Part shown: positions 1 to 61,634 of the stretch, in pieces
How the letters are laid out: each line of letters opens with the position of its first letter
Position numbering within the stretch: the first letter of the stretch is position 1
Source: an uncultured Bacteroidota bacterium
GTDB lineage: Bacteria; Bacteroidota; Bacteroidia; Bacteroidales; UBA12481
DNA length: 61,634 bases
Assembly (NCBI GenBank): GCA_903919065.1
Contig: CAIXHD010000293.1
Span: forward strand, 1 to 61,634
Direction: 5' to 3'
Notes under the pieces: model-generated
The model's database searches: none
Told to the model about the DNA's origin: nothing
What the model saw: the letters and a program-made list of their open reading frames with translations, nothing else
Program-made: the position numbers and the translations under genes

Positions 1-301
1 GTTGGGCTAGTGACTGATATTCTTCGACATTCACTTTACCTACAAAAGCATCTTCAGGAAGCTCACCAGCTAAATCATTTAAAACCGGGGCCATCATACG
101 GCAAGGTGCGCACCAGCTGGCCCAGAAATCAACCAGAACAATTTTGTCTTTCGTTTGAAATTGAAAATTTTTATCTGTCAGTATAAGAATGTCATTATGA
201 TTTTCCACAGATGGGGTATTTTTCATCTTAGCTCGTGCAAAAAGCACCAGTGCTGCTAAACTGCCGATGATGATCAAAGAAATAATCAATGTTGTTTTCA
301 T
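1..301 (-). CDS. thioredoxin-family protein with N-terminal signal/anchor (partial; C-terminus lies beyond the window edge)
   Basis: Not in the ORF track because it runs off the edge. The reverse-strand ATG at 301-299 gives MKTTLIISLIIIGSLAALVLFARAK...ILILTDKNFQFQTKDKIVLVDFWASWCAPCRMMAPVLNDLAGEL. WCAPC is the canonical thioredoxin CxxC active site in its usual DFWA-WC-PC context. Confidence 0.8.
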   Translation of the reverse strand, partial: MKTTLIISLIIIGSLAALVLFARAKMKNTPSVENHNDILILTDKNFQFQTKDKIVLVDFWASWCAPCRMMAPVLNDLAGELPEDAFVGKVNVEEYQSLAQ

Positions 302-635
302 GCTAAATGATTATAAAGGTTCATAAATTGGCTGTAACTGCGATTGAGAACTCCTGGTTCAGGATTTTGGTTACCTGGTCTTTGGTCTGAATACTGGAGG
401 TAGCTTTAACCACATGTTTTAAAATTTACATGGCAAAATTACCCCGCAATATCGGATCGGTAAAGAAATTAAGCCTTTAGCATTACAGTATAAGTCTTGA
501 TTCCGGACAACTTATTTATTGATTTCGGTTAACTATTTTTTTCTGTCAATGATGGATGAAAACGGTTCTCTAAAATGATCTTGCCATACCCGGAAGAAGT
601 TCCTACCTTTGGTTAATTACCAATTACTTCATTTA

Positions 636-1667
636 ATGAAGAGATTGATCGAACCGGTTATTCATGCCATCATCTGGATTTCAGGATTCATTCTCGTTGC
701 TACCGGCATCAAAACCATTGGAGTATTTCACAAGTCTGAAGGCTCGTTCCTTTATCCATTGATTACCGGCACTCTTATTAATGTATTGCTGTTCTATGTC
801 ACTGCACTCCTACTAATCCCGAGGTTCTCGGCCAGGCGAAAAGCTATCGCCTTTTTCTTTCAATTGTGCGGATTGCTGATCGGGTTAACACTGGTTGAGA
901 CTTTGCTTGACTATGCATTTTTTTCGACTCTGTTTTCGAGCGCTGAAGAGAGTTTTTCCTCGCAGCTTCTGATCAATTTCTCTTTGAATGTCATTTTTAT
1001 GTCGATTGCGCTGGCTTATGGTTTTACCAAAAACTGGCTCCGGAATGAGCGCATGAAACAAAAGCTGAAAGAGGAAAAATTGACTGCTGAACTGAATTTT
1101 CTGAAGGCCCAGATAAACCCTCATTTTCTTTTCAATGTGCTGAACATGGCATTTTCCAGCGCAACAAGCACCGGCGATGAGAACACGGCAAATATTATAG
1201 AAAAACTGGCAAGCCTGATGAGGTATATGCTTTATGACAGCAATAACGATAAAGTAGAGATTCAGAAAGAGATTAATTACCTGCATGACTATATCAATCT
1301 TCAGAAAATGAGGTTTTCGTCCGAAATCCCGGTTTCCGTCATTTTTGAAACATCGGGGAATTACGACCGGTCTGTGATTGCTCCCCTGATACTTATCCCT
1401 TTTGTTGAAAACGCCTTTAAATATGGCATTAAGTTCGATTGCAGATCGGAAATCAGGATACAGCTTGATGTGAGTGAGAATAATTTGGATTTTAAAGTAG
1501 AGAACAGCCGTTTTTTAGGGCACGATCAGGTGTCCCGAACGGATTCTGGTATCGGACTTGAAAATGTAAAAAAAAGACTGTCATTGATTTATCCGGGAAA
1601 GTACCAGTTAGATATTTCGGATCAGGAACAACTTTTTTCAGTGGATTTGAAAATTAACCTGAATTAA
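636..1667 (+). CDS. LytS/YehU-type sensor histidine kinase
   Basis: ORF 609..1667 opens with TTG; the first ATG is at 636 (MKRLIEP). The N-terminal half is hydrophobic and multi-TM. It carries the H-box NPHFLFNVLN and the ATPase boxes PFVENAFKYG and GIGLENV typical of LytS-family kinases. A LytTR regulator follows directly. Confidence 0.85.
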   Translation: MKRLIEPVIHAIIWISGFILVATGIKTIGVFHKSEGSFLYPLITGTLINVLLFYVTALLLIPRFSARRKAIAFFFQLCGLLIGLTLVETLLDYAFFSTLFSSAEESFSSQLLINFSLNVIFMSIALAYGFTKNWLRNERMKQKLKEEKLTAELNFLKAQINPHFLFNVLNMAFSSATSTGDENTANIIEKLASLMRYMLYDSNNDKVEIQKEINYLHDYINLQKMRFSSEIPVSVIFETSGNYDRSVIAPLILIPFVENAFKYGIKFDCRSEIRIQLDVSENNLDFKVENSRFLGHDQVSRTDSGIGLENVKKRLSLIYPGKYQLDISDQEQLFSVDLKINLN

Positions 1668-1674
1668 TTTGATT

Positions 1675-2382
1675 ATGAGATGCATGGTGGTCGACGATGA
1701 GCCTTTAGCCCTCGACTTAATCAAGGGTTATGTCACCAAAACTCCTTTCCTGGAACTCGCAGGTGGTTTCTCCAATCCCTTCAAAGCACTGACATTCCTT
1801 ATGCAGAATCACGTCGATCTTGTGCTTCTGGATATCAATATGCCTGAATTATCTGGTATTCAACTTTTGAAATCACTGCCAGCCAGGCCATTGGTGGTAT
1901 TTACGACTGCTTATCCTGAATTCGGAGCCGAGAGTTATGAGTATGATGCCATTGATTATCTTCTTAAACCCGTAAAATATGAACGGTTCCTGAAAGCCGT
2001 GAACAAAGCACTGGATTATTCCGGACATGGTCAGGTACCGCTGCAGGATCATCCTGAAACAGCAGCAACATCTGATCAATCTGAGTATATTTTGATAAAG
2101 AGTGGCACTCAGGTAAATAAGATTCGCACTGACCAGATCCTTTATATTGAAGGTGCGGGCAATTATATGACCTTTCATACCAAAGAGAAAAAAATCATGA
2201 CTTTGCTGAGCATGACTGAAGTCTCAGAAATGTTGCCAGCCAAACGGTTTGTGCGTGTGCATAAGTCTTACATTGTAAATAAAGACAGTATCGACGTTAT
2301 CGAAAAGCATCGATTAAGGATCAACAAACAATTCATCCCCATAGGCATTACTTACCGTAGTATGGATTTGAAATTCAAATAG
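1675..2382 (+). CDS. LytTR/AlgR-family response regulator
   Basis: Receiver motifs VVDDEPLAL and DLVLLDINMP. C-terminal LytTR DNA-binding domain (ILYIEGAGNYMTFHT, FVRVHKSYIVN). ATG at 1675 inside ORF 1669..2382. Confidence 0.9.
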   Translation: MRCMVVDDEPLALDLIKGYVTKTPFLELAGGFSNPFKALTFLMQNHVDLVLLDINMPELSGIQLLKSLPARPLVVFTTAYPEFGAESYEYDAIDYLLKPVKYERFLKAVNKALDYSGHGQVPLQDHPETAATSDQSEYILIKSGTQVNKIRTDQILYIEGAGNYMTFHTKEKKIMTLLSMTEVSEMLPAKRFVRVHKSYIVNKDSIDVIEKHRLRINKQFIPIGITYRSMDLKFK

Positions 2383-2391
2383 AACTATGAA

Positions 2392-3021
2392 TTATTTGAT
2401 TTTCCAGCTGAGGATTTTATAAGTAATATTCAAAAGCAACGATACATGGCTGTCGTCCGTTTTTCGCAGATATAAATACTTGAATTCTGTTCCCAAACTG
2501 ATTTTTTCCCCCAGTGGATAAGAATAGGTGAAACCGGCGGTATAGTTTGACATGCTATATGCTTTGCCAATAACTCTTTCTGCTTTCGACAGGGCCGGAT
2601 TAACAGTATAAACCATATCAACCCAGCCAGTTCCAAAATTAATGTCCAAATGGTTAACGACGTTCATTGATATAGAAAGGAATATAGGAACAACTTTTAA
2701 TCTGGAAGTTAGTTTCTCTGATCCGGCATTTGTCTGAATTCGAGTTGTAGAATACATAGAATAATATCCCGATTCAATACCAATACATAAACGGTATTCA
2801 GGTTGCCAAAGTAATTTTCCATAAAATGAAGGGCGGTCGTTGCGGACATCCTCATCGAGGACATTTGAAAATGTATTAAAGAAGTGTCCTAACCCGCCAC
2901 CCAATATTAAATTTACCGATCTCGATTTTTCCTGACCCTGACAATAGGTTTTCATAGGAAAAGTCAAAAGCAGCATGAACAATACTAATCGGACAGATTG
3001 TCTAAAAGTTATGCCGGACAT
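2392..3021 (-). CDS. small outer-membrane beta-barrel protein (hypothetical)
   Basis: Signal peptide, alternating aromatic/hydrophobic beta-strand pattern, and a C-terminus of LLLNITYKILSWKIK. Its start overlaps the stop of the upstream GDPD gene by 20 nt. Confidence 0.5.
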   Translation of the reverse strand: MSGITFRQSVRLVLFMLLLTFPMKTYCQGQEKSRSVNLILGGGLGHFFNTFSNVLDEDVRNDRPSFYGKLLWQPEYRLCIGIESGYYSMYSTTRIQTNAGSEKLTSRLKVVPIFLSISMNVVNHLDINFGTGWVDMVYTVNPALSKAERVIGKAYSMSNYTAGFTYSYPLGEKISLGTEFKYLYLRKTDDSHVSLLLNITYKILSWKIK

Positions 3022-4294
3022 AATGGTAGTATGCTAAAATAGACGGGTAATTGGTTAACAGGCCATCAAACCGACGGGTAGCATCCGTGCCACCGCAGGT
3101 AGTATATATTTCAGTAAACTTAGGAACATCAAGGGTCCAAACAAGGCATTTCCTGCCCTGTTCATGCATTCTTAACACTTCTGGCTCCTGAAGTCCCATC
3201 GTCCATCTGAATGCCCAGAATTGCGAATTAAGGGCTGTTACGCTATCTGCTGACAATTCACAAAGCGAAGGAATATTCTGATAATCCTGATTTGATTTAA
3301 AGGCACGATAAATTTCTTCCACAGGAACACCTATCAAGATGCGGAGATCACGTCCCATATTACGTGCTAAATCAAGGTATTTCCTTTGCAGCTGAATGAC
3401 AGTCGGTATGGATTCAGGATCTTTAATATCCATCCATATAAATTTAAGTTTTGTATCGTTTAACGTTGTGGCAAATGCTTCTTCAAGCGTAGGAATATCT
3501 TCACCATGAATGAGCTTCACCATCGATCGCAACTGAGCAAGGGTATAATCATGTATTGCTCCATACAATGGCCCTTTTTGGATTAACCGGATGTTCAAAT
3601 CATTATCGTGATATAAAACCGGAATTTTATCTTTTGTTAAAGTGACATCGATTTCGATGCCTGTAGATCCAAAGTATTCGGTATACTTTATCATGGCAAC
3701 GCTATTTTCTGAAGCAGGCAGCAAATCCGAAGTTCTTCCGCCGGCTCTGTGCGCTCCAATAATAAAAGGATCGGATCGTAATTGATTACTGAATTTTTTA
3801 ATCAACTCGATAGTTAGCGGCGTGCCGGGCATCGAATTTCCATTGCCATATTCTCCTGTTAAAGTGATACTGTTGACCTTTGTATTACCTTCAATCAATT
3901 GGGTTGCATCAATAATAGTCAAACTGACCAGTCCGGTTCCATCATTGAGTGCATACCTCCAGTATCCCTCCAGAATTATTTGGTCATTTATAATTCCTGC
4001 ATCAAGAATAATATAACAACCGTTTTTATTGCCAAAGAGAGAGATTTTGTCCCTGGTCTGTTTCATTACCAATGTATCACCAAACACATCTGATCCTCGC
4101 GTAACCCTATAAATACCCTCTATTGAATATTTAGCCGAATCAGATAACGCGGCACTGTACAATAGTTTTGAACTGCCGGAAAAATCTGGGACCTGCAAGG
4201 TGTAATCAGTCTGATTTTCACAGGAGATAAATAATAATATCAAAAGGATTGATAAAACTGCTCGACAGGAACTGCGGGTAACCGGTTGATTCAT
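3002..4294 (-). CDS. glycerophosphodiester phosphodiesterase (GDPD) family lipoprotein with an extra ~170-aa N-terminal domain
   Basis: Lipobox LLFISC. GDPD catalytic motifs IIGAHRAGG, ENS, GIEIDV and PVLYHD. Confidence 0.8.
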   Translation of the reverse strand: MNQPVTRSSCRAVLSILLILLFISCENQTDYTLQVPDFSGSSKLLYSAALSDSAKYSIEGIYRVTRGSDVFGDTLVMKQTRDKISLFGNKNGCYIILDAGIINDQIILEGYWRYALNDGTGLVSLTIIDATQLIEGNTKVNSITLTGEYGNGNSMPGTPLTIELIKKFSNQLRSDPFIIGAHRAGGRTSDLLPASENSVAMIKYTEYFGSTGIEIDVTLTKDKIPVLYHDNDLNIRLIQKGPLYGAIHDYTLAQLRSMVKLIHGEDIPTLEEAFATTLNDTKLKFIWMDIKDPESIPTVIQLQRKYLDLARNMGRDLRILIGVPVEEIYRAFKSNQDYQNIPSLCELSADSVTALNSQFWAFRWTMGLQEPEVLRMHEQGRKCLVWTLDVPKFTEIYTTCGGTDATRRFDGLLTNYPSILAYYHYVRHNF

Positions 4295-5022
4295 AAAACC
4301 AGCCCTAAATAAAATTGCGGAATATAATAACGCCGGTTAAAAGCGGAAAAAGCCGGCCAGGCAGGAAAGTAGAATTTCTGAAAATTATTCAAAAGCCCCA
4401 GTATCACGACATGGTTTTTCCAGAGTCTTTGCTCCAAATAGATGGAAATGGTCTGACCGGATTTGAAATTTTTGAATCCTGAAGTCTCCGCATTCCCCGA
4501 TGACAAGGTGAGTGCCTGAATCGTATTACGTTCAGCAGAAATGGTAAAGGCTAATTCCTTTGTGTGAAAACCGATGGAAGCCGCTGGATACAACATCCAA
4601 CCTTGTGCTTTATTATTGAAACCGGCTATATCCATTTTTCCAAATAACATACCTGCATCTAAACCGGCAGCAAACGAGAATTTTCTAATTTCAACATTCC
4701 ACCGGAGTCCAAATCTCAATTGATTTGATACATAAATGCTCTGAAAACTGCTCTCAAAAGTAAAACCTAAGGGTAATCCAATTTTGTTACTCAGCTGCAA
4801 CATAGGTGCATCAACGGAAGTTTCCACCCAGTCCTCAGGTAATCGAACAAAAGAAATGGAAATAGAAGTTTTTGAATCCCATGTTCCAAATCTGCGAGGC
4901 AAAATGATTGAGCTGTTTTTTACGCTTCCAAAGGGATTATTATTAGCGGCAATTCCTGGTGAAGTACTCATCAGAAACGGGACAAAGAAAAAACAGAACT
5001 TAATCTTATCAGCGAAATTCAT
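4291..5022 (-). CDS. hypothetical secreted, beta-strand-rich (outer-membrane-like) protein
   Basis: 243-aa ORF with a hydrophobic N-terminus. Its stop overlaps the GDPD start by 4 nt (operon). No recognisable catalytic motif. Confidence 0.4.
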   Translation of the reverse strand: MNFADKIKFCFFFVPFLMSTSPGIAANNNPFGSVKNSSIILPRRFGTWDSKTSISISFVRLPEDWVETSVDAPMLQLSNKIGLPLGFTFESSFQSIYVSNQLRFGLRWNVEIRKFSFAAGLDAGMLFGKMDIAGFNNKAQGWMLYPAASIGFHTKELAFTISAERNTIQALTLSSGNAETSGFKNFKSGQTISIYLEQRLWKNHVVILGLLNNFQKFYFPAWPAFSAFNRRYYIPQFYLGLVL

Positions 5023-5164
5023 GTCATGCTAATCATCACAGGGTAAACTTAAGATATATCCTAATGAATAAACCTATGAGCCGCGCAAGTTATTCCCATT
5101 TCCGGTGTCAAATGCAGATGGTAACATTTAACTGACCTTAACGTGAATTTTTAACTGCACAAAC

Positions 5165-5989
5165 ATGAAAAGTAAATTTAACTGGAGATCCTTCATCAGT
5201 TTTGGATTAACGTGGTCACTTCTGATCATTTTCGTTTCCGGCATAGTATTATACATTTCACCGGCAGGCCGTTATGCGAATTGGGTAAACTGGAAAGTTG
5301 CCGGATTCACCAAGGAAGGATGGGCGGCTATTCATGCTGTTTTCTCCTATACCTTTGTCGTACTTTCGATCTTCCATCTTTTTACCGTTAACTGGACCGC
5401 ATTTTGGTCTTATCTCAAATCGAAAACCAAAGCAGGGATCAACAAAAAGAAGGAATTGGCTATTTCAACTGTATTAACCCTGGTCTTCTTCCTTGGGATT
5501 ATTTACGCAGTACCTCCTTTCAGATATGTTGCAGATTTTGGAGAATTTATTGCTGGCACCTGGGAGAAAAATGAACAAGTTACTTCTGCTGCTCCGGTTG
5601 CACATGCCGAATTGCTTACCATCAATGAATTGGCTTATCAATTAAAACTTGGCAACACCGAGGAGTTTTCACGGAAATTTACGGCCAATGGCATTATGTT
5701 CGACAATACCGATAAGCAATCCCTTCAGGAAATCGCCAAACAAAACAATACAACACCTGCAGAAATATACCAGAAAGTGACAAAAAAATCAGGGAATGAA
5801 AAGCCCGGTGCAGGGATGGGCAGAAAAACCGTAGAAAATTTAGCAGAAGAATCAGGAACCACGGTTGAAGAATTAATAAAATTACTGAGCACCCATAATA
5901 TTGTCGCGGAAAAGGGTCAAACTATCAGGCAGGTTGGCGACAACAATAATATTTCACCAAAAGAGATTATGGATCTTCTGAAAAAATAA
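5165..5989 (+). CDS. DUF4405-like 4-TM membrane protein with a C-terminal tail of four helix-turn-helix-like repeats
   Basis: The N-terminal 125 aa hold four TM helices with conserved His (AAIHAVFSYTFVVLSIFHLF), resembling the DUF4405 cytochrome-b-like module. The soluble tail (aa 150-273) repeats a ~22-aa motif four times. Confidence 0.6.
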   Translation: MKSKFNWRSFISFGLTWSLLIIFVSGIVLYISPAGRYANWVNWKVAGFTKEGWAAIHAVFSYTFVVLSIFHLFTVNWTAFWSYLKSKTKAGINKKKELAISTVLTLVFFLGIIYAVPPFRYVADFGEFIAGTWEKNEQVTSAAPVAHAELLTINELAYQLKLGNTEEFSRKFTANGIMFDNTDKQSLQEIAKQNNTTPAEIYQKVTKKSGNEKPGAGMGRKTVENLAEESGTTVEELIKLLSTHNIVAEKGQTIRQVGDNNNISPKEIMDLLKK

Positions 5990-5994
5990 TAATT

Positions 5995-7839
5995 ATGAAA
6001 CTCTCCGGGAATTTTACTCTCCTTATCGGAATCGTTCTATTAACAACTTTTAGTTTCAAAATCCAAAGCCAGACTCTGCCAAAACAGTCTAATACCTGGT
6101 TCTCAACCGCGGGGGCCTGCCTGCCCTGCCATGATACGCATGTAACAGCATCAAGGGACAAATTGGGTAATGATGTTTCGCCTGTTTCTTCATGGCGAAG
6201 CACTATGCTGGCCAATGCATCCAAGGATCCATTCTGGCAAGCCAAGGTGAAACAGGAAGGAATCGAAAATCCGGCTCACAAGAGTGCTCTTGAAAATGTT
6301 TGTACCCGGTGCCATGCTCCAATGGGAATGATCAATGCCCTGCTCACCACTTCAGTCCCGTATAGCATGGATAATCTTAAGAACGATAACATGGGCAAGG
6401 ATGGTATCTCCTGCACCTTGTGTCATCAGATTAACGGATTCAGCTCCCCGCTATTTTCCGGGAACTTCGACCTAAACGCAGCAAAAGAAATTTATGGTCC
6501 GTTTACCAATCCCCTGATTAATCAGATGAGGATGAACACAGGATTTACACCGGTGCTATCCCCCAAAATAAATGAGTCGAGGCTTTGTGGATCCTGCCAC
6601 ACGCTTATTACAAATCCTGTAAATGAAAAAGATGAATTTACGGGTACAACGTTTGTGGAACAGGCCATTTATCAGGAGTGGGAAAATTCAGATTTCGGCA
6701 AACAGAAGATTTCCTGCCAATCCTGTCATATGCCAAGGATAGCTGAATCAGTAATTATCGCCAGCCAGCCTGGCTTTATAACCGGCCGGCAGCCATTCGG
6801 GCTTCATAACCTTACGGGTGGTAACCAGTTCATGCTCAAATTATTGAAAGACAATCACACGGAACTTCAACTTAATTCCGGAACTGACCTGATTCAGAAA
6901 TCCATCGACCGGACAAACAATTTTTTAACAACACAAACGATTGATCTGACCATAGGGGATATTCAAAAAACCCAGGATTCAGCATTTATAAATGTCAGGA
7001 TGATCAACAAGGCCGGGCATAAATTCCCATCGGGTTATCCCAGTCGGCGTGCTTATCTGGAATGTATTGTTACCAATGGCCAGGATACGGTTTTTCATTC
7101 CGGGAAAGCTGGTGCAAAAGCACTGACCAACATTGACCGAACCCGGTTCGAGCCGCATTACAATCTCATAACACGCGAGGAGCAGGTGCAGATTTACGAA
7201 TTTGTCATGGGTAATACCAGCGGCCAGGTTACCACAATTCTTGAAAAAGCCTATGTACCACTGAAGGATAACAGAATACCACCAAGGGGATTTGCCTCGT
7301 CGCATAACAATTATGATACCGTTAAAATTGTAGGGCTGGCAACCAAGGATGCTGATTACTTCAACGGACTGGGGCAGGAGATTATCCGATATGGATTACC
7401 GCTGTCCGATTTAGGCGATAATTCGACAGTAAAAGTTTTGCTGCATTATGAGAGCATTCCGGAACCCTGGACAGCAGAATTATTTTCTAAAGCCACGAGT
7501 GCCAGTGAAATTGAGTTATTCAGGGGTATGTATTTAAAATCGGATCGTACGGCCATTGAAATTGCATCAGTTTCCAGGCAAATCATAACCAGTTCGGCAA
7601 CCTTTATCCAGGATGAAGGATTCCGGATTTTTCCTAATCCAACTACCGGTTCAATAAACGTGGAGGGCACTGGCAGCTTCGACAAGTATTTTATCTACTC
7701 ATCAGATGGTCAATGTGTCAGATTTGGACAGATAAATACTGCACAGTTCTCAATGAACCTGGATTTGCCTTCTGGCACCTATTATGTTGTACTGCAGAAT
7801 CCAGAGAAAAAGAGGGTTGAAAAAATCATGTTATACTGA
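5995..7839 (+). CDS. secreted pentaheme c-type cytochrome with a T9SS C-terminal sorting domain
   Basis: Signal peptide MKLSGNFTLLIGIVLLTTFSFKIQSQ. Five CxxCH sites (CLPCH, CTRCH, CTLCH, CGSCH, CQSCH). The last ~75 aa (FRIFPNPTTGSINVEG...GTYYVVLQNPEKKRVEKIMLY) match the T9SS CTD pattern. Confidence 0.8.
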   Translation: MKLSGNFTLLIGIVLLTTFSFKIQSQTLPKQSNTWFSTAGACLPCHDTHVTASRDKLGNDVSPVSSWRSTMLANASKDPFWQAKVKQEGIENPAHKSALENVCTRCHAPMGMINALLTTSVPYSMDNLKNDNMGKDGISCTLCHQINGFSSPLFSGNFDLNAAKEIYGPFTNPLINQMRMNTGFTPVLSPKINESRLCGSCHTLITNPVNEKDEFTGTTFVEQAIYQEWENSDFGKQKISCQSCHMPRIAESVIIASQPGFITGRQPFGLHNLTGGNQFMLKLLKDNHTELQLNSGTDLIQKSIDRTNNFLTTQTIDLTIGDIQKTQDSAFINVRMINKAGHKFPSGYPSRRAYLECIVTNGQDTVFHSGKAGAKALTNIDRTRFEPHYNLITREEQVQIYEFVMGNTSGQVTTILEKAYVPLKDNRIPPRGFASSHNNYDTVKIVGLATKDADYFNGLGQEIIRYGLPLSDLGDNSTVKVLLHYESIPEPWTAELFSKATSASEIELFRGMYLKSDRTAIEIASVSRQIITSSATFIQDEGFRIFPNPTTGSINVEGTGSFDKYFIYSSDGQCVRFGQINTAQFSMNLDLPSGTYYVVLQNPEKKRVEKIMLY

Positions 7840-10084
7840 TCGGTATATTAAAAATGAATTTACTGCCCTCTCCTTTTTCGCTTTCGACCCATATTGTTCC
7901 ACCGTGAATATCAATAAATTCCTTGCAAAGGATTAATCCCAAGCCTGTGCCATGTTCATTTGCAGTTCCAATTGTGGAGTAACTTTTTTCTATCCGGAAT
8001 AAATTCTCTAAATTCTTTTTATCGATCCCAACACCGTCGTCAGAAATAATTATCCGCAATTCCTCAGGGAATTTCTGTAAAGAAATTTCAATCCTGCCAC
8101 CAGGATTCGTGAATTTTATGGAATTTGATATAAGATTTCGAAGGACTGCAGCAATCATGTCTCTATCTGCTAAAATATTTAGTGAAGGGCAGTCCTTTTT
8201 GGTTATTGTAAGAGATTTTTGATGAGCAGAATCGCTCAGAAAACAGACCACCTCATCAATCAAATCAGCAATCTCGAAATTTGAAGGTGAATAATTAATC
8301 GCACCGGTTTGCGTACGCGACCACTCCAAAAGATTCTGTAATAGATTCAATGCCCGATTGGAGGAATCGCTTATAATTTTTGCGTATTCCTTGATACCTT
8401 CACAATTCTCATTTTGAACCTCCTCTGTCAGGAGCTCGCAAAATCCAAGAATACTGGCGAAAGGACTTCTCAGGTCATGTGCGATGATTGAAAAAAACTT
8501 ATCCTTTGTGGCGTTAAGTTGCCTGAGTCGTAATTCACTTTCCTTTAATGCCCTATCCGCATCTCTTCTAGCAGTCAAATCATTGACAACTGTATATCTC
8601 AACTTTCGATCTTGAACATATACGTCCTCTGCAGAAATAATAGTATTCCTAATACTGCCATCCTTCGCCTGCAAATCAGCCTCGTATTCTAAAATTTTAC
8701 CCGATTCACTCATACTTTTTAATAAGGACTTCCTGCCCTCATGGGTTAGAATTCCCAACTCCCTGGCTGTTTTGCCAATGACCTCTTCTCTCTCATATCC
8801 AAAAAGTAAGCAAAAGGCATCATTTACCTCAATATAAACGCCACTTTCCAAATCAGTCAAACCACAAGCCGAAGGATTTATATAAAATGCCTTGGAAAAT
8901 TTCTCCTCTGAAAATTTGATTTTTGAAATGTCTTTTGTTACTCCAAAAATCACGCGTTGTTCGTCCCAGATGCCGTAATTTATTCTGGTTTCAACGGGTA
9001 TCAATTTACCTGACCTGGTCATAATGGGCACTGGGCAAAATTCCTGGGTGCCGGCTAACATGGCTTCAACTATATGCGTTACTTCTTCGCGCCTTTCAGG
9101 CGGGTGAATCATCAGCACTGATTGTCCAATTAATTCTTCCCTTTGATATTCAAGTCTGTTTACTACTGTATCATTGACATAAATCATGGCAGCATTCTGA
9201 TCAATAACAAAAAGAAAGTCATCAATTGTATTAAAAAAAACCTCGTAATTCTGCCTGACCTTCTTTAACGATTCTTCCAACTTTTTACGCTTTGTTACAT
9301 CATGAATTATGGAATAAACCAAAGTCTTCTTGTCTTTTTGTAAAGGACTCTGATGAACCTCCACTTCCCTGATTTCTCCACTCGCAAGGCAATGACGGGA
9401 CTCGAAACTCGATTTTTCAAGGGATTTACCATTGGACATCCACAGCTGATTTTCTTCACCCTGAAATACCTGGATCGTATTAAAATTCAATGTCCTCAAC
9501 TCTTCCGGAGTGTACCCATAATAGTTTGATGCAGCCAGGTTGAAATCGACAATCTTCCCGTCGTCAGGATCGGTGAGTAATTTTATTGCCTGATTTGTAT
9601 CAAATATGGAGTGATAAAGGTCAGCAGACCCATTTAGTTGTTCTTCCTTATGCTTTTGATCCGTGATATCTATCACCAGTGTGATTGCTCCAACAATTTC
9701 ATCCTCCAGATAGTATGGGGTATAAGTGATTTTAAAAAACTGTTTGTTACCGTCCTTCCTGAGAAGGTGGTTTTCAAAAGTACTTGTTTGTCCATTTAGG
9801 GCTTTATAAAGGTGTGGGCTGGCAGCATCGAATGCCTCCTTACCTAATATTTGGAATACCTTTTGGCCAATAATATTCTCTCTTTTGATGTTGAATGTCT
9901 TCTCATATTCCTGGTTCACGAAGGTATATTCCAAATTAGAATCGATCAAGGAAATCATGGCCGGGACAAAATCAAGGATATGATTATTATGCAGGGTGGG
10001 ACTTTCCAATGGTATTATCGATTTCATTTTATTCATTATAAAATAAACTACAATTATCAGTAATACTGATAATTGGCTTGACAT
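7826..10084 (-). CDS. multi-PAS sensor histidine kinase (soluble or weakly anchored)
   Basis: About four PAS-like blocks, then the H-box FFSIIAHDLRSPF, the N-box LRNLISNSIKFT, and G-boxes DDGVGI and GTGLGL. The start is uncertain: ATG at 10084, or an internal MNKMK. Confidence 0.85.
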   Translation of the reverse strand: MSSQLSVLLIIVVYFIMNKMKSIIPLESPTLHNNHILDFVPAMISLIDSNLEYTFVNQEYEKTFNIKRENIIGQKVFQILGKEAFDAASPHLYKALNGQTSTFENHLLRKDGNKQFFKITYTPYYLEDEIVGAITLVIDITDQKHKEEQLNGSADLYHSIFDTNQAIKLLTDPDDGKIVDFNLAASNYYGYTPEELRTLNFNTIQVFQGEENQLWMSNGKSLEKSSFESRHCLASGEIREVEVHQSPLQKDKKTLVYSIIHDVTKRKKLEESLKKVRQNYEVFFNTIDDFLFVIDQNAAMIYVNDTVVNRLEYQREELIGQSVLMIHPPERREEVTHIVEAMLAGTQEFCPVPIMTRSGKLIPVETRINYGIWDEQRVIFGVTKDISKIKFSEEKFSKAFYINPSACGLTDLESGVYIEVNDAFCLLFGYEREEVIGKTARELGILTHEGRKSLLKSMSESGKILEYEADLQAKDGSIRNTIISAEDVYVQDRKLRYTVVNDLTARRDADRALKESELRLRQLNATKDKFFSIIAHDLRSPFASILGFCELLTEEVQNENCEGIKEYAKIISDSSNRALNLLQNLLEWSRTQTGAINYSPSNFEIADLIDEVVCFLSDSAHQKSLTITKKDCPSLNILADRDMIAAVLRNLISNSIKFTNPGGRIEISLQKFPEELRIIISDDGVGIDKKNLENLFRIEKSYSTIGTANEHGTGLGLILCKEFIDIHGGTIWVESEKGEGSKFIFNIPISIT

Positions 10085-10201
10085 CTACTGGTTTTGGAAC
10101 TGCGTAATTCCTAAACGAAGTTATTGATAATTAATTAACAATAGTATTTATCTGAGGGAAATTCAATACCTCTGCTCCAAACATATTCAAACCGGAAAAC
10201 C

Positions 10202-10256
10202 AAAAAGCAGAGAGCGGGCAACCAGAACATTTCTGTTCCATTGCCCGCTCTGCTTT
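10202..10256 (-). terminator. rho-independent terminator downstream of the 10297..10686 gene
   Basis: Inverted repeat GCAGAGAGCGGGCAA (10207-10221) / TTGCCCGCTCTGC (10241-10253) with a 19-nt loop. On the minus strand the stem is followed by CTTTTTGGTTTTCC. Confidence 0.7.
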
Positions 10257-10296
10257 ATTGGAGCTGGTCGCTGATCAAAGTCAGCAAATCTCCAGA

Positions 10297-10686
10297 TCAC
10301 TTTCCTCTGCGACCTTGATTTCCAGTATTCGAACCGCCCTTTTTAACACCAGTGGAGACCGGTATTCCCCATGAAACCAAAAGTGCCTTAACTTCTGCGA
10401 TGTGCTCGGTGCGCAGGGATGCCATTTCCTGGCGAATAACCAGTTTCTCAGCAAGAGTTGGTGCAGCGATCAGTTCGGCCTGCAGGATGACCATGTCAGC
10501 CTGGAATACCACACAAAGATCTTCCAGTATAACCTTCTGGTCATCGGTCAGAAGACTGGCATTTACGCAACTTGCTGAACAGGTACCACAGGTTCCGGTT
10601 CCATTAACATTCTGAGCCTGCAGGCCCAGGGTTCCGACTGCGATCATAACAACAGCCAGTGCGATTCTCAAACTAATTTTTTTCAT
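10297..10686 (-). CDS. small secreted helical protein, Spy/CpxP-like (LTxxQ motif)
   Basis: The internal ATG at 10686 gives the signal peptide MKKISLRIALAVVMIAVGTLGLQAQ. Also an LTDDQ motif, a helical heptad-like body and a Gly/Arg-rich tail. Confidence 0.4.
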   Translation of the reverse strand: MKKISLRIALAVVMIAVGTLGLQAQNVNGTGTCGTCSASCVNASLLTDDQKVILEDLCVVFQADMVILQAELIAAPTLAEKLVIRQEMASLRTEHIAEVKALLVSWGIPVSTGVKKGGSNTGNQGRRGK

Positions 10687-10847
10687 TTTGTGTTGATTAA
10701 ATGTTATTAATGTTGATTTCGATACATAGGTAATACCTGAAGATGAAGTGAGAATGAAGGATTTGAAATTCAAATAATATTCCGTTCAGTTTAAATAAGC
10801 TTTCCTATAGCTGGTGGATTAGATTTTTCAACACCTCAAACGCCCTA

Positions 10848-10855
10848 TAATTTTG
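10848..10855 (+). promoter_or_regulatory. Bacteroidota -7 promoter motif (TAnnTTTG)
   Basis: TAATTTTG sits 37 nt upstream of the ATG at 10892. Confidence 0.3.
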
Positions 10856-10891
10856 CTGGTGAATCATAACATTCAACTAAAACCAAGCAAA

Positions 10892-12262
10892 ATGAAAAAA
10901 TCAATTCTTATCCTGATCGCCGCCCTGATTGGCAGCGCTGCATCCTTCGGATTAAATTGTCCGATTACCGCTATAGGTATTACCGGCATCTGGCTCGGCA
11001 AAATAAAACCAACAGAACAGCTCGAACTCCGCGTTGCGTTTGAAATTAAGAAAGACGAATCCGGCAAACTCTCAGCCTTCATGAGCATAATCGAGCAGAA
11101 AGTGTTCAATATCCCAATGGATCAGGTTGCCTTAACCGGCGATTCGATCCTTATCCAGTTTAAGACCGGTAATATTGAATACAGGGGTTTCGTTAATGAG
11201 GCGAAACAGATTATCGACGGTCAGTACACTCAATCCGGCAAAAGCTTCCCGCTTATTCTTTCTCCTGTAAGTGAATTACCTAAAACTGTGGTGCGGCCAC
11301 AAACTCCGCAGCGTCCGTTTCCTTACCTGGAGGAAGATGTGGTTTTTGAAAACAAGAGTGCCGGAGTCAATTTAGCAGGAACACTGACCATGCCGGAATC
11401 GGATCAACCAAAACCTGCCGTTATCCTTATTGCCGGATCAGGGAAAAATGATCGGAATGGATCCAAAATGGGACACTTCCTCTTGCTGTCCGATTACCTG
11501 ACCCGTAACGGCTATATTGTTCTTCGTTCTGATAAGCGTGGGGTTGGCAAATCATCAGGTGACTATGCTGCTGCAACCACAGAAGACTTTGCATCAGATA
11601 TCCATGCGGCAATTGATTTCCTGAAAACCAGACCAGAAGTAGATAAAAAGAACATAGGCTTAATAGGTCACAGTGAAGGGGCAGTCATTGCCCCAATGGT
11701 GGCCTCATCACGCCAGGATGTTTCCTTTATCATTCTGATGGGTGGTGCAGGACTAAGCGGTGATGAACTTTTGCTCCTTCAAACCCGAAAACTAACTGAG
11801 GCCTCAGGAGCTTCACCAGATGCCATTGAGGAGCAGGTAATACAGTTCAGAAGCTACTATTCAATCATTCAGGAAAAAATTGATGACCCAACAAAAATCA
11901 GCCGGATCCGTGCAGCTAATCCTGAGGTTTCCGAGGCAACGATAAAAATGCTTTTGAAACCCTGGATTGCTTATTTCACGGCCTGCGATCCAACGCTTTA
12001 TCTCAAAAAAGTCAAATGCCCTGTTCTGGCAATCACCGGAAGCAAGGATTTGCAATGTTCACCAGAAGAGAATCTCAAAGGTATTGGAGCGGCCTTAAAG
12101 GTTGCTCACAATAAACATTACACCATGAAAACCATGCCTGGTCTAAATCACATGTTTCAAACAGCCCAAAGCGGTTCACCGCTTGAATACGAAAAGATCG
12201 AAGAAATTATAGCACCGGATGCATTGCAATTAATTATTGATTGGATAGGAAAGCAAATCTGA
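10892..12262 (+). CDS. secreted alpha/beta hydrolase (serine hydrolase, S9/S33-like)
   Basis: ATG at 10892 gives the signal peptide MKKSILILIAALIGSAASF. N-terminal beta domain, nucleophile elbow GHSEGA, and a C-terminal His region (PGLNHMF). Confidence 0.75.
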   Translation: MKKSILILIAALIGSAASFGLNCPITAIGITGIWLGKIKPTEQLELRVAFEIKKDESGKLSAFMSIIEQKVFNIPMDQVALTGDSILIQFKTGNIEYRGFVNEAKQIIDGQYTQSGKSFPLILSPVSELPKTVVRPQTPQRPFPYLEEDVVFENKSAGVNLAGTLTMPESDQPKPAVILIAGSGKNDRNGSKMGHFLLLSDYLTRNGYIVLRSDKRGVGKSSGDYAAATTEDFASDIHAAIDFLKTRPEVDKKNIGLIGHSEGAVIAPMVASSRQDVSFIILMGGAGLSGDELLLLQTRKLTEASGASPDAIEEQVIQFRSYYSIIQEKIDDPTKISRIRAANPEVSEATIKMLLKPWIAYFTACDPTLYLKKVKCPVLAITGSKDLQCSPEENLKGIGAALKVAHNKHYTMKTMPGLNHMFQTAQSGSPLEYEKIEEIIAPDALQLIIDWIGKQI

Positions 12263-12280
12263 TGAAACTTTAACATTTGA

Positions 12281-12868
12281 GGCCATGAAAAACTGGCTGC
12301 CGATTTACTGATATCATTTAAAATCAACAAATGGTTCTTTGCAGCATGGTTACTTATGCCACTGATCAGCTTTTTAGCTCTTGGGATAAGCTTGCTATTC
12401 CCCGACGTAACTTATAATCCGGAGATGTCGGGAATGATAAAAAGATTTGAACCTATGATGACCCCGGAACAACTGGAGCAAATGAGTTTTTTTCGAGCAA
12501 CAATAATTATCGGTCTTATCTGGGGTATCTGGCATGCTCCCCTTATACTAATGGGACATAATTATCCTCAACATCCTCAAATTGGGGTTTTCATGATGAT
12601 TATTCTTAGCATCATATTAAGCTCACTATTTCTCTACATAACAATTAAATCCAAGTCGGTCATAGCAGCATCGATTATGCATGGAACAATGAATGCAACA
12701 GCCGGTATTTCAATCATGCTGATTGACGGGGGAAATGACCTGACCACCGGAATGGCCGGGTTAGCCGGGTTTATCGCATTACTAATTATTCTGGCGGTGC
12801 TTTTCCTTTATGATTATTTTATCAGTAAGGACAAAATTTTAATAAACAAAATTTGCAACTACCTGTAA
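12281..12868 (+). pseudogene. CPBP (CAAX protease/Abi) family intramembrane protease remnant, N-terminally truncated
   Basis: ORF 12356..12868 keeps CPBP motifs 2 and 3 (LIWGIWHAPL, IMHGTMNA) but has no EExxxR motif 1. The frame is open upstream only to a TGA at 12278-12280 (..GHEKLAADLLISFKINKWFFAAWLL-MPLISF..), about 15 nt after the hydrolase stop. The N-terminal part of a normal family member is therefore missing. Confidence 0.5.
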
Positions 12869-12982
12869 CCTTTAAGTCACCAGATTTTCAGTTTAGCTTG
12901 CCTTTCGAATCCAGATGACCCCTCCGTCAACCAGACGAACACGTCCAGTGCAGGCCAGCTTCCGCCCATTCATTGGGGATTT

Positions 12983-13014
12983 GGAGAGCTTCGGGCGTCA
13001 GAGCCCGGAGCTCC
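12983..13014 (+). terminator. GC-rich hairpin, possible terminator between convergent genes
   Basis: GGAG-AG-CTTCGGGC [GTCAGA] GCCCGGAG-CTCC gives 12 bp with one 2-nt bulge and one G-U pair, followed by TTCCCGTTTGTT. It lies about 115 nt after the CPBP-remnant stop. Confidence 0.3.
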
Positions 13015-13053
13015 TTCCCGTTTGTTCCACTTCAGCATTTCAGTCGGTGGAAA

Positions 13054-14067
13054 TCAATATTCAATTATCCTGTATTTCCTCAAAATTGGTTCTACTGCGA
13101 ACTTTAGCCTGGATGGCTGATCGAGGTAAACGGTTGTTTTATTAAAACTGGATTTGCCCGCGATGACTCCAATGCCGTTTTCAACATTATCATAGGGGTT
13201 AAAATTGAAGTCATTGATACCATTCTTAAATTCCATATAGGTATAAAAAGTCTGGTTTCCGGTTAGTAAAGCTATGCGGAATGGTCCGAAATAACGCCGG
13301 ATCAAATCGGACCGGACTTTAAGATTCTGATCAAGTATTTGAACAATAAGCTCATATGGGATTCTGATCTCGCAGTATTTTCCATTATAATGAATCTCGC
13401 TGGTTTTCTGGATAGAGAAAGTCCGGGTTTCGGTTTTATCAGCGAACTCTTCATTCATCTCAAAACTTATATCAAGTTCATTCCACACATCTCCCGACCA
13501 TTGCACCAGCAAAGGATTATCGGGATAAATATAAACGTAATACTGTGCCCGTTTGGGCGACCATATTCTGGGTGGCTCCACCAGTGATGTTTCACATGTG
13601 GCCAGTGGTAATCCCGGTACTTTTACAGCAACCAGTATTTTACTGTATAAAAGCGATTGAAATTCAATAATGTACGGGAGCCATGGATTGAGGAAATCCT
13701 GAAGCAGATCTTTTTCAAAGCGGTAAACCGTATAGCTTTCTGAATTAAATGTCCCCGCATCCTTGGCTGAAACCACCCAGGGTGTCACCGGCACACTGAT
13801 CATTTTACCTGTCCATATTTCCTTAAGGGACACCGACACATCAACTGAATCGAAATAGATGGAATCCTTTATCCGACCGGTGTCATTGGGAGGTTTCAGC
13901 CCCGAGAAAACACGGCCAACCCTGATATAATGCACGGTATCATTGGAATCGATTATGCCAAATATTGCCGGTTGAGTAGCAAATCCATCCGTCTGGATAA
14001 TCGGATTTTCTTCGCAGGCGGAAAAGAAAAGTCCCCCAAGAATAAAAATGCCGAGAATTTTTTTCAT
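13054..14067 (-). CDS. lipoprotein, DUF4249-like (hypothetical)
   Basis: Lipobox LFFSAC. 337 aa and beta-rich. The C-terminal NVENGIGVIAGKSSF resembles the DUF4249 GxGxF(G/A) motif. There is no adjacent TonB-dependent receptor. Confidence 0.35.
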   Translation of the reverse strand: MKKILGIFILGGLFFSACEENPIIQTDGFATQPAIFGIIDSNDTVHYIRVGRVFSGLKPPNDTGRIKDSIYFDSVDVSVSLKEIWTGKMISVPVTPWVVSAKDAGTFNSESYTVYRFEKDLLQDFLNPWLPYIIEFQSLLYSKILVAVKVPGLPLATCETSLVEPPRIWSPKRAQYYVYIYPDNPLLVQWSGDVWNELDISFEMNEEFADKTETRTFSIQKTSEIHYNGKYCEIRIPYELIVQILDQNLKVRSDLIRRYFGPFRIALLTGNQTFYTYMEFKNGINDFNFNPYDNVENGIGVIAGKSSFNKTTVYLDQPSRLKFAVEPILRKYRIIEY

Positions 14068-14174
14068 AACCAGGATATTACAATTGCGGGGGACAATTGA
14101 CCAGAAAGGTACGAAATAAAAATCGATAGAGAATTAGCTAAGCATGTTGGATTTGGAGGATGTAAGTGGAATAT

Positions 14175-15296
14175 TCAGAACGCCATTCTGCCCCACCCCC
14201 GGTCCTTCGGATTCCTGACCGGCAAATTCAGAATCTCGCGCCCGGTCTCCACATAATAGCGATAGTTTTCAATCGGTGTTCCATTCGGGATCCGGTGATC
14301 CAGTCCGAATACGCAACCGCCCTCACGCATCAGCGGCTGCATTTTATATTCCAGCTCATCACGGATCGCCTTCATATCCTGCCGCAAAACGTGCTTATCT
14401 ATTCCACCACGCATCACGATTTGCTTACCAAACTTTTTCCTCACCTCCACGATATCCATTCCACCGGCTGGTTCAAACGGATGCATCGAATTCAGCCCGC
14501 AGTCGACCAGTGACTGTAAAATCGGATTGATATTCCCGTCGGAATCCATATCAAACAGCCGGGTGCCCTTGGATGCCAGCATATCCCATATCATTCGAAA
14601 ATAAGGCTTCACCCAGAGGTCAACCTCATTCGGCCCGATAAGCGGACCCGTTTTTCCGGCCAGATCCTCATGTACCGAAAGCTGGTCAATAATCAGCTCA
14701 TCGCTTACCCTGTCCAGAACTTTGAACGAAGTGTCTGTCATAGTTTTCATGATATCGGCGATCAGCTCGGGCTGCATAAAGTAGCTCAGGCATCCGTTCT
14801 CCTCACCCATCAGCTGCCTGGGCATATCGAATCCGCCCGGTATATAAGCCACCACCAGATGCCCGGCTTTTTGCAGTTTCCGAGCCTGTTCCACCTGTTC
14901 CCAGTCAATCCGTTCATCGCGATATTCAAACAGCGGCTTCACTTTCAGCCATGAATCCATATCGGTTACCGGATAATCCATCGGCAGGGGTATGGTAGAA
15001 TAGCCCTTCAGCAATTTAGTCCGGCGACCGAGGTCATCCAGTTTAATGATATGCTGATCATTTTCTTCCAGAATTCGTTCAGCAGAACCCCCGAAAACGC
15101 CTGTCTGGCCGCCGCATTGAACCACCGGAACATAATCCCAGTCGAAGGCGGTCATGTTGATTTCCTCTTCCGATGCACCCTGTGCCCTCCACTCCTTATC
15201 CAGACCGATCAATGGCCCGAACAGCTCTGAAAACATAGGCCTTTCAAAGGACCCGAATGTCATCAGGTCCAGATACTCCTCTCTGCGAAACTTCAT
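14175..15296 (-). CDS. uroporphyrinogen decarboxylase (URO-D) family protein, MtaA/CmuA-like; not a typical HemE
   Basis: 373 aa with no signal peptide. TIM-barrel-type pattern with FDMDSDGN, MHPFEPAGGMD and the C-terminal FGLDHRIPNGTPIENY typical of URO-D-family paralogs. Confidence 0.55.
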   Translation of the reverse strand: MKFRREEYLDLMTFGSFERPMFSELFGPLIGLDKEWRAQGASEEEINMTAFDWDYVPVVQCGGQTGVFGGSAERILEENDQHIIKLDDLGRRTKLLKGYSTIPLPMDYPVTDMDSWLKVKPLFEYRDERIDWEQVEQARKLQKAGHLVVAYIPGGFDMPRQLMGEENGCLSYFMQPELIADIMKTMTDTSFKVLDRVSDELIIDQLSVHEDLAGKTGPLIGPNEVDLWVKPYFRMIWDMLASKGTRLFDMDSDGNINPILQSLVDCGLNSMHPFEPAGGMDIVEVRKKFGKQIVMRGGIDKHVLRQDMKAIRDELEYKMQPLMREGGCVFGLDHRIPNGTPIENYRYYVETGREILNLPVRNPKDRGWGRMAF

Positions 15297-15313
15297 TCAG
15301 TATTTTGTGATTG

Positions 15314-16090
15314 TTAATAATCCGAGTAATCCGTCGGATACAGAAAGCTTACATCAATATGAGAAACGGTATTCAGGTACTTTGGAATGGCTTTTAACTC
15401 TTTCCACTCCGGAGAATTGGAAAATGAGTCCCAATGGGCTTTCCGGCTAGCTTCATCGGCGAAGCTGATCATGTACATAAGGTTCGGCATCTTTGGTCCT
15501 GAGATGACGCGGGCGTAAAAAACAGCATTGAATTTAAGTCGTTCAAAGAGTTTGATCTCACCCCCGGCATTGAACATATCGACTTTGCTGTTGTGGTAAG
15601 CTTCCGTTGCGGACTCATAACTTCTTAATTCATAAACTCTGTTTGCCCTGTCACCCTCTAAAGCAGGTGCTTTGATAAACGGCATATCCTTGAATGCCTC
15701 CAGCAATACCGATTCTGTCCGCAAATAAGGTGGATTATCAAAATTTGCATCCAGATAATCCTTTCCGGCAGTCAGGTGTTTTTGATCCTTTGCCAGCTCT
15801 TCCTGCAGGGTCTGGAATTGAGAAAAAGACGCAAACGGGATTAATAAAATAGTCCTTTTAAGGGTATCCGTCTCGGATAATCTGGGTTTGAATACGCCCA
15901 CATTTTTTATTCCAAGCCTTTTAATTGCAGGTAAGAAAGCATCCCGGAGATAATTGTCGGTTAGTACCTCTTGTTTGGCACTCTTAAAAGTGTATGTTTT
16001 CAGCTGATAGAATTCTTTTGCATTCGCATTAGTGCTGCTGATCAATACGATAATGCCTGCAAAAAGCAATAGGAATTTAAATGATTTCAT
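15314..16090 (-). CDS. secreted NIPSNAP family protein (two NIPSNAP-like halves)
   Basis: Signal peptide. YQLKTYTF and VYELRSYES strand motifs. FADEASRKAHWDSFSNSPEWKEL is typical of NIPSNAP. Confidence 0.6.
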   Translation of the reverse strand: MKSFKFLLLFAGIIVLISSTNANAKEFYQLKTYTFKSAKQEVLTDNYLRDAFLPAIKRLGIKNVGVFKPRLSETDTLKRTILLIPFASFSQFQTLQEELAKDQKHLTAGKDYLDANFDNPPYLRTESVLLEAFKDMPFIKAPALEGDRANRVYELRSYESATEAYHNSKVDMFNAGGEIKLFERLKFNAVFYARVISGPKMPNLMYMISFADEASRKAHWDSFSNSPEWKELKAIPKYLNTVSHIDVSFLYPTDYSDY

Positions 16091-16109
16091 AAGAAATGGA
16101 ATAATATTT

Positions 16110-16940
16110 TCAGGTGTTCTTCACGCAACGAACCGAGAAGCCTCCTCTTTTGTAACCGTAATTGGTACGAAACACTCCGCGGCAGTTATGATCGAGATAA
16201 CGGGCCCATGCGTATTCGGGCTCCTTACCCAGGGTGGCTGACCAAAAGCTTGCATAGCCACCGAGATCAAAGAATCCACCGTCGAAGCCACGATAACCAC
16301 CCGGAAGCGCTGTGAATCCATGGGTGTTTAAGCTGTCATCATCCACCCCCCAGGCAGAACCTGATTTTAGCTTTGATCCTGCAAAACCGGAGCTTCGGTC
16401 GCCCATATTCTTTCTTTCAGCATCAAGGTGTTTCATTCCTTCGAATTCTTCTAGAATGATCCACTCCTCATCATCCGGCAGGTGCCAGCCTTCAGGGCAG
16501 GATTCGATCGCTGCCGGCCAGTTGTAAAGCACCCCGTATTTAACATAGTTTGGATTTGCTTTGGCTGCTTCCACAATGGTTCCCTCATAACCGTAAACAT
16601 AGCGATGACTATCAGTGTCAGAACCAGTATCCTGAGTGCTGATATCCGGCAGCCAGGCCAGGTTCTCCGCCATCCAAACCTGTTTACCTATCCTGATGGT
16701 TTTATATTCATGCCCATCACGCGGGTCTGTAAACGAACCAAGCAGATTCTTGTCACGTTCTTTTCCGCAGACAGAACACTTGTCGTAGTCCCAGCGGTGA
16801 GAATCCTTTCTGGATCTCCCGCACCTGGAGCACTCCTCACAATCCTCTGACCAATCGTGCAATTTGTTCCGTTTGGCGTGGCATAATGTACATTCACATC
16901 CATCCCAGTTATGAATACCGATCTGACATTTTATTGACAT
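16110..16940 (-). CDS. FISUMP domain protein with an N-terminal triple Cys-rich (zinc-ribbon-like) repeat and no signal peptide
   Basis: The C-terminal 210 aa carry GKQVWMAENLAW, YGVLYNW, CPEGWHLPDDEEW, GFTALPGG and SVRCVKN (TIGR02145-type). The N-terminus is MSIKCQIGIHNWDGCECTLCHAKRNKLHDWSEDCEECSRCGRSRKDSHRWDYDKCSVCGKERDK. Confidence 0.8.
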   Translation of the reverse strand: MSIKCQIGIHNWDGCECTLCHAKRNKLHDWSEDCEECSRCGRSRKDSHRWDYDKCSVCGKERDKNLLGSFTDPRDGHEYKTIRIGKQVWMAENLAWLPDISTQDTGSDTDSHRYVYGYEGTIVEAAKANPNYVKYGVLYNWPAAIESCPEGWHLPDDEEWIILEEFEGMKHLDAERKNMGDRSSGFAGSKLKSGSAWGVDDDSLNTHGFTALPGGYRGFDGGFFDLGGYASFWSATLGKEPEYAWARYLDHNCRGVFRTNYGYKRGGFSVRCVKNT

Positions 16941-17063
16941 GGGCCCTCCTTGAAAAGGTAAGTCTGGTTCATTTTTCTGCTATGAAGATAAAGAAATAAT
17001 TCTTAACTTTTAGAAGGTAAATCTTGAGCCTTCATTTTGCTAAATAGAGAAAGGAGCGTGGTT

Positions 17064-18602
17064 ATGAATAGGTATTTAGCCTCTTTTGGATTTTTCCTGG
17101 CTCTATTCGCTAAGATCTCTGCTCAGGACTTTTCTTATTTACCACTGGTTCAGGAAGGAACAGTACACCTTACTTTATTTGTTGAAAAAGTCGACAATCA
17201 ATCGGGACAGGTACACATTAATGGTTCCGACACCCGCCAACCCAACGTTCCTTTTTTATGGAACTTCGGTGATGGAACAGTAATACTCGGCTGGTTTCCA
17301 CAGGATCATACGTACAATGACAAAAGCAGGAACTATGTAGTAACCGTTTCATCGGACGGGGAAAGCGCATCCACTTTAATATTGTTTCGTGCACCGGAAT
17401 ATGTACCGGTAGAATTACCAAACCGATCACTTGTAATGGTTGAAACAAAGGAGCGGACTCTCATTTCCAGATGGTATGACCCTGTCGAGACAAGACGATT
17501 CAATCCTGAGGATTTCGGAGTTTTAAATAGGGAGTGCGTCCAACACGTTGCTTCAGCCATGGCAAATATCCAGCTGGAATACACCAATAATAAGGTCTGG
17601 TTTTGCGATAATCAATCATTCAACCAGATTATATATAAAGCCGGTACATCAGGGGGGTACTCCACCTGGTATACCAGTCCGCCGAGTTTTGCCGTTGGTT
17701 CAGACGCTTTTCGTAATCAAGTCTGGTGGAACACTTTATCACATGAAATGGGGCACAATATTTCGTTGAATTTCCCTTCTGCCTATCACATTGGAGGCCG
17801 GATTGATGGATCGGCAAATGCAATATATTCCGAAACGATGGCTCAGATATTAGGATTATGCACAGGCTATGACTTAATAAATCAAGCCAAACAATTTGGG
17901 CTATCGGATGATCTTGCTTATCTGCTCCGTGGTGAGTTTAACAATGGGTTCAGAATAGTAAGGGATGGTTACAGAAGCTATATTCAGAACCTCGCACCAT
18001 TTGTAAGCTGGAACGATCCATCAACGTTAGCCGACGAAACATTTGGGGTATTCATGACATTGGCGTTTGAGTTCATCAAATGGGCAGAGCAGTCGGATGA
18101 AAAAGTATCATGGTATGTTACACGATTAATGGATTTCTTTAGCTATTTCGATAAAAATTGGGAGGATCAGTACGATCGGAGTTCAAATTCTCAGGAAGGC
18201 AACTCTTTTAGATCGACTCTTATGGTAGCGGCATTCTCCTTCTCCTTTAAAGAAGATTTGAGGGATCATTACAGGGCATTGAATTTCCCAATAGACGACA
18301 AAGTCTATCTTGATCTGATGAATCAAGTCACTACCGGTTCGGAAGGGTTAAAAGTCTGGTCGGAAATTTCAGTCTATCCCAATCCAACATCCGATTTTAT
18401 TACTATTTCCGGGCTCCCCCGTGGCACAGAAGTAAAAGTTACTATCCGGGATCTCACGGGAAGGGAGATGATTTCGATGATTGCAGCTGAGCCATCGAAA
18501 CCATTGTCTATCGATTTTACCGGTTTTAAAGCGGGGATATATGTTGTTGGAATCTATGAATCAGAAAGAATTTTACGCTTTTTTCAGATCATAAAGGAAT
18601 AA
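17064..18602 (+). CDS. secreted zincin-like metallopeptidase with a PKD-like N-domain and T9SS CTD
   Basis: ATG at 17064 gives the signal peptide MNRYLASFGFFLALFAKISAQ. FLWNFGDGT is a PKD-like motif. HEMGHN is the zinc motif, with a downstream Glu in YSETMAQ. C-terminal VYPNPTSDFITISGL...GIYVVGIYESE matches a T9SS CTD. Confidence 0.6.
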   Translation: MNRYLASFGFFLALFAKISAQDFSYLPLVQEGTVHLTLFVEKVDNQSGQVHINGSDTRQPNVPFLWNFGDGTVILGWFPQDHTYNDKSRNYVVTVSSDGESASTLILFRAPEYVPVELPNRSLVMVETKERTLISRWYDPVETRRFNPEDFGVLNRECVQHVASAMANIQLEYTNNKVWFCDNQSFNQIIYKAGTSGGYSTWYTSPPSFAVGSDAFRNQVWWNTLSHEMGHNISLNFPSAYHIGGRIDGSANAIYSETMAQILGLCTGYDLINQAKQFGLSDDLAYLLRGEFNNGFRIVRDGYRSYIQNLAPFVSWNDPSTLADETFGVFMTLAFEFIKWAEQSDEKVSWYVTRLMDFFSYFDKNWEDQYDRSSNSQEGNSFRSTLMVAAFSFSFKEDLRDHYRALNFPIDDKVYLDLMNQVTTGSEGLKVWSEISVYPNPTSDFITISGLPRGTEVKVTIRDLTGREMISMIAAEPSKPLSIDFTGFKAGIYVVGIYESERILRFFQIIKE

Positions 18603-18607
18603 TCAGC

Positions 18608-21600
18608 GTGAGGTCGACTTTGGTCAAAATAGTAGGGATTGCATTGTTGCATCTGAGTTCCGCAGCATCCTATGGGCAGGAGATCAACATTACCTTTACA
18701 GCAGCCGATGAGGTTGTTACAATTGACAGTATAAAAGCCACAAATCTCTCGACGAATGAGAGTGTAACTCTTCCCGGAAACGCAACATTGGTTCTTAAAT
18801 CCGGCACTGGGATCAATGACATTCCTGATTCTCATTCCGGCGGGCTGTTATATCCAAATCCTTTCTCTGGCGTTACCTCCTTATTAGTGAGAACCCCGCA
18901 TTCCCAAAAGGTTGTTTTGAGGGTACAAAACATTCTTGGCGGGTTCTTAACCCAATCTGAAATTCAACTTGATCAGGGGGATCACCAATTTTCGTTTAAA
19001 GCAGGATCTGCAGGCATCTATTTAATCAGCCTCATAACGGAACATGGAACTTATTGTTACAAGGCAGTCAGTGATCAGGCAGCAGGCGCCGAAACCCGTA
19101 TTGATTATGTGGGACAGAAATCGATGGACCAGCCAGCCTTGAAAACATCAAAAAGTTCCTATTTACTTCCATATAAAAAAGGTGAGATTATATTATTCAA
19201 ATGTTATAGAGGAACTAATACAAGCATTGTAACTGATGCGCCAATCGCATCAAAAAATTATCTGGTCAGATTTCCGGCTTGCACCGACAGAGACCAAAGG
19301 AATTACCCGATTGTTACCATTGGCGAACAAACCTGGATGGCCGAGAATCTGGCGTTGCTGCCATCTGTCAGCAGCCCGCTTTACCGATCGTTGGGTATAC
19401 CGTATTATTATGTATACAACTATGAGGGAGTAAGCGTTAAGGAGGCCAAAGCAACAGCCAATTATTCCATTTACGGAGTTTTGTATAACTATGCTGCAGC
19501 CAAGGTGTCATGCCCCGACGGCTGGCATTTACCATCAAAAGCAGAATGGTCGCAATTAACTGATTATCTGGGCCCCTCCGCTAGCTTGGCACTCGCTGAA
19601 ACCACCCAAACCCATTGGACAAATGCACCTAGCACGGCAACAAATTCCTCTGGATTTACCGCACTTCCGGGGGGCAATACTGGCAACATCACTGGTTATC
19701 CTGATCAGAAAAATTTTTACGGTCTGGGCGAAACTGCAAACTTCTGGTCGGGCTCGGAAGAGCTTCATGAAATTATTAATTGGATTGGCACATCAGCCTG
19801 GTACTGCACCATCTCAACTTACGGATACGGATATGTTAACTGGACACTGATCAATTTTTGGATGACCACCCAAACTCATCACGTGAATACAAAAGGATAC
19901 GGATATTCGGTGAGATGCCTGCTTGGAGCTGCGGCAACAGTGACTACGACCCAAATCACCGGTATTACGTCAAATTCAGCCGAAGGTGGCGGTGAGGTTA
20001 CCAACGATGGTAATATCACTGTTACTTCCAGGGGAGTTTGCTGGTCAACTAATCAGAATCCAACAATTAATGATGCCAAAACCATTGACGGAAATGGTAC
20101 CGGACCATTCTCCAGTTCCTTGAAAGGATTGAATCCCAATACCACTTATTATGTCAGGGCTTACGCCGTGAATCCTGTTACAACCAGCTATGGTCAGCAG
20201 GTTTCCCTCAAGACAAACGCTGGCATACCAACAGTCACCACCACAAATGTTTTGACGATCGCCGATTCATCTGCGGTTACAGGCGGGACTGTCACCAACA
20301 ACGGAGGACTGGAAGTTACAGCGCGTGGGGTGTGTTGGTCCATTTTGAGGAATCCAACTATCGAAGGTACTGTTACATATGATGGTTATGGTAACGGCAC
20401 TTTTGTCAGCCAACTCACGCGTCTTATTCCAAAAACAGTTTACTACGTGAGGGCTTATGCCTCTAATAGCGAGGGAACAGGTTACGGAGAAGAGAAAGAA
20501 TTTAAAACAGCCGATGGCAGCATCTTATATGAAGGGAAGAGGTATGGCTTTAGAAATATCGGACATCAAAACTGGATGATTCAAAACCTGAACTACCTGC
20601 CAACTGTGTACCCGCCAACCAGCGGATCTGATATCTCACCCAGATATTACGTTTATGGTTACAATGAAACTAGTGTTAATAACGCAAAACAAACCGAGAA
20701 TTATTCCACTTATGGAGCCCTATATAATCTGGAAGCTGCAAAAATCGCATGTCCACCCGGGTGGTATCTTCCTGGTAATTCAGACTGGACTGAGCTAACA
20801 GATTTCCTTACTGCCAATGGATTTGGCTTCGGAGGTAATGGTACAGATATTGCAAAATCCATGGCAGCAAAATGGGGATGGCAACCTAGCCAGAAACAGG
20901 GAACCCCCGGAAACGACCTGGGCAGCAATGATCTCAGCGGATTTTCAGCTTTACCTGCCGGGTACCGAAGCAGCGAAGGGGAATTCTCAGGCCTTGGCTC
21001 TTACACACGTTTCTGGATAACCACGAATTCCGATGCCAACATTGTCCAGTCTCCCTGGCTCAGGCTTGATAATGATTATATTTCCATCAGTACGGGTATT
21101 AACAGTGATATAGCCGGTTCGGTCAGATGTGTCAAAGGGGGTACTTACCTTGCCAAGATAGCTACTTCCACGATTAAAGACCAGAGTGGCAGTTCCGCTA
21201 CAGGAGGAGGCACTATAATTGAAGATGGAGGAACAGAAGTAACAGGCAGGGGTGTTTGCTGGTCGACAAATAAACACCCGACAATCCGGGATTTCAAAAC
21301 TATTGATGGAAAAGGGACAGGTTCATTCTCCAGTGAGATCAAAGGATTGGGAGGCAATCAGGCTTATTACCTGAGGGCTTATGCTGTCAACTCCACCGGC
21401 ATAAACTATGGAGCACAGGAAGTTATTCTAACTTCCACCGGCCTCCCCACTGTAACTACGGCATATATCCGTTCGATCATTGATACTTCAGCAATATCAG
21501 GGGGCACGGTAAACAGTACTGGTGGATATAATGTTACTGCCAGAGGTGTTTGCTGGTCTGAAGCGGAGAATCCGACAATCTCAGGCAATTGCACCACCAA

Positions 21601-22357
21601 TGGTGTTGGAAGCGGTATTTTCACCAGTCAGATGATCAATCTTTCTGCCCATAAAACCTATTACGTTCGGGCATATGCCTCAAACAGCATGGGAACTGGT
21701 TACGGCAAAAATGTCAGGTTTACCACCGCAGATTCCAGCTTTAATTATGAAGGCAGGACTTACTATTATCAAACAATCGGCAGCCAGATCTGGATGACCG
21801 AAAACCTGGCTTACCTGCCATCGGTAAGCCTACCAACAAGTAAGTCTGAAACCGCCAAATATTATTATGTGTACGGGTACAGCGGCACCAGTGTGGAAAA
21901 TGCAAAAGCGACAGCTAACTACAAAACCTATGGTGTATTATACAATCGTCCTTCTGTTATGAATGGTGAACACAGCAGTTCTTTAGTGCCAAGTGGTGTG
22001 AGGGGCATTTGCCCTGAAGGTTGGCATCTTCCTTCTGATGGGGAATGGGATATACTGGCTGAATATTTGGGTGGAAAAGATATTGCCGGTGGAAAAATGA
22101 AAGAACCCGGAAACAACCACTGGCAATATCAGAATGAAGATGCCACCAACGAAAGCGGATTCTCAGCCATTCCCAGTGGTGGTAATTTTGCCTATACTGA
22201 TTTCCGGGATTTAGGATTAGTCGCAAGTTTCTATTCCGCAACTGATGAGGACAAAAACTGGAATTGGTGCTGGATGCTAGGTTACCAGAATAGCAAGCTG
22301 GATTATTATACTGGTTCCAGAACAGACGCATACTCGGTACGTTGCATTAAAAACTGA
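18608..22357 (+). CDS. 1249-aa surface protein with three FISUMP domains, four GVCWS/Fn3-like modules and an N-proximal T9SS-CTD-like module
   Basis: GTG start 5 nt after the preceding stop, then a signal peptide. Residues 80-154 resemble a T9SS CTD. The three FISUMP domains carry GEQTWMAENL, GHQNWMIQNL and GSQIWMTENL, each with YG-LYN, CP-GW(H/Y)LP, GF(T/S)A(L/I)P and SVRC. They are separated by two pairs of ~85-aa modules of the form (T/A/G)RGVCWS..NPTI...YYVRAYA.N..G.GYG. Confidence 0.85.
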   Translation: MRSTLVKIVGIALLHLSSAASYGQEINITFTAADEVVTIDSIKATNLSTNESVTLPGNATLVLKSGTGINDIPDSHSGGLLYPNPFSGVTSLLVRTPHSQKVVLRVQNILGGFLTQSEIQLDQGDHQFSFKAGSAGIYLISLITEHGTYCYKAVSDQAAGAETRIDYVGQKSMDQPALKTSKSSYLLPYKKGEIILFKCYRGTNTSIVTDAPIASKNYLVRFPACTDRDQRNYPIVTIGEQTWMAENLALLPSVSSPLYRSLGIPYYYVYNYEGVSVKEAKATANYSIYGVLYNYAAAKVSCPDGWHLPSKAEWSQLTDYLGPSASLALAETTQTHWTNAPSTATNSSGFTALPGGNTGNITGYPDQKNFYGLGETANFWSGSEELHEIINWIGTSAWYCTISTYGYGYVNWTLINFWMTTQTHHVNTKGYGYSVRCLLGAAATVTTTQITGITSNSAEGGGEVTNDGNITVTSRGVCWSTNQNPTINDAKTIDGNGTGPFSSSLKGLNPNTTYYVRAYAVNPVTTSYGQQVSLKTNAGIPTVTTTNVLTIADSSAVTGGTVTNNGGLEVTARGVCWSILRNPTIEGTVTYDGYGNGTFVSQLTRLIPKTVYYVRAYASNSEGTGYGEEKEFKTADGSILYEGKRYGFRNIGHQNWMIQNLNYLPTVYPPTSGSDISPRYYVYGYNETSVNNAKQTENYSTYGALYNLEAAKIACPPGWYLPGNSDWTELTDFLTANGFGFGGNGTDIAKSMAAKWGWQPSQKQGTPGNDLGSNDLSGFSALPAGYRSSEGEFSGLGSYTRFWITTNSDANIVQSPWLRLDNDYISISTGINSDIAGSVRCVKGGTYLAKIATSTIKDQSGSSATGGGTIIEDGGTEVTGRGVCWSTNKHPTIRDFKTIDGKGTGSFSSEIKGLGGNQAYYLRAYAVNSTGINYGAQEVILTSTGLPTVTTAYIRSIIDTSAISGGTVNSTGGYNVTARGVCWSEAENPTISGNCTTNGVGSGIFTSQMINLSAHKTYYVRAYASNSMGTGYGKNVRFTTADSSFNYEGRTYYYQTIGSQIWMTENLAYLPSVSLPTSKSETAKYYYVYGYSGTSVENAKATANYKTYGVLYNRPSVMNGEHSSSLVPSGVRGICPEGWHLPSDGEWDILAEYLGGKDIAGGKMKEPGNNHWQYQNEDATNESGFSAIPSGGNFAYTDFRDLGLVASFYSATDEDKNWNWCWMLGYQNSKLDYYTGSRTDAYSVRCIKN
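19930..22354 (+). repeat. internal ~1.2-kb coding duplication (two GVCWS modules plus one FISUMP domain, present twice)
   Basis: Unit 1 spans about 19930-21135 and unit 2 about 21140-22354. Both have the same domain order and clearly related sequence (e.g. VTSRGVCWSTNQNPTINDAKTIDGNGTGPFSS versus VTGRGVCWSTNKHPTIRDFKTIDGKGTGSFSS). Confidence 0.7.
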
Positions 22358-22364
22358 ACACCAT

Positions 22365-23534
22365 ATGAAAAAGATTTTTACCATTTGGATTGGCTTTCTA
22401 TTGACTGGCAGCCTCCAGGCTCAAACCGGCCTTCAATTCGCCGATGGTTTGGTTCATGGCATATACCGAACCTATTTGTTATATGTACCACTCTCTTATG
22501 TTCCAGGTAAGGCTGTCCCTCTGTTAATCAGCCTCCATGGTTTCACAGAAAGTGGTGAATACCAAAACTCATTGGCCAATTTCAGGCCCATCGCTGACAC
22601 AGCCAATTTCATCATAGCCATGCCTGACGGACAACCAAATCCACAGATGTATAATTACATTGGCTGGAATATATTCCCGATAAGTTCCGGGGTTGACGAT
22701 CCGGGATTTCTGAAGAAACTTATCGATAAGTTAAGCACCGAATATTCAATTGATGCCAACAGGGTCTATTTCACCGGCCACAGCTCTGGCGCCATTATGA
22801 GCTATGAGCTTGCTTGTTCCATGAGTGACAGAATTGCTGCTATAGCACCTGTAAATGGGTTCATGTTTCCGTCCTTTGTCAGCAGTTGCTCACCAAAACA
22901 TCCCGTCCCGGTAATAGAGATTCATGGGACCGCCGATCCGGTAAGAAACTGGAATGGAGAAGGCCCGGTTACCCAAGCGGTCAACATGGATACTTTAATC
23001 AGTTATTGGGTCCGATTCAACGGCTGCTCTCCAGTTCCAAAACTGGATACACTACCCAACATCAATACCTCCGACTTTTCCTGGGTCCAGCACTACACCT
23101 ATTCGGGAGGAAGGTTTGGAAGCTCTGTTGAGCTCTACAAAGTTATTAACGGCGGACATACCTGGCCTGGAAGCTCCGTTTTGGAACCCTATGGAAACAC
23201 TAACAAGGATTTTAATGCCTGTGCCGTCATCTGGCGTTTCCTTTCTAAATACCGTCTCAACAGGCTCAATAATATCGATGAAATACAAACTGCGGCTGAA
23301 CCGTTTTTGGTATTCCCAAGTCCGGTTAACAATGTATTGACTATTCAAGCCATGGGTTCGGCAGCCATCAGGAAAATACAGATATATACTATTCTGGGAC
23401 AGGAAATGCTTCAGATAAATGATCCGGTTACCCCAAAATCCGTTTCGCTGGACACTTCCATCTGGGAAAAAGGAATATATGTGATTCGGGTTACTGACGG
23501 GACAAATTCATTTCCATACCGAGTGATTAAATAA
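22365..23534 (+). CDS. secreted esterase of the PHB-depolymerase/LpqC-like family with T9SS CTD
   Basis: Signal peptide. PLLISLHGFTESG, the nucleophile elbow GHSSGA, and HGTADP. C-terminal FLVFPSPVNNVLTIQ...GIYVIRVTDG matches a T9SS CTD. Confidence 0.7.
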   Translation: MKKIFTIWIGFLLTGSLQAQTGLQFADGLVHGIYRTYLLYVPLSYVPGKAVPLLISLHGFTESGEYQNSLANFRPIADTANFIIAMPDGQPNPQMYNYIGWNIFPISSGVDDPGFLKKLIDKLSTEYSIDANRVYFTGHSSGAIMSYELACSMSDRIAAIAPVNGFMFPSFVSSCSPKHPVPVIEIHGTADPVRNWNGEGPVTQAVNMDTLISYWVRFNGCSPVPKLDTLPNINTSDFSWVQHYTYSGGRFGSSVELYKVINGGHTWPGSSVLEPYGNTNKDFNACAVIWRFLSKYRLNRLNNIDEIQTAAEPFLVFPSPVNNVLTIQAMGSAAIRKIQIYTILGQEMLQINDPVTPKSVSLDTSIWEKGIYVIRVTDGTNSFPYRVIK

Positions 23535-23563
23535 GAATCCCTGGATCAAAAATCAAGAATTTA

Positions 23564-24058
23564 TCAGCCCCAATCTTCCCCACCAAAACCCTTGATCAGA
23601 CTTGAAAGAATTCCATTTTTCAGATCTGTGAGTATATCTGTTCTGGCCAGTTTTGATGCGCCAAAATAATCGGATTGAAGCCTCTTTACCAGAGTGTTTT
23701 TGGTAGAATTACTCAATTCTTTCCAGGCAGTAAGGCTGGCTCCGGAAAGGATTTTCGCATATTCAGCATTCAGGCTTTTAAACTCGCTTTCAATTTTATC
23801 GATCAGACTTTGAGGGGCTACTCCAGCAGACTCCTTAATAAACTCTAATAACTGGTTTCCGGTGGCAGCCATCACTTTTTCTAAGGCAAGAACATCTGGC
23901 TTGGTGAACTTATTCTCTTTGGCCAATTTTAGCTGTTCGGTATTCATTCCGGTGAAAACGGTTTGAAGACTTTGTTTGGTTTGAGCCTGCCCTGTGAACA
24001 GAGAGATGCTCAACACTAACAAAACAAGTAAGGAAGCTTTTTGTGTTTTCATTTTCAA
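23564..24058 (-). CDS. hypothetical secreted helical protein
   Basis: Signal peptide MKMKTQKASLLVLLVLSISLFTGQAQ. No recognisable motif. Confidence 0.5.
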   Translation of the reverse strand: MKMKTQKASLLVLLVLSISLFTGQAQTKQSLQTVFTGMNTEQLKLAKENKFTKPDVLALEKVMAATGNQLLEFIKESAGVAPQSLIDKIESEFKSLNAEYAKILSGASLTAWKELSNSTKNTLVKRLQSDYFGASKLARTDILTDLKNGILSSLIKGFGGEDWG

Positions 24059-24160
24059 TTGTTTGAATCGAAGTAAGGATTAATTCCATGCATAAACAAA
24101 TCAATCTAAATCGAAAATAAATTTCAGATTCTGTACCTTGCATCCCTAAATCGATTAACC

Positions 24161-25039
24161 ATGAAAAACAGACGCGACTTCTTAAAACAGACTTCCCTGA
24201 TTATTGCAGGCGGCCTGATAGCTCCAAAGGTATTCAGCTCCGATATGATGCTCCCGATATCCGGAAAAAACATCGGCCTGCAGCTCTATTCCCTGAGAGA
24301 TATGATCAATAAATCGGGAATTCAGACCACCTTGGAAGCTGTGGCAAAAATCGGGTACAAAAACCTGGAAGCTGCCGGATACAGTGATGGAAAGCTTTAC
24401 GGATTGGATCCCGCAGATTTTAAGAAAAGAGTCGATGATCTGGGAATGAAGTTTACGAGCTCACACGTCGGTCATAATTACTCAAAGGCAACCCATGACG
24501 AAGTGATGGCCTGGTGGGATAAAACCATTGAAACACATCATACCGCCGGTGCCAGTTATATGGTTCAGGCATCGATGCCTGTTGGCGAAAAAAGTAAAAT
24601 CGAAGACCTTCAGCTCTATTGTGAATATTTCAGCATGGTTGGCAAAAAAACAGCAGCTGCCGGCATCGCATTCGGTTACCACAACCACACTTCGGAATTT
24701 AAGAAAATAGGCGATCATGTTATCCTCGATTATATGCTTGATAACGTTGATAAGAAGGATGTATTCTTTGAACTCGATGTATACTGGTGTCAGGAAGGCG
24801 GCGCCAATCCTGTGGATTATCTGAGAAAATACGGTGGACAGTTCAAATTAACGCACATCAAGGATGAAAAAGAAATTGGTGCAAGCGGTAAAATGGATTT
24901 CAAATCGATTTTCAAGCAAATGAAAGCAGATAAAATAAAAGACTGGTACGTTGAGATAGAGCAATACACGCATAACGATGCTTTAGCCAGCGCTAAGGAA
25001 AGCTTTGAATACCTGGATAAATCAGGATTCAAAATGTAG
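24161..25039 (+). CDS. sugar phosphate isomerase/epimerase (xylose-isomerase-like TIM barrel) with a Tat-type signal
   Basis: NRRDFLKQTSLIIAGG twin-arginine signal. GYHNH and ELDVYW metal-ligand-type motifs of the AP-endonuclease-2/XylA-like TIM barrel family. Confidence 0.75.
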   Translation: MKNRRDFLKQTSLIIAGGLIAPKVFSSDMMLPISGKNIGLQLYSLRDMINKSGIQTTLEAVAKIGYKNLEAAGYSDGKLYGLDPADFKKRVDDLGMKFTSSHVGHNYSKATHDEVMAWWDKTIETHHTAGASYMVQASMPVGEKSKIEDLQLYCEYFSMVGKKTAAAGIAFGYHNHTSEFKKIGDHVILDYMLDNVDKKDVFFELDVYWCQEGGANPVDYLRKYGGQFKLTHIKDEKEIGASGKMDFKSIFKQMKADKIKDWYVEIEQYTHNDALASAKESFEYLDKSGFKM

Positions 25040-25066
25040 ATTATCAGGTTCCTCTGCCTTTAATGC

Positions 25067-25074
25067 TACCTTTG
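25067..25074 (+). promoter_or_regulatory. Bacteroidota -7 promoter motif (TAnnTTTG)
   Basis: TACCTTTG sits 16 nt upstream of the helicase ATG at 25091. Confidence 0.3.
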
Positions 25075-25090
25075 CGGAAAATAAAGGTGA

Positions 25091-26434
25091 ATGAGCTCTT
25101 TTGAAGATTTAAATTTATCGAAGCAATTACTGGCTGCCGTTGTTGAGCTGGGATTCGAAAGCCCAACCCCAATCCAGGCCGAGGCTTATTCAGTTGTTCT
25201 ATCGGGCAAAGACCTGGTGGGTATCGCCCAGACAGGCACAGGCAAAACGTTTGCCTACGTGCTTCCCCTGTTAAGAGATCTTAAGTTTTCGAAGGATATC
25301 CCCCCGAAAGTGTTAATTCTTGTTCCTACCCGCGAACTGGTTGTGCAGGTTGTGCAGCAAATACAAAGCCTGACTAAATACCTTAATGTGAGGGTTCTGG
25401 GTGTTTTTGGCGGGGTTAATATTAATACGCAGAGACAAAACCTTGCTGAAGGTACCGATATCCTTGTCGCTACTCCCGGCCGGCTGTATGATCTGGCTGT
25501 CAATGGAGCCTTGCTGTTAAGAAACGTGAAAAAACTGGTCATCGATGAGGTGGATATCATGCTTGATGAAGGGTTTCGTTTTCAGCTGACCAACATCTTC
25601 GATCTTCTGCCAAAATCAAGGCAGAATATAATGTTCTCTGCAACGATGACGGAGGAGATTGATTCCCTGATAGAGGACTTTTTTAAAGCACCCGCCAAGA
25701 TTTCAATCGCCCTGAGTGGCACTCCGCTGGAAAATATTTCGCAAACGGCTTACCCGGTCCTCAATTTCAATACTAAAATCAATCTGCTGAAACTCTTTCT
25801 GGCCGATAAAGATGAGTATAAAAAGGTGCTGGTTTTTGTCTCCACCAAAAGCTTTGCAGACAGGCTGTTTACTTCATTGGAAGAGGATCTGGGATCGGAA
25901 TGTGATGTTATCCATTCCAATAAAACTCAGAATTTTCGACTGAAAACCGTCCAGCATTTTGAAAAGGGAAAAAGCCGGATTCTGATTGCCACCGATCTCA
26001 TGGCGCGTGGACTCGACTTTGAAAAGATCACACACGTCATCAATTTTGATACACCTTCATTCCCGGAAAACTATATGCACCGGATCGGCAGAACCGGTAG
26101 GGCAACGCATCCGGGTAAATCGATCCTGTTTTTCACCGAAAAGGAGGAAGCAGCAAAAGCAGCCATCGAAACATTGATGGATTATAAGATTCCGGTGGTT
26201 GAATTTCCGGAAGAGGTTGAAATAAATCAGGAACTGATTCCCGAGGAGCGCCCCAAAAGCATGATGCCCAACCCGCACCGGAATCAGAAATTAGAGGTAA
26301 AGGGTGCATCTTTCCATGAAAAGAGCTGGAAGAACACAAAGACCAATCAGGGTGGCTCCTATTTGAGAAAAGGGAAGGTGTACACCAAACCTAAAACCAA
26401 GGGCGACAAGATCGCCAACCGGAAAAGAAAATAA
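25091..26434 (+). CDS. DEAD-box ATP-dependent RNA helicase (RhlE-like) with a basic C-terminal tail
   Basis: Q motif FESPTPIQ, motif I AQTGTGKT, motif Ia PTRELV, motif II DEVD, motif III SAT, motif VI HRIGRTGR. Lys/Arg-rich tail. Confidence 0.9.
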   Translation: MSSFEDLNLSKQLLAAVVELGFESPTPIQAEAYSVVLSGKDLVGIAQTGTGKTFAYVLPLLRDLKFSKDIPPKVLILVPTRELVVQVVQQIQSLTKYLNVRVLGVFGGVNINTQRQNLAEGTDILVATPGRLYDLAVNGALLLRNVKKLVIDEVDIMLDEGFRFQLTNIFDLLPKSRQNIMFSATMTEEIDSLIEDFFKAPAKISIALSGTPLENISQTAYPVLNFNTKINLLKLFLADKDEYKKVLVFVSTKSFADRLFTSLEEDLGSECDVIHSNKTQNFRLKTVQHFEKGKSRILIATDLMARGLDFEKITHVINFDTPSFPENYMHRIGRTGRATHPGKSILFFTEKEEAAKAAIETLMDYKIPVVEFPEEVEINQELIPEERPKSMMPNPHRNQKLEVKGASFHEKSWKNTKTNQGGSYLRKGKVYTKPKTKGDKIANRKRK

Positions 26435-26448
26435 TATCGGGTTAGGAT

Positions 26449-26757
26449 TTATTTGAGGTTATGCTTTTTGTAGATCTTGCCTCTCAGTAAAACTGTCTTC
26501 AGCACTTCGGCAGATTCTTCAGAAAGAGAATTAAGAAAGTTGGCTTTCTCCGTTTGATTTAGAAGATCGTTAGTTCCTGGCACTTTTGAGAGAGCAATTA
26601 AGGTTTCATCTTCCTCTGCAATTTCTTCCAGGACATTTTCAATGTATGATTTAAGATTATAGCCTTCATTTACCGCAATAATCCTCAAACGCTTCTCTGT
26701 TTCAGGGCGCAATTCTATTATCTTTTTTTTCCTGGATATTCCTGCTTGGGTTTTCAT
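26449..26757 (-). CDS. small hypothetical protein, possibly ribbon-helix-helix-like
   Basis: 102 aa. RKKKIIELRPETEKRLRIIAVNEGYNLKSYIENVLEEI resembles an RHH/antitoxin-like N-terminus. No partner toxin gene is adjacent. Confidence 0.35.
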   Translation of the reverse strand: MKTQAGISRKKKIIELRPETEKRLRIIAVNEGYNLKSYIENVLEEIAEEDETLIALSKVPGTNDLLNQTEKANFLNSLSEESAEVLKTVLLRGKIYKKHNLK

Positions 26758-26856
26758 TATTATTTCAATTTACTTAAAGCTATTAATATATACCATATAT
26801 ATTATATATACGCTACTAATGCTAAATATTTATGTTTTTGTCAGTATTATTGCAGG

Positions 26857-27411
26857 ATGGAAGATGCGGACCTCTTGCGAAAGCTGAAAGCAGGTGACCA
26901 CAGCGCTTTCAGCGAATTACTGAGCCTCCATTCAGGCAGGGTGATAAACACCTGCTATCGCTTTCTTCTTAATCGTCAGGATGCCGAAGACTTATCACAG
27001 GAAGTGTTTCTCGAAGTTTTTCAATCAATCCACACTTTTCGGGGAAATTCAAAATTATCCACCTGGATCTATCGCATTGCGGTAACCAAGAGCCTGGACG
27101 AGCTTAAAAGGCGTAAACGCAAGAAACGTATCACATCCGTTGGGAAAATTCTTCAGCTTGATCAGGTGGCCGAATGGATTAGCGGTGGCACTATGCCGGA
27201 TAAGGCGATTCTGGAAAATGAGCAAATGGAAGAAATCTCGAAGGCACTGAACACCTTGCCCGACAACCAGCGTATAGCCTTTACCCTAAGCAAGATCGAC
27301 GGATATTCCAATGATGAAATTGCGGAAATAATGAAGACAAGCAAAGTGGCTGTGGAATCGCTCGTTTCCCGTGCCAGAAAAAAATTAAATAATCGTCTAA
27401 GAATTATATAG
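26857..27411 (+). CDS. ECF-type RNA polymerase sigma-70 family factor
   Basis: ATG at 26857 (MEDADLLRKLKAGD) inside ORF 26746..27411. Region 2 is DAEDLSQEVFLEVF. Region 4 HTH is DNQRIAFTLSKIDGYSNDEIAEIMKTSKVAVESLVSRARKKL. Confidence 0.85.
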   Translation: MEDADLLRKLKAGDHSAFSELLSLHSGRVINTCYRFLLNRQDAEDLSQEVFLEVFQSIHTFRGNSKLSTWIYRIAVTKSLDELKRRKRKKRITSVGKILQLDQVAEWISGGTMPDKAILENEQMEEISKALNTLPDNQRIAFTLSKIDGYSNDEIAEIMKTSKVAVESLVSRARKKLNNRLRII

Positions 27412-27414
27412 ACC

Positions 27415-27723
27415 ATGAAAAAGGCAGATTTAGATAAGAATGCACAGAGATCTCTGAGAGAATTTGAATCTCTTGAAGATATTCAGCCATCATCCGAGTG
27501 GACGAGTTCCATGATGAACAGGATCGCCCATTCAGAAAGGCCATCAAAACAAGGATTTAATGTATCCAGCATTGCCTTGGTCCTGATATTTTTTGTCCTT
27601 GCCAATATCGGAGTTATCCTTACCCTGATCAGCGACGGCAGCCGGAACACTTCTACCCGAACCAGTGACTTGCGTGCCATATCCAATGAATTTCTGATCA
27701 ATCCAACTTCAATCAGCCAATAG
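27415..27723 (+). CDS. single-pass membrane protein in the anti-sigma position
   Basis: Starts 3 nt after the sigma stop. One TM helix (IALVLIFFVLANIGVILTLI). No zinc-binding anti-sigma motif. Confidence 0.45.
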   Translation: MKKADLDKNAQRSLREFESLEDIQPSSEWTSSMMNRIAHSERPSKQGFNVSSIALVLIFFVLANIGVILTLISDGSRNTSTRTSDLRAISNEFLINPTSISQ

Positions 27724-27725
27724 CC

Positions 27726-28259
27726 ATGGATATTTTTACCCAGAAAAAAATACTGGTACGCATTGTAATCGTACTTGCTTTGCTGAACCTGGTTTCCATT
27801 GGTGTTTTTTTGTGGAAGGCGGTCACGCCTCCTCCCCGACCAGCTTCTGAGACTGAGGCAACTGCTCCACCACGCGACGTATCAGCGATACTGGAAAAAG
27901 AATTGAACCTATCCCGTGAACAGGTGGATCAGATCAAAAATCTCAGGGCGGACTTTGCCGAAAAGGAAAAGAGTTTAGTTGAAGCCATCCAGAGAGAAAG
28001 GGACTCGATGAATCAGGAAATGTTCAATGCAAAAACAAACGAAGAGGTTATCCGTTCGCTGGCCGGGAAGATAGCGGAGAATGAATATAAGATGGAAATG
28101 CTCCGTTATGACCAGTCTCTACAGCTGAAAGCAATATGTACCCCTCAACAGGTAGAACAATTCGAAAAACTCGTTAGGGATATGCGTGATTTTTTTAAGC
28201 CTGATAACAAACCCGGACGTCAACCCAGAAAAGGCCCGCCGCGGAAGAGAGACGAGTAA
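27726..28259 (+). CDS. periplasmic Spy/CpxP-like (LTxxQ-type) protein with an N-terminal anchor
   Basis: TM/signal RIVIVLALLNLVSIGVFLW. LNLSREQVDQIKNL is LTxxQ-like. Helical body with a basic Pro/Arg-rich tail. The sigma / membrane protein / Spy-like triad is a common Bacteroidota arrangement. Confidence 0.5.
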   Translation: MDIFTQKKILVRIVIVLALLNLVSIGVFLWKAVTPPPRPASETEATAPPRDVSAILEKELNLSREQVDQIKNLRADFAEKEKSLVEAIQRERDSMNQEMFNAKTNEEVIRSLAGKIAENEYKMEMLRYDQSLQLKAICTPQQVEQFEKLVRDMRDFFKPDNKPGRQPRKGPPRKRDE

Positions 28260-28266
28260 CGAGTTA

Positions 28267-29934
28267 ATGATGCCAAATTATATGTCAAAGTCTTCGATCT
28301 TCAGTCTTCAGTCTCCAGTCTTCTGTCTTCTCTTAGTCTTCGGTCTTCCAGCCAAAGCCCAGACCTTCAATGAGATTCTTGGCCGGCCCACTGACACAAA
28401 AATGACAATCAGCATCCTGGCTGATCAGCGAACCGAGGTGTATTGGGAATATGGAACCACCACAGGCATCTATCCCAGCGTTACTGTTCACTTTATCATA
28501 GAAGATGGGGTCCCGCTCGAAGCCGACTTCACCGGGTTAAATCAGGATACAAAATATTTTTACAGAACCCGTTATCGCGCGGCTGGAACCACCTCCACCT
28601 TTTCAACCGGAGAGGAGCACACCTTTCATACTCAACGATCGTCAGGCAGCACCTTCACTTTCACGGTCGAGTCTGATGAGCATCTTTACGATAAAAAAGG
28701 GGTACGGAGCATTTACCAGATTTGCCTGGCCAATCAGGCAGCCGACCAGCCCGACTTTATGTTCTCACTTGGAGACACTTTCGGTGATGATCATACTCCG
28801 CTGACCACTACCTCTTCGGATATGGACCAGCTTCACAAGGATTACCGGCCCTATCTGGGGGTCATCTGTCATTCAGTGCCTTTTTTGTTCTGTCTGGGAA
28901 ATCATGAAGGGGAATTCAATTACTATTTAGGTCAGACACCACCCGATAATATTGGTATTTATGGAACTCTCTGGAGAAAATTCTATTATCCGAACCCGTT
29001 TCCGGATAGCTTTTACAGTGGCAATACCGAGGTTGAGCCCTACGGAATGGGTACCCCTGAAAACTATTATTCCTTCACCTGGGGTGATGCTTTGTTTGTT
29101 GTGATCGATGTTTACCGATATCAGTCGGCAACCTCTGCAAAACCGGGAAAATGGGACTGGACACTGGGCTATACGCAATATAAATGGCTCAGGAATGCGC
29201 TTGAAACCAGCAATGCAAAATATAAATTCGTTTTCGGGCATCATACCCTTGGACAGGGCAGAGGTGGCATCAATACGGCCAGGTTTTACGAATGGGGTGG
29301 CTATGAAGCCGACGGGGTAACCTGGGGATTTGATTCGAACCGGCCGGGCTGGGGCAAGCCAATTCACCAGTTGTTCGTGGATAACGGCGTGAATATATTC
29401 TTTCAGGGTCACGATCATTTGTTTGCGCATGAAGTTTTAGACGGTGTCGTTTATCAGGAGGTTCCTATGCCGAGCGATGCAACTTATCAGATTGGAATGC
29501 TGGCCAACGCCGGCGCCTACGTTTCTGATACCATCGGAGGGACAGGCCATTTAAAAGTTACCGTTTCTCCGGCTGATGTTACTGTGGACTTTGTAAGGGC
29601 TTTTCTGCCAGCCGATACTCTTAACGGCGTCCATCGCAATGGGGAGGTTGCATTCCGGTATTCCGTAAATCAGGGAACCTCCGGGATATATGCCAGCCCC
29701 ATAGAAACTATTTCGATTGACGTGTTCCCGAATCCTGCCCGTGACAGGTTATACATTGGGTTAAAAGACTCCACTGAAAAGATCCGGGTTATGATGTTCA
29801 GTCGTTCGGGACAGCGGATACTGGAAACCACATCTCATGAAATTGATGTTTCAGGTATTCCCGAGGGCATTTATGTATTGAAAATTGCTGTCGGATCGGC
29901 GATCGTACGTAAAAAATTCATCATCAGCCGGTAA
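28267..29934 (+). CDS. secreted metallophosphoesterase, purple-acid-phosphatase-like, with T9SS CTD (paralog 1)
   Basis: Start at ATG 28267 or 28282 (the ORF-track start at 28186 overlaps the upstream gene). Signal peptide. Fn3-like PAP N-domain (VYWEYGTTTG...TKYFYRTRYR). Metallophosphatase motifs SDEH, LGDTFGDD, LGNHEGE, FGHH and QGHDH. C-terminal VFPNPARDRLYIG...GIYVLKIAVG matches a T9SS CTD. Confidence 0.8.
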   Translation: MMPNYMSKSSIFSLQSPVFCLLLVFGLPAKAQTFNEILGRPTDTKMTISILADQRTEVYWEYGTTTGIYPSVTVHFIIEDGVPLEADFTGLNQDTKYFYRTRYRAAGTTSTFSTGEEHTFHTQRSSGSTFTFTVESDEHLYDKKGVRSIYQICLANQAADQPDFMFSLGDTFGDDHTPLTTTSSDMDQLHKDYRPYLGVICHSVPFLFCLGNHEGEFNYYLGQTPPDNIGIYGTLWRKFYYPNPFPDSFYSGNTEVEPYGMGTPENYYSFTWGDALFVVIDVYRYQSATSAKPGKWDWTLGYTQYKWLRNALETSNAKYKFVFGHHTLGQGRGGINTARFYEWGGYEADGVTWGFDSNRPGWGKPIHQLFVDNGVNIFFQGHDHLFAHEVLDGVVYQEVPMPSDATYQIGMLANAGAYVSDTIGGTGHLKVTVSPADVTVDFVRAFLPADTLNGVHRNGEVAFRYSVNQGTSGIYASPIETISIDVFPNPARDRLYIGLKDSTEKIRVMMFSRSGQRILETTSHEIDVSGIPEGIYVLKIAVGSAIVRKKFIISR

Positions 29935-31595
29935 TGAAAAAAAATCTCATATTGATTTTGGTGGCATGCCACCTGCCAGCAATTATCTACGGTCAAAAGT
30001 TCACTGAAATTCTGGGCCGACCAACAGGAAACGCGGTTACCCTGAGCATACTGTTCGATGCTTCAGTTGAGGGTTACTGGGAATATGGCACCTCCGCGGG
30101 TAATTACACCCTGTCGACCGGTTATTTCAATGCAAACAAAGAGGTTCCTCTCGAAGGAATTTTTCCCGGCCTGATTCCGGATATGAAATACCATTACCGG
30201 ACCCGGTACAGGGCAGCAGGAACCAGCGGAGCCTTCCTTGCCGGTCCAGAACATACATTCCATACCCCCAGGCCACCCGGTCAATCATTCACGTTTGCCA
30301 TCGAGGCAGACCCACATCTGGATAGCAATTCCAATACCGAAGCGTATGCGTTAACCCTTGAAAACATAGCATCAGAAAACCCTGATTTCCTCCTTGATTT
30401 GGGAGACACTTTCTTTTCGGAAAAGCAGCCGGGTGTTAATCAGGCCATCATCACCGAAAGGCATGTGCTATATCGTCCCTATTTCGGCAGCGTGTGCCAT
30501 TCCGTGCCGCTTTTTCTGGTGTTGGGAAACCATGAAGGGGAATGCGGATGGCGCCTCGACGGCACCCCTGGCAATGTGGCAGTAATGGCAGCCAACACAA
30601 GAAAATTGTATTACCCTAATCCTATCCCCGACTCCTTTTATTCAGGCGATGTTAAAACAGAGGAATTCGTTGGGCTGCGGCATGATTATTATGCCTGGGA
30701 ATGGGGCGATGCACTTATTGTTGTTTTGGATCCCTATTGGCATACCGCATCGAAACCCGACTGGGGCTGGACGTTAGGGGAAGATCAATATAAATGGTTC
30801 AAAAACACATTATCTGCCAGCAAGGCGAAATTCAAGTTCGTATTCTGTCATAACCTGGTCGGTGGCAGCGGCACGGATGCCCGTGGAGGTGCCGAATTTG
30901 CTCACCTTTTTGAAATGGGAGGGAGCAATGCCAACGGAACTTACGGTTTCGATGTGAACCGCCCGGGCTGGGGAAAGCCCATTCATCAGCTGATGGTGGA
31001 AAACCATGTATCGATATTCTTCCATGGGCATGATCACTTTTATGGAAAACAGGAAAAGGACGGCGTGATCTATCAGGAAGTGCCGCAACCTTCCAATAGG
31101 AGCATTACCAATATGTCCGCTGCTGAATATGGCTATGTTACTGGATTGTTTTTGCCCGGTCGCGGTCACCTTTTGCTCACCGTTACCCCTGACAGCACCA
31201 GAGTGGAATATGTGAAGACCTATCTTTCCACAGAAGAAAATGCGTCACGAAAAAACAAAGAAATTGCCGATTCGTATATCGTTAAAAACATTGCTGCCTC
31301 AACCGACCAAGGCAATAAAATTCACATCGGGCCCGCGCTTAATCAGAATTTTCCGAACCCTTTTCAGTCGGAAACCACCCTTACCTATTCCAATCCTACT
31401 GCCAGTCAGGTAGAGTTAAAACTGCTTGATATTTCCGGCAGGCAGGTTGCTGTTCTGGAAAACCAATTCCTGCAGCCCGGAAATCATTCCATATCAATTG
31501 ATTCCGCAAAACTATCGCTGGCTCCCGGCATCTATTACTGCCGCCTTTCTGCCGGTAATACCACCCGGACCATCAAGATGATCTGCGTCCCTTAG
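29934..31595 (+). CDS. secreted metallophosphoesterase, purple-acid-phosphatase-like, with T9SS CTD (paralog 2)
   Basis: Its ATG overlaps the upstream TAA (TAATG). Same architecture as paralog 1: GYWEYGTSAG...MKYHYRTRYR, ADPH, LGDTFF, LGNHEGE, HGHDH, and NFPNPFQSETTLTY...GIYYCRLSAG as the CTD. Confidence 0.8.
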   Translation: MKKNLILILVACHLPAIIYGQKFTEILGRPTGNAVTLSILFDASVEGYWEYGTSAGNYTLSTGYFNANKEVPLEGIFPGLIPDMKYHYRTRYRAAGTSGAFLAGPEHTFHTPRPPGQSFTFAIEADPHLDSNSNTEAYALTLENIASENPDFLLDLGDTFFSEKQPGVNQAIITERHVLYRPYFGSVCHSVPLFLVLGNHEGECGWRLDGTPGNVAVMAANTRKLYYPNPIPDSFYSGDVKTEEFVGLRHDYYAWEWGDALIVVLDPYWHTASKPDWGWTLGEDQYKWFKNTLSASKAKFKFVFCHNLVGGSGTDARGGAEFAHLFEMGGSNANGTYGFDVNRPGWGKPIHQLMVENHVSIFFHGHDHFYGKQEKDGVIYQEVPQPSNRSITNMSAAEYGYVTGLFLPGRGHLLLTVTPDSTRVEYVKTYLSTEENASRKNKEIADSYIVKNIAASTDQGNKIHIGPALNQNFPNPFQSETTLTYSNPTASQVELKLLDISGRQVAVLENQFLQPGNHSISIDSAKLSLAPGIYYCRLSAGNTTRTIKMICVP

Positions 31596-31750
31596 AACCC
31601 GACATCCTAATGCAGTGCATCCCGTTCGGAGTCAGATTCTGCCTTTCTATTGATAAAATATGCCCGTTGGTTGGAATTTAAAAAAGCCTTCCGCATTTAT
31701 TTTGATATTTGAGCTGTTATCCGGATAGCTAAAAAAATAAACATCACTAA

Positions 31751-32422
31751 ATGAAGAAATACTATTTAATGCTGCTGACTGCTCTGGTTCTATCAGCAAT
31801 ACCCGTATCCCTGAATGCTCAAACCGATGAATATTCGCTGAGGACTTCTGCCAATATCGGGATAAAACTCGCTAAAGGTTTGGCATTGGAAATTGCCCCC
31901 GAATACCGGTTCAATCCGGCAACGAATGCAAGTGAGTACCTGATGGAAGCCGGATTAAGCTACAGGATAATATCCTGGCTGAGCGTCGGAGGCTACTATC
32001 GCCTCGACGGTTCAAAGGTAACCGACATGGAAGGTACTGGCGGATCGTCATTTGAAACCTCTAACCGCTTTTCTTTTGATGCCAGTACTAAAGTCAGCAT
32101 AAAAAGGTTTACGCCGAAATTCAGGGTGCGCTTCTGCAATTTCACTGATTTCGATAAATCAACAGACGATAAGACCAATTATATGCGCTACCGGATCGGG
32201 CTCGACTATAATATCAAAGATTTTAAGCTTACTCCCTTCGTTTCCGCTGAATTTTACCAGAAACTGAGCACCGGCCTGTTTAGCCAGTCGCGGTATACCA
32301 TTGGCGGTGAATATGAATTAAATAAGAAGAATGCGATAGTTTTAAGTTATTCATTATCTGATAAATATAAAACACTGGACAGCTATCACATCTTTGAGCT
32401 TTCCTACAAAATCAAATTTTAA
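31751..32422 (+). CDS. outer-membrane beta-barrel protein, DUF2490-like
   Basis: Signal peptide. Repeated amphipathic strands ending in Y/F/R, with a terminal FELSYKIKF. Size and pattern fit DUF2490; this assignment is from memory only. Confidence 0.4.
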   Translation: MKKYYLMLLTALVLSAIPVSLNAQTDEYSLRTSANIGIKLAKGLALEIAPEYRFNPATNASEYLMEAGLSYRIISWLSVGGYYRLDGSKVTDMEGTGGSSFETSNRFSFDASTKVSIKRFTPKFRVRFCNFTDFDKSTDDKTNYMRYRIGLDYNIKDFKLTPFVSAEFYQKLSTGLFSQSRYTIGGEYELNKKNAIVLSYSLSDKYKTLDSYHIFELSYKIKF

Positions 32423-32433
32423 GGCAAATCCGT

Positions 32434-33777
32434 ATGAAGCTATATCTCAAACTTACCATACTTCTCATCCTGGCATATGCTTATGGCTGCGAAAAGCCCG
32501 ATGTCACGATCACCATTGAAACACCCGACTGGACCGAGGCTACCCATGGGATTGCCGTGGAACCAGATTATGCAACCGCTTTTCCGCAGGATAAAGTTCA
32601 GCGGCTGGATATTGTCATCGGCAGCACCAACTGGGCTGCCATTCAAAAGGATCTTGCCGGCATGCCAGGCGGTGGTCCGGGGCAGACTCTTGATGGTACT
32701 TTTGATCCGATCTGGGTTGACTGCGATTTTCATTTCAACGGGAAACAATGGTATAAGGTCGGAATCCGGGTCAAGGGCAATTCAAGTCTGCGTACCACCT
32801 ACCAGCAGGGAATTAAGAAATACTCTTTTAAGCTTGACTTTGATCAGTGGGAGGGCACCTATCCGGCTATTCAGGATCAGCGGTTCTACGGATTCAAACA
32901 ATTAAACCTGAACAATAATTTTGATGATAAGTCACTGATGCGTGAGAAGGTAGCCGGTGACCTTTTCCGGGAATTCGGGGTTCCCTCAGCGAAATCCTCA
33001 TTTTATGAAGTATATATCGATATTGGAAACGGATCGCAATATTTCGGATTGTACACATTGGTGGAAGAGGTGGATAATACAGTTCTGAAAACACAATTTG
33101 CCGATGGTACAGGCAACCTCTACAAACCTGAAGGAACAGCAGCGAGCTTTGCTGCAGGTTCCTGGGATACGACTGATTTTTACAAGAAAACCAATACTGC
33201 TGCAGGTGATTACACAGATATCCGCGCATTGTACGATGCTATCAATAGCAGCTTGCGAACCTCTGATCCCGCTGCGTGGAGAGTTCTGCTGGAATCATCG
33301 ATGAACATGGATCAATATCTTAAATGGTTAGCTTCTAATACCGTTATGCAGGACTGGGATACTTACGGACGGATGACTCATAATTTTTATCTGTATAACG
33401 ACCCAACTCAGGCAAAGTTAGTCTGGATTCCATGGGACAACAACGAAGCACTTCAAGACGGCAAACAGGGTGGAGCCATCAATCTCGACCTGAGCGGTGT
33501 CACTAGTCAGTGGCCTCTGATTAAATACATAGCGTCCGATGAGGTATATTACGCTCAATATAAACAGTACGCCAAGGATTTTGCCTCCACGGTTTTTTCC
33601 CCGGAAAAGATTACTGCCACCTACGACTACTATTATAATATCATAAAAACCTCTGCAACGAGTGAGGTTTCGGGCTATACCTTTCTGCGAAACGGGATAA
33701 GCGATTTCGATGCTGCAATTTCACAGCTAAAAACACAGGTAAAACAACGATATTCGCTGGTAAATAAATTGAATTAA
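32434..33777 (+). CDS. CotH-family atypical kinase lipoprotein
   Basis: Lipobox AYAYGC. CotH hallmarks: VRVKGNSSLR, KKYSFKLDFD, FKQLNLNNNFDDKSLMREKVAGDLFREFGVP and HNFYLYND. Confidence 0.7.
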   Translation: MKLYLKLTILLILAYAYGCEKPDVTITIETPDWTEATHGIAVEPDYATAFPQDKVQRLDIVIGSTNWAAIQKDLAGMPGGGPGQTLDGTFDPIWVDCDFHFNGKQWYKVGIRVKGNSSLRTTYQQGIKKYSFKLDFDQWEGTYPAIQDQRFYGFKQLNLNNNFDDKSLMREKVAGDLFREFGVPSAKSSFYEVYIDIGNGSQYFGLYTLVEEVDNTVLKTQFADGTGNLYKPEGTAASFAAGSWDTTDFYKKTNTAAGDYTDIRALYDAINSSLRTSDPAAWRVLLESSMNMDQYLKWLASNTVMQDWDTYGRMTHNFYLYNDPTQAKLVWIPWDNNEALQDGKQGGAINLDLSGVTSQWPLIKYIASDEVYYAQYKQYAKDFASTVFSPEKITATYDYYYNIIKTSATSEVSGYTFLRNGISDFDAAISQLKTQVKQRYSLVNKLN

Positions 33778-33779
33778 TC

Positions 33780-34199
33780 ATGAGAATCACAGTATCTCTT
33801 ATCTTACTCCTGAGCCTGGCGCCCTTTTGTTTGCAAGGCCAGGAACTTTCGAGAAAAGAAGCCTCCAAAGCAAAGGTTAAATCGGTATCCGTTTTTGAAA
33901 CAAACGTATCCGACAAGAAGGCTAAACCCATTCTCGAAAGCATGAACCGGTACGATGAATCAGGTAACCTGCTGGAGATTCTCGAAAAAGATAAGAACGG
34001 TGTGGTCACCCTTCATGAGAGCTATGAATACAATTCCGAAGGGCAGAAGTCTGTTGAGATTCAATATGAGCCGGATGGCAAAATCAAGAAAAAGAACGTT
34101 TTTAAATATTCCGATGGTCTCCGTTCGGAAAGGCAAACATTTGATAAAAACGGCGCTTTGATTTCACAGCGGAAGTACGTTTACGAGTTCAACAAATAA
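33780..34199 (+). CDS. small secreted protein with YD/MORN-like short repeats (hypothetical)
   Basis: Signal peptide. Repeated Y(D/E)xxG(N/Q/K) turns (RYDESGNLLE, YEYNSEGQKS, YEPDGKIKK, FDKNGALIS). Confidence 0.5.
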   Translation: MRITVSLILLLSLAPFCLQGQELSRKEASKAKVKSVSVFETNVSDKKAKPILESMNRYDESGNLLEILEKDKNGVVTLHESYEYNSEGQKSVEIQYEPDGKIKKKNVFKYSDGLRSERQTFDKNGALISQRKYVYEFNK

Positions 34200-34987
34200 T
34201 GGTTCAACTGATTCAAGATACTTTGCAGGCGTTGAAGCCAATTACGCTGGCCGAGATGGATTCCGTCAAACTGATGTCGCGGTCGGATGAAAAGTATCTT
34301 TGTCGGATCGATCAGTTGCCCGATCTGCTCAAATTGGCACAGCGCGATTTTCAGGTGCTTGAAAATGTTGGAAAACGAATTTTTGGGTATGAATCGATGT
34401 ACCTGGATACTCCCGGTCATGAAATGTACCTGGCCCATCACAATGGAAAACTAAACCGTTACAAAGTCCGGATCAGGGAATATCAGGAAACCGGGGAAAC
34501 ATTTTTTGAAATCAAATTCAAGAACAATAAAAGGGAAACCGGGAAAAAGAGAACCGCAATCAATTCCGATCGCGATTACGGCTCCACCAGCATCCGTACT
34601 TTCATGAAGAAGCACTCTCCTTATCTGCCGGAGATGCTTCAGCCGGTTCTGTATTCATCGTTCAAACGCATCACCCTGGTTAACAAAATGCTCGCGGAGA
34701 GGATAACGATCGATTTAATCCCGGCCTGGCAATTCGAAGGCCGGTCGGCAAGCCTGCCCCGTGTGGTGGTTATGGAAGTGAAATCCTCACGACCCTCCGG
34801 TTCCTCTGGCTTTGGATACCTGCTTCGCGAGGCGAGAATCATGCCCCGCAGAATAAGTAAATATTGTATCGGCACAGCACTTCTCTACCCGGAAATAAAG
34901 CACAACAGATTTAAGTCGAAATTATTGGAATTAAATAAGTTAAATAAAAGTATAACATATCATGAACCAAATCATGCAGTTGTTTAA
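34199..34987 (+). CDS. VTC-domain (triphosphate-tunnel, polyphosphate-polymerase-like) protein, cytoplasmic
   Basis: Its ATG overlaps the upstream TAA. No signal peptide. Tunnel-strand motifs: KYLCRI, YESMYLDTP, YKVRIREY, FFEIKFK, RITIDL and VVMEVKS. Confidence 0.7.
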   Translation: MVQLIQDTLQALKPITLAEMDSVKLMSRSDEKYLCRIDQLPDLLKLAQRDFQVLENVGKRIFGYESMYLDTPGHEMYLAHHNGKLNRYKVRIREYQETGETFFEIKFKNNKRETGKKRTAINSDRDYGSTSIRTFMKKHSPYLPEMLQPVLYSSFKRITLVNKMLAERITIDLIPAWQFEGRSASLPRVVVMEVKSSRPSGSSGFGYLLREARIMPRRISKYCIGTALLYPEIKHNRFKSKLLELNKLNKSITYHEPNHAVV

Positions 34988-35654
34988 TTCGGATATTTTG
35001 ACCGGATTCATCCAGGTTGCCGATCAGGGCATTGAGGCAGTAAAATTTCTCAATATTAAAATTCTGAATCCAACGGATTTCTACAACCTGATATTAAGGT
35101 TTGCTTTCAATATGCTGGCGACAGTAATTCTGGTCAGGTTTCTATATTATCCACATTCCAAAAGAAAAGACTACTTCTTCATTTTCATGATCTTCAGCAC
35201 TATAGTTTTTCTGCTGTGCTTTTTACTTGGAAAGGTTTCTGTCCAGATGGGGTTTGCACTCGGCCTTTTTGCCATATTCGGAATACTGAGGTACCGGACC
35301 GATACCATACCCATCAAGGAAATGACTTACCTGTTTCTGATGGTTGGAACTTCGGTGATCAATTCACTATCTGACAAAACTGTAAGCTGGGCTGAACTGG
35401 TATTCGCCAATGCAATAATCATTTTGATTACCTGGTATCTCGAACGGGTATGGATGCAGAAGAAGGAGGGTTTTATGGATATCCGATATGAGAAAATCGA
35501 ACTCATCCACCCTTCGCGCCGTGAAGAATTAATGGAGGATCTGAAAAAACGAACGGGCCTGAATGTTTACCGTATAAGCATCGACCGGGTAAATTTCATG
35601 AAGGATACTGCACGGGTTAGAATATTTTATCGCGAGGATGTGCCAGAAATCTGA
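34962..35654 (+). CDS. DUF4956-like polytopic membrane protein
   Basis: Overlaps the VTC gene end by 26 nt (or starts at the MQLFNS Met at 34974). Four to five TM helices followed by a ~70-aa soluble tail. The pairing with VTC and CotH matches an arrangement I recall as recurrent. Confidence 0.6.
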   Translation: MNQIMQLFNSDILTGFIQVADQGIEAVKFLNIKILNPTDFYNLILRFAFNMLATVILVRFLYYPHSKRKDYFFIFMIFSTIVFLLCFLLGKVSVQMGFALGLFAIFGILRYRTDTIPIKEMTYLFLMVGTSVINSLSDKTVSWAELVFANAIIILITWYLERVWMQKKEGFMDIRYEKIELIHPSRREELMEDLKKRTGLNVYRISIDRVNFMKDTARVRIFYREDVPEI

Positions 35655-35696
35655 CTGAATGTCGTCAAACAGGATAAATGACACAATCACCTCTAT

Positions 35697-37967
35697 ATGT
35701 CCTGTTTAAGAGCAAGTTTACTGACCACCCTCTTTTTTAGTCTTTCCATATCGGGATTATTTTCCCAGCAAAATCTGAAATCAAGATTGTCCGACACCGG
35801 GCAATCCGGAAGCTTCACCTCCACCCCGGGCGAAGATTCCGATTCGGCAATTAACCCCCAGTCATTTACCGATAATGGTGATGGTACAATAACTGACAAT
35901 ATCACCGGGCTCATGTGGCAGAAAGTAGACGGAGGCGAGATGACCTTCGAAAATGCGGCCACCTATTGCAGCAGCCTGATATTGGGAGGAAAGGACGACT
36001 GGCGCCTGCCGACCGGAATAGAATTGTTCGGCCTTAATAATTATGACAATCTTAATCCGGCCTTAAACACGGTTTATTTTACCAAAACCCTGGCAGAGTA
36101 CTGGTGGTCCAGTGAAGTTCAGACCGGTGATGCCTCAAAAGTATGGGTGGTAAACGCCGGCGGAGGCATAGGCAACCATCCCAAATCGGAAACCGTAAGT
36201 GCTGGCGGATCGAAGAAATTCCATGTGAGAGCCGTTAGAAATGTCGTCACAAAAGACACCCCGGCCAGTCACTTTACCGATAATGGTGATGGAACCGTAT
36301 CCGACAATTTTACCGGATTAATCTGGCAAAAAATCCAGGCATCAAACAACATGAGCTGGGAGGAAGCGCTGGTCTACAGTAAAACCTTTACCCTGGGAGG
36401 TAATTCCGATTGGAGGCTGCCAAATATCAAGGAAATTCAATCATTGAATGATCCCCTTCTTTCCCGGCCATCATTCAATAAAACTTTTTTCACCGGCATC
36501 AGTTCCGGAAATTTCTGGTCCTCCACTACTTTGCAAAACACTTCGGCAAGGGCCTGGGATATCAATGTTGATTTCGGTGTGGTATCCTATAATGATAAAA
36601 CATTAAAGCAAAATATTCTTCTGGTGCGGGGCGGGCTTGATAATGCCAGCCTGAACCTGATAGAGGCGCTTATCCCCGGAGCAGAATATGAAATGGGCGA
36701 TCACTTTGGGTTTGTCGACCCCAGTCACCCAAGCGATGAACTGCCACTCCACATTGTGCAAGTTGATTCTTTTTATATCGCCAAAACGGAAACCACTAAT
36801 AACCAGTTTCTTGCCTTTCTGAACGCTTCTCTGCTGAAAGGGCTTATCGAGGTAAAAAATAACACCATATACCCGGTGGGTGGCACTGATATTTATGGAT
36901 ACACGCATCAATCAGCCTCTTATTACAGTATCGATTATGACGGGAAGGTATTTTCCATGGCTGATTTCCGTGGAAACCACCCGGTGGTCGGCGTCATGTG
37001 GTTTGGAGCTGCCGCCTTTTGCAACTGGCTCAGTGAACAGAACGGACTCAATACCTGTTATGACCTGAAAACCTGGGTATGCGATTTTACCAAAAACGGT
37101 TATCGCCTGCCTACCGAGGCAGAGTGGGAATATGCCGGAAGGGGCGGACAGAAGAGCCCCTATTATAATTATCCCTGGGGCAATGACCAGGATATTACCA
37201 AGGCAAACTGGCCAGGCTCGGGCGATCCGTATGAGAGTGCGGGTGAGAGTTCCTGGCCGCAAACAACACCTGCCGGGTTTTATGACGGAACACTGAAACT
37301 GAAAACGGAATTCAACTGGCCCGGCAGCGCCATTAGTTACCAGACCTCAAACGGAGCAAATTCTTTTGGTCTGTTTGATATGGCCGGTAATGTATGGGAA
37401 CTGATCAACGACTGGTATGGCCAGAATTATTATTCCATTAGTCCGAAGAATAATCCCACCGGACCGGCTTCAGGATTCATCATGCCCGATGGCAAAGCCT
37501 ATCGTGGAATGCGGGGTGGGAACTGGTACAACGGCTATTCAACAACAGCAATAAATGACGGGCATTCCAGGGTGTCAAATCGCAATCCATCTTATTACCG
37601 GGGCCCCCAGGATCCCAATCATCCCTGGTATCATGTCGGATTCCGGGTAGCCAGAAAATACTCCGGCACCTCTACCGGAATCGATATTGGCGAAAATTTC
37701 CCATCAGGACTTTCCTCGTTAAAAAATTATCCCAACCCATTTCAATCAGCCACCACAATACAGTTTAATCTTGGAAAATCAGAGAATGTCTCCCTGACAA
37801 TTTATGACTCGCTGGGTCAACTGGTTGCCACGATCGTAAACCGGCAGCTAAACGATGGTCCCCACCTCTACCAGTGGAATGCAGAAAAATACCCTCCGGG
37901 GATATATACCTGCCGACTTCAGGCTGATGATCAGCTACTAATAAATAGAATGGTTTTAATTAAATAA
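35697..37967 (+). CDS. secreted fusion: two DUF1566 (Lcl C-terminal-like) domains + FGE/SUMF1-fold domain + T9SS CTD
   Basis: Signal peptide. FTDNGDGTITDNITGLMWQK...DDWRLPT and FTDNGDGTVSDNFTGLIWQK...SDWRLPN are the DUF1566 motifs. FGE-fold motifs: FYIAKTETTN, HPVVGVMWFGAAAFCNW, GYRLPTEAEWEYAGRGG, MAGNVWEL, MRGGNW and HVGFRVARK. C-terminal NYPNPFQSATTIQF...GIYTCRLQAD matches a T9SS CTD. Confidence 0.8.
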   Translation: MSCLRASLLTTLFFSLSISGLFSQQNLKSRLSDTGQSGSFTSTPGEDSDSAINPQSFTDNGDGTITDNITGLMWQKVDGGEMTFENAATYCSSLILGGKDDWRLPTGIELFGLNNYDNLNPALNTVYFTKTLAEYWWSSEVQTGDASKVWVVNAGGGIGNHPKSETVSAGGSKKFHVRAVRNVVTKDTPASHFTDNGDGTVSDNFTGLIWQKIQASNNMSWEEALVYSKTFTLGGNSDWRLPNIKEIQSLNDPLLSRPSFNKTFFTGISSGNFWSSTTLQNTSARAWDINVDFGVVSYNDKTLKQNILLVRGGLDNASLNLIEALIPGAEYEMGDHFGFVDPSHPSDELPLHIVQVDSFYIAKTETTNNQFLAFLNASLLKGLIEVKNNTIYPVGGTDIYGYTHQSASYYSIDYDGKVFSMADFRGNHPVVGVMWFGAAAFCNWLSEQNGLNTCYDLKTWVCDFTKNGYRLPTEAEWEYAGRGGQKSPYYNYPWGNDQDITKANWPGSGDPYESAGESSWPQTTPAGFYDGTLKLKTEFNWPGSAISYQTSNGANSFGLFDMAGNVWELINDWYGQNYYSISPKNNPTGPASGFIMPDGKAYRGMRGGNWYNGYSTTAINDGHSRVSNRNPSYYRGPQDPNHPWYHVGFRVARKYSGTSTGIDIGENFPSGLSSLKNYPNPFQSATTIQFNLGKSENVSLTIYDSLGQLVATIVNRQLNDGPHLYQWNAEKYPPGIYTCRLQADDQLLINRMVLIK

Positions 37968-37980
37968 ATCGATTTCAGTT

Positions 37981-39777
37981 ATGAAAAGGATTCTTCTGAT
38001 TTCAGCAATTTTGGTTGCTGCAGTTTCATCTTATTCACAGGAGTGCTTTTATATCCCTACCGAAACACGCTTCTGGGATTCATCAAAGGCATGTAACGGC
38101 TATACCCTTTTCGGGTCGGGCGGCACCACCTACCTGATCGACATGGAGGGGCATGTGGTCCATACCTGGCGGATTGGCACCAACCCACGCTTTACCGATA
38201 ACGGCACCCTGCTGGATGCGGTTGGAGGTAATCCCAGCAATCAGAATCAATGGAAAGAGCTCGACTGGAACGGAAACACAGTCTGGCAGTATACCGAATC
38301 GCGATCAGGATATTATCCGCATCATGATTTTGTAAAGATCTATAATCCGAAATTAAAGGACTCAACGTTCATGTATATCGCCAACCGGGATATCACATCA
38401 GCCCAGTGTCTGGAAGCGGGCTGCGATCCCGCCAATAATTATACCGGTGCCCAGATGGATGCCGTTGTTGAGGTTGACCGCTCAGGTAATGTTATCTGGG
38501 AATGGTGGTTCTTCAACCATGTCGTGCAGGACATAAATTCCGCAAAATCAACCTATGGAGTGGTTAAGGATAATCCTGGCAAAATCGACCTGAACATGCG
38601 GGGCAACCCGGTGAAGAGCGACTGGCTGCATTGTAATTCCATGGATTATAACCAGGATCTGGATCTTGTGGTAGTCAATTCCGTTCACGGTGAATTTTAT
38701 GTGATCGATCACGGCAACACGTTTATTGCCGGCAAACCCGACAGTTCCATTACTCTGGCGGCATCAACAAAAGGTGATTTCCTTTATCGGTTCGGCGATC
38801 CGGCAAAATATGATCAGGGAGATCCGCCATCGGTGCTGGACAACTGGGAAAAGGCTACCTCGGGACATAAGCAGATGGGTGGCGCGCATAATATCCAGTG
38901 GATTAAATCCGGATTGCCCGGTGCCGGCAATTTCATGGTATTCAATAATGGGCAAAATCTTTTCGAGCTCACCCCGCAGTCCTATATTTATGAGATCAAT
39001 CCTTACATGAACTCCGCGGGGACCAATACCGGCAAATTCGTGAATCCGCCAACGGCGGGCTATAACATCGTGAACTCGCCCGACCGCAATCTGATGAAAG
39101 AAAAGAAAAATGTATCGAAACAAATTGTCTGGAGATATTCCAGCAAGAACAACACCTCATTTTTCAGCACGATCGGATCCGGCACTCAGCGCCTGCCCAA
39201 TGGGAATACTTTTATCTGCTCCATGAACGACGGCCATTTCTTTGAAGTTTCACCTGCTGATACATCCATCGTTTGGGAATACATAAATCCCCTCACCCGT
39301 GATGGCAAGAAGAGAATCAAGGTTGATAATTATCCGACCTACAATGCAGCCTTCCGGGCTTACCGGTATACTGGTGATCATCCGGCGCTTAAGGATAAGG
39401 ATCTCACTGCAGGGGAAACCATTACCGGATTTGATCCGGATTACCTCACCCCGGGGGATATCACTTCCAGCGAGCCCGTGGGCGGATATGCTGCATCCGG
39501 AGGCGATCAGCTTGCACAGAACTATCCCAATCCATTTTCCTATAATACCAGCATCTCCTTTGACCTGGAAAACGGGAAGAGGGTGACTGTGGTAATTTAT
39601 GACCTATCCGGCAAGCAGGTAAAATCATTACTGAATCAGGCTTGCCCGGCCGGCACCTATAATCTCACCTGGGATGGCGCCAGTGATATTGGAAACCGCG
39701 TTCCGAACGGAATGTACTATTATATCCTGACCGCAGATAACCAAAAGATAAGCAAGAAGATGATCTACTCAAGATGA
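37981..39777 (+). CDS. arylsulfotransferase (ASST) family beta-propeller protein with T9SS CTD (paralog 1)
   Basis: Signal peptide. YTLFGSGGTTYLIDMEGHVVHTW, YYPHHD, DWLHCNSMDYN and GEFYVIDH. C-terminal NYPNPFSYNTSISF...GMYYYILTAD matches a T9SS CTD. Confidence 0.7.
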   Translation: MKRILLISAILVAAVSSYSQECFYIPTETRFWDSSKACNGYTLFGSGGTTYLIDMEGHVVHTWRIGTNPRFTDNGTLLDAVGGNPSNQNQWKELDWNGNTVWQYTESRSGYYPHHDFVKIYNPKLKDSTFMYIANRDITSAQCLEAGCDPANNYTGAQMDAVVEVDRSGNVIWEWWFFNHVVQDINSAKSTYGVVKDNPGKIDLNMRGNPVKSDWLHCNSMDYNQDLDLVVVNSVHGEFYVIDHGNTFIAGKPDSSITLAASTKGDFLYRFGDPAKYDQGDPPSVLDNWEKATSGHKQMGGAHNIQWIKSGLPGAGNFMVFNNGQNLFELTPQSYIYEINPYMNSAGTNTGKFVNPPTAGYNIVNSPDRNLMKEKKNVSKQIVWRYSSKNNTSFFSTIGSGTQRLPNGNTFICSMNDGHFFEVSPADTSIVWEYINPLTRDGKKRIKVDNYPTYNAAFRAYRYTGDHPALKDKDLTAGETITGFDPDYLTPGDITSSEPVGGYAASGGDQLAQNYPNPFSYNTSISFDLENGKRVTVVIYDLSGKQVKSLLNQACPAGTYNLTWDGASDIGNRVPNGMYYYILTADNQKISKKMIYSR

Positions 39778-39786
39778 TACAAAACC

Positions 39787-41469
39787 ATGAAAAATAAAGT
39801 AATTAAACTAAGTCTGGCGTTCATCGCATTATCGCTTTTAACAACGCCAATCCAAGCACAAACCCGAACCGTCGGTCTCTTTCTAAATGATACGGCCAAC
39901 GTTTACAAAGGGTACACCCTGTTTGCACCTAAACAATACACAGCCACCTACCTGATCAATAATGAGGGCCGGATGGTACACAAATGGACAGCAAGCCAGT
40001 ATCCTCCCGGTCAATCAGTTTACCTTCTCGAAAACGGGAATCTGCTGCGTACGTGCATGACCAAGGGTCAGCTCAGCAGCGGCGGCGGTGAAGGGGGCCG
40101 GATTGAGGAATACGACTGGAATGACAAACTGGTTTGGAGCCTGGATTTCTCCACCTCAACCTATATGCAGCACCATGATATCAAGCGGTTGCCCAATGGA
40201 AACATTATCATGCTGGTGATTGAGAAAAAGACCTATGCCGAATGTTTAGCGGCGGGTTTTGACCCATCGAAATTCCAACCGGAAATCCAGTCGAAGGGAA
40301 TGATGGTGCCCGATTATGTAGTCGAAATTAAACCTACCTACCCCACCGGAGGCACGGTAGTTTGGGAGTGGCACACCTGGGACCACCTGGTGCAGGACTT
40401 TGATGCTACCAAAACCAATTTCGGGTCGCCAAAATCAAGTCCTGAATTAATTGACTGTGATGGTGACGGAAGAAATCTTCCTGCATTCTGGAACCACATG
40501 AACTCCATCGATTACAATCCGGAATTTGATCAGATAGCCTTAAGCGTAAGGGGAAACAGTGAAGTTTGGATTATCGACCACAGCACCACAACTGCCGAAG
40601 CCAAAGGCCATACCGGCGGCAAGAGAGGAAAAGGCGGTGACCTTCTTTACCGCTGGGGAAATCCGATTACTTATGGTGCAGGTACTAAATCGGACCAGCG
40701 ATATTTTGAGCAGCACGATGTCGAATGGGTTTTGCCGGGCCGCCCCGGAGCAGGCAATATGACCTGCTTTAATAATGGTTTAGGCCGTGGAGGAAACATC
40801 ATTTATTCAACCGTTGATGAATTCACTCCGTCCGTGGATGCAAACGGAAATTACAGTCTGATTTCAGGATCAGCCTTTACTCCGAAGGATTTCACCTGGA
40901 CTTACCAGGGCACCACTGCAAATCCGATGTACTCCGAAAACATCTCAGGAGCCTACCGGCTGCCAAACGGTAATACAATATTATGTTCGGGCACAGTGGG
41001 TCTGTTTCTGGAAGTTACCCCTGCAAAACAAATTGTATGGAAATATATTTGTCCCGTTGATCAGTATGGTCCGATGATGCAAGGCTCAACACCGCTGGCA
41101 GATCCTGCCCGTACATCCGAAACCATGAATTCAGTTTTCAGGATTTACAAATATCCGCTTGATTATGCCGCATTTACCGGCCGGGATATGACCCCGGGGG
41201 ATTTTGTGGAAAAATATTCGACATCAGTGGATAACAGTGAAATTAATTCAAGAGATATTCAGGCATATCCGAACCCATTCTCCGGCAGGATATATCTGAG
41301 CGGACTTAATGGTGATGAGACTTACGATCTGTTTAATGTAAATGGAAAATCCTTCTGGTCGGGTAAAGAGATCGGCCAGAAGGATTTCTCAGAATTGATT
41401 CCGGGATTGTATTATCTGAAGGTTACCCAACAGAAATCAATCCGTGTTTTCAAGCTTATAAAGGAATAA
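39787..41469 (+). CDS. arylsulfotransferase (ASST) family beta-propeller protein with T9SS CTD (paralog 2)
   Basis: Signal peptide. GYTLFAPKQYTATYLINNEGRMVHKW, MQHHD, FWNHMNSIDYN and EVWIIDH. C-terminal AYPNPFSGRIYLSG...GLYYLKVTQ matches a T9SS CTD. Confidence 0.7.
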   Translation: MKNKVIKLSLAFIALSLLTTPIQAQTRTVGLFLNDTANVYKGYTLFAPKQYTATYLINNEGRMVHKWTASQYPPGQSVYLLENGNLLRTCMTKGQLSSGGGEGGRIEEYDWNDKLVWSLDFSTSTYMQHHDIKRLPNGNIIMLVIEKKTYAECLAAGFDPSKFQPEIQSKGMMVPDYVVEIKPTYPTGGTVVWEWHTWDHLVQDFDATKTNFGSPKSSPELIDCDGDGRNLPAFWNHMNSIDYNPEFDQIALSVRGNSEVWIIDHSTTTAEAKGHTGGKRGKGGDLLYRWGNPITYGAGTKSDQRYFEQHDVEWVLPGRPGAGNMTCFNNGLGRGGNIIYSTVDEFTPSVDANGNYSLISGSAFTPKDFTWTYQGTTANPMYSENISGAYRLPNGNTILCSGTVGLFLEVTPAKQIVWKYICPVDQYGPMMQGSTPLADPARTSETMNSVFRIYKYPLDYAAFTGRDMTPGDFVEKYSTSVDNSEINSRDIQAYPNPFSGRIYLSGLNGDETYDLFNVNGKSFWSGKEIGQKDFSELIPGLYYLKVTQQKSIRVFKLIKE

Positions 41470-41483
41470 CAGGTCTGATTCTT

Positions 41484-42188
41484 CTATTTAGATGAGAGCA
41501 CAAATCCGACTTTCACTTCGAAATAACTGTTAGCATCGAAAGTGTCGATATAATTATTTGCCTCAAAGTAAACGACATTTCCTTTTGCCAGGCGTTTTGA
41601 CAGCGAAACACTGATCCGGCTCATAAACCCGTCGTAGGTATTTGAAAATTCTCCATTGGCATCAGAATACTTCTCAGTTCCCATGTCAAAAACTAAAGCA
41701 TAACCGGGCATCAGTGCCCAGCCATCTTCGAGTTGGAATTTAACGCGGGAATCAAATCCGACTAAGCCATCGAGATAACCTTTATAATCTGTAGATAGTC
41801 CTGTACCAGAGCTGAGGTAAGAGTATTTGGAAAAGGCAAAGGTATTTATGCCCATAGTCAATCCAAAGTCAACGCCGATCGTTGGTGTTGCCTGCTTACG
41901 GATCGGCCACCAATTCAGGCAGACCATTAATCCTTTTGAACCTGCATTGTCAAGCAATAATCCTTCTGCATCTTTATCGTAGGCATCTGTATAGAAATTG
42001 GCCTCCAAATCAAGGACTCCTTTATAGGAATAACCCAGATTGGCCAGGTACCCTTTAAAACTGCGTCCTTGTTCATAGCCCAGATTTAGTCCGAATCCAC
42101 TTTTGCCCTTTTCAAGATAAGGAGAAATTTGTGCCACGGCCGGCAATGCCAGGCCAACGATGATGATGATTGCGAATAATTTTTTCAT
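41484..42188 (-). CDS. outer-membrane beta-barrel protein (hypothetical)
   Basis: Signal peptide MKKLFAIIIIVGLALPAVAQ. Alternating strand pattern. Terminal YFEVKVGFVLSSK. Confidence 0.5.
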   Translation of the reverse strand: MKKLFAIIIIVGLALPAVAQISPYLEKGKSGFGLNLGYEQGRSFKGYLANLGYSYKGVLDLEANFYTDAYDKDAEGLLLDNAGSKGLMVCLNWWPIRKQATPTIGVDFGLTMGINTFAFSKYSYLSSGTGLSTDYKGYLDGLVGFDSRVKFQLEDGWALMPGYALVFDMGTEKYSDANGEFSNTYDGFMSRISVSLSKRLAKGNVVYFEANNYIDTFDANSYFEVKVGFVLSSK

Positions 42189-42254
42189 GGTAGTTTGTAT
42201 TGGTTCTGAAATTTACAGAAATTCAATATCAACTACCTAAAAAAACTTCAACTT

Positions 42255-44159
42255 TTAGACCAATCTCGAGAACCGGGCATTTGATTTTGGAAAATCAACC
42301 CCCATGGCGAAAAAAGAAAGAAGTCCCAATATTATCGCGGCAACCGGAATTTCCCATCCGAATTTAGGGTGCACATCTACCACCTTCACCGGGATCATGG
42401 TGAAGCAAACCCCGATCAGTCCCGATGCTATGGCCGTCCACTGATAAAGATGGAGCCCGTCCAGAATGGGAGTTTGAACCTCTCCACGATAGGCCTCCTC
42501 CACAAAACGACCTATCCCGCTTAAAATCAGGTAAATTCCGAAAATAAAGGAATAGGGCATGCGACTCTGCCAGAGGGCCAGCATTACAAACCCCATCAAG
42601 AACAACCACACGATTGAGTAAAGCGGCGTGGGATGAATCAATTTTCCCTTCAGCCCCGACAGGCCACATACCCGGGTACGATCATGAAAATACCGGATTC
42701 CCAGACGGTCATCGTCCGTCGGCCGGCCATGACAGCATCCGTTTGCCAGGCAGCGAAACCGGCCGATTGCCTGCACCCAGGGCATCAGAACAGCTGCCAA
42801 TCCAATCATCAGCCAGACATTATACCCCATGAGCCATAAAATCAATCCGGCAAAAATGATTCCCACAATGGCCCCGTAATAACCGAAAGGACGTTTCAAT
42901 TTATCCGATCCTTCCACCAGCTGAGCCCAGACAGCAGAACAGACCATAAGCACCACTGCAAAAATCAAAATAGGCCATGCATATTCTCGCCCGGCCAGCC
43001 ATCCGGCGAACATGATTCCGAAAATGGCTCCAAATCCGATAATGAAAGCGTGGTTTATAATTCTCACGGGACCGAAAACCCACTCCTTCCAGGAGTTCGC
43101 CAACCTTTCCGCTAGATTTTTCAATTGTATCCAGATCCTCGAATAATTCACAGCCATAACATATATGGTCAGAGAAACCAGCAGATGGAGGTCGGACGAC
43201 CGACTATGAGCCAACTGAACAATGATCAGTAAAGCGACAAAGACAGTCAGGAGAATTCTGTATCGCTTAAACTGGCGGTCATAAGCGTTGTGAGAAAGAA
43301 GAATCAGGAAGAGCGGTATGCTCCCGAAAAGGAATGCCATTTTCTCCGGCACACTGCCAGCGAGGTCAATGGTGGTTAAATACTGTGCTCCGACAGACGG
43401 CCACAAAAGGGAAATGAAAAGCGATAGTCCCAGTCCAAACAATACCCTGATTGTCCATTCCTTTAATAAATCCTCTCTTTTCAGCAAAAAGGGAACCCCA
43501 ATCACAAATACCAGGCTGACAAAGCAAAGATTTCTATTTTCAAAAATCGAATGAAAATCCCATGCCTTACCCATCAATGGAGCAACTCCTCCCACCAGAA
43601 ATCCGGTTATGAAATTCCCTCCCACCAATATCAGAACCACAATGAACAGGGCAGGTAACCGGTCGGTCAAGCCAACCTCACGCATTTCTTCTCCGCCAAT
43701 ATCAAAGAAAGTCCTGATTTTCTGTCCGGGAAACCGTTGTTCCAGGCCTATCTTTTCATATCCCCATACCAGTGCAACCATGGACATAATGGTCACAGGC
43801 GTCACCAGCCATAATCCGCTGGCTGATCCTGCAGCAATTGACGTCCCGCAGACTGCTATACCAAAACCCCAGTATATTGGATGTCTGACGATGCGAAAAG
43901 GTCCTTCAGCAACCAGTTTTTTCGGTGGATAGGGATTCATCGGCAGTCCTTTGCCAAATCGGACAATGGTTAACATTCCCCAGATAATCAACACAACACC
44001 GATAATCAGGATACTGATTCCCACGGGTAAAGATTCTATCGGGGGAAACTTAATGAATGGAGCAGTGAGTTTTGCCCAAAACCAGAGCAATACAGGAATT
44101 ACTGCATTAAAAATCAGTGCATAAAGGACTTTCCCTAAAACTGGATTTATTTTTTTCAT
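42255..44159 (-). CDS. 634-aa polytopic fusion: ICMT/phospholipid-methyltransferase-like N-terminus + Lgt (prolipoprotein diacylglyceryl transferase)-like C-terminus
   Basis: N-terminal GPFRIVRHPIYWGFGIAV is the ICMT/PEMT-family motif. C-terminal GRFRCLANGCCHGRPT aligns to the Lgt signature GR-x-G-N-F-x-N-G-E-x-x-G, with Cys replacing N and E. More than 12 predicted TM helices. The start overlaps the upstream stop by 4 nt. Confidence 0.6.
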   Translation of the reverse strand: MKKINPVLGKVLYALIFNAVIPVLLWFWAKLTAPFIKFPPIESLPVGISILIIGVVLIIWGMLTIVRFGKGLPMNPYPPKKLVAEGPFRIVRHPIYWGFGIAVCGTSIAAGSASGLWLVTPVTIMSMVALVWGYEKIGLEQRFPGQKIRTFFDIGGEEMREVGLTDRLPALFIVVLILVGGNFITGFLVGGVAPLMGKAWDFHSIFENRNLCFVSLVFVIGVPFLLKREDLLKEWTIRVLFGLGLSLFISLLWPSVGAQYLTTIDLAGSVPEKMAFLFGSIPLFLILLSHNAYDRQFKRYRILLTVFVALLIIVQLAHSRSSDLHLLVSLTIYVMAVNYSRIWIQLKNLAERLANSWKEWVFGPVRIINHAFIIGFGAIFGIMFAGWLAGREYAWPILIFAVVLMVCSAVWAQLVEGSDKLKRPFGYYGAIVGIIFAGLILWLMGYNVWLMIGLAAVLMPWVQAIGRFRCLANGCCHGRPTDDDRLGIRYFHDRTRVCGLSGLKGKLIHPTPLYSIVWLFLMGFVMLALWQSRMPYSFIFGIYLILSGIGRFVEEAYRGEVQTPILDGLHLYQWTAIASGLIGVCFTMIPVKVVDVHPKFGWEIPVAAIILGLLSFFAMGVDFPKSNARFSRLV

Positions 44160-44920
44160 TTTCTGATACGCATTTTGAAGTAAAATATCAGCATGGAAAA
44201 AGCAAGAAATCCTGAGCCATATAATAAACTGCTGAGGGAGGCCGAGGTGCCTGAGTATTCAGTAAAAGAGGCGATAATAGCCGATTGTGACGGGAAATAG
44301 GCGGGTAACCAATGGATAATGGCCTGGTTTTGAGCTTCTGCATAAAAAATAGGATTCTGCAGCCATCCGGCATCAATATTCGCCAGTAAAACAATAAGAA
44401 GAATGGCTTCCAGCTCTCCTTCTATGAGACTGCCGACAGCAAGGCCGTAACCACCATAAACGAAACCGGTGAGGGCCAGGCTGAAGATCATCATTCCCAA
44501 ATGAGAAACATGAAAAAAGGTGCTTGTAATCAACCCCACATACACCGAGATCAGTACGATCATCAGGGTGAGGGCGAGAAGATTCGACAGGAGCAGCTCA
44601 AACGGATGATACCCGCACACGATCAGCCGCCGGTTAATTTTACTGTTCTTCTGGATGAGGTTCATTGCCAGAAATGACATCAGAAAACCGGCAACGGCAA
44701 CAGCAAAAAATACTAAGGCGATCTGCTTTTCGCTTGCAACCATAAAAATATTCCCGTCGAGCGAAGAAAGCCGGAACGGGACTTTTCGGTCGGGTGTTGT
44801 GAAGGCCACCACGGAAAAAAACACAACAGGAATAACAGCCAGAAGAATTAATACGATTCGGCGGCGAAGCTGCATCCGCAGAATCATTAATAAGCTGGTC
44901 ATTATTCTATTAATGCTCAT
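44156..44920 (-). CDS. ABC-2-type transporter permease
   Basis: 254 aa with six hydrophobic helices. 4-nt overlaps with both the ATPase gene upstream and the fusion gene downstream. Confidence 0.6.
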   Translation of the reverse strand: MSINRIMTSLLMILRMQLRRRIVLILLAVIPVVFFSVVAFTTPDRKVPFRLSSLDGNIFMVASEKQIALVFFAVAVAGFLMSFLAMNLIQKNSKINRRLIVCGYHPFELLLSNLLALTLMIVLISVYVGLITSTFFHVSHLGMMIFSLALTGFVYGGYGLAVGSLIEGELEAILLIVLLANIDAGWLQNPIFYAEAQNQAIIHWLPAYFPSQSAIIASFTEYSGTSASLSSLLYGSGFLAFSMLIFYFKMRIRK

Positions 44921-45516
44921 GTCAGGGTTCCGTCTTTCAGATTATGAATCTTGTCGAACCGATCTCTGTCATTCAACAGGTGTGTAACAACCAGAATGCT
45001 GCAACCCCGCTGCTTCATCTGTACGGTGAGATCCCAGAAACACAGGTAGGTTTCCCAGTCGAACCCGTTATAAGGCTCGTCGAGGATAAGAAGATCAGGC
45101 TGATGAAGTAAAGCAAGGGAGAGATTGAGCTTCTGGTGCGTTCCGCCGCTCAGGGTGCAAACTTTTTCTTTTCGGTATTGCCCGAAATTCAATTCCTCCA
45201 GCAACAATTCCCGCCGCTCCTGGAAATGGTGCCTGGTGAGGCCGTAAGCGGCAGCAAAATACTGAAAATGTTCATCAACAGTCAATTGGGGAAAAATCAG
45301 CGGATCCTGAGGGCAATAACCAATTTTCCCGTTGATCTGCAGATTTCCCTTGTCAGCTTTCCAAAGGCCGACAAGTATTTTTAAAAGAGTTGATTTTCCG
45401 GAGCCATTTTCACCGGCAATACCATTAATAGTTCCTTCCTCCATACTGAACGACACACCTTTCAGTACCATTTTCTTACCGAAAGACTTGATCATATTTT
45501 CAGCTTTCAGAATCAT
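44917..45516 (-). CDS. ABC transporter ATP-binding protein (short, 199 aa)
   Basis: Walker A GENGSGKST, signature LSGGTHQK, Walker B LLILDEP, H-loop VVTHL. Confidence 0.85.
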   Translation of the reverse strand: MILKAENMIKSFGKKMVLKGVSFSMEEGTINGIAGENGSGKSTLLKILVGLWKADKGNLQINGKIGYCPQDPLIFPQLTVDEHFQYFAAAYGLTRHHFQERRELLLEELNFGQYRKEKVCTLSGGTHQKLNLSLALLHQPDLLILDEPYNGFDWETYLCFWDLTVQMKQRGCSILVVTHLLNDRDRFDKIHNLKDGTLT

Positions 45517-45528
45517 GCAGTGTGTAGC

Positions 45529-46344
45529 TTAAAAAGTAACTAGCTCATGGATTGTCCAACCTAAGTTAATCATTTCTCCATCCTTTTCCAACTTCGAGCG
45601 GCTCAGCCACTTAGTCTCATCAGCCATAAAAAATTTAAGAGTCATGGATTTGTCGATTCCGGGCAGATATCGAATAAATTTTGCCATTAAATTCTTTACT
45701 CTTTTTTCCGATTCCAGGATTACACCTCGGTCTGTATAAAGCCTGATTCCTTTTCCCGGCAAGCGGATCAAATCATCGTCCACCAGGCTTTCATTGATTA
45801 ATTCCCCGTTGAGCCAGGTCCATTTCATTTCCGAATTCGTTTTCCACTGGATCCAGACCATGTTTTGACCCGGCAATGCATATCGACCCCATTGGAGCTT
45901 TTCGAGATTCAACTTCCATGGTGGCAGAGTAACTATCAATTGCTCCGCATAACCCGCGCCATCGATAATTCTTTTATTAATTTCCAGATGAGCAGATGCG
46001 GCTGGCTGACAGCAATTCCAATCGATATAACCCTCCTCTGATTCGAATAATCTGCAACCTATAGGCTTTGCCAATGTTTCCCACCTGCCGGATATACCAA
46101 GGCGGGAATCGCTCCAGGCTAATGAACCATCACTCTGTACAGGGAATTGCACCTGCCCTAATCTGGATTTATTCGTAACCCCTTTAACCGGCTCGTGATG
46201 GAGCCAGCTGGTATATTGAACTTCAAACCGGTGCCAAACCAACTTTGCAGCATAGAAAATCATCGCTTCTCCCTCGTCAGTTATACAGTCGAGGTACCAT
46301 TTCTCGAGATGAAATTTCTCCAGCCGGTCAGTATCAGGCTTCAT
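45529..46344 (-). CDS. hypothetical protein, tentatively of the CrtC/AttH-type lipocalin-like hydratase fold
   Basis: ATG at 46344 (MKPDTDRLEKF) overlaps the nrfD-like stop by 11 nt. EKWYLDCITDEGEAMIFYAAKL resembles the CrtC N-terminal W-Y-D...D-G motif. GAGYAEQLIVTLPPWKLNLEKLQWGRY resembles the CrtC G-GY...W-WGR region. The gene call is solid; the function is weak. Confidence 0.45.
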   Translation of the reverse strand: MKPDTDRLEKFHLEKWYLDCITDEGEAMIFYAAKLVWHRFEVQYTSWLHHEPVKGVTNKSRLGQVQFPVQSDGSLAWSDSRLGISGRWETLAKPIGCRLFESEEGYIDWNCCQPAASAHLEINKRIIDGAGYAEQLIVTLPPWKLNLEKLQWGRYALPGQNMVWIQWKTNSEMKWTWLNGELINESLVDDDLIRLPGKGIRLYTDRGVILESEKRVKNLMAKFIRYLPGIDKSMTLKFFMADETKWLSRSKLEKDGEMINLGWTIHELVTF

Positions 46345-47524
46345 GACGTTTCCATGGTGGCAGCAGCCAGAGCAGGAAAGCAAGAATCGTACATGGCAAA
46401 ATCAGCCATAAAGCAGCCATCATGATTCCTTCGGAACCAATCAGATTCAGTTTGAAGGTTGTAAAACCATAGAAACTTTTTGAAAACAGCTGACCGCCAA
46501 CGACCACGTTCCAGCGCATGAAAAAGATTCCGCAGAGCACGAGTATGCCCGTAATCATATACAAGCGTCGCTTCAGCTTGTCCCTGTTTTTTACAAATTG
46601 CAAAATAGCCAGAGTAATCATCGGCACAATCATTCCGAGGAACCATTGAAAAACAAATAACGTGTAGGTCAGCTTTCCTTTAACGAGTATATCGAGGATA
46701 TTAAAAGATTCCTCTGCTTCATAAATCCGGTGAACCTGATCAAGGCCTTCGAGTGCAAAGTCAAGGATGAGCGCAATAAGCAGATATTTACCGATCTCAT
46801 TCAGGCAGGCCATATCTATGACTTGTTTCCTGATATAATTCACGACCATGAATACAATCATTACCAGCGCAATACCGGATACCATAGCGGAGAACAGGAA
46901 GATCACCGGCATCAGCACCGTGGACCACCAGGGATTAGCTTTCACCGATCCGAAGATAAATCCGACATACCCATGGAGCAGAAAAGCCGATGGAATACCG
47001 ATTATCGTGACAAAATACCCCAGCTTATCATCCCATTTCACCGTCTCCTTCGAAATGTCGGTGACACCGAGAGTAAGAATCTTGTATACCCTTTTCATCA
47101 CGCCGGTTTTCTCCTGCGACCAGAGAACAATATCGCGGCGGTAATCGAGCCAGATTTCCAGCAGGAGCACGACCATCAGGTACCAGAGATAAACGAAGCC
47201 GAAGATTGCCATAGCTGAGGTCAGGTGAGGCGTGATCATGATCTCATAGAACCGCTGCGGCTGCGCCAGATGGCTGATCAGCGGCAATGTGGCGACCATC
47301 ATGAAGGAGAGTGCGGTAAGCAGTGCAATGGTGTATGTCGGTTTCAGGACTTTCACCTTGAAAACGCGTTCCAGTGAGGCCAGGATAAAGGCACCGGCAA
47401 CCAACCCTGTGATAAACGGGTACAATACAATTAATACGCTCCAGTTCAGCTCGATCTCATTTGGATAGATATAGCCATCGACTTTAGAGAGCATTTCATA
47501 AAGATGCTGCATTTGTGGTTCCAT
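46334..47524 (-). CDS. NrfD/PsrC-family polytopic quinol-interacting membrane subunit
   Basis: 396 aa with about ten TM helices and NrfD-like spacing. Its ATG directly abuts the stop of the FeS gene. Confidence 0.75.
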   Translation of the reverse strand: MEPQMQHLYEMLSKVDGYIYPNEIELNWSVLIVLYPFITGLVAGAFILASLERVFKVKVLKPTYTIALLTALSFMMVATLPLISHLAQPQRFYEIMITPHLTSAMAIFGFVYLWYLMVVLLLEIWLDYRRDIVLWSQEKTGVMKRVYKILTLGVTDISKETVKWDDKLGYFVTIIGIPSAFLLHGYVGFIFGSVKANPWWSTVLMPVIFLFSAMVSGIALVMIVFMVVNYIRKQVIDMACLNEIGKYLLIALILDFALEGLDQVHRIYEAEESFNILDILVKGKLTYTLFVFQWFLGMIVPMITLAILQFVKNRDKLKRRLYMITGILVLCGIFFMRWNVVVGGQLFSKSFYGFTTFKLNLIGSEGIMMAALWLILPCTILAFLLWLLPPWKRHEA

Positions 47525-48289
47525 TTATCTTACCTCCGCCCTTAGTTGGTTGTAATATACTTTCGGTTCCGTATTCATATGCGGTTTAAGTACCTGCCAT
47601 GAATGGTCCTTCATGAACTTAACAAGTTCGCTTTTGGGATCATTCAGATCGCCAAAGATTTTCGCCTCTTGCGGGCAAACCTCCACGCAAGCGGGTAATA
47701 ATCCTTTGGTGATTCTGTGGTAGCACATGGTGCATTTATCGACCACATGGGTTTCAGGATGAATATAGCGGCAACCGTAAGGACAGGCCTGAACGCAATA
47801 TCGGCAGCCCAGACAATAGGTTGGATCGACCAGTGAAAGACCTTCCGGGCTCTCAAATGTTGCCCCAACCGGACAAACCTGTGTGCAAGGGGATTTTACG
47901 CAATGATTGCACATTTTAGGAACAAAGAATGCCTTGAAGATATCCGTGTCGGGAAACTTCTGGGTAAATCCGTCGATTCCCCCATTTGGTGATTCCACAT
48001 GGATTGAACCATCATTCAGGATGGTATATTGCTCAACCCAGGTGCGGAAAAAGAAAGGATCGCGCGGAACATTGTTTTCCGTTTTGCAGGCATCGGCACA
48101 ACGACCGCAGCCAATGCACCTGTCCAGATCGATCCCCATACCGTACCATGGGCCTGTTTTACTTTTTCGTTCAGTTGCATAAAGCAATGATGCAAATGGA
48201 GTTGATCCTGCGGATATAAATAAGCCACCGGCTACCATGGCAGCCCGGCTTAAAAAGTCGCGTCTTGATTTTACTTCTTCTCTTGCCAT
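47525..48289 (-). CDS. Tat-exported 4Fe-4S ferredoxin-type subunit (NrfC/PsrB/DsrO-like)
   Basis: SRRDFLSRAAMVAGG is a Tat signal. Four Cys clusters: CIGCGRCADAC, CNHCVKSPCTQVCP, CLGCRYCVQACP and CTMC...ACVEVCP. Confidence 0.85.
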   Translation of the reverse strand: MAREEVKSRRDFLSRAAMVAGGLFISAGSTPFASLLYATERKSKTGPWYGMGIDLDRCIGCGRCADACKTENNVPRDPFFFRTWVEQYTILNDGSIHVESPNGGIDGFTQKFPDTDIFKAFFVPKMCNHCVKSPCTQVCPVGATFESPEGLSLVDPTYCLGCRYCVQACPYGCRYIHPETHVVDKCTMCYHRITKGLLPACVEVCPQEAKIFGDLNDPKSELVKFMKDHSWQVLKPHMNTEPKVYYNQLRAEVR

Positions 48290-48729
48290 GGACTGTGTGG
48301 ATTATGACATTTAGTACAGAGCTCACCTGCATTGTGTGCTTTCATATCGATCTGCTTGATATTCTCGGCCTTGCGGGCGAAATTTTTAGCATGACAGATC
48401 CCACAAAATTCCCGGCTATTGGGAACCTTGGGTGATATAACCACAGAATCAACTGAACTGATGTGGACACGACCTGCACCGTGGCAGGTTTCGCAGGACA
48501 AGGTTGCATGCTCATTTGCCACTTTCAGAGCCATCACATCATCATGACATTCATTACAAGCCTTCTGTCCGGAATATTCAGGAACCTTAACCTTGTTCTC
48601 TTCGAGAGCAAGACCTCGATAATGTCCGAATTCACCGAACGACTTTGGTGTCAGAAAATATTTCAGCGTCAGAAACAGTCCTATAAGCAGGACAAAGAGC
48701 AAAGCAAGCCGCTTAATTTGTGGAGGCAT
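48271..48729 (-). CDS. membrane-anchored tetraheme c-type cytochrome
   Basis: N-terminal TM helix LALLFVLLIGLFLTL. Four CxxCH motifs: CNECH, CETCH, CGICH and CTKCH. Overlaps the FeS gene start by 19 nt. Confidence 0.85.
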   Translation of the reverse strand: MPPQIKRLALLFVLLIGLFLTLKYFLTPKSFGEFGHYRGLALEENKVKVPEYSGQKACNECHDDVMALKVANEHATLSCETCHGAGRVHISSVDSVVISPKVPNSREFCGICHAKNFARKAENIKQIDMKAHNAGELCTKCHNPHSPWQEKK

Positions 48730-48808
48730 AGCTTAGGTTATTTAGGTAGGGGAAATATATATAATTATTTTCATAATTACATATACCTGTTCCTAAGCCG
48801 AAAAGATG

Positions 48809-49741
48809 CTAGCTGAAAAAATGATTTCCCTTTGGATTGTATATCATATTAAGTGCACCGGGAATCAGGCGGATATCAAATTTCTGGGCAAAATTCAATT
48901 CGCCATCAACATGAAAAGGAACCTTCTTGTCAAATTCAATGGCGATTTTATCCGTCTGATGGTAATCCACCTTCGGATCATTTATATGGGTGCCTTTCGG
49001 AACCTTAAGTAAGATATTGAAGCGTTGGAACAGATTCAGTTTTTTAACATTGCACACATCCAGCAGTCCATCATTGGCCATTGCCTTGGGTGTAATGAAA
49101 AAACTCCCGGCAAACCTCCGCCCGATAGCAACCGTATTCATGAAACAGGTAGAAGTGGTCCGTTTATTGCCGGAGATCAATGTCATCTGTTTCTCCTTGA
49201 AGAAAAGCAGGGTTTTAACAATATGCCATAGATATTTATACTGCCCCCCAAGCTTTACTTTACCGGGCTCGATATAATTTTCCGCGGCCACCTGTGCATC
49301 GAAACCAAGGCCCATACCATTCAGAAAATATTTACCATTGCATGAACCCACATCCATAGGTATGGTATGACATTCAAAAAAGGTTTTCCAGTGGGAATCA
49401 TCAAATCGGTTCGGGAATCCAAGAATCTGGATAAAATCGTTGCCTGTTCCGGCAGGTATGATACCCACGATAACATCTTTATTCCCGATCAGCGGACGTG
49501 AAATTTCATTTATCGTTCCATCGCCCCCAACCCCGATAATATATTTATAACCTTTTAAAGCGGCCAATTCAGAGAGCTCAGTAGCATGCCCCGAAAATTC
49601 AGTGTAGACAACATCCGCATCCACTCCGAATTTTTTGATCATTTCCTCAACCGTGGATTCATACTTTTTTGCAAAACCATTCCCGGCGATGGGGTTTACA
49701 ATAAACATCCATCTTCCATTTTCATTAGCTGTTTGAGTCAT
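48809..49741 (-). CDS. diacylglycerol/lipid kinase family protein (YegS/BmrU-like)
   Basis: FIVNPIAGNG and the GGDGTINE catalytic-domain motifs. 310 aa. Confidence 0.8.
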   Translation of the reverse strand: MTQTANENGRWMFIVNPIAGNGFAKKYESTVEEMIKKFGVDADVVYTEFSGHATELSELAALKGYKYIIGVGGDGTINEISRPLIGNKDVIVGIIPAGTGNDFIQILGFPNRFDDSHWKTFFECHTIPMDVGSCNGKYFLNGMGLGFDAQVAAENYIEPGKVKLGGQYKYLWHIVKTLLFFKEKQMTLISGNKRTTSTCFMNTVAIGRRFAGSFFITPKAMANDGLLDVCNVKKLNLFQRFNILLKVPKGTHINDPKVDYHQTDKIAIEFDKKVPFHVDGELNFAQKFDIRLIPGALNMIYNPKGNHFFS

Positions 49742-50496
49742 CAGTATGCTGGTTTATTTTTTTTGGATTCGGTATAGGCTGATTCAATAACCACTTTCAC
49801 CCTATTCAGGATTGCATGGTCGTCATCTTCTGCAAACTCCTCCCACTCAATGGGTTTGTGGATAATTACCTCCACTTTCGATTCAAAATTGATGGTAAAC
49901 CTGTTTTTGGGTTTCAGCAAAAAGAAACCATTCAGGGTAACCGGCAAAACGCTCATTTCGGTGGCCTTAAGTATATGCACAAATCCCTTATGGAACCGGT
50001 TGATATTTCCATCTGCGGTGCGGGTACCTTCGGGAAAAATGGCGATTGTCTGTGTACCCGACTTATTGAGCAGGTGACTGAGCATCTCCTTTGTATTACG
50101 CAGATCGCCGCTTTTCATTGGTACATAATGGGTAAGCTTCAGCACCCGGCCAAAGAGAGGAACCTTTAGCAAACGCTCACGGCCAAACCAGGATACCCCG
50201 GGATAAAAGGCCAGGATAGCCATAATGTCGAAAAGACTGGCATGGTTAGCAAGAAGAATATAATTCTTGCCCTTTTCGATATTCTCCAATCCTCTAATCC
50301 GGAGGCGCTTGCCCAGCATCAGAAAGATTGTCCGGGCCCAGAATCTCATGAGCCCCCTTACCGCCTTTTGCCAATTAAGAGATGCGACCACCAGGATCAT
50401 CAGCACACATATCGCGGTAAACAGGTATAAGAAGAAAAATACGGCCACAGAAATAGCCCCATAAAGATGTGCATGACGGATGGTTTTCTTTTGCAT
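49741..50496 (-). CDS. plsC: 1-acyl-sn-glycerol-3-phosphate acyltransferase family protein
   Basis: N-terminal TM helix. HX4D motif NHASLFD. FPEGTR motif. Its stop overlaps the lipid-kinase start (TGATG). Confidence 0.8.
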   Translation of the reverse strand: MQKKTIRHAHLYGAISVAVFFFLYLFTAICVLMILVVASLNWQKAVRGLMRFWARTIFLMLGKRLRIRGLENIEKGKNYILLANHASLFDIMAILAFYPGVSWFGRERLLKVPLFGRVLKLTHYVPMKSGDLRNTKEMLSHLLNKSGTQTIAIFPEGTRTADGNINRFHKGFVHILKATEMSVLPVTLNGFFLLKPKNRFTINFESKVEVIIHKPIEWEEFAEDDDHAILNRVKVVIESAYTESKKNKPAY

Positions 50497-50552
50497 ATTC
50501 TTTCCTTCCCCGCCGGAAAATTAAGCAAAAGAAAATTCAATAGCCAATCAAA

Positions 50553-51239
50553 TCACTGATTTTTAATACATCTGACCGAGAAACCGCTGGTCTTTGTGTA
50601 TTTCCAGCGATAGATTCCCTCGGCATGATAGATCATTGCCCGGCCCAAAGCGTGGGTTTCATCGGTATAGGTAGAGGTCCAGAAACTGGTAAGATCGCCG
50701 ATAAAACTATAAGTACCCTGTTCAAAAATACCGGATGGGATAGCGCTGAAACGGACTGTATTTTCTCCCGTGCCCCCGGAGTTCCATCCTTTTTTTGCCT
50801 TGAGGGCGATGGCCGCAGCACCGGTAATCCGCCAACCCAGACTGTCAGCATCGGAAGCTGTCATTCCCGCAAAGATTTCCAGCGTTTTCCATTCACCATC
50901 AGAAGGCAGATGCCATCCAACCGGACAGGCCTTCATGGCATTTTCCCAGCTATAGAGGCGCCCGTAAGTATCGCAATTCGCTTCAGCTGCATTATAACAC
51001 CACCATCCCGTGCTATCGGTCACATTATACCGCAGGTTTTCCGCCATCCACGTTTGGGTGCCAATATTAACAAAGGCATATTCCTTATCATCGCGGGTAT
51101 CCGTGAAATGCCCGTCGACGTCGGTGAGGGGCTCTATCTTGTTGCACGACGCGAGCAAAAGGGAAATCAGGAGGATCAAAGCAGATCGTGACACGAAACA
51201 CGAAACACGTGACAGTTGACGGGTGACATTGATATTCAT
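50553..51239 (-). CDS. FISUMP domain lipoprotein
   Basis: The internal ATG at 51239 gives MNINVTRQL...LLISLLLASC (lipobox). GTQTWMAENLRY, YGRLYSW, CPVGWHLPSDGEW, FSAIPSG and SVRCIKNQ. Confidence 0.8.
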   Translation of the reverse strand: MNINVTRQLSRVSCFVSRSALILLISLLLASCNKIEPLTDVDGHFTDTRDDKEYAFVNIGTQTWMAENLRYNVTDSTGWWCYNAAEANCDTYGRLYSWENAMKACPVGWHLPSDGEWKTLEIFAGMTASDADSLGWRITGAAAIALKAKKGWNSGGTGENTVRFSAIPSGIFEQGTYSFIGDLTSFWTSTYTDETHALGRAMIYHAEGIYRWKYTKTSGFSVRCIKNQ

Positions 51240-51287
51240 GGTGCAAAGGTAACGTTTCTGCGTGTCTGTGAGTATCCGTTGCTTTTG

Positions 51288-51295
51288 TATATTTG
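51288..51295 (+). promoter_or_regulatory. Bacteroidota -7 promoter motif (TAnnTTTG)
   Basis: TATATTTG lies upstream of the URO-D-family gene, 58 nt before the ATG at 51353. Confidence 0.3.
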
Positions 51296-51352
51296 GGAAA
51301 CTAATCCCTGAATATGGAACGCACCGCAAATTGCCTGATAAAATTAGATAGG

Positions 51353-52480
51353 ATGAATAAAACCCTCCGCCATGAGGAGGCTGATCGGGTACCTGTAAGC
51401 GACCTGTTTTGGGGAAGCTTTCTGGAGCGGTGGCGTCAGGAGCTTAATCTGCCGGCAGATGCATCGCCCTATGATTATTACGACCTCGACTGGCAGGTCA
51501 CCGTGCCGAATATGGATCCTCACATCATGCCGTTTGAGGTGATTGAGGAAACCGATGAACGCATTACGGTGAAAACAGGATTTGAAGCCATCATCACCAA
51601 GATATTTGTCGACCCGATGCCCCGTTTCGATCGGTTTCTGACCAATGAGATAGAAATGCTGAAAGATTTCAAATTCGACGATCCATGGGATGACCGAAGG
51701 TATTTCAGCGCCGGCGATAACCAGTTAGGCGGCATGGGCGATGGTTTTTCGAGGAATACCCCGGCCTGGATCGAGACTGTAAAATCGATCTGGCCAAACT
51801 TTCCGGTTTATGGCAGCGTTTGCGAAGGTCACGAAACCCTCTGGCGCATAATCGGTTCCGAAAACACTCTGTTATGGAGCCTCATGTATCCGGATGAAAT
51901 GGGCGCATTCATTGCCCGGATCAACAATTTTATGCTCGAAATTACCAAGGCACAGATAAAAGCCGCCAACGGATTGCTGGATGGTATGGTAATCTGGGGT
52001 GATGTAGCCTATACTTACGACCTGCTCTTCTCCCCTGAATTCTGGCGCGAGCACTTCAAGCCTGGCATCAAAGCGATGGTGGATGTTTGTCACGAGGCAG
52101 GCATTCCGGTCATATACCATGGTTGCGGCAACGTGAAAAGAATATTTGAAGATTTCATAGAAATTGGAGTTGACGCCTATAATCCGCTCGAGGCCAAAGC
52201 CGGACTGGATGTGGTTGAACTCCGCAACCAATATGGACACCGGATGGGTTTTTGCGGCAACATGAATGTTATGGAATGGGCCGACTGCACTCAGGATCAG
52301 CTTAAGGATATCGTTTTACGAAAACTCAATGCTGCCAAGGGAGGCGGTTTCATTTTCCAGTCGGACCACTCAGTTCCCAATACTGTTTCGGCAGCCAACT
52401 ATGATTACGTTGTCAAGCTCGTCAGGGAATACGGCGTTTACCCTCTGAAGCTCGGCTCCCACGACATTCAAATTACCTAA
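51353..52480 (+). CDS. uroporphyrinogen decarboxylase (URO-D) family protein, MtaA-like (second paralog)
   Basis: ATG at 51353 (MNKTLRHEEADRVPVSD). IWGDVAY, YHGCGN, DAYNPLE and FQSDHSVP are URO-D-family-like motifs. No signal peptide. Confidence 0.55.
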   Translation: MNKTLRHEEADRVPVSDLFWGSFLERWRQELNLPADASPYDYYDLDWQVTVPNMDPHIMPFEVIEETDERITVKTGFEAIITKIFVDPMPRFDRFLTNEIEMLKDFKFDDPWDDRRYFSAGDNQLGGMGDGFSRNTPAWIETVKSIWPNFPVYGSVCEGHETLWRIIGSENTLLWSLMYPDEMGAFIARINNFMLEITKAQIKAANGLLDGMVIWGDVAYTYDLLFSPEFWREHFKPGIKAMVDVCHEAGIPVIYHGCGNVKRIFEDFIEIGVDAYNPLEAKAGLDVVELRNQYGHRMGFCGNMNVMEWADCTQDQLKDIVLRKLNAAKGGGFIFQSDHSVPNTVSAANYDYVVKLVREYGVYPLKLGSHDIQIT

Positions 52481-55059
52481 TTATCCTTGGGTTCGTTGAG
52501 CCTGATAATAAAATCGAGCCCATCTTTTACGTCACCATCGGGTCCGGGTTTCAGCGTGAACGGGATGCCATCGGGTGTGGCAGTCATGTTCAGTTTCTTC
52601 ATCTGTTCGGGATCGATACGTGCAATATAGGACCCGGCCGGCAATCCCAGGAAGCTGAAATAACCGTCGGGTTCCGTTAGTGTTTTGCCAAAGAGCTTAC
52701 CATCCTTCGTATAGAAATTGACCGTAATCCTGCCCTGGCCTTTGTCGCCGGCTGCCCCTCTTAATGTTACGACTCCGGCTCCTTCCCCCATAATGGTGAT
52801 CGGGATTTCGACCAGCTTGAACTGGTTTGGATCCACTACCACCCTTACATTTTTCAATCGCATCTGCCAGGCAATATTATCAAAACTGAAACTGTTCAGT
52901 TCGATCAGGTAGCTCATGTATGGCTCAAGATCGAAAATGCGGATAACAGAATCGCGCTTGCTTTGCTCTACCCGGCCGCCGTTGATACTGATCTTCAGAC
53001 CTAGAATTTTTGTTTCCCCCTTATCGTATTTATTGTTCCCGTTCAGATCGAGGAATGGCATCATTATAATCCCACCTTTCCCTACACTGGTGCGGCTCGA
53101 TGTGCCCAAATATTTTGTTTTCGGGTCAACCATCAAGCTACCGCTCGCTGTTTCTGAGAACGTATTAATGGCATTACTCTTACGGAAATTAAAGGAGGTT
53201 TGGGCCCCACCGAATTCATAACGGAATCCGAACTGAATATTTTGCAGACTGGTCCTGAAATTATACTCATAGGATACATTCATGTACCCCCTTCTCATAA
53301 ATTGCTTCTCCAACTCTCCCTTCACCAGCATAAATTTCATAGAGGAGTACTCAAACTGAGCCTGCGGTCGGAAGGTCATTTTTGCCGGGAGCCTCACCCC
53401 TAAGGATAGATTACTGTATATATACGGGTTAGACAGATCGGCAATCATGGCGTAGGTGGTCAGGTTGGTGCTGACTCCGAAAAGAACCCCGGAAACAAGC
53501 CAATCGAGAGTAAAATACTCGTTATTTGGCATAATATTCTGAGATCCTGAAAACCTGGAGTACACAGAGAATCCCTTGGCCTTGAACGGAAAAGAAACTG
53601 ATATCTTTCTCTCTTCCAGATAATTAAAGTTGATTGCAGTCTGACTCTGATCGTATCGGGTGAAATTCATTTCCACCTGAAAATTCTTTTTCGTCCGGTA
53701 ATTCAGGATACCCTTGGCCTTTACTCCATAGGTATAATCACCGGAAAACAGAATATTCGAACCCAGCCGGATGGAGGTATTTACAAAAGGCATGAATGCA
53801 CCGGAGGTCACCGACGACAGGTATTCAACACCACCACCAACGGCCATCGATTTGCCCAGACCGTAATTGGCGCTGAACCTGGAAAACAGGCTGTGAGTGC
53901 TATCCTGCACCACCCCGGCACTGGCGGTGTACTGAAATTCCTTAGCAGGCAGAAAATTGTAAGGTATGGTAATGATTTGTTCCTTTGAGCGCTCCTCACC
54001 AAACGTGCCATAAAAACGCAGCAAAACATTAGTGGTACCGTACATCAGCGGAACTTCGAACGTAAAGAATCCTGATGCATCCGCTTTTTTATAATCAACC
54101 AGAACATTGTTTACGTACAATTCCACTGCCCAGTCGGGTTCCGTATAATCGGTGAGGGTATAGGAGCCAAAGGATCTCCGGTAAGTAGTCGGGGCATTCG
54201 TTACCTGCACCCCGAGAACAGGATTAAACAGAGAGGAGGTAGACTGGCTGGCTATTTTACCTGCGCTTATCTGCCTGAATATTTTCCTGTCGTTATTCAC
54301 CAGCCGCCACATATACTGTTGATATTTTTCAACGAAAGGCTGACCGGCCGAGTATTGCAATAGTACTTTAGCTTCTCCGCCAACAACAATTCCTCCTAAA
54401 CCGAGATTGAAACGGCTCTGGCTTTGGCCCCCGATCTCCTGGTTAGCTGTTACAGCCCAATCGGCCATTCCGAATTTAAAAAGCGGATGACTGGCCGGGA
54501 ATATCGTATCCGCAATAACCTCACCCTTCATTTTAACAATATTGGTGCGCATGAATTCCAGTCGCATATCACGAATTACCGGCAGTTCAATTTTGGTGTT
54601 CAATGTCACCGATTGAGCCCGGAAATTGAATGCGCACTCCAATCCGAAAACCTCGCCAAAATAATCAGAGCGAAGGTAGAGGCTGGTCTCGGTGCGAACC
54701 ATGGCATCCGGTTTAAGGTCCCAGACTTTCTTATTATAGACGATCCGGTTATGCAGCTTATCGACCACATATTTAGCTTCGGGGTTGATAAAAAAGCCCG
54801 CAATGGAGTCATATGCAGGAGATGGAGTATTCTTTATTTTCAAAAAATCGAAAATATCCTGAACAGGCAGATACACCTGGTCTTTCATGTAAACAGCCGG
54901 AATATCTATACCTCCAACCCTCTGAACCATCAGGAAAACCATGATCTCTTCCATTTCGTCCTGTGCAGCGGCTTTTGGAGCAGCCAATAAAACGAAAAGC
55001 GATAGGCACAAGGCGTATCGCAAAAAGGCGGATTTATATGATTTTCCTACGACATCCAA
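52477..55059 (-). CDS. 860-aa outer-membrane protein, fimbrial-usher-like, with a CarboxypepD_reg-like C-terminal domain
   Basis: Signal peptide. Long beta-barrel-like core. VELYVNNVLVDYKKADASGFFTFEVPLMYGTTNVLLRFYGTFGEERSKEQIITIPYN parallels the usher plug/middle-domain signature. The C-terminal GRITVNFYTKDGKLFGKTLTEPDGYFSFLGLPAGSYIARI forms a beta-sandwich. Confidence 0.45.
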   Translation of the reverse strand: MDVVGKSYKSAFLRYALCLSLFVLLAAPKAAAQDEMEEIMVFLMVQRVGGIDIPAVYMKDQVYLPVQDIFDFLKIKNTPSPAYDSIAGFFINPEAKYVVDKLHNRIVYNKKVWDLKPDAMVRTETSLYLRSDYFGEVFGLECAFNFRAQSVTLNTKIELPVIRDMRLEFMRTNIVKMKGEVIADTIFPASHPLFKFGMADWAVTANQEIGGQSQSRFNLGLGGIVVGGEAKVLLQYSAGQPFVEKYQQYMWRLVNNDRKIFRQISAGKIASQSTSSLFNPVLGVQVTNAPTTYRRSFGSYTLTDYTEPDWAVELYVNNVLVDYKKADASGFFTFEVPLMYGTTNVLLRFYGTFGEERSKEQIITIPYNFLPAKEFQYTASAGVVQDSTHSLFSRFSANYGLGKSMAVGGGVEYLSSVTSGAFMPFVNTSIRLGSNILFSGDYTYGVKAKGILNYRTKKNFQVEMNFTRYDQSQTAINFNYLEERKISVSFPFKAKGFSVYSRFSGSQNIMPNNEYFTLDWLVSGVLFGVSTNLTTYAMIADLSNPYIYSNLSLGVRLPAKMTFRPQAQFEYSSMKFMLVKGELEKQFMRRGYMNVSYEYNFRTSLQNIQFGFRYEFGGAQTSFNFRKSNAINTFSETASGSLMVDPKTKYLGTSSRTSVGKGGIIMMPFLDLNGNNKYDKGETKILGLKISINGGRVEQSKRDSVIRIFDLEPYMSYLIELNSFSFDNIAWQMRLKNVRVVVDPNQFKLVEIPITIMGEGAGVVTLRGAAGDKGQGRITVNFYTKDGKLFGKTLTEPDGYFSFLGLPAGSYIARIDPEQMKKLNMTATPDGIPFTLKPGPDGDVKDGLDFIIRLNEPKDN

Positions 55060-55069
55060 ATTCGTAAAA

Positions 55070-55573
55070 TTATTCCTGCATAAATATTACCGAGAAAGTA
55101 CCGGAATAATTTCCGGCCGGAGCAACATTGAAACTCAGGGTACCTCCGATATTTACCCCGGTATATTCACCCATGGCTACAAACGGGGAAACCGGATAAG
55201 GAGTACCCAGAGTCAGGGTTAGAATAGCACCTCCCGGTCCAGTTAATTCAGCAGGTATTCCGGTATCGATGTGGATAAAGGTGCCTGGTAATGCGGTAAC
55301 AATAAAAAGCGCAGCCGAAGCGCCACTGCCTATAAGATAAACATTTCCTGCGGTGGTGCGATTTCCATAAGTATCAACGGTAATGGTTTTCGCGCCATCT
55401 GCTCCAACACAAAAGCTGCCAAATTCCAGACTTTGCATAATGTATACCTTCACTGAAATCGGCTTCGGTGGTTTTTGCTGAGCCCGGGCAGGTGCATAGA
55501 ATACAAATGAACAAGCTATTATAATAAGAGGCACCAACAACCTCCGTATCGATTGTTGAGTTTGTCTATTCAT
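55070..55573 (-). CDS. DUF4402-like (spore-coat-protein-U/SCPU-like) secreted subunit
   Basis: Signal peptide ending ARAQQ. MQSLEFGSF...ITVDTYGNRTTAGNVYL...AALFIVTA...GGTLSFNVAPAGNYSGTFSVIFMQE fits the DUF4402/SCPU pattern. Its start overlaps the adhesin stop by 8 nt. Confidence 0.5.
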   Translation of the reverse strand: MNRQTQQSIRRLLVPLIIIACSFVFYAPARAQQKPPKPISVKVYIMQSLEFGSFCVGADGAKTITVDTYGNRTTAGNVYLIGSGASAALFIVTALPGTFIHIDTGIPAELTGPGGAILTLTLGTPYPVSPFVAMGEYTGVNIGGTLSFNVAPAGNYSGTFSVIFMQE

Positions 55574-58500
55574 AATTTAATCTCATTAATAATTTTTCAG
55601 ATTGGACTCTTGTGGCCGATCTGACAGTTAAAATATAAAGTCCTGCAGTTACGTTCGGATCGATCTGAACTGTTTCACTGCCAAAAACCGGCCTTTGCAG
55701 TACTATCTGACCCGACGTATTCATAAGCAAAAGGTCTCCGCCTGTGTTATAAGGAAGATTAACCCTGATCAATAACAGATTCCCGGAACGGTAAATAGCA
55801 AACAGAGTTTTAACTATCTGCGCCGGATTCTCCAGTTCCGTCTTTGAAAAGACCAGTGAAAAGCGCCGGTTATACTCTCCTGCTTTAAGGTCAATCCTGT
55901 ACTCAGGATTCTCCTGGAGATCCTGGAGTACACTCTTTTCAGCATCCAGTAAATACAAATGGAGTCCATATGGAAGTTCACTGATATCTTTCGCATTAAA
56001 CACAATCCTGCCTGATTTCAGAGTATGTATCCCTAAAGGAATCTCGGTGATACTGTCGGTAATACTGGGCAGTCCATTGATTGAAAGCTGCTTCGATTCT
56101 AGTGAGAAAGTATACAAATTCGGGACGGTAGGATCGGTATTCTTTAACTTAAGGGCATCCTGCGCTTTATCAAAACTCAGCGTAGAACTAGCATCAAAAT
56201 ACATAAGAGCAACATCTTCAACCGCCTGTTCAGATTCCAGATAAGCCGTAAAGCGAAGAATCTCCCGCGGATCATATTTTACTTTCTTGAATGATGGATT
56301 CAGATCGTTGACCCTGACAGAATTGGATACTCCAAGAACACCATCAACGGGTGAAGTACTGTTCACATGAACGAAAAATCCCTGCATCGAAGCGATAACA
56401 TTATCTCCGTTTCCGGTTCCTGTTCCATTTATGTAAGTCGTATAGGTACCCTGATACTGGACGGAATCATCCGCCAGTGCGTCGCCGGTGGCAGCGCTTG
56501 CATTAAAGAAATAAAGGGCATCATCAATATTTGTTTTCGTCCAGCCGGAGGCATCCCAATCAATTGGCGATGGATACGGATTCCCCACCAGATTATATCC
56601 CTGGGTAAAAGTACGGTTATGGTTCTGCAGTGTTTTTGACAGGGAACCATTCGTAACCACCCCGGTCATGTCAGCAGTTTTTACCGATGTAACTTTTCCA
56701 AAATTCGCTGCATAACCTTCTAATGGATTCAGCGCTCCGAACAGGGAGGTGTAGGTGGTCCAGCCCGACATATCTACCGGCGGATCCGTATTGGTTCTGT
56801 GGTTCTCATCGTATTTATAGAAGGTCGGGAAAGTGGCGGTCACATCAATATCATCAGAAAACTCACTCACCGTGGCAGACTGGAACGGAGAGCTGAAATA
56901 TTTATAGCCAAAAGCTGTCGGCAGGTAACGCTGCATGGTTACACTCCCAACTACATCACCCGAACCGGCACCATCAATCAGTGCAGTTTGTGTGGCTGTT
57001 GAAATCAAGGTCAGATTTCCATTTGATGTCAGATTTCCGGCCTGGGCTTTTACTATGCCGGTTACATTTAATTGTCCAAGCAAAGTAGCTCCGTCGGAAT
57101 TATTTACTGTCAGATGCAGAATCGTGTTGGTAGCAAAAACACCAGCTCCGATGGTTTGCACAGCTGAGCCCTTCATCTCAATGGTTCCTGCTGTGGCATT
57201 AAAAGTTCCGCTGTTGGAAATGTCGCCTGCAATCTTTAAAGTATTACCGATTACGGTCAGAGATGAACCTGATGCCAGGGTGATATCCTTGGCCAGTCCT
57301 GCAACACCTGAATTAAGTATCGGATCATTGGTAACATCCGGAATGGTAACGTTTGTGGTCAGGTCAGGAACAACCTGGCACGACCAGTTCCCGGCTGTAT
57401 TCCAGTCGTTACTCACATTTCCAGTCCAGATCAGGTCGTGGATAATGATCACATCAAAGGTGGTGGAATATTCGCTGCAACCACCATAAGCTGCAATGGT
57501 ATAGGTTACCGTATAAGTACCTGCGGTGCTTGAAGACGGGGTAATGGCACCTGTTCCCGGATCAATGGTCAGACCGGCCGTGGAACTGTAGGAACCTCCG
57601 GCAGTGCCGGTTCTGGTGACGGATTGTGCACCAACCACACTTGTACAGAATGGTGTACTGTAAGATATGGAGGCATTGGGCTGAGGCGTTACCGTGATAA
57701 CCCTGGAATTGGAATTAACCGGTCCGCAGGAGCCACTGGAAATGGCACAGTAAAAGGTTGCGCTTGCCGTGAGTGCATCCGGGGTATAATCCTGAGTGGT
57801 TATGCCGGTAGAAACTCCGTCTTTGTACCAGAGATAAGTATAGGTACTGTTTCCTCCGCCACCCGTAGCAGAAAAGGTTCCGGGTCCGGAATTGTAACAT
57901 ATAGGAGTTGATCCGCCGGTAACAGATGCTGTTAACAAAGGATACACCGTGATGGTTGTAGTGGATGTATTGACTGTGCCGCAGGAACCGCTTGTTATGG
58001 CGCAGTAATAACCTGTTGTTGAGGTCAGGCTGCCCGGACTGTAAGTCTGGCTGGTAGCTCCGCTAATAATACCTGTTGTGGTATACCATTGGTAAGTATA
58101 GGATCCGGTGCCGCCGCTCCCGGTTGCAGTAAACATACCCGGTGATCCGTTATAGCACAATGGTGAGGTGCCGCCGCTGATTCCTGCAGTAAGGTTCCCA
58201 AATACAGTTATTGTTGTAGTTGTCGTATTTACTGTTCCGCAGGTTCCGCTGGTTACCGCACAATAATATCCGGTGGTGGAAGTGAGGTTACCCAGACTGT
58301 AGCTTGCGTTTGTTTCACCGCTGATAATCCCTGAAGTGGAATACCATTGGTAGGTATAGGATCCGGTTCCGCCACTGCCTGAAGCTGTTAGTGTTCCGGC
58401 ATCAGTATTGTAGCAGATGGGTGATGCCCCACCGCTGATTCCGGCTGATAAAACAGGATTAACTGTGATAGTGGTTGTGGATGTATTTACTGTTCCACAT

Positions 58501-61500
58501 GTTCCACTTGTAATTGCGCAATAGAAGGTTGATGTTTCCGTAAGGCTACCCGGTGCATAATTTTGAGTGGTAATGCCGGTTGATGATCCGTTTTTATACC
58601 ACAGATAGGTATAGGTCCCGTTTCCTCCGCTTCCGGTGGCTGTAAATGTTCCCGGAGCTGTATTATAACACAAAGGAGTTGTACCTCCGCTTATAGCTGC
58701 AGAGAGGTTCCCATAAACGATTATAGAAATGGTATTAGTGGTCACATTTCCGCAGGATGCATCGGTGACAACACAATAAAAACTTGCTGAGGCTGTCAGG
58801 TTGCCCGGATCATAAGTTTGGGTGGTAACTGAGGTTGAAACCCCATCTTTATACCACAGGTAATTATGCGAACCTGCTCCACCACTGCTTGAGGCAGTCA
58901 GAGTTCCGGGATTTAAATTATAGCATAAAGGAGAGGTCCCGCCGGTGATCGAGGCAATTAAATTAGCGCGAACAGTAATGGTAGTTGTAGGGGTGTTCGC
59001 TGTTCCACAAGAGCCGGTACTGGTTACAGCACAGTAATATCCGGTGGTTGTGGTCAGACTTCCCGGACTGTAGGTTGCATTTGTCTGGCCTGAGATGATT
59101 CCTGCCGTAGAATACCATTGATAGGTATAGAATCCTGTTCCGCCTGCGCCTGTTGCAGTAAGCGTTCCTGCTGAAGTCCCGTAGCATATAGGGGTATTGC
59201 CACCACCGATACCGGCTGTAACATTTGGATAAACGGTTATCGTGGTTGTGGCGGTATTCAGCGTTCCGCAGGTACCACTGGTGATTGCGCAATAGAAAGA
59301 GGAGCTGGAAGTGAGTGCACCGGGAGTATACGTTGAAGTTGTGACTCCCGTTGATGTTCCGTTTTTATACCACAGATAAGTATAAACCCCGGTTCCGCCC
59401 CCTCCCGTGGCAGTAAATGTTCCGGGTGCACCACCATTACACAGTGGTGTTGTTCCGCCGCTGATATCTGCCGTTAAAGCAGAATTTACCAGAATTGTAG
59501 TGGTAGGTGTACTAACAGTTCCACAAGAGCCGCTCGTTACTTTACAATAATAACCGGTGGTCAGGGTAATATTCCCCGGAGTATAGGTTGAATTAGTTGC
59601 ACCATTGATTATCCCTGTGGTCGTCCACCATTGATAAGTATAGGACCCGGTACCTCCGGTTGCAGATGCCGATAATGGTCCGGGTGAGGTATTGAAGCAA
59701 ACAGGAGTTGAGCCACCGCTGATATTGGCGGATAAATTACTATAAACAGTGATGTTGATCGTATTTGAATTCACGGTTGAGCAGTTGCCGCTCGTTATAG
59801 CACAGTAAATGGCCGAGGTCGCGGTCAGGTTCCCGGGAGTATAAGTTTGTGTAGCAACCCCTGTCGACACACCGTTTTTGAACCACAGATAGGTATAAGC
59901 GCCATTACCGCCACCCCCTGCTGCTGTCAAAGTTCCGGGAGCAGTATTGTAGCAAAGCGGGGTTGTGCCACCACTGATAGAGGCTGTTGTAACAGGATAA
60001 ACCACAAATGCTCCGGAAACTGCGCTGGTTACCGCCGGGCCACAAGTTCCGGTGACCGTACAATAATAATAAAGTGTTCCGGCAACTGAAGCCTGAGGAG
60101 TGTAGGTGTTTGTCTGGGCACCATTAGCAGCGCCGAGTGATGAGCCTCCGGTATTACTTGCACTGGTATTGCTGAACCATTGGTAGCTCAGCCCGGCCCC
60201 GGTTGCAGTTACTGAAATCGGTGAGAACGATCCGTTAATACAGGTGGACTGTGCTCCGGTTGATTGGCTCGAAATGGCTGTTAAACCACTGATCACAATG
60301 CTGATGGAATTGGTGGTGCTCACACAACTGTTTGCACTGTTTTTGACAAAAAGACTACCGTAATAGGCTCCTGCAGGCGCACCGCCAGGAACTGTTATTG
60401 ATATCTGACTGGCAGGCAACGTGGTTATGGCAACGTTTACAAAACCATTGGAAAGAGCGGTTTCATCGAAAGTAATACTGTATTGATTTGCTCCTCCCGT
60501 GGTTGTGCTGTAACTCAGGGTAGCGGTTGCAGCCCCATAACAAATAGCCGGTATGGCAGTATAGGTTATGGTTGGCAAAGAATATGCCGTGGCAATAACT
60601 TCAGAGCGGGTGGAGGTGGTACATCCGTTGTTGGTCCCATCTACCCAATAAGAGGTGGTGGTACTGATTGTTGGTGTGGTAAAATCATTTCCGGTACCAA
60701 TCGGGCTGCCACCTGTCTGAGCTGCGTACCAATTTACTGTTCCGGTACTTGCGGCAGCATGGAGGGTTACTGTTCCCGATCCGCAAATTACACCATGTGT
60801 GATACTCTGAATGGTTGGTGTGGCATATACGACAGCTGTAACGGCCAGGCGGGCAGGAGATTCACAGTAGCCATCGGTCCGACTCGCATAATAAGTGGTA
60901 CCATTAACCAGGTTCGTGCTTGCAGGTACAACGGAGCCTCCGCTGGCGGCATTGTACCAGATAATTCCTGTACCGGTTACATAGAGATTACTGACTTTCG
61001 GGCCATTGATACTGCAAAAGCTCTGGGTGGCGTTGCCGGTAGGAGGATCCGTATAATTCACAGTCAGTGTCGGCTGATCGGTCAGATCGGCTGTACTGCA
61101 TCCGCTGGCCGAAGTAGCAACCACTTTATAGGTATAGGATGTTGTAGTTACCGGAGTTGGAATATTTGCCTGAAGCATGGTCAGGCTAAGATCACTGCCA
61201 GTTCCGGTACCCGTACTTAATGATGTACCAGCGAGTGTTTTTAATTCATAATGGACACCACTTTGGGCAGCAGTAATTGTAAAAGCAGCATTCCCTCCTG
61301 CCGGATTACAAACCGAAGCATCCGATACGGTGAGGCCAGTGGTGATTGCCGCATCGGCAGCCGGCTGGGTCACTGTAAAAGTAAAGGCATCACTGACCAC
61401 GTTGTTTGCATCAGTCACCACCAGGTTATACGTTCCTGCAGTAAGTCCTGTCTGATCCTCGGCTGTGGCATTCAAACCACTGCCACCAGAGGTGGTCCAT

Positions 61501-61634
61501 GCATAGGTATATGGTGCAACTCCCTTTGTTACAGACACATTTATCGCCCCATTGGCATCTCCGTTACAGGTAACATTGGTAATAGCCGCTGTAGCTTCCA
61601 TGGCCGGATCACCAGTGAGGGTAACATCGTCAAA
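55566..61634 (-). CDS. giant repeat adhesin (longer than 2011 aa; N-terminus beyond window edge) with SprB-type repeat, Ig-like modules, nine 85-aa tandem repeats and a T9SS CTD
   Basis: The frame is open to the window edge (..[21 protein letters not shown]). [27 protein letters not shown] is a SprB-type repeat. WY(N/A)A..GG.. Ig-like modules follow, then 9 x ISGG.TP.CYN...GT(L/F)TA.G.GG.G.YTY(L/Q)W repeats. The C-terminal [17 protein letters not shown]...[10 protein letters not shown] matches the CTD pattern. Confidence 0.85.
   Translation of the reverse strand, partial: [2022 protein letters not shown]
57700..59995 (-). repeat. nine tandem ~255-bp (85-aa) coding repeats in two interleaved subtypes
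   Basis: Subtype A carries YTYLW(Y/F)K(N/D)G. Subtype B carries YTYQW(Y/W)(S/T)T.GII(S/N)G. The order is A B A B A A B B A. Boundaries were checked at the DNA level, e.g. [15 protein letters not shown] at about 59745 and [10 protein letters not shown] at about 57690. Confidence 0.8.

Follow-up and report, generated by a model that had tools for sequence, protein, structure and literature searches.

Bacterial polyphosphate (polyP) biology rests on PPK1 and PPK2 and on intracellular granules. These two enzymes are soluble or peripheral cytoplasmic proteins unrelated to VTC in fold and mechanism, and neither is known to have a dedicated export partner. For the eukaryotic VTC complex (yeast Vtc4/Vtc3 or Vtc2/Vtc1), the Vtc4 residues needed for polyP synthesis have been listed and basic residues of the membrane part described as the Vtc1 K24/R31 rings (bioRxiv 10.1101/2023.01.27.525886). 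In Gram-positive bacteria, genes for CotH, a polyphosphate polymerase and DUF4956, in some cases with DUF4832, adjoin pel operons (Whitfield et al. 2020, PMC7112168), and the CotH, polymerase and DUF4956 families also stand side by side in NELoc-2 of C. perfringens (PMC11677781). Neither study assigns a function to the set; CotH was suggested as a possible Pel regulator acting via protein phosphorylation. The Bacillus CotH spore-coat protein kinase uses ATP, works in the mother-cell cytoplasm and has coat proteins as substrates (PMC7821199).

We analyzed a window of 61,634 nt, the whole stretch of DNA considered here, from an uncultured Bacteroidota bacterium. It holds a cluster of five genes at positions 31751-35654 on the plus strand:

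31751..32422, + strand: DUF2490 protein, predicted outer-membrane beta-barrel (223 aa; Pfam, Sec signal peptide, C-terminal ...YKIKF)
32434..33777, + strand: CotH-family kinase, predicted lipoprotein (447 aa; Pfam, lipobox-like ...AYG/CEKPD)
33780..34199, + strand: small repeat protein, exported (139 aa; Sec-type leader, five Y-x-x-x-G hairpin-like repeats at regular spacing)
34199..34987, + strand: VTC-domain triphosphate-tunnel enzyme, cytoplasmic, predicted polyphosphate polymerase (262 aa; Pfam, AlphaFold, Foldseek)
34962..35654, + strand: DUF4956 inner-membrane protein (230 aa; Pfam, 4-5 TM helices, soluble C-terminal domain)

From 5' to 3' the junctions measure +11, +2, -1 and -26 nt in the ORF listing, i.e. 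gaps of 11 and 2 nt followed by overlaps of 1 and 26 nt, exactly the layout given in an earlier note on this DNA. All four domain calls of that note (VTC, DUF4956, CotH and DUF2490) scored above the Pfam threshold when checked with HMMs, and the CotH lipobox and the signal peptides on the DUF2490 and small proteins could be read in the sequences. As in the pel-linked set and NELoc-2, three families are contiguous, here in their Bacteroidota (diderm) version. The window differs in that it contains neither pel genes nor DUF4832, adds the DUF2490 barrel and the small repeat protein, and places the cluster in the midst of T9SS cargo genes with an ECF sigma factor ahead of it, as seen in a Pfam scan of its ORFs. 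The ORFs scanned in the window include no ppk or ppx gene. The upstream T9SS phosphatases had been counted as part of the system, but relatives of these metallophosphoesterases turned up in just a few of the 200 related loci; they are thus no conserved component, and their involvement is at most local.

The VTC protein matches the Pfam family VTC (PF09359) with E=1.6e-23 and 83.9 bits (cut-off 23) over profile positions 2-235 of 235, and this is its sole domain. Its description as a leaderless protein with basic/acidic tunnel strands was accurate: the strands YKVRIREY, FFEIKFK and VVMEVKS are all present, and the protein has no hydrophobic leader or other hydrophobic segment. The best PDB matches of its AlphaFold model (pLDDT 89.8, pTM 0.87) in Foldseek are the yeast Vtc4 entries 3g3r, 8i6v_E and 3g3q (E 9e-14 to 2e-13, TM 0.62). 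Alignment to Vtc4 had been proposed as a check, and lack of conservation of the tunnel Lys, Arg and Glu residues as one of four grounds for refutation. The window protein agrees with yeast Vtc4 at eight of the nine positions required for making polyP (K200 to K32, R264 to R91, R266 to R93, K281 to K106, R361 to R157, E426 to E193, S457 to S220 and K458 to K221), in a mapping by hhalign against a single Vtc4 sequence that has a low probability (6%) but agrees with Pfam and Foldseek. The reference sequence was verified against 8i6v_E. All eight are invariant across 180 distinct bacterial homologs. Judged by sequence and model, the window protein is a Vtc4-type tunnel enzyme, and it is predicted to polymerize polyP from ATP, the same product expected of PPK1 and PPK2.

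VTC and DUF4956 genes are closely linked. DUF4956 directly follows VTC in 79 of 80 loci, and a reverse scan by the DUF4956 motif found VTC as the adjacent upstream gene in 95 of the 107 loci that could be assessed, and nearby in 2 more. The two reading frames overlap in 56 of 78 pairs from relatives. Pairs also occur in Deinococcus, in Aminobacter, where the order is reversed but the overlap retained, in a spirochaete MAG and in Methanospirillum. Adjacency of VTC and DUF4956 is thus far beyond chance, one of the points on which the earlier note had made its proposal depend. In two natural fusions (P0241 and P0498) both proteins are joined in one chain with the full catalytic set, although both are singletons and may be sequencing artefacts. 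Further fusions join DUF4956 to DUF2490 and to CotH, which gives new support for a linkage of the modules. In about 10% of cases a DUF4956 gene lacks a nearby VTC gene, so the protein can function in the absence of VTC or together with a VTC copy located far away. The earlier note was right that the co-occurrence of VTC, DUF4956 and CotH has no assigned function, but by calling it visible in annotations it understated that the association is already in print (PMC7112168). VTC-DUF4956 is a real, widespread and uncharacterized system, of which the gene association has been published and the function has not.

The DUF4956 protein belongs to an abundant family (about 2,000 clusters at 50% identity) that spans several bacterial phyla and reaches at least one archaeon. 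It matches Pfam DUF4956 with E=4.8e-51 and 173.3 bits (cut-off 30.6) and contains the invariant core of the family alignment, GFALGLFAxFGIxRYRTxxIPxKEMTY, including the basic loop R110-Y-R112-T...K119-E120. The AlphaFold monomer (pLDDT 75.6) shows five hydrophobic helices, in line with the 4-5 TM helices claimed before, and a soluble beta-alpha-beta-beta domain at about residues 170-224; the VTC fusions demand that helix 39-62 does not span the membrane. A positive-inside analysis puts the RYR..K loop in the cytoplasm. The fusion junctions of DUF4956 with DUF2490 or CotH retain a signal peptide or lipobox, and therefore the C-terminus of DUF4956 should be cytoplasmic and its partners exported. 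Taken on sequence, the loop and the C-terminal domain are predicted to lie inside and the partners outside.

We also compared DUF4956 with Vtc1-type subunits and solved transporters, and no similarity in sequence or fold was detectable: Foldseek gave no match to the model below E=0.03, and a profile search of the PDB with the sequence gave none at E<=5, with the VTC cryo-EM entries included in the library.

We favor a two-gene module of VTC and DUF4956 as the conserved core of a system for polyP synthesis and export, with the envelope modules as optional additions. It is the best-supported explanation, and we give it about an even chance of being correct. The soluble VTC enzyme would polymerize polyP from ATP in the cytoplasm, be translationally coupled to DUF4956 and work docked on it. 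DUF4956 would expose the invariant basic loop (RYRTxxIPIKE) and the small C-terminal domain on its cytoplasmic side and probably oligomerizes, so that the growing chain could pass through a conduit across the inner membrane. DUF2490, the exported CotH and the small periplasmic protein may then receive, pass on or use the polymer. The analysis shows the domain identities, the Vtc4-like fold, catalytic-residue conservation, synteny, fusions and export signals; synthesis, docking, translocation and the envelope roles are what we infer.

The proposed system would share with the eukaryotic complex the Pfam family and fold of the catalytic domain, the polyP residues including K458, and an obligatory tie of the enzyme to a multi-helix membrane partner whose cytoplasmic face carries conserved basic residues. 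Unlike its eukaryotic counterpart, the window enzyme has neither an SPX inositol-pyrophosphate sensor nor a C-terminal three-helix membrane domain. Its membrane partner is encoded by a separate gene without detectable relation to Vtc1, the polymer would go to the periplasm or cell surface and not into a vacuole, and the outer-membrane barrel and CotH kinases added by the bacterial clusters are not matched in the eukaryotic complex. The earlier description of a split analogue of VTC therefore holds in a functional sense only, and as a proposal: DUF4956 may be a functional, non-homologous counterpart of the Vtc1/3/4 membrane ring, whereas in sequence and fold it is not like the Vtc1-type membrane domain.

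Alternatively, VTC makes polyP while DUF4956 serves only as a membrane anchor or regulator. The polymer would then stay in the cytoplasm as a membrane-attached granule or store, and DUF2490 and CotH would be linked to the pair in another way, e.g. through an envelope-stress regulon. The DUF4956 model has no visible pore and resembles no transporter, its C-terminal domain is weakly similar to ACT-like regulatory folds in Foldseek, and this domain together with the cytoplasmic loop fits a role in docking or regulation no less than the mouth of a channel. However, a plain anchor would need no Gly-rich helix and charged loop that are invariant throughout the family, and it leaves the repeated fusion or adjacency of DUF4956 to exported partners (an outer-membrane barrel, CotH as lipoprotein or T9SS cargo) without explanation. 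Moreover, the only characterized VTC system couples synthesis to membrane transit (PMC9911596). We regard this alternative as unlikely.

The VTC protein could also have another activity of triphosphate-tunnel (TTM) enzymes, such as tripolyphosphatase or NTP triphosphohydrolase or cyclase, with DUF4956 moving a small anion (Pi, PPi or nucleotide) for CotH or the barrel. The functions of TTM enzymes vary widely, and the Foldseek matches of the model also include YgiF, CYTH cyclase-like proteins and thiamine triphosphatase; in addition, the SPX regulation and covalently attached membrane domain of eukaryotes are absent. Against this, the Vtc4/3/2 domains match the fold with E-values about four orders of magnitude lower (YgiF 1.6e-9, other TTM folds no better), and Pfam assigns the protein to VTC, not CYTH. 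The K458 position is polymerase-specific, being Lys in catalytic Vtc4 and Ile or Leu in the inactive Vtc2 and Vtc3 (bioRxiv 10.1101/2023.01.27.525886). The corresponding K221 lies in an S220-K221-Y222 motif and is Lys in 178 of 178 complete homolog sequences. Altogether we consider a different TTM activity quite improbable. A literature search found no paper with an assay of polyP synthesis from ATP on a bacterial VTC member.

The ninth catalytic position deserves separate mention. Y359 of Vtc4 is replaced by F155 in the window protein. Of 180 homologs, 157 have F here, 20 have Y and 1 has L, which sets most bacterial homologs apart from the eukaryotic enzyme. The Y359F mutant of yeast Vtc4 makes less polyP (bioRxiv 10.1101/2023.01.27.525886). 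This substitution counts against the polymerase reading and suits another TTM activity.

Polymer leaving the inner membrane through VTC-DUF4956 would meet the products of the remaining genes. The DUF2490 protein matches its Pfam family with E=3.9e-15 and 56.5 bits (cut-off 29.8) and, more weakly, OMP_b-brl and Porin_4; DUF2490 is listed as a putative porin in TCDB 1.B.81. Its leader (MKKYYLMLLTALVLSAIPVSLNA/Q) reads as Sec-type and its C-terminus is aromatic (...KIKF). The gene follows DUF4956 in 50 of 80 loci, and DUF4956::DUF2490 fusions occur in P0402, a 36-member cluster from many independent contigs, and in P0417. Among 51 family members of related loci, R53, R84, R106, R125, R146 and R181 are conserved in at least 80%, as are E51, E167 and several Tyr; this would place one conserved Arg on each strand of the barrel.

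CotH is found in 19-22 of the 80 loci and is fused to DUF4956 in P0365, on a 714-kb contig. The window protein carries the CotH domain (PF08757, E=1.4e-63) behind a lipobox-like leader (MKLYLKLTILLILAYAYG/C) and matches B. cereus CotH (5jd9) with E=3.8e-15. Its D309 and D335 align with the Asp of QNFD and PWD in that protein, which are 23 residues apart; from this spacing they probably correspond to the catalytic D228 and D251 of B. subtilis. By this alignment the window protein has both catalytic Asp of the Bacillus kinase. Of 23 cluster-linked CotHs, 20-21 retain them, and the others show gaps and one Glu. The cluster-linked CotHs differ from the Bacillus kinase in their export signals, a lipoprotein-type leader on those of ~470 aa and a T9SS sorting domain on the long form scanned (L051), and would therefore act where ATP is not expected. 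CotH kinases known so far use ATP, which counts against the export of polyP as the explanation.

A full trans-envelope pathway, in which VTC makes polyP, a DUF4956 oligomer passes it across the inner membrane, the Arg-lined DUF2490 passes it across the outer membrane and surface CotH uses it as phosphoryl donor or has it covalently attached as product, is more speculative, and we consider it rather doubtful. If true, it would explain how bacteria can phosphorylate extracellular proteins or glycans, which are out of reach of ATP, and it would constitute a PPK-independent, export-dedicated route to extracellular polyP.

According to a 2026 preprint, the Bacillus cereus group has abundant extracellular polyP that does not depend on PPK, the synthase and export route are unknown, and B. 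cereus lacks a VTC4 homolog (bioRxiv 10.64898/2026.08.04.742738). VTC-DUF4956 therefore does not explain the B. cereus polyP, but the preprint shows that the question of extracellular polyP is open. A machine for synthesis and export is what the field currently seeks. The pair is a concrete and widespread candidate. The linkage with exported CotH kinases and with Pel biofilm loci (PMC7112168) suggests roles in surface or matrix chemistry, and the non-homologous DUF4956 would, if our reading is true, represent an independent solution for the passage of a highly charged polymer across a membrane.

That the five genes adjoin by chance, share only a promoter or form an anti-phage defence island can hardly be right: the window order is not the commonest among related loci and CotH and the small protein each occur in about a quarter of them, but the same gene set is kept in differing orders across phyla, synteny and gene fusions already contradict chance, and no PADLOC model matches any of the five proteins. 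The small protein has only sub-threshold Pfam matches (MORN_2/RHS_repeat) behind a leader that reads as Sec-type (MRITVSLILLLSLAPFCLQG/Q). In about 20 of the 80 loci a homolog immediately precedes VTC, and members of the family conserve D59, G62, Y70, G74, Y84, Y96, Y110, G113, D122, G125, Y133 and Y135.

The five genes of the cluster are encoded as follows.

31751-32422, + strand: DUF2490 gene, an ORF with a Pfam match above the gathering score
32434-33777, + strand: CotH gene, an ORF with a Pfam match above the gathering score
33780-34199, + strand: gene for a small repeat protein (139 aa), an ORF with sub-threshold repeat matches
34199-34987, + strand: VTC gene, an ORF with a Pfam match above the gathering score
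34962-35654, + strand: DUF4956 gene, an ORF with a Pfam match above the gathering score

The junctions between the ORFs are, in order, +11, +2, -1 and -26 nt, and the ORF listing reproduced both coordinates and junctions exactly as an earlier note had placed them. Pfam confirmed the identities proposed there for DUF2490, CotH, VTC and DUF4956, with scores all well over the gathering scores, while all Pfam repeat matches of the 139-aa protein were sub-threshold. NCBIfam had a model for none of the five proteins. The leaders, read from the sequence, were also as described: VTC has none, CotH carries a lipobox-like AYG/C leader, and DUF2490 and the small protein have Sec-type leaders. An anti-phage defence system was rejected because no defence model fits any of the five proteins.

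The AlphaFold model of the VTC protein is confident (pLDDT 89.8, pTM 0.87). Its top PDB fold matches are the yeast Vtc4 tunnel domain (3g3r, 8i6v_E and 3g3q; E ~1e-13, TM 0.62), followed by Vtc3 and Vtc2, and generic triphosphate-tunnel enzymes such as YgiF rank lower (1.6e-9 or worse). Single-sequence and profile HMM searches of PDB sequences with this protein did not reach Vtc4. Residues were mapped by aligning the bacterial VTC family profile to the Vtc4 sequence with hhalign in a permissive run, since the global mode gave a meaningless alignment and the default local mode halted midway. The Vtc4 sequence used was verified as 100% identical to residues 189-480 of 8i6v_E. A single-sequence template keeps the mapping probability low (6%); the same alignment blocks were obtained independently via Vtc2, and the mapping is consistent with Pfam and Foldseek.

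Cryo-EM of yeast VTC shows triphosphate held by K200, R264, R266, K281, Y359, R361, S457 and K458, and Mn2+ by E426; cellular polyphosphate (polyP) falls when any one of the eight triphosphate ligands is mutated, and the sole position that differs in the inactive Vtc2 and Vtc3 is K458, where they have Ile or Leu (bioRxiv 10.1101/2023.01.27.525886). The triple mutant R264A/R266A/E426N is the standard catalytically dead VTC complex (PMC9911596). In the hhalign mapping, yeast R196 corresponds to R28 of the window protein, K200 to K32, R264 to R91, R266 to R93, E279 to E104, K281 to K106, K294 to K116, Y359 to F155, R361 to R157, R373 to R168, E426 to E193, K428 to K195, S457 to S220 and K458 to K221. 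In 180 distinct VTC homologs drawn from 200 loci, complete sequences vary at only two of these positions: at R168, 5 have Lys and 1 has Ser, and at that of Y359, 157 have F, 20 have Y and 1 has L. The tunnel's catalytic residues, on whose conservation the earlier note made its reading depend, are conserved, and apart from Y359 the window VTC thus has every testable feature of an active Vtc4-type enzyme. It differs from yeast Vtc4 in having neither an SPX domain nor a membrane domain of its own. We consider it likely that VTC makes polyP.

The association with DUF4956 was counted from both sides. In 80 reference-genome loci found with the VTC profile and annotated by phmmer, DUF4956 lies directly 3' of VTC on the same strand in 79. 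Clustering all ORFs of these loci without prior selection recovered VTC (80), DUF4956 (77), DUF2490 (50), a small Ig-like protein (26), the small repeat protein (20), CotH (19) and an M20 peptidase (14), as well as LytTR response regulators (24) and LytS-type kinases (11) flanking the VTC-DUF4956 pair. From the other side, a genome scan for R-Y-R-T-x-x-I-P-[IV]-K-E-M gave 120 matches, all of them DUF4956 genes; 107 of these had 1 kb or more of sequence upstream and were assessable. VTC is directly upstream in 95 of the 107, near but not directly upstream in 2 (one reversed yet overlapping), and not nearby in 10. The two genes overlap in 56 of 78 pairs and are separated by <=30 nt in 20 more. 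The proposed co-occurrence therefore holds in both samples, with an asymmetric dependence: VTC is hardly ever seen without DUF4956, and about a tenth of DUF4956 genes have no VTC close by. RefSeq-annotated replicons of cultured bacteria contain the pair as CotH-VTC-DUF4956 (Deinococcus taeanensis, LAJ19_RS18845/18840) and as DUF4956-VTC followed by a phytase-like esterase, with ECF sigma/anti-sigma genes nearby (Aminobacter, IG197_RS30140/30145). A spirochaete MAG has the order CotH-VTC-DUF4956, and in Methanospirillum the pair stands by itself. The feature is real and widespread.

Because about 10% of DUF4956 genes lack VTC within the 8-kb chunk (loci L094, L113, L128, L160, L170, L176, L179, L185, L191 and L193), DUF4956 may have a VTC-independent role, or VTC may be encoded elsewhere. 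Neighbors in these loci include a sulfatase, an SBF transporter and an M20 peptidase; in L113 the neighbor is a Lamin-tail-domain protein, followed by DUF2490. In an Oceanispirochaeta MAG (L129, 5832-6794, - strand), two ORFs lying between CotH and DUF4956 separately encode the N-terminal and the C-terminal half of VTC, so that VTC there is a pseudogene or its split reflects a frameshift in the long-read assembly.

Among close relatives the DUF4956 family is more conserved than VTC. Its core, GFALGLFAxFGIxRYRTxxIPIKEMTYLF, is nearly invariant in the family alignment, the first helix carries invariant polar D39 and R46 plus N50, shared by at least 90% of the sequences, and E145, N150 and E161 are invariant polar residues of the last helix. 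The model (pLDDT 75.6) comprises five hydrophobic helices and a C-terminal beta-alpha-beta-beta domain. Fold and sequence searches of the PDB found no significant relative although VTC cryo-EM structures were included; DUF4956 is therefore not a detectable Vtc1 homolog. The earlier idea of a split analogue can hold only in functional terms, not as detectable homology of DUF4956 to Vtc1.

An exhaustive profile search for DUF4956 yielded 2,024 representatives at 50% identity, and fusions were sought among length outliers and with an artificial VTC+DUF4956 concatenate. VTC::DUF4956 fusions are represented by P0241 and P0498, both complete and each a singleton. DUF4956::DUF2490 fusions comprise the singleton P0417 and P0402, a 90%-identity cluster of 36 members from many independent assemblies, in which the 15 members listed are all 460 aa. 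P0365 is a DUF4956::CotH fusion encoded on a 714-kb contig, where three further CotH genes come after it. Two further proteins, P0333 and P0348, were rejected as fusion evidence: despite both Pfam domains they are internal-deletion chimeras, and probably pseudogenes or misassemblies. Their VTC part ends before the last catalytic strands, and the DUF4956 part that follows begins at the first hydrophobic helix in P0333 and at the Gly-rich third helix in P0348.

The fusions bear on topology. Their junctions keep the partner's signal peptide (MQRTCVLVALMGLFVTVGYA/QQ and MKKYLKILLLFTGFSFGLSQMQA/Q) or lipobox (…FFFLSSC/DY), so the DUF4956 C-terminus is placed in the cytoplasm and the partner is exported; the VTC::DUF4956 fusions place the N-terminus in the cytoplasm too. 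Family charge counts assign a cytoplasmic position to loop 63-71 (KRK), loop 110-120 (RYR..K) and the C-terminal domain alike. These placements are consistent if helix 39-62 lies at the interface instead of spanning the membrane, which would make DUF4956 a 4-TM, N-in/C-in protein; the hydropathy of this helix is compatible with either placement. In either topology, the basic loop and the C-terminal domain are predicted to face VTC's compartment.

Two loci show fusions in context. L205 (5325-11919) encodes a YaiO/TPR-like protein, VTC, a DUF4956::CotH fusion and three tandem CotH paralogs, a striking expansion of exported CotH beside the pair. L203 (3708-9322) encodes a Cthe_2159-family protein, VTC, a genuine DUF4956::DUF2490 fusion, a LytS-type histidine kinase and a LytTR regulator.

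TCDB (1.B.81) classes DUF2490 as a putative porin, and Sec leaders are present on most members. Six arginines, at a spacing of about one per strand, are conserved across 51 cluster-linked members together with two glutamates and several tyrosines, a pattern compatible with an anion-selective lumen or with a buried charge network as in a 2026 preprint. The window CotH can be aligned with its B. cereus counterpart, and it retains the two catalytic aspartates (D309, D335), as do the cluster-linked CotHs. In CotHs of ~470 aa the lipoprotein Cys is followed by acidic residues, which we take to resemble the Bacteroidota surface-export signal, and the one long form scanned (L051) has a T9SS sorting domain. 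Since it is not obvious where such exported kinases would obtain ATP, polyP from a genetically linked source would be an attractive donor; that CotH uses exported polyP seems unlikely to us. The small repeat protein is found upstream of VTC in about a quarter of loci.

Parts of this association have been published. Whitfield et al. 2020 (PMC7112168) listed cotH, a polyphosphate polymerase gene, DUF4956 and DUF4832 as accessory genes by Gram-positive pel operons and suggested CotH as a possible Pel regulator, and NELoc-2 of C. perfringens has two VTC genes and one CotH (PMC11677781). B. thetaiotaomicron BT3498-99 are DUF4956 and DUF2490; a search for literature on the locus tags found nothing. 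A 2026 preprint reports that PPK-independent extracellular polyP occurs in the B. cereus group, from a source it describes as unknown, and points out that a VTC4 homolog is absent from B. cereus (bioRxiv 10.64898/2026.08.04.742738). We found no paper testing or explicitly proposing polyP synthesis or export by the bacterial pair; the gene association is therefore known, with its function unassigned. New here are the residue-level case for catalysis, synteny counted from both sides, fusions with DUF4956 as their hub, and the topology. Our preferred reading of the cluster is a bacterial form of the VTC polyP synthase-translocase that is split, and in which VTC would synthesise polyP, DUF4956 would act as a non-homologous channel and the envelope modules would be optional. 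For this full core model, synthesis plus export, we put the chances at even.

The upstream T9SS metallophosphoesterases, which the earlier note had included in the system, have relatives in only a handful of 200 loci, so they are local context and were rejected as a general feature. Phosphoesterases of other gene families adjoin the pair in two distant lineages and recall those of the window: an Ank+Metallophos protein in L081 (10001-14310) and a phytase-like esterase on Aminobacter pSR1 (L207, 5400-7712). In the window, the GTG-called start of the first metallophosphoesterase (28186-29934) overlaps the Spy/CpxP-like gene (27726-28259) by 74 nt; its true start is probably the internal Met just ahead of the signal peptide MSKSSIFSLQSPVFCLLLVFGLPAKA.

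The cluster belongs to a co-directional run opening with an ECF sigma factor, an anti-sigma-like protein and a Spy/CpxP-like protein, whereas related loci more often have a LytS/LytTR pair. A sigma-70 scan gave fewer promoter-like sites than shuffled sequences, no site upstream of 31751 matched the strict Bacteroidota -33/-7 motif, and the 31.6-35.7 kb stretch showed no + strand terminator. Scanning the window for Rfam families and tRNAs gave no matches, and neither ppk nor ppx was found among the window ORFs scanned.

The window is Bacteroidota-like, with uncultured Bacteroidetes/Porphyromonadaceae MAGs as closest relatives, and T9SS sorting domains abound around the cluster. A dense T9SS cargo island (17037-41469, + strand) encodes at least 8 proteins with Por_Secre_tail, including a 1249-aa Fib_succ_major protein, an esterase, the two metallophosphoesterases, an Lcl_C+FGE-sulfatase protein and three arylsulfotransferase-like beta-propeller proteins. 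A 614-aa protein (5995-7839, + strand) combines multihaem cytochrome c motifs with a T9SS C-terminal sorting domain, and so is possibly a T9SS-secreted multihaem cytochrome; its c7/c3/MtrC-like matches are weak and, except for Paired_CXXCH_1, under the Pfam curated cut-offs. A 634-aa ORF (42255-44159, - strand) is an unusual fusion of a PEMT/ICMT-like methyltransferase with prolipoprotein diacylglyceryl transferase (Lgt), and L081 has a stand-alone PEMT-like gene. Finally, a 2011-aa SprB-repeat/Ig_7 protein of the gliding-motility adhesin type (55566-61601, - strand) reaches almost to the window end.

Follow-up and report, generated by a model that had tools for sequence, protein, structure and literature searches.

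A redox trio and a putative lipid-tailoring cassette adjoin in a Bacteroidota gene cluster, probably as independent modules

The window, by which we mean the whole analysed stretch of 61,634 nucleotides of DNA from an uncultured Bacteroidota bacterium, carries eight minus-strand open reading frames between 41484 and 48729, at the coordinates given in the initial annotation. An acyltransferase gene and a lipid kinase gene, which the initial annotation did not mention, lie directly upstream on the same strand. In the direction of transcription, the genes are as follows.

49741..50496, minus strand: PlsC-type acyltransferase (context gene; heads a conserved upstream pair with the lipid kinase)
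48809..49741, minus strand: YegS/DAGK-family lipid kinase with DAGK_cat and YegS_C (context gene)
48271..48729, minus strand: membrane-anchored tetrahaem cytochrome c, 152 aa (first gene of the redox trio referred to as type-1)
47525..48289, minus strand: NrfC/PsrB-type ferredoxin, Tat-exported, with four [4Fe-4S] sites, 254 aa
46334..47524, minus strand: NrfD/PsrC-family quinone-interacting membrane subunit, 396 aa (PF03916)
45529..46344, minus strand: AttH/CrtC double-barrel-fold cytoplasmic protein, 271 aa (first cassette gene)
44917..45516, minus strand: ABC transporter ATPase, 199 aa (ABC_tran)
44156..44920, minus strand: ABC-2-type permease, 254 aa (ABC2_membrane_3)
42255..44159, minus strand: polytopic fusion of ICMT/PEMT-like, degenerate PAP2-like and Lgt-like regions, 634 aa
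41484..42188, minus strand: outer-membrane beta-barrel protein, 234 aa (a neighbour, not a conserved component)

The cytochrome c and FeS genes overlap by 19 nt, the FeS and NrfD genes abut, and the NrfD gene overlaps the 271-aa gene by 11 nt. A gap of 12 nt separates the 271-aa gene from the ATPase gene, the ATPase/permease and permease/634-aa junctions are overlaps of 4 nt each, and 66 nt lie between the 634-aa gene and the barrel gene. The gene list, domain calls, and junctions proposed initially all agreed with the coordinates, profile matches, and spacing. Judging from their 11-nt overlap, the NrfD and AttH-like genes are almost certainly co-transcribed and may be translationally coupled, and the cluster as a whole is probably read as one transcript.

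The acyltransferase matches the Pfam Acyltransferase model (E 6e-22) and the NCBIfam AGP_acyltrn domain, and the kinase, whose gene lies 79 nt from the cytochrome gene, exceeds the cut-off of TIGR00147 (158.5 bits versus 118.65) and matches Pfam DAGK_cat and YegS_C. This pair is retained in the related loci L007, L091, L095, and L010, with or without the trio or the cassette downstream. The two genes are further independent neighbours.

The cytochrome c contains four CxxCH motifs (CNECH, CETCH, CGICH, and CTKCH) behind a hydrophobic N-terminal anchor and matches the Pfam models Cytochrome_C7 and Paired_CXXCH_1. The FeS protein has the twin-arginine signal SRRDFL, matches Fer4_11 (E 2.7e-24), and has PsrB (2vpw, E 1.6e-46) and ArrB (6cz7) as nearest solved relatives, while the NrfD subunit matches PF03916 with an E value of 8e-39. 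Neither the FeS protein nor the NrfD subunit reached an NCBIfam equivalog cut-off (score/cut-off for DsrO 185/200, NrfC 161/378, NrfD 61/348, and TtrB 201/416). There were at least 8000 matches to the NrfD subunit; the best 120 of these were all at least 71% identical, and all those among the 120 that carried a source name came from Bacteroidales/Bacteroidota. The export signals read from the sequence place the haem and FeS cofactors of the trio in the periplasm.

Stand-alone trios in L089, L090, and L092 begin with the corresponding cytochrome gene, which likewise encodes 151-152 aa and overlaps the FeS gene by 19 nt; in Maribellus mangrovi and Bacteroidales MAGs, trios with matching gene sizes and overlap adjoin genes unrelated to those of the window. 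As far as gene content and neighbourhood tell, the trio is thus an autonomous three-gene unit that is widespread in Bacteroidales in varied contexts. It shares a periplasmic cytochrome c, an NrfC-type ferredoxin, and an NrfD-type quinone subunit with the cores of Desulfovibrio Nhc, DsrJOP, and NrfBCD, but it has four haems, in contrast to nine in NhcA and five in NrfB, and it lacks NhcD, DsrMK, or NrfA. DsrJ has three haems. The view that such trios normally serve a dedicated catalytic partner was too narrow, as two described complexes also have none. Cbc4 of Geobacter consists of an anchored tetrahaem cytochrome, a protein with four [4Fe-4S] clusters, and an integral membrane subunit, and its proposed role is to relay electrons from menaquinol to partners in the periplasm (bioRxiv 10.1101/2025.04.14.648717); Desulfovibrio NhcABCD is an NrfD complex without a catalytic subunit (PMC8076601). 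Compared by description only, the Geobacter sulfurreducens Cbc4 complex (CbcS/CbcT/CbcU) is identical to the trio in its subunit make-up, including the lack of a catalytic subunit, but the host here is of the Bacteroidales type, with T9SS tails, and not a metal reducer. The first module (48729-46334) would therefore be a self-contained complex for electron exchange between the quinone pool and the periplasm, with menaquinol in NrfD linked to periplasmic partners via the FeS protein and the cytochrome, as in Cbc4 or Nhc, and it would work without a dedicated catalytic subunit.

Downstream of the trio, the 271-aa protein matched no Pfam or NCBIfam model, and no signal peptide was read from its sequence. 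Its AlphaFold model (pLDDT 90) matches AttH NE1406 (2ich), kievitone hydratase (7a0t), and the Fsa2/CghA pericyclases with TM scores of 0.5-0.57 and Foldseek E values of 6e-9 to 5e-7. The initial description as CrtC-like thus holds at the level of the modelled fold but not at the level of sequence profiles. The protein, whose family comprises 1288 representatives at 50% identity, shares the double beta-barrel fold of the AttH/CrtC/kievitone hydratase/Fsa2-CghA superfamily, the characterised members of which act on prenyl or polyene substrates. Unlike these, it is shorter (about 270 aa versus 320-375), has no signal peptide, and has a PEMT/Lgt-like membrane protein as its obligatory partner.

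This partner, the 634-aa protein, matches Pfam PEMT at residues 46-131 and LGT at residues 363-588 (E 2.5e-20 for LGT). In the alignment of its homologs, the motif RHPIYxG is invariant, as are the Lgt-like motifs GRxRCxxNGCCHG, HPTxLYS, and GRFxEExYRGExQT. The middle region shows PAP2 motifs (PSFH...TGMHxxxD) and a PAP2_3 match in 7 of 24 homologs; the motifs are lost in the window protein. An hhalign comparison with what we take to be the E. coli Lgt sequence and residue numbering indicated that R143, G154, R239, E243, R246, and an HPSQLY-like motif are kept, whereas invariant cysteines of the GRxRCxxNGCCHG motif take the place of N146 and E151. As the protein stays below the cut-off of the Lgt equivalog TIGR00544 (35.8 bits versus 118.9), lacks N146 and E151, and, unlike Lgt, carries PEMT/ICMT-like and PAP2-like regions in the same polypeptide, it does not qualify as a genuine Lgt.

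The ATPase matches ABC_tran (E 1.6e-29), and an ortholog with 54-84% identity fills the matching slot in most Bacteroidota cassette loci; the permease narrowly exceeds the ABC2_membrane_3 cut-off (32.3 bits versus 31.6). The 634-aa-type gene adjoins the AttH-like gene in 61 of the 63 cassette loci whose downstream sequence is long enough, 40 of the 63 also have ABC-2 genes, and in most Bacteroidota these lie between the two. Pairs of AttH-like and PEMT/LGT genes span at least five phyla, with loci from Bacteroidota, Acidobacteriota, Gemmatimonadota, Limnocylindrales, and Symbiobacterium, and P0318 is a single predicted 854-aa protein that fuses AttH-like, PEMT, and LGT regions. On the comparative evidence, the 271-aa, ABC-2, and 634-aa genes are a real conserved functional unit, and the cassette itself appears to be undescribed so far. 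In 29 loci, the gene directly upstream of the cassette is a divergent squalene/phytoene-synthase (SQS/PSY)-like one (12 of 19 members match PF00494, with a best E value of 5.7e-7). Together with the fold relatives of the 271-aa protein, this makes a lipid or an isoprenoid the probable substrate.

The second module (46344-42255) would thus be a conserved four-gene cassette with the AttH/CrtC-fold protein and the PEMT/(PAP2)/Lgt-like polytopic enzyme as its core, and its chemistry is read only from protein families and neighbouring genes. The cytoplasmic double-barrel protein may bind a hydrophobic lipid or isoprenoid, probably hydrate or rearrange it, and hand it to the membrane enzyme. There, the ICMT/PEMT-like domain would methylate the substrate in a SAM-dependent manner, and the Lgt-like domain, which retains the phosphate-binding arginines of Lgt, would transfer a phospholipid- or prenyl-phosphate-derived group, before the product leaves the inner membrane via the ABC-2 pump. 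A peptide or protein could in principle be the substrate instead, with the Lgt-like domain lipidating a cysteine, the ICMT-like domain acting as a carboxyl methyltransferase in the manner of CaaX processing, the ABC-2 system exporting the lipopeptide, and the trio being unrelated. Lgt and ICMT both use cysteine-containing proteins, and a gene for a radical SAM/SPASM enzyme, a class with a frequent role in peptide maturation, adjoins the cassette in 13 loci, with a sulfotransferase gene following it in 12. However, the window's junctions of 12 nt and 4 nt contain no gene of precursor-peptide size, the commonest accessory gene is the SQS/PSY-like isoprenoid synthase, AttH/CrtC-fold relatives of known chemistry use small hydrophobic molecules, and the Lgt-like domain has the sub-threshold score and the two lost residues described above. 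We therefore consider a peptide substrate unlikely.

With respect to the relation of the two modules, we counted 65 species-level cassette loci, each extending 2.5 kb or more upstream of the AttH-like gene, and 12 type-1 trio loci reached via NrfD similarity (71-96% identity), all of them sampled by sequence similarity and not exhaustively. A trio was found upstream in only three of the 65 cassette loci (two window-type, one paralogous), all in the narrow clade of the window, and only one of the 12 trio loci had the cassette, namely L095 from the window's own lineage. Synteny of the trio with the genes of the 271-aa and 634-aa proteins, whose co-occurrence in other genomes had been proposed as a check, was thus seen inside this clade but not outside it among the sampled loci, and the idea of a quinone-linked redox module driving lipid tailoring finds no support in these counts. 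The URO-D / Fib_succ_major / acyltransferase / DAGK neighbourhood occurs with three arrangements: trio and cassette are both present in the window, L006/L009/L095, and L010, only the cassette is present in L007, and only the trio in L091, where a two-component system comes after it. What speaks for a link is that the trio-cassette junction has persisted in four lineages despite divergence of their AttH-like proteins to 62-79% identity. On balance, we regard the cluster as a likely case of lineage-specific juxtaposition of independent modules, probably on one transcript, and not as one conserved system.

It is very improbable, in our view, that this clade recruited the trio to power an oxidative or reductive step of lipid or isoprenoid tailoring before export. 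The 11-nt overlap and the adjacency kept in the lineages named above would fit such a recruitment, as would the closest relative, L049, in which a paralogous trio (NrfD 19%, FeS 36% identical) lies 4 nt upstream of the AttH-like gene and could reflect selection for a trio at the equivalent junction. However, type-1 and type-2 trios neighbour each other in L090, L101, and L102, so that L049 needs no independent recruitment, and we favour its derivation from such a type-1/type-2 tandem by analogy with these loci. The L049 contig ends before the tandem order could be seen. A redox-active or metal-binding role is conceivable for the invariant C...CCH motif of the Lgt-like domain, which by analogy with Lgt would be at the periplasmic side, but the motif is invariant in all homologs, the great majority of which have no trio. 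Direct coupling is also argued against by the periplasmic position of the haems and FeS clusters, as the signal-less AttH-like protein and the SAM-dependent domain are cytoplasmic. No trio is present in 62 of the 65 cassette loci and no cassette in 11 of the 12 trio loci, and in a matching neighbourhood one of the two modules is missing from L007 and the other from L091. With juxtaposition of independent modules as the preferred reading, what stays of interest is the cassette, with the SQS/PSY-like gene ahead of it in 29 loci and its invariant GRxRCxxNGCCHG motif.

Of the tailoring and export proposed initially, the conserved 271-aa/ABC-2/634-aa unit with its likely lipid or isoprenoid substrate is retained, whereas the redox link and the barrel as part of the export unit are not. 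The 234-aa protein has a signal peptide and forms a beta-barrel in its AlphaFold model (pLDDT 83.5), with OpcA, OmpG, and OmpT as best structural matches. By its distribution, this barrel is an independent neighbour outside the unit: it has only six homolog clusters, the L093 homolog is set in an unrelated context, the one in the L007 genome is about 46 kb away from the cassette, and in L009 its gene is a remnant with an internal deletion.

The eight open reading frames on the minus strand between 41484 and 48729 have the sizes and junctions that the initial annotation reported, and their family assignments were upheld by Pfam and NCBIfam profiles and by motifs, with the designation 'CrtC-like' for the 271-aa protein applying at the level of the fold only. 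In the direction of transcription, the cluster consists of the following elements.

48271..48729 (-), cytochrome c gene of the redox trio
47525..48289 (-), FeS protein gene of the trio
46334..47524 (-), NrfD gene of the trio
46344-42255 (-), cassette with the genes for the 271-aa AttH-like protein, an ABC ATPase, an ABC-2 permease, and the 634-aa PEMT/Lgt-like protein
41484..42188 (-), gene for the 234-aa outer-membrane beta-barrel protein

From 5' to 3', the first two genes overlap by 19 nt, the second stops where the third starts, and the third and fourth share 11 nt; a gap of 12 nt, two overlaps of 4 nt each, and a gap of 66 nt follow. The cluster is predicted to be a co-transcribed unit. 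As the sigma-70 model does not apply to Bacteroidota, to which the host belongs as indicated by T9SS sorting domains on neighbouring genes, the promoter and terminator scan neither supports nor splits the operon: 16 sigma-70-like sites were counted, compared with 17.4 in shuffles, and no convincing terminator was seen between the cluster genes in the sequence scan. The region 41000-52500 gave no match to Rfam. Directly upstream on the same strand are two lipid genes that had not been noted before, encoding a PlsC-type acyltransferase and a YegS/DAGK lipid kinase.

In the first trio protein, an N-terminal membrane anchor is combined with four CxxCH motifs. The second, which has a twin-arginine signal, is a four-cluster ferredoxin of the NrfC/PsrB type, whose closest solved relatives are PsrB and ArrB, and the third belongs to the NrfD/PsrC family (PF03916, E 8e-39, 134.5 bits against a cut-off of 25.8), with no phmmer match among PDB sequences. 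The NCBIfam equivalog scores all remained under their cut-offs, namely 161 versus 377.6 for NrfC, 60.8 versus 347.6 for NrfD, 185 versus 200 for DsrO, 28.6 versus 350 for DsrP, and 201.5 versus 416 for TtrB, and none of the genes nrfA, dsrMK, and ttrA is found nearby in the window. By score and by partner catalytic genes, the trio is thus no equivalog of NrfBCD, DsrJOP, or TtrBC. What it does have is the architecture of Cbc4 and Nhc, with an anchored multihaem cytochrome c, a 4x[4Fe-4S] protein, and an NrfD-like protein, and with no molybdopterin or other catalytic gene attached. In Geobacter, Cbc4 consists of the membrane-anchored tetrahaem CbcS, the 4x[4Fe-4S] protein CbcT, and the integral membrane protein CbcU, and has been proposed to bring menaquinol electrons to periplasmic partners (bioRxiv 10.1101/2025.04.14.648717). 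The trio has the same make-up as Cbc4, and it shares the missing catalytic subunit with NhcABCD of Desulfovibrio (PMC8076601), which contradicts the earlier view that a trio of this kind is unusual when no catalytic subunit accompanies it. As all Nrf, Dsr, and Ttr scores were too low, we filed the trio as one that probably works like Cbc4/Nhc, a comparison made at the level of architecture.

Neither the 271-aa nor the 234-aa protein had a Pfam or NCBIfam match, and 21 family members of the 271-aa protein had none either, even at E 10, so we used structure prediction for both. The AlphaFold model of the 271-aa protein (pLDDT 90.2) shows a double lipocalin-like beta-barrel that matches AttH (2ich, NE1406), kievitone hydratase (7a0t), and the pericyclases Fsa2, CghA, and Phm7 with a probability of 1.00 and TM scores of 0.5-0.57. 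On this model, the protein is a predicted member of the CrtC/AttH superfamily by fold, but not by sequence.

The N-terminal part of the 634-aa protein belongs to the ICMT/PEMT type, with 42.9 bits for PEMT against a cut-off of 25 and an RHPIYxG motif, of which H93-P94-I95-Y96 and G98 do not vary among 24 homologs. With phmmer, neither the full protein nor its C-terminal domain matched a PDB entry; the family profile gave only a weak match, to the Ma-ICMT structure 4a2n, which covers the RHPxYxG motif. The middle region, residues about 150-340, aligns with PAP2_3 (PSFH...TGMHxxxD) in Acidobacteriota, Chitinophaga, and others that have no ABC pump. The PAP2 motifs are intact, with PAP2_3 matches, in 7 of the 24 homologs, mainly outside Bacteroidota; other residues (IPLF..., SRSSDLH) take their place in the window protein and in its relatives from Bacteroidota, where the region does not qualify as PAP2. 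The C-terminal domain matches Lgt only at the Pfam domain level. As it fails the Lgt equivalog cut-off (TIGR00544, 35.8 versus 118.9), it is not a true Lgt. The signature GRxGNFxNxExxG with N146 and E151 is replaced by an invariant GRxRCxxNGCCHG. An hhalign comparison with E. coli Lgt indicated that R143, G154, R239, E243, and R246 are kept, and this is a lead and not a curated comparison.

To place the cassette in a wider context, homologs of the 271-aa protein were traced to 80 species-level genome loci, onto which the proteins of the window were mapped. The AttH-like family is large, with 1288 representatives at 50% identity, and spans at least five phyla; the cassette loci belong to Bacteroidota, Acidobacteriota, Gemmatimonadota, Limnocylindrales, and Symbiobacterium, and cultivable carriers include Flavilitoribacter nigricans, Flavobacterium chuncheonense, and Christiangramia crocea. 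Of the 63 loci that extend far enough downstream, 61 have the PEMT/LGT gene after the AttH-like gene in the same orientation, and in 40 of the 63, mostly from Bacteroidota, an ABC ATPase and an ABC-2 permease gene lie between the two. In the window, the profile matches of this pump are those of an ABC-2 exporter, with ABC_tran at 103.7 bits beside ABC2_membrane_3 at 32.3 bits against 31.6, which is marginal. The AttH-like and PEMT/LGT pair, with or without the pump, is a conserved unit. The metagenomic protein P0318 (854 aa) carries AttH-like residues 3-259, PEMT 310-395, and LGT 647-807 in a single chain; this fusion supports a physical partnership, although it is a single sequence and may be a sequencing artefact. 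A literature search for the combination of AttH with Lgt/PEMT found nothing relevant. The cassette is therefore a well-delimited conserved gene set for which we found no description and which is apparently undescribed, and it merits further study for its own sake.

The initial annotation had proposed that the quinone-linked trio drives the tailoring of a lipid or isoprenoid by the cassette. Among the 65 cassette loci with at least 2.5 kb of upstream sequence, a trio was found upstream of the cassette in only three, of the window's type in L009 and L010 and of another type in L049; conversely, just one of the 12 retrieved trio loci had the cassette beside it, namely L095 from the window's own lineage (NrfD 96% identical). 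The conserved neighbourhood URO-D / Fib_succ_major / acyltransferase / DAGK permitted a direct comparison, in which three arrangements were seen.

Arrangements of trio and cassette in the conserved neighbourhood
Window, L006/L009/L095, and L010: trio present, cassette present
L007: trio absent, DAGK overlaps the AttH-like gene; cassette present
L091 (NrfD 89% identical): trio present; cassette absent, followed by a response regulator and a histidine kinase

The arrangements in L007 and L091, compared with that of the window, imply that each module was gained or lost without the other. The predicted topology agrees with this independent gain and loss: the haems and FeS clusters would lie in the periplasm, no signal peptide is present on the AttH-like protein, and domains of the ICMT/PEMT type take SAM from the cytoplasm.

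The trio also stands alone in other genomes. NrfD had at least 8000 matches, and the best 120 were all at least 71% identical; those of the 120 with a source name came from Bacteroidales/Bacteroidota. Stand-alone trios were found in Maribellus mangrovi (L089) and in several MAGs (L090, L092, L096-L100), and none of these has a conserved fourth gene beside it. Their neighbours are unrelated: DUF2339 with methylmalonyl-CoA mutase, GFO_IDH, a mechanosensitive channel, or MarR with RND efflux genes. The trios in L089, L090, and L092 match that of the window in protein size (151-152, 254-256, and 391-402 aa) and in the 19-nt overlap. The composite operon is a juxtaposition of known kinds of module that is restricted to one clade. 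Of the earlier interpretation, the co-transcribed unit and the idea of lipid or isoprenoid modification plus export for genes 4-7 stand, whereas the redox-tailoring link and the role of the barrel are not supported. The appealing notion that a respiratory module powers lipid tailoring has lost most of its ground, and effort need not be spent on what is probably an artefact of operon fusion.

The opposite view, in which selection would favour a trio at this site beside the cassette, draws its main evidence from L049, the closest relative by cassette proteins (79-90% identity). Its trio lies 4 nt upstream of the AttH-like gene and is paralogous to that of the window, with identities of 19% for NrfD, 36% for the FeS protein, and 24% for the cytochrome. 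This second type is widespread in Bacteroidales and encodes proteins of 157-195, 296, and about 405 aa.

Type-2 trios
L049:36-2667
L090:10530-13303
L101:8275-10959
L102:7255-9586

In L090, L101, and L102, the type-2 trio is located 1.3-2.3 kb downstream of a type-1 trio. As the two types are neighbours there, the simplest reading is that in L049 the cassette would be preceded by a type-1 and then a type-2 trio, with type-2 missing from the lineage of the window. Only 35 nt of the L049 contig precede the cytochrome gene, and any type-1 trio would lie beyond its end. Selection for a trio at this site appears improbable to us. We likewise regard it as quite unlikely that, in this narrow Bacteroidales clade, the Cbc4-like quinone module was functionally recruited to the AttH-like/PEMT-Lgt-like cassette, coupling respiratory electron flow to the synthesis and export of a modified lipid or isoprenoid. 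In such a case, the trio might, for example, serve as oxidant or reductant for the invariant Cys-Cys-His site in the Lgt-like domain or for a lipid intermediate that faces the periplasm, and the occurrence of either paralogous trio at the same junction in the window and L049 would reflect selection for coupling. An independent recruitment in L049 is disfavoured relative to the type-1/type-2 tandem. We do not take the higher identity of the trio proteins between the window and L006 as a sign of horizontal transfer, as the flanking DAGK (91%) and acyltransferase (84%) show a comparable degree of conservation.

In L049, the type-2 trio abuts the cassette in place of type 1. Between the window and L006, the trio proteins are 87-96% identical and the cassette proteins 67-81%, with the AttH-like protein evolving fastest (67%). 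The wide occurrence of two paralogous Cbc4-like trios in Bacteroidales, often side by side, bears on the link from menaquinone to periplasmic partners in these anaerobes.

We clustered the neighbours of about 80 loci in search of recurrent accessory genes and obtained three, all of which the window lacks. Directly upstream of the AttH-like gene, 29 loci (L001:8863-9738, L005:9135-10004, and 27 others) encode a protein of about 284 aa that is a divergent squalene/phytoene synthase, with PF00494 matches in 12 of 19 members (best E 5.7e-7). It has two aspartate-rich motifs of the DDxxD kind, YLDDVVDGD and DIEDFEADIAAGY, and its profile weakly matches structures of phytoene synthase and HpnC. This putative synthase gene ties the cassette to isoprenoid chemistry. 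A radical SAM/SPASM gene is present in 13 loci, usually divergent and upstream of the cassette (L008:8731-9798 (-)), and a PF00685 sulfotransferase gene lies immediately downstream of the PEMT/LGT gene in 12 loci (L008:14080-15213 (+)). An APS kinase gene is also near the cassette in L008. In that subgroup, these genes hint at products that are sulfated or modified by radical chemistry.

For the conserved unit, we infer a chemistry in which the cytoplasmic double-barrel protein would bind, and probably hydrate or rearrange, a lipid or isoprenoid. The membrane enzyme would then methylate this molecule and carry out a group transfer of the Lgt kind with a phosphorylated lipid as donor, and the ABC-2 pump would export the product. 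Once this product is known, the non-canonical Lgt-like domain with its invariant GCCHG motif would have an assigned function, and a new lipid or terpenoid of the envelope could come to light in Bacteroidota and Acidobacteriota.

The barrel protein has a signal peptide, and its predicted structure, a beta-barrel, best matches OpcA, OmpG, and OmpT. Its homologs form 6 clusters; one homolog, 64% identical, lies among unrelated genes in L093, and the homolog in the L007 genome (L094) is about 46 kb away from the cassette. As the barrel is not conserved beside the cassette, its proposed role as an export component was abandoned, and we regard it as a neighbour and not a component of the cluster. 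In L009 (14131-14442), the barrel is an internally deleted remnant consisting of the signal peptide and the last 73 residues, next to an intact trio and cassette.

The adjacent region 28186-41469 (+) contains a run of predicted T9SS-secreted enzymes: two Metallophos phosphoesterases, a protein with an Lcl_C/FGE-sulfatase domain, and a pair of proteins that resemble arylsulfotransferases (ASST). In L006/L009, the FGE-sulfatase and ASST genes are found at the same place beside the cassette. At 31751-35654 (+), a gene for a DUF2490/OMP barrel is grouped with those for a CotH kinase, a VTC-domain protein, and a DUF4956 protein in what looks like a small polyphosphate- or CotH-related cluster. On the minus strand, 55566-61601 and 52477-55059 hold ORFs of 2011 and 860 aa, at whose position relatives have giant Ig_7/Calx-beta/Choice_anch_L adhesin-like proteins and a DUF4402 protein.
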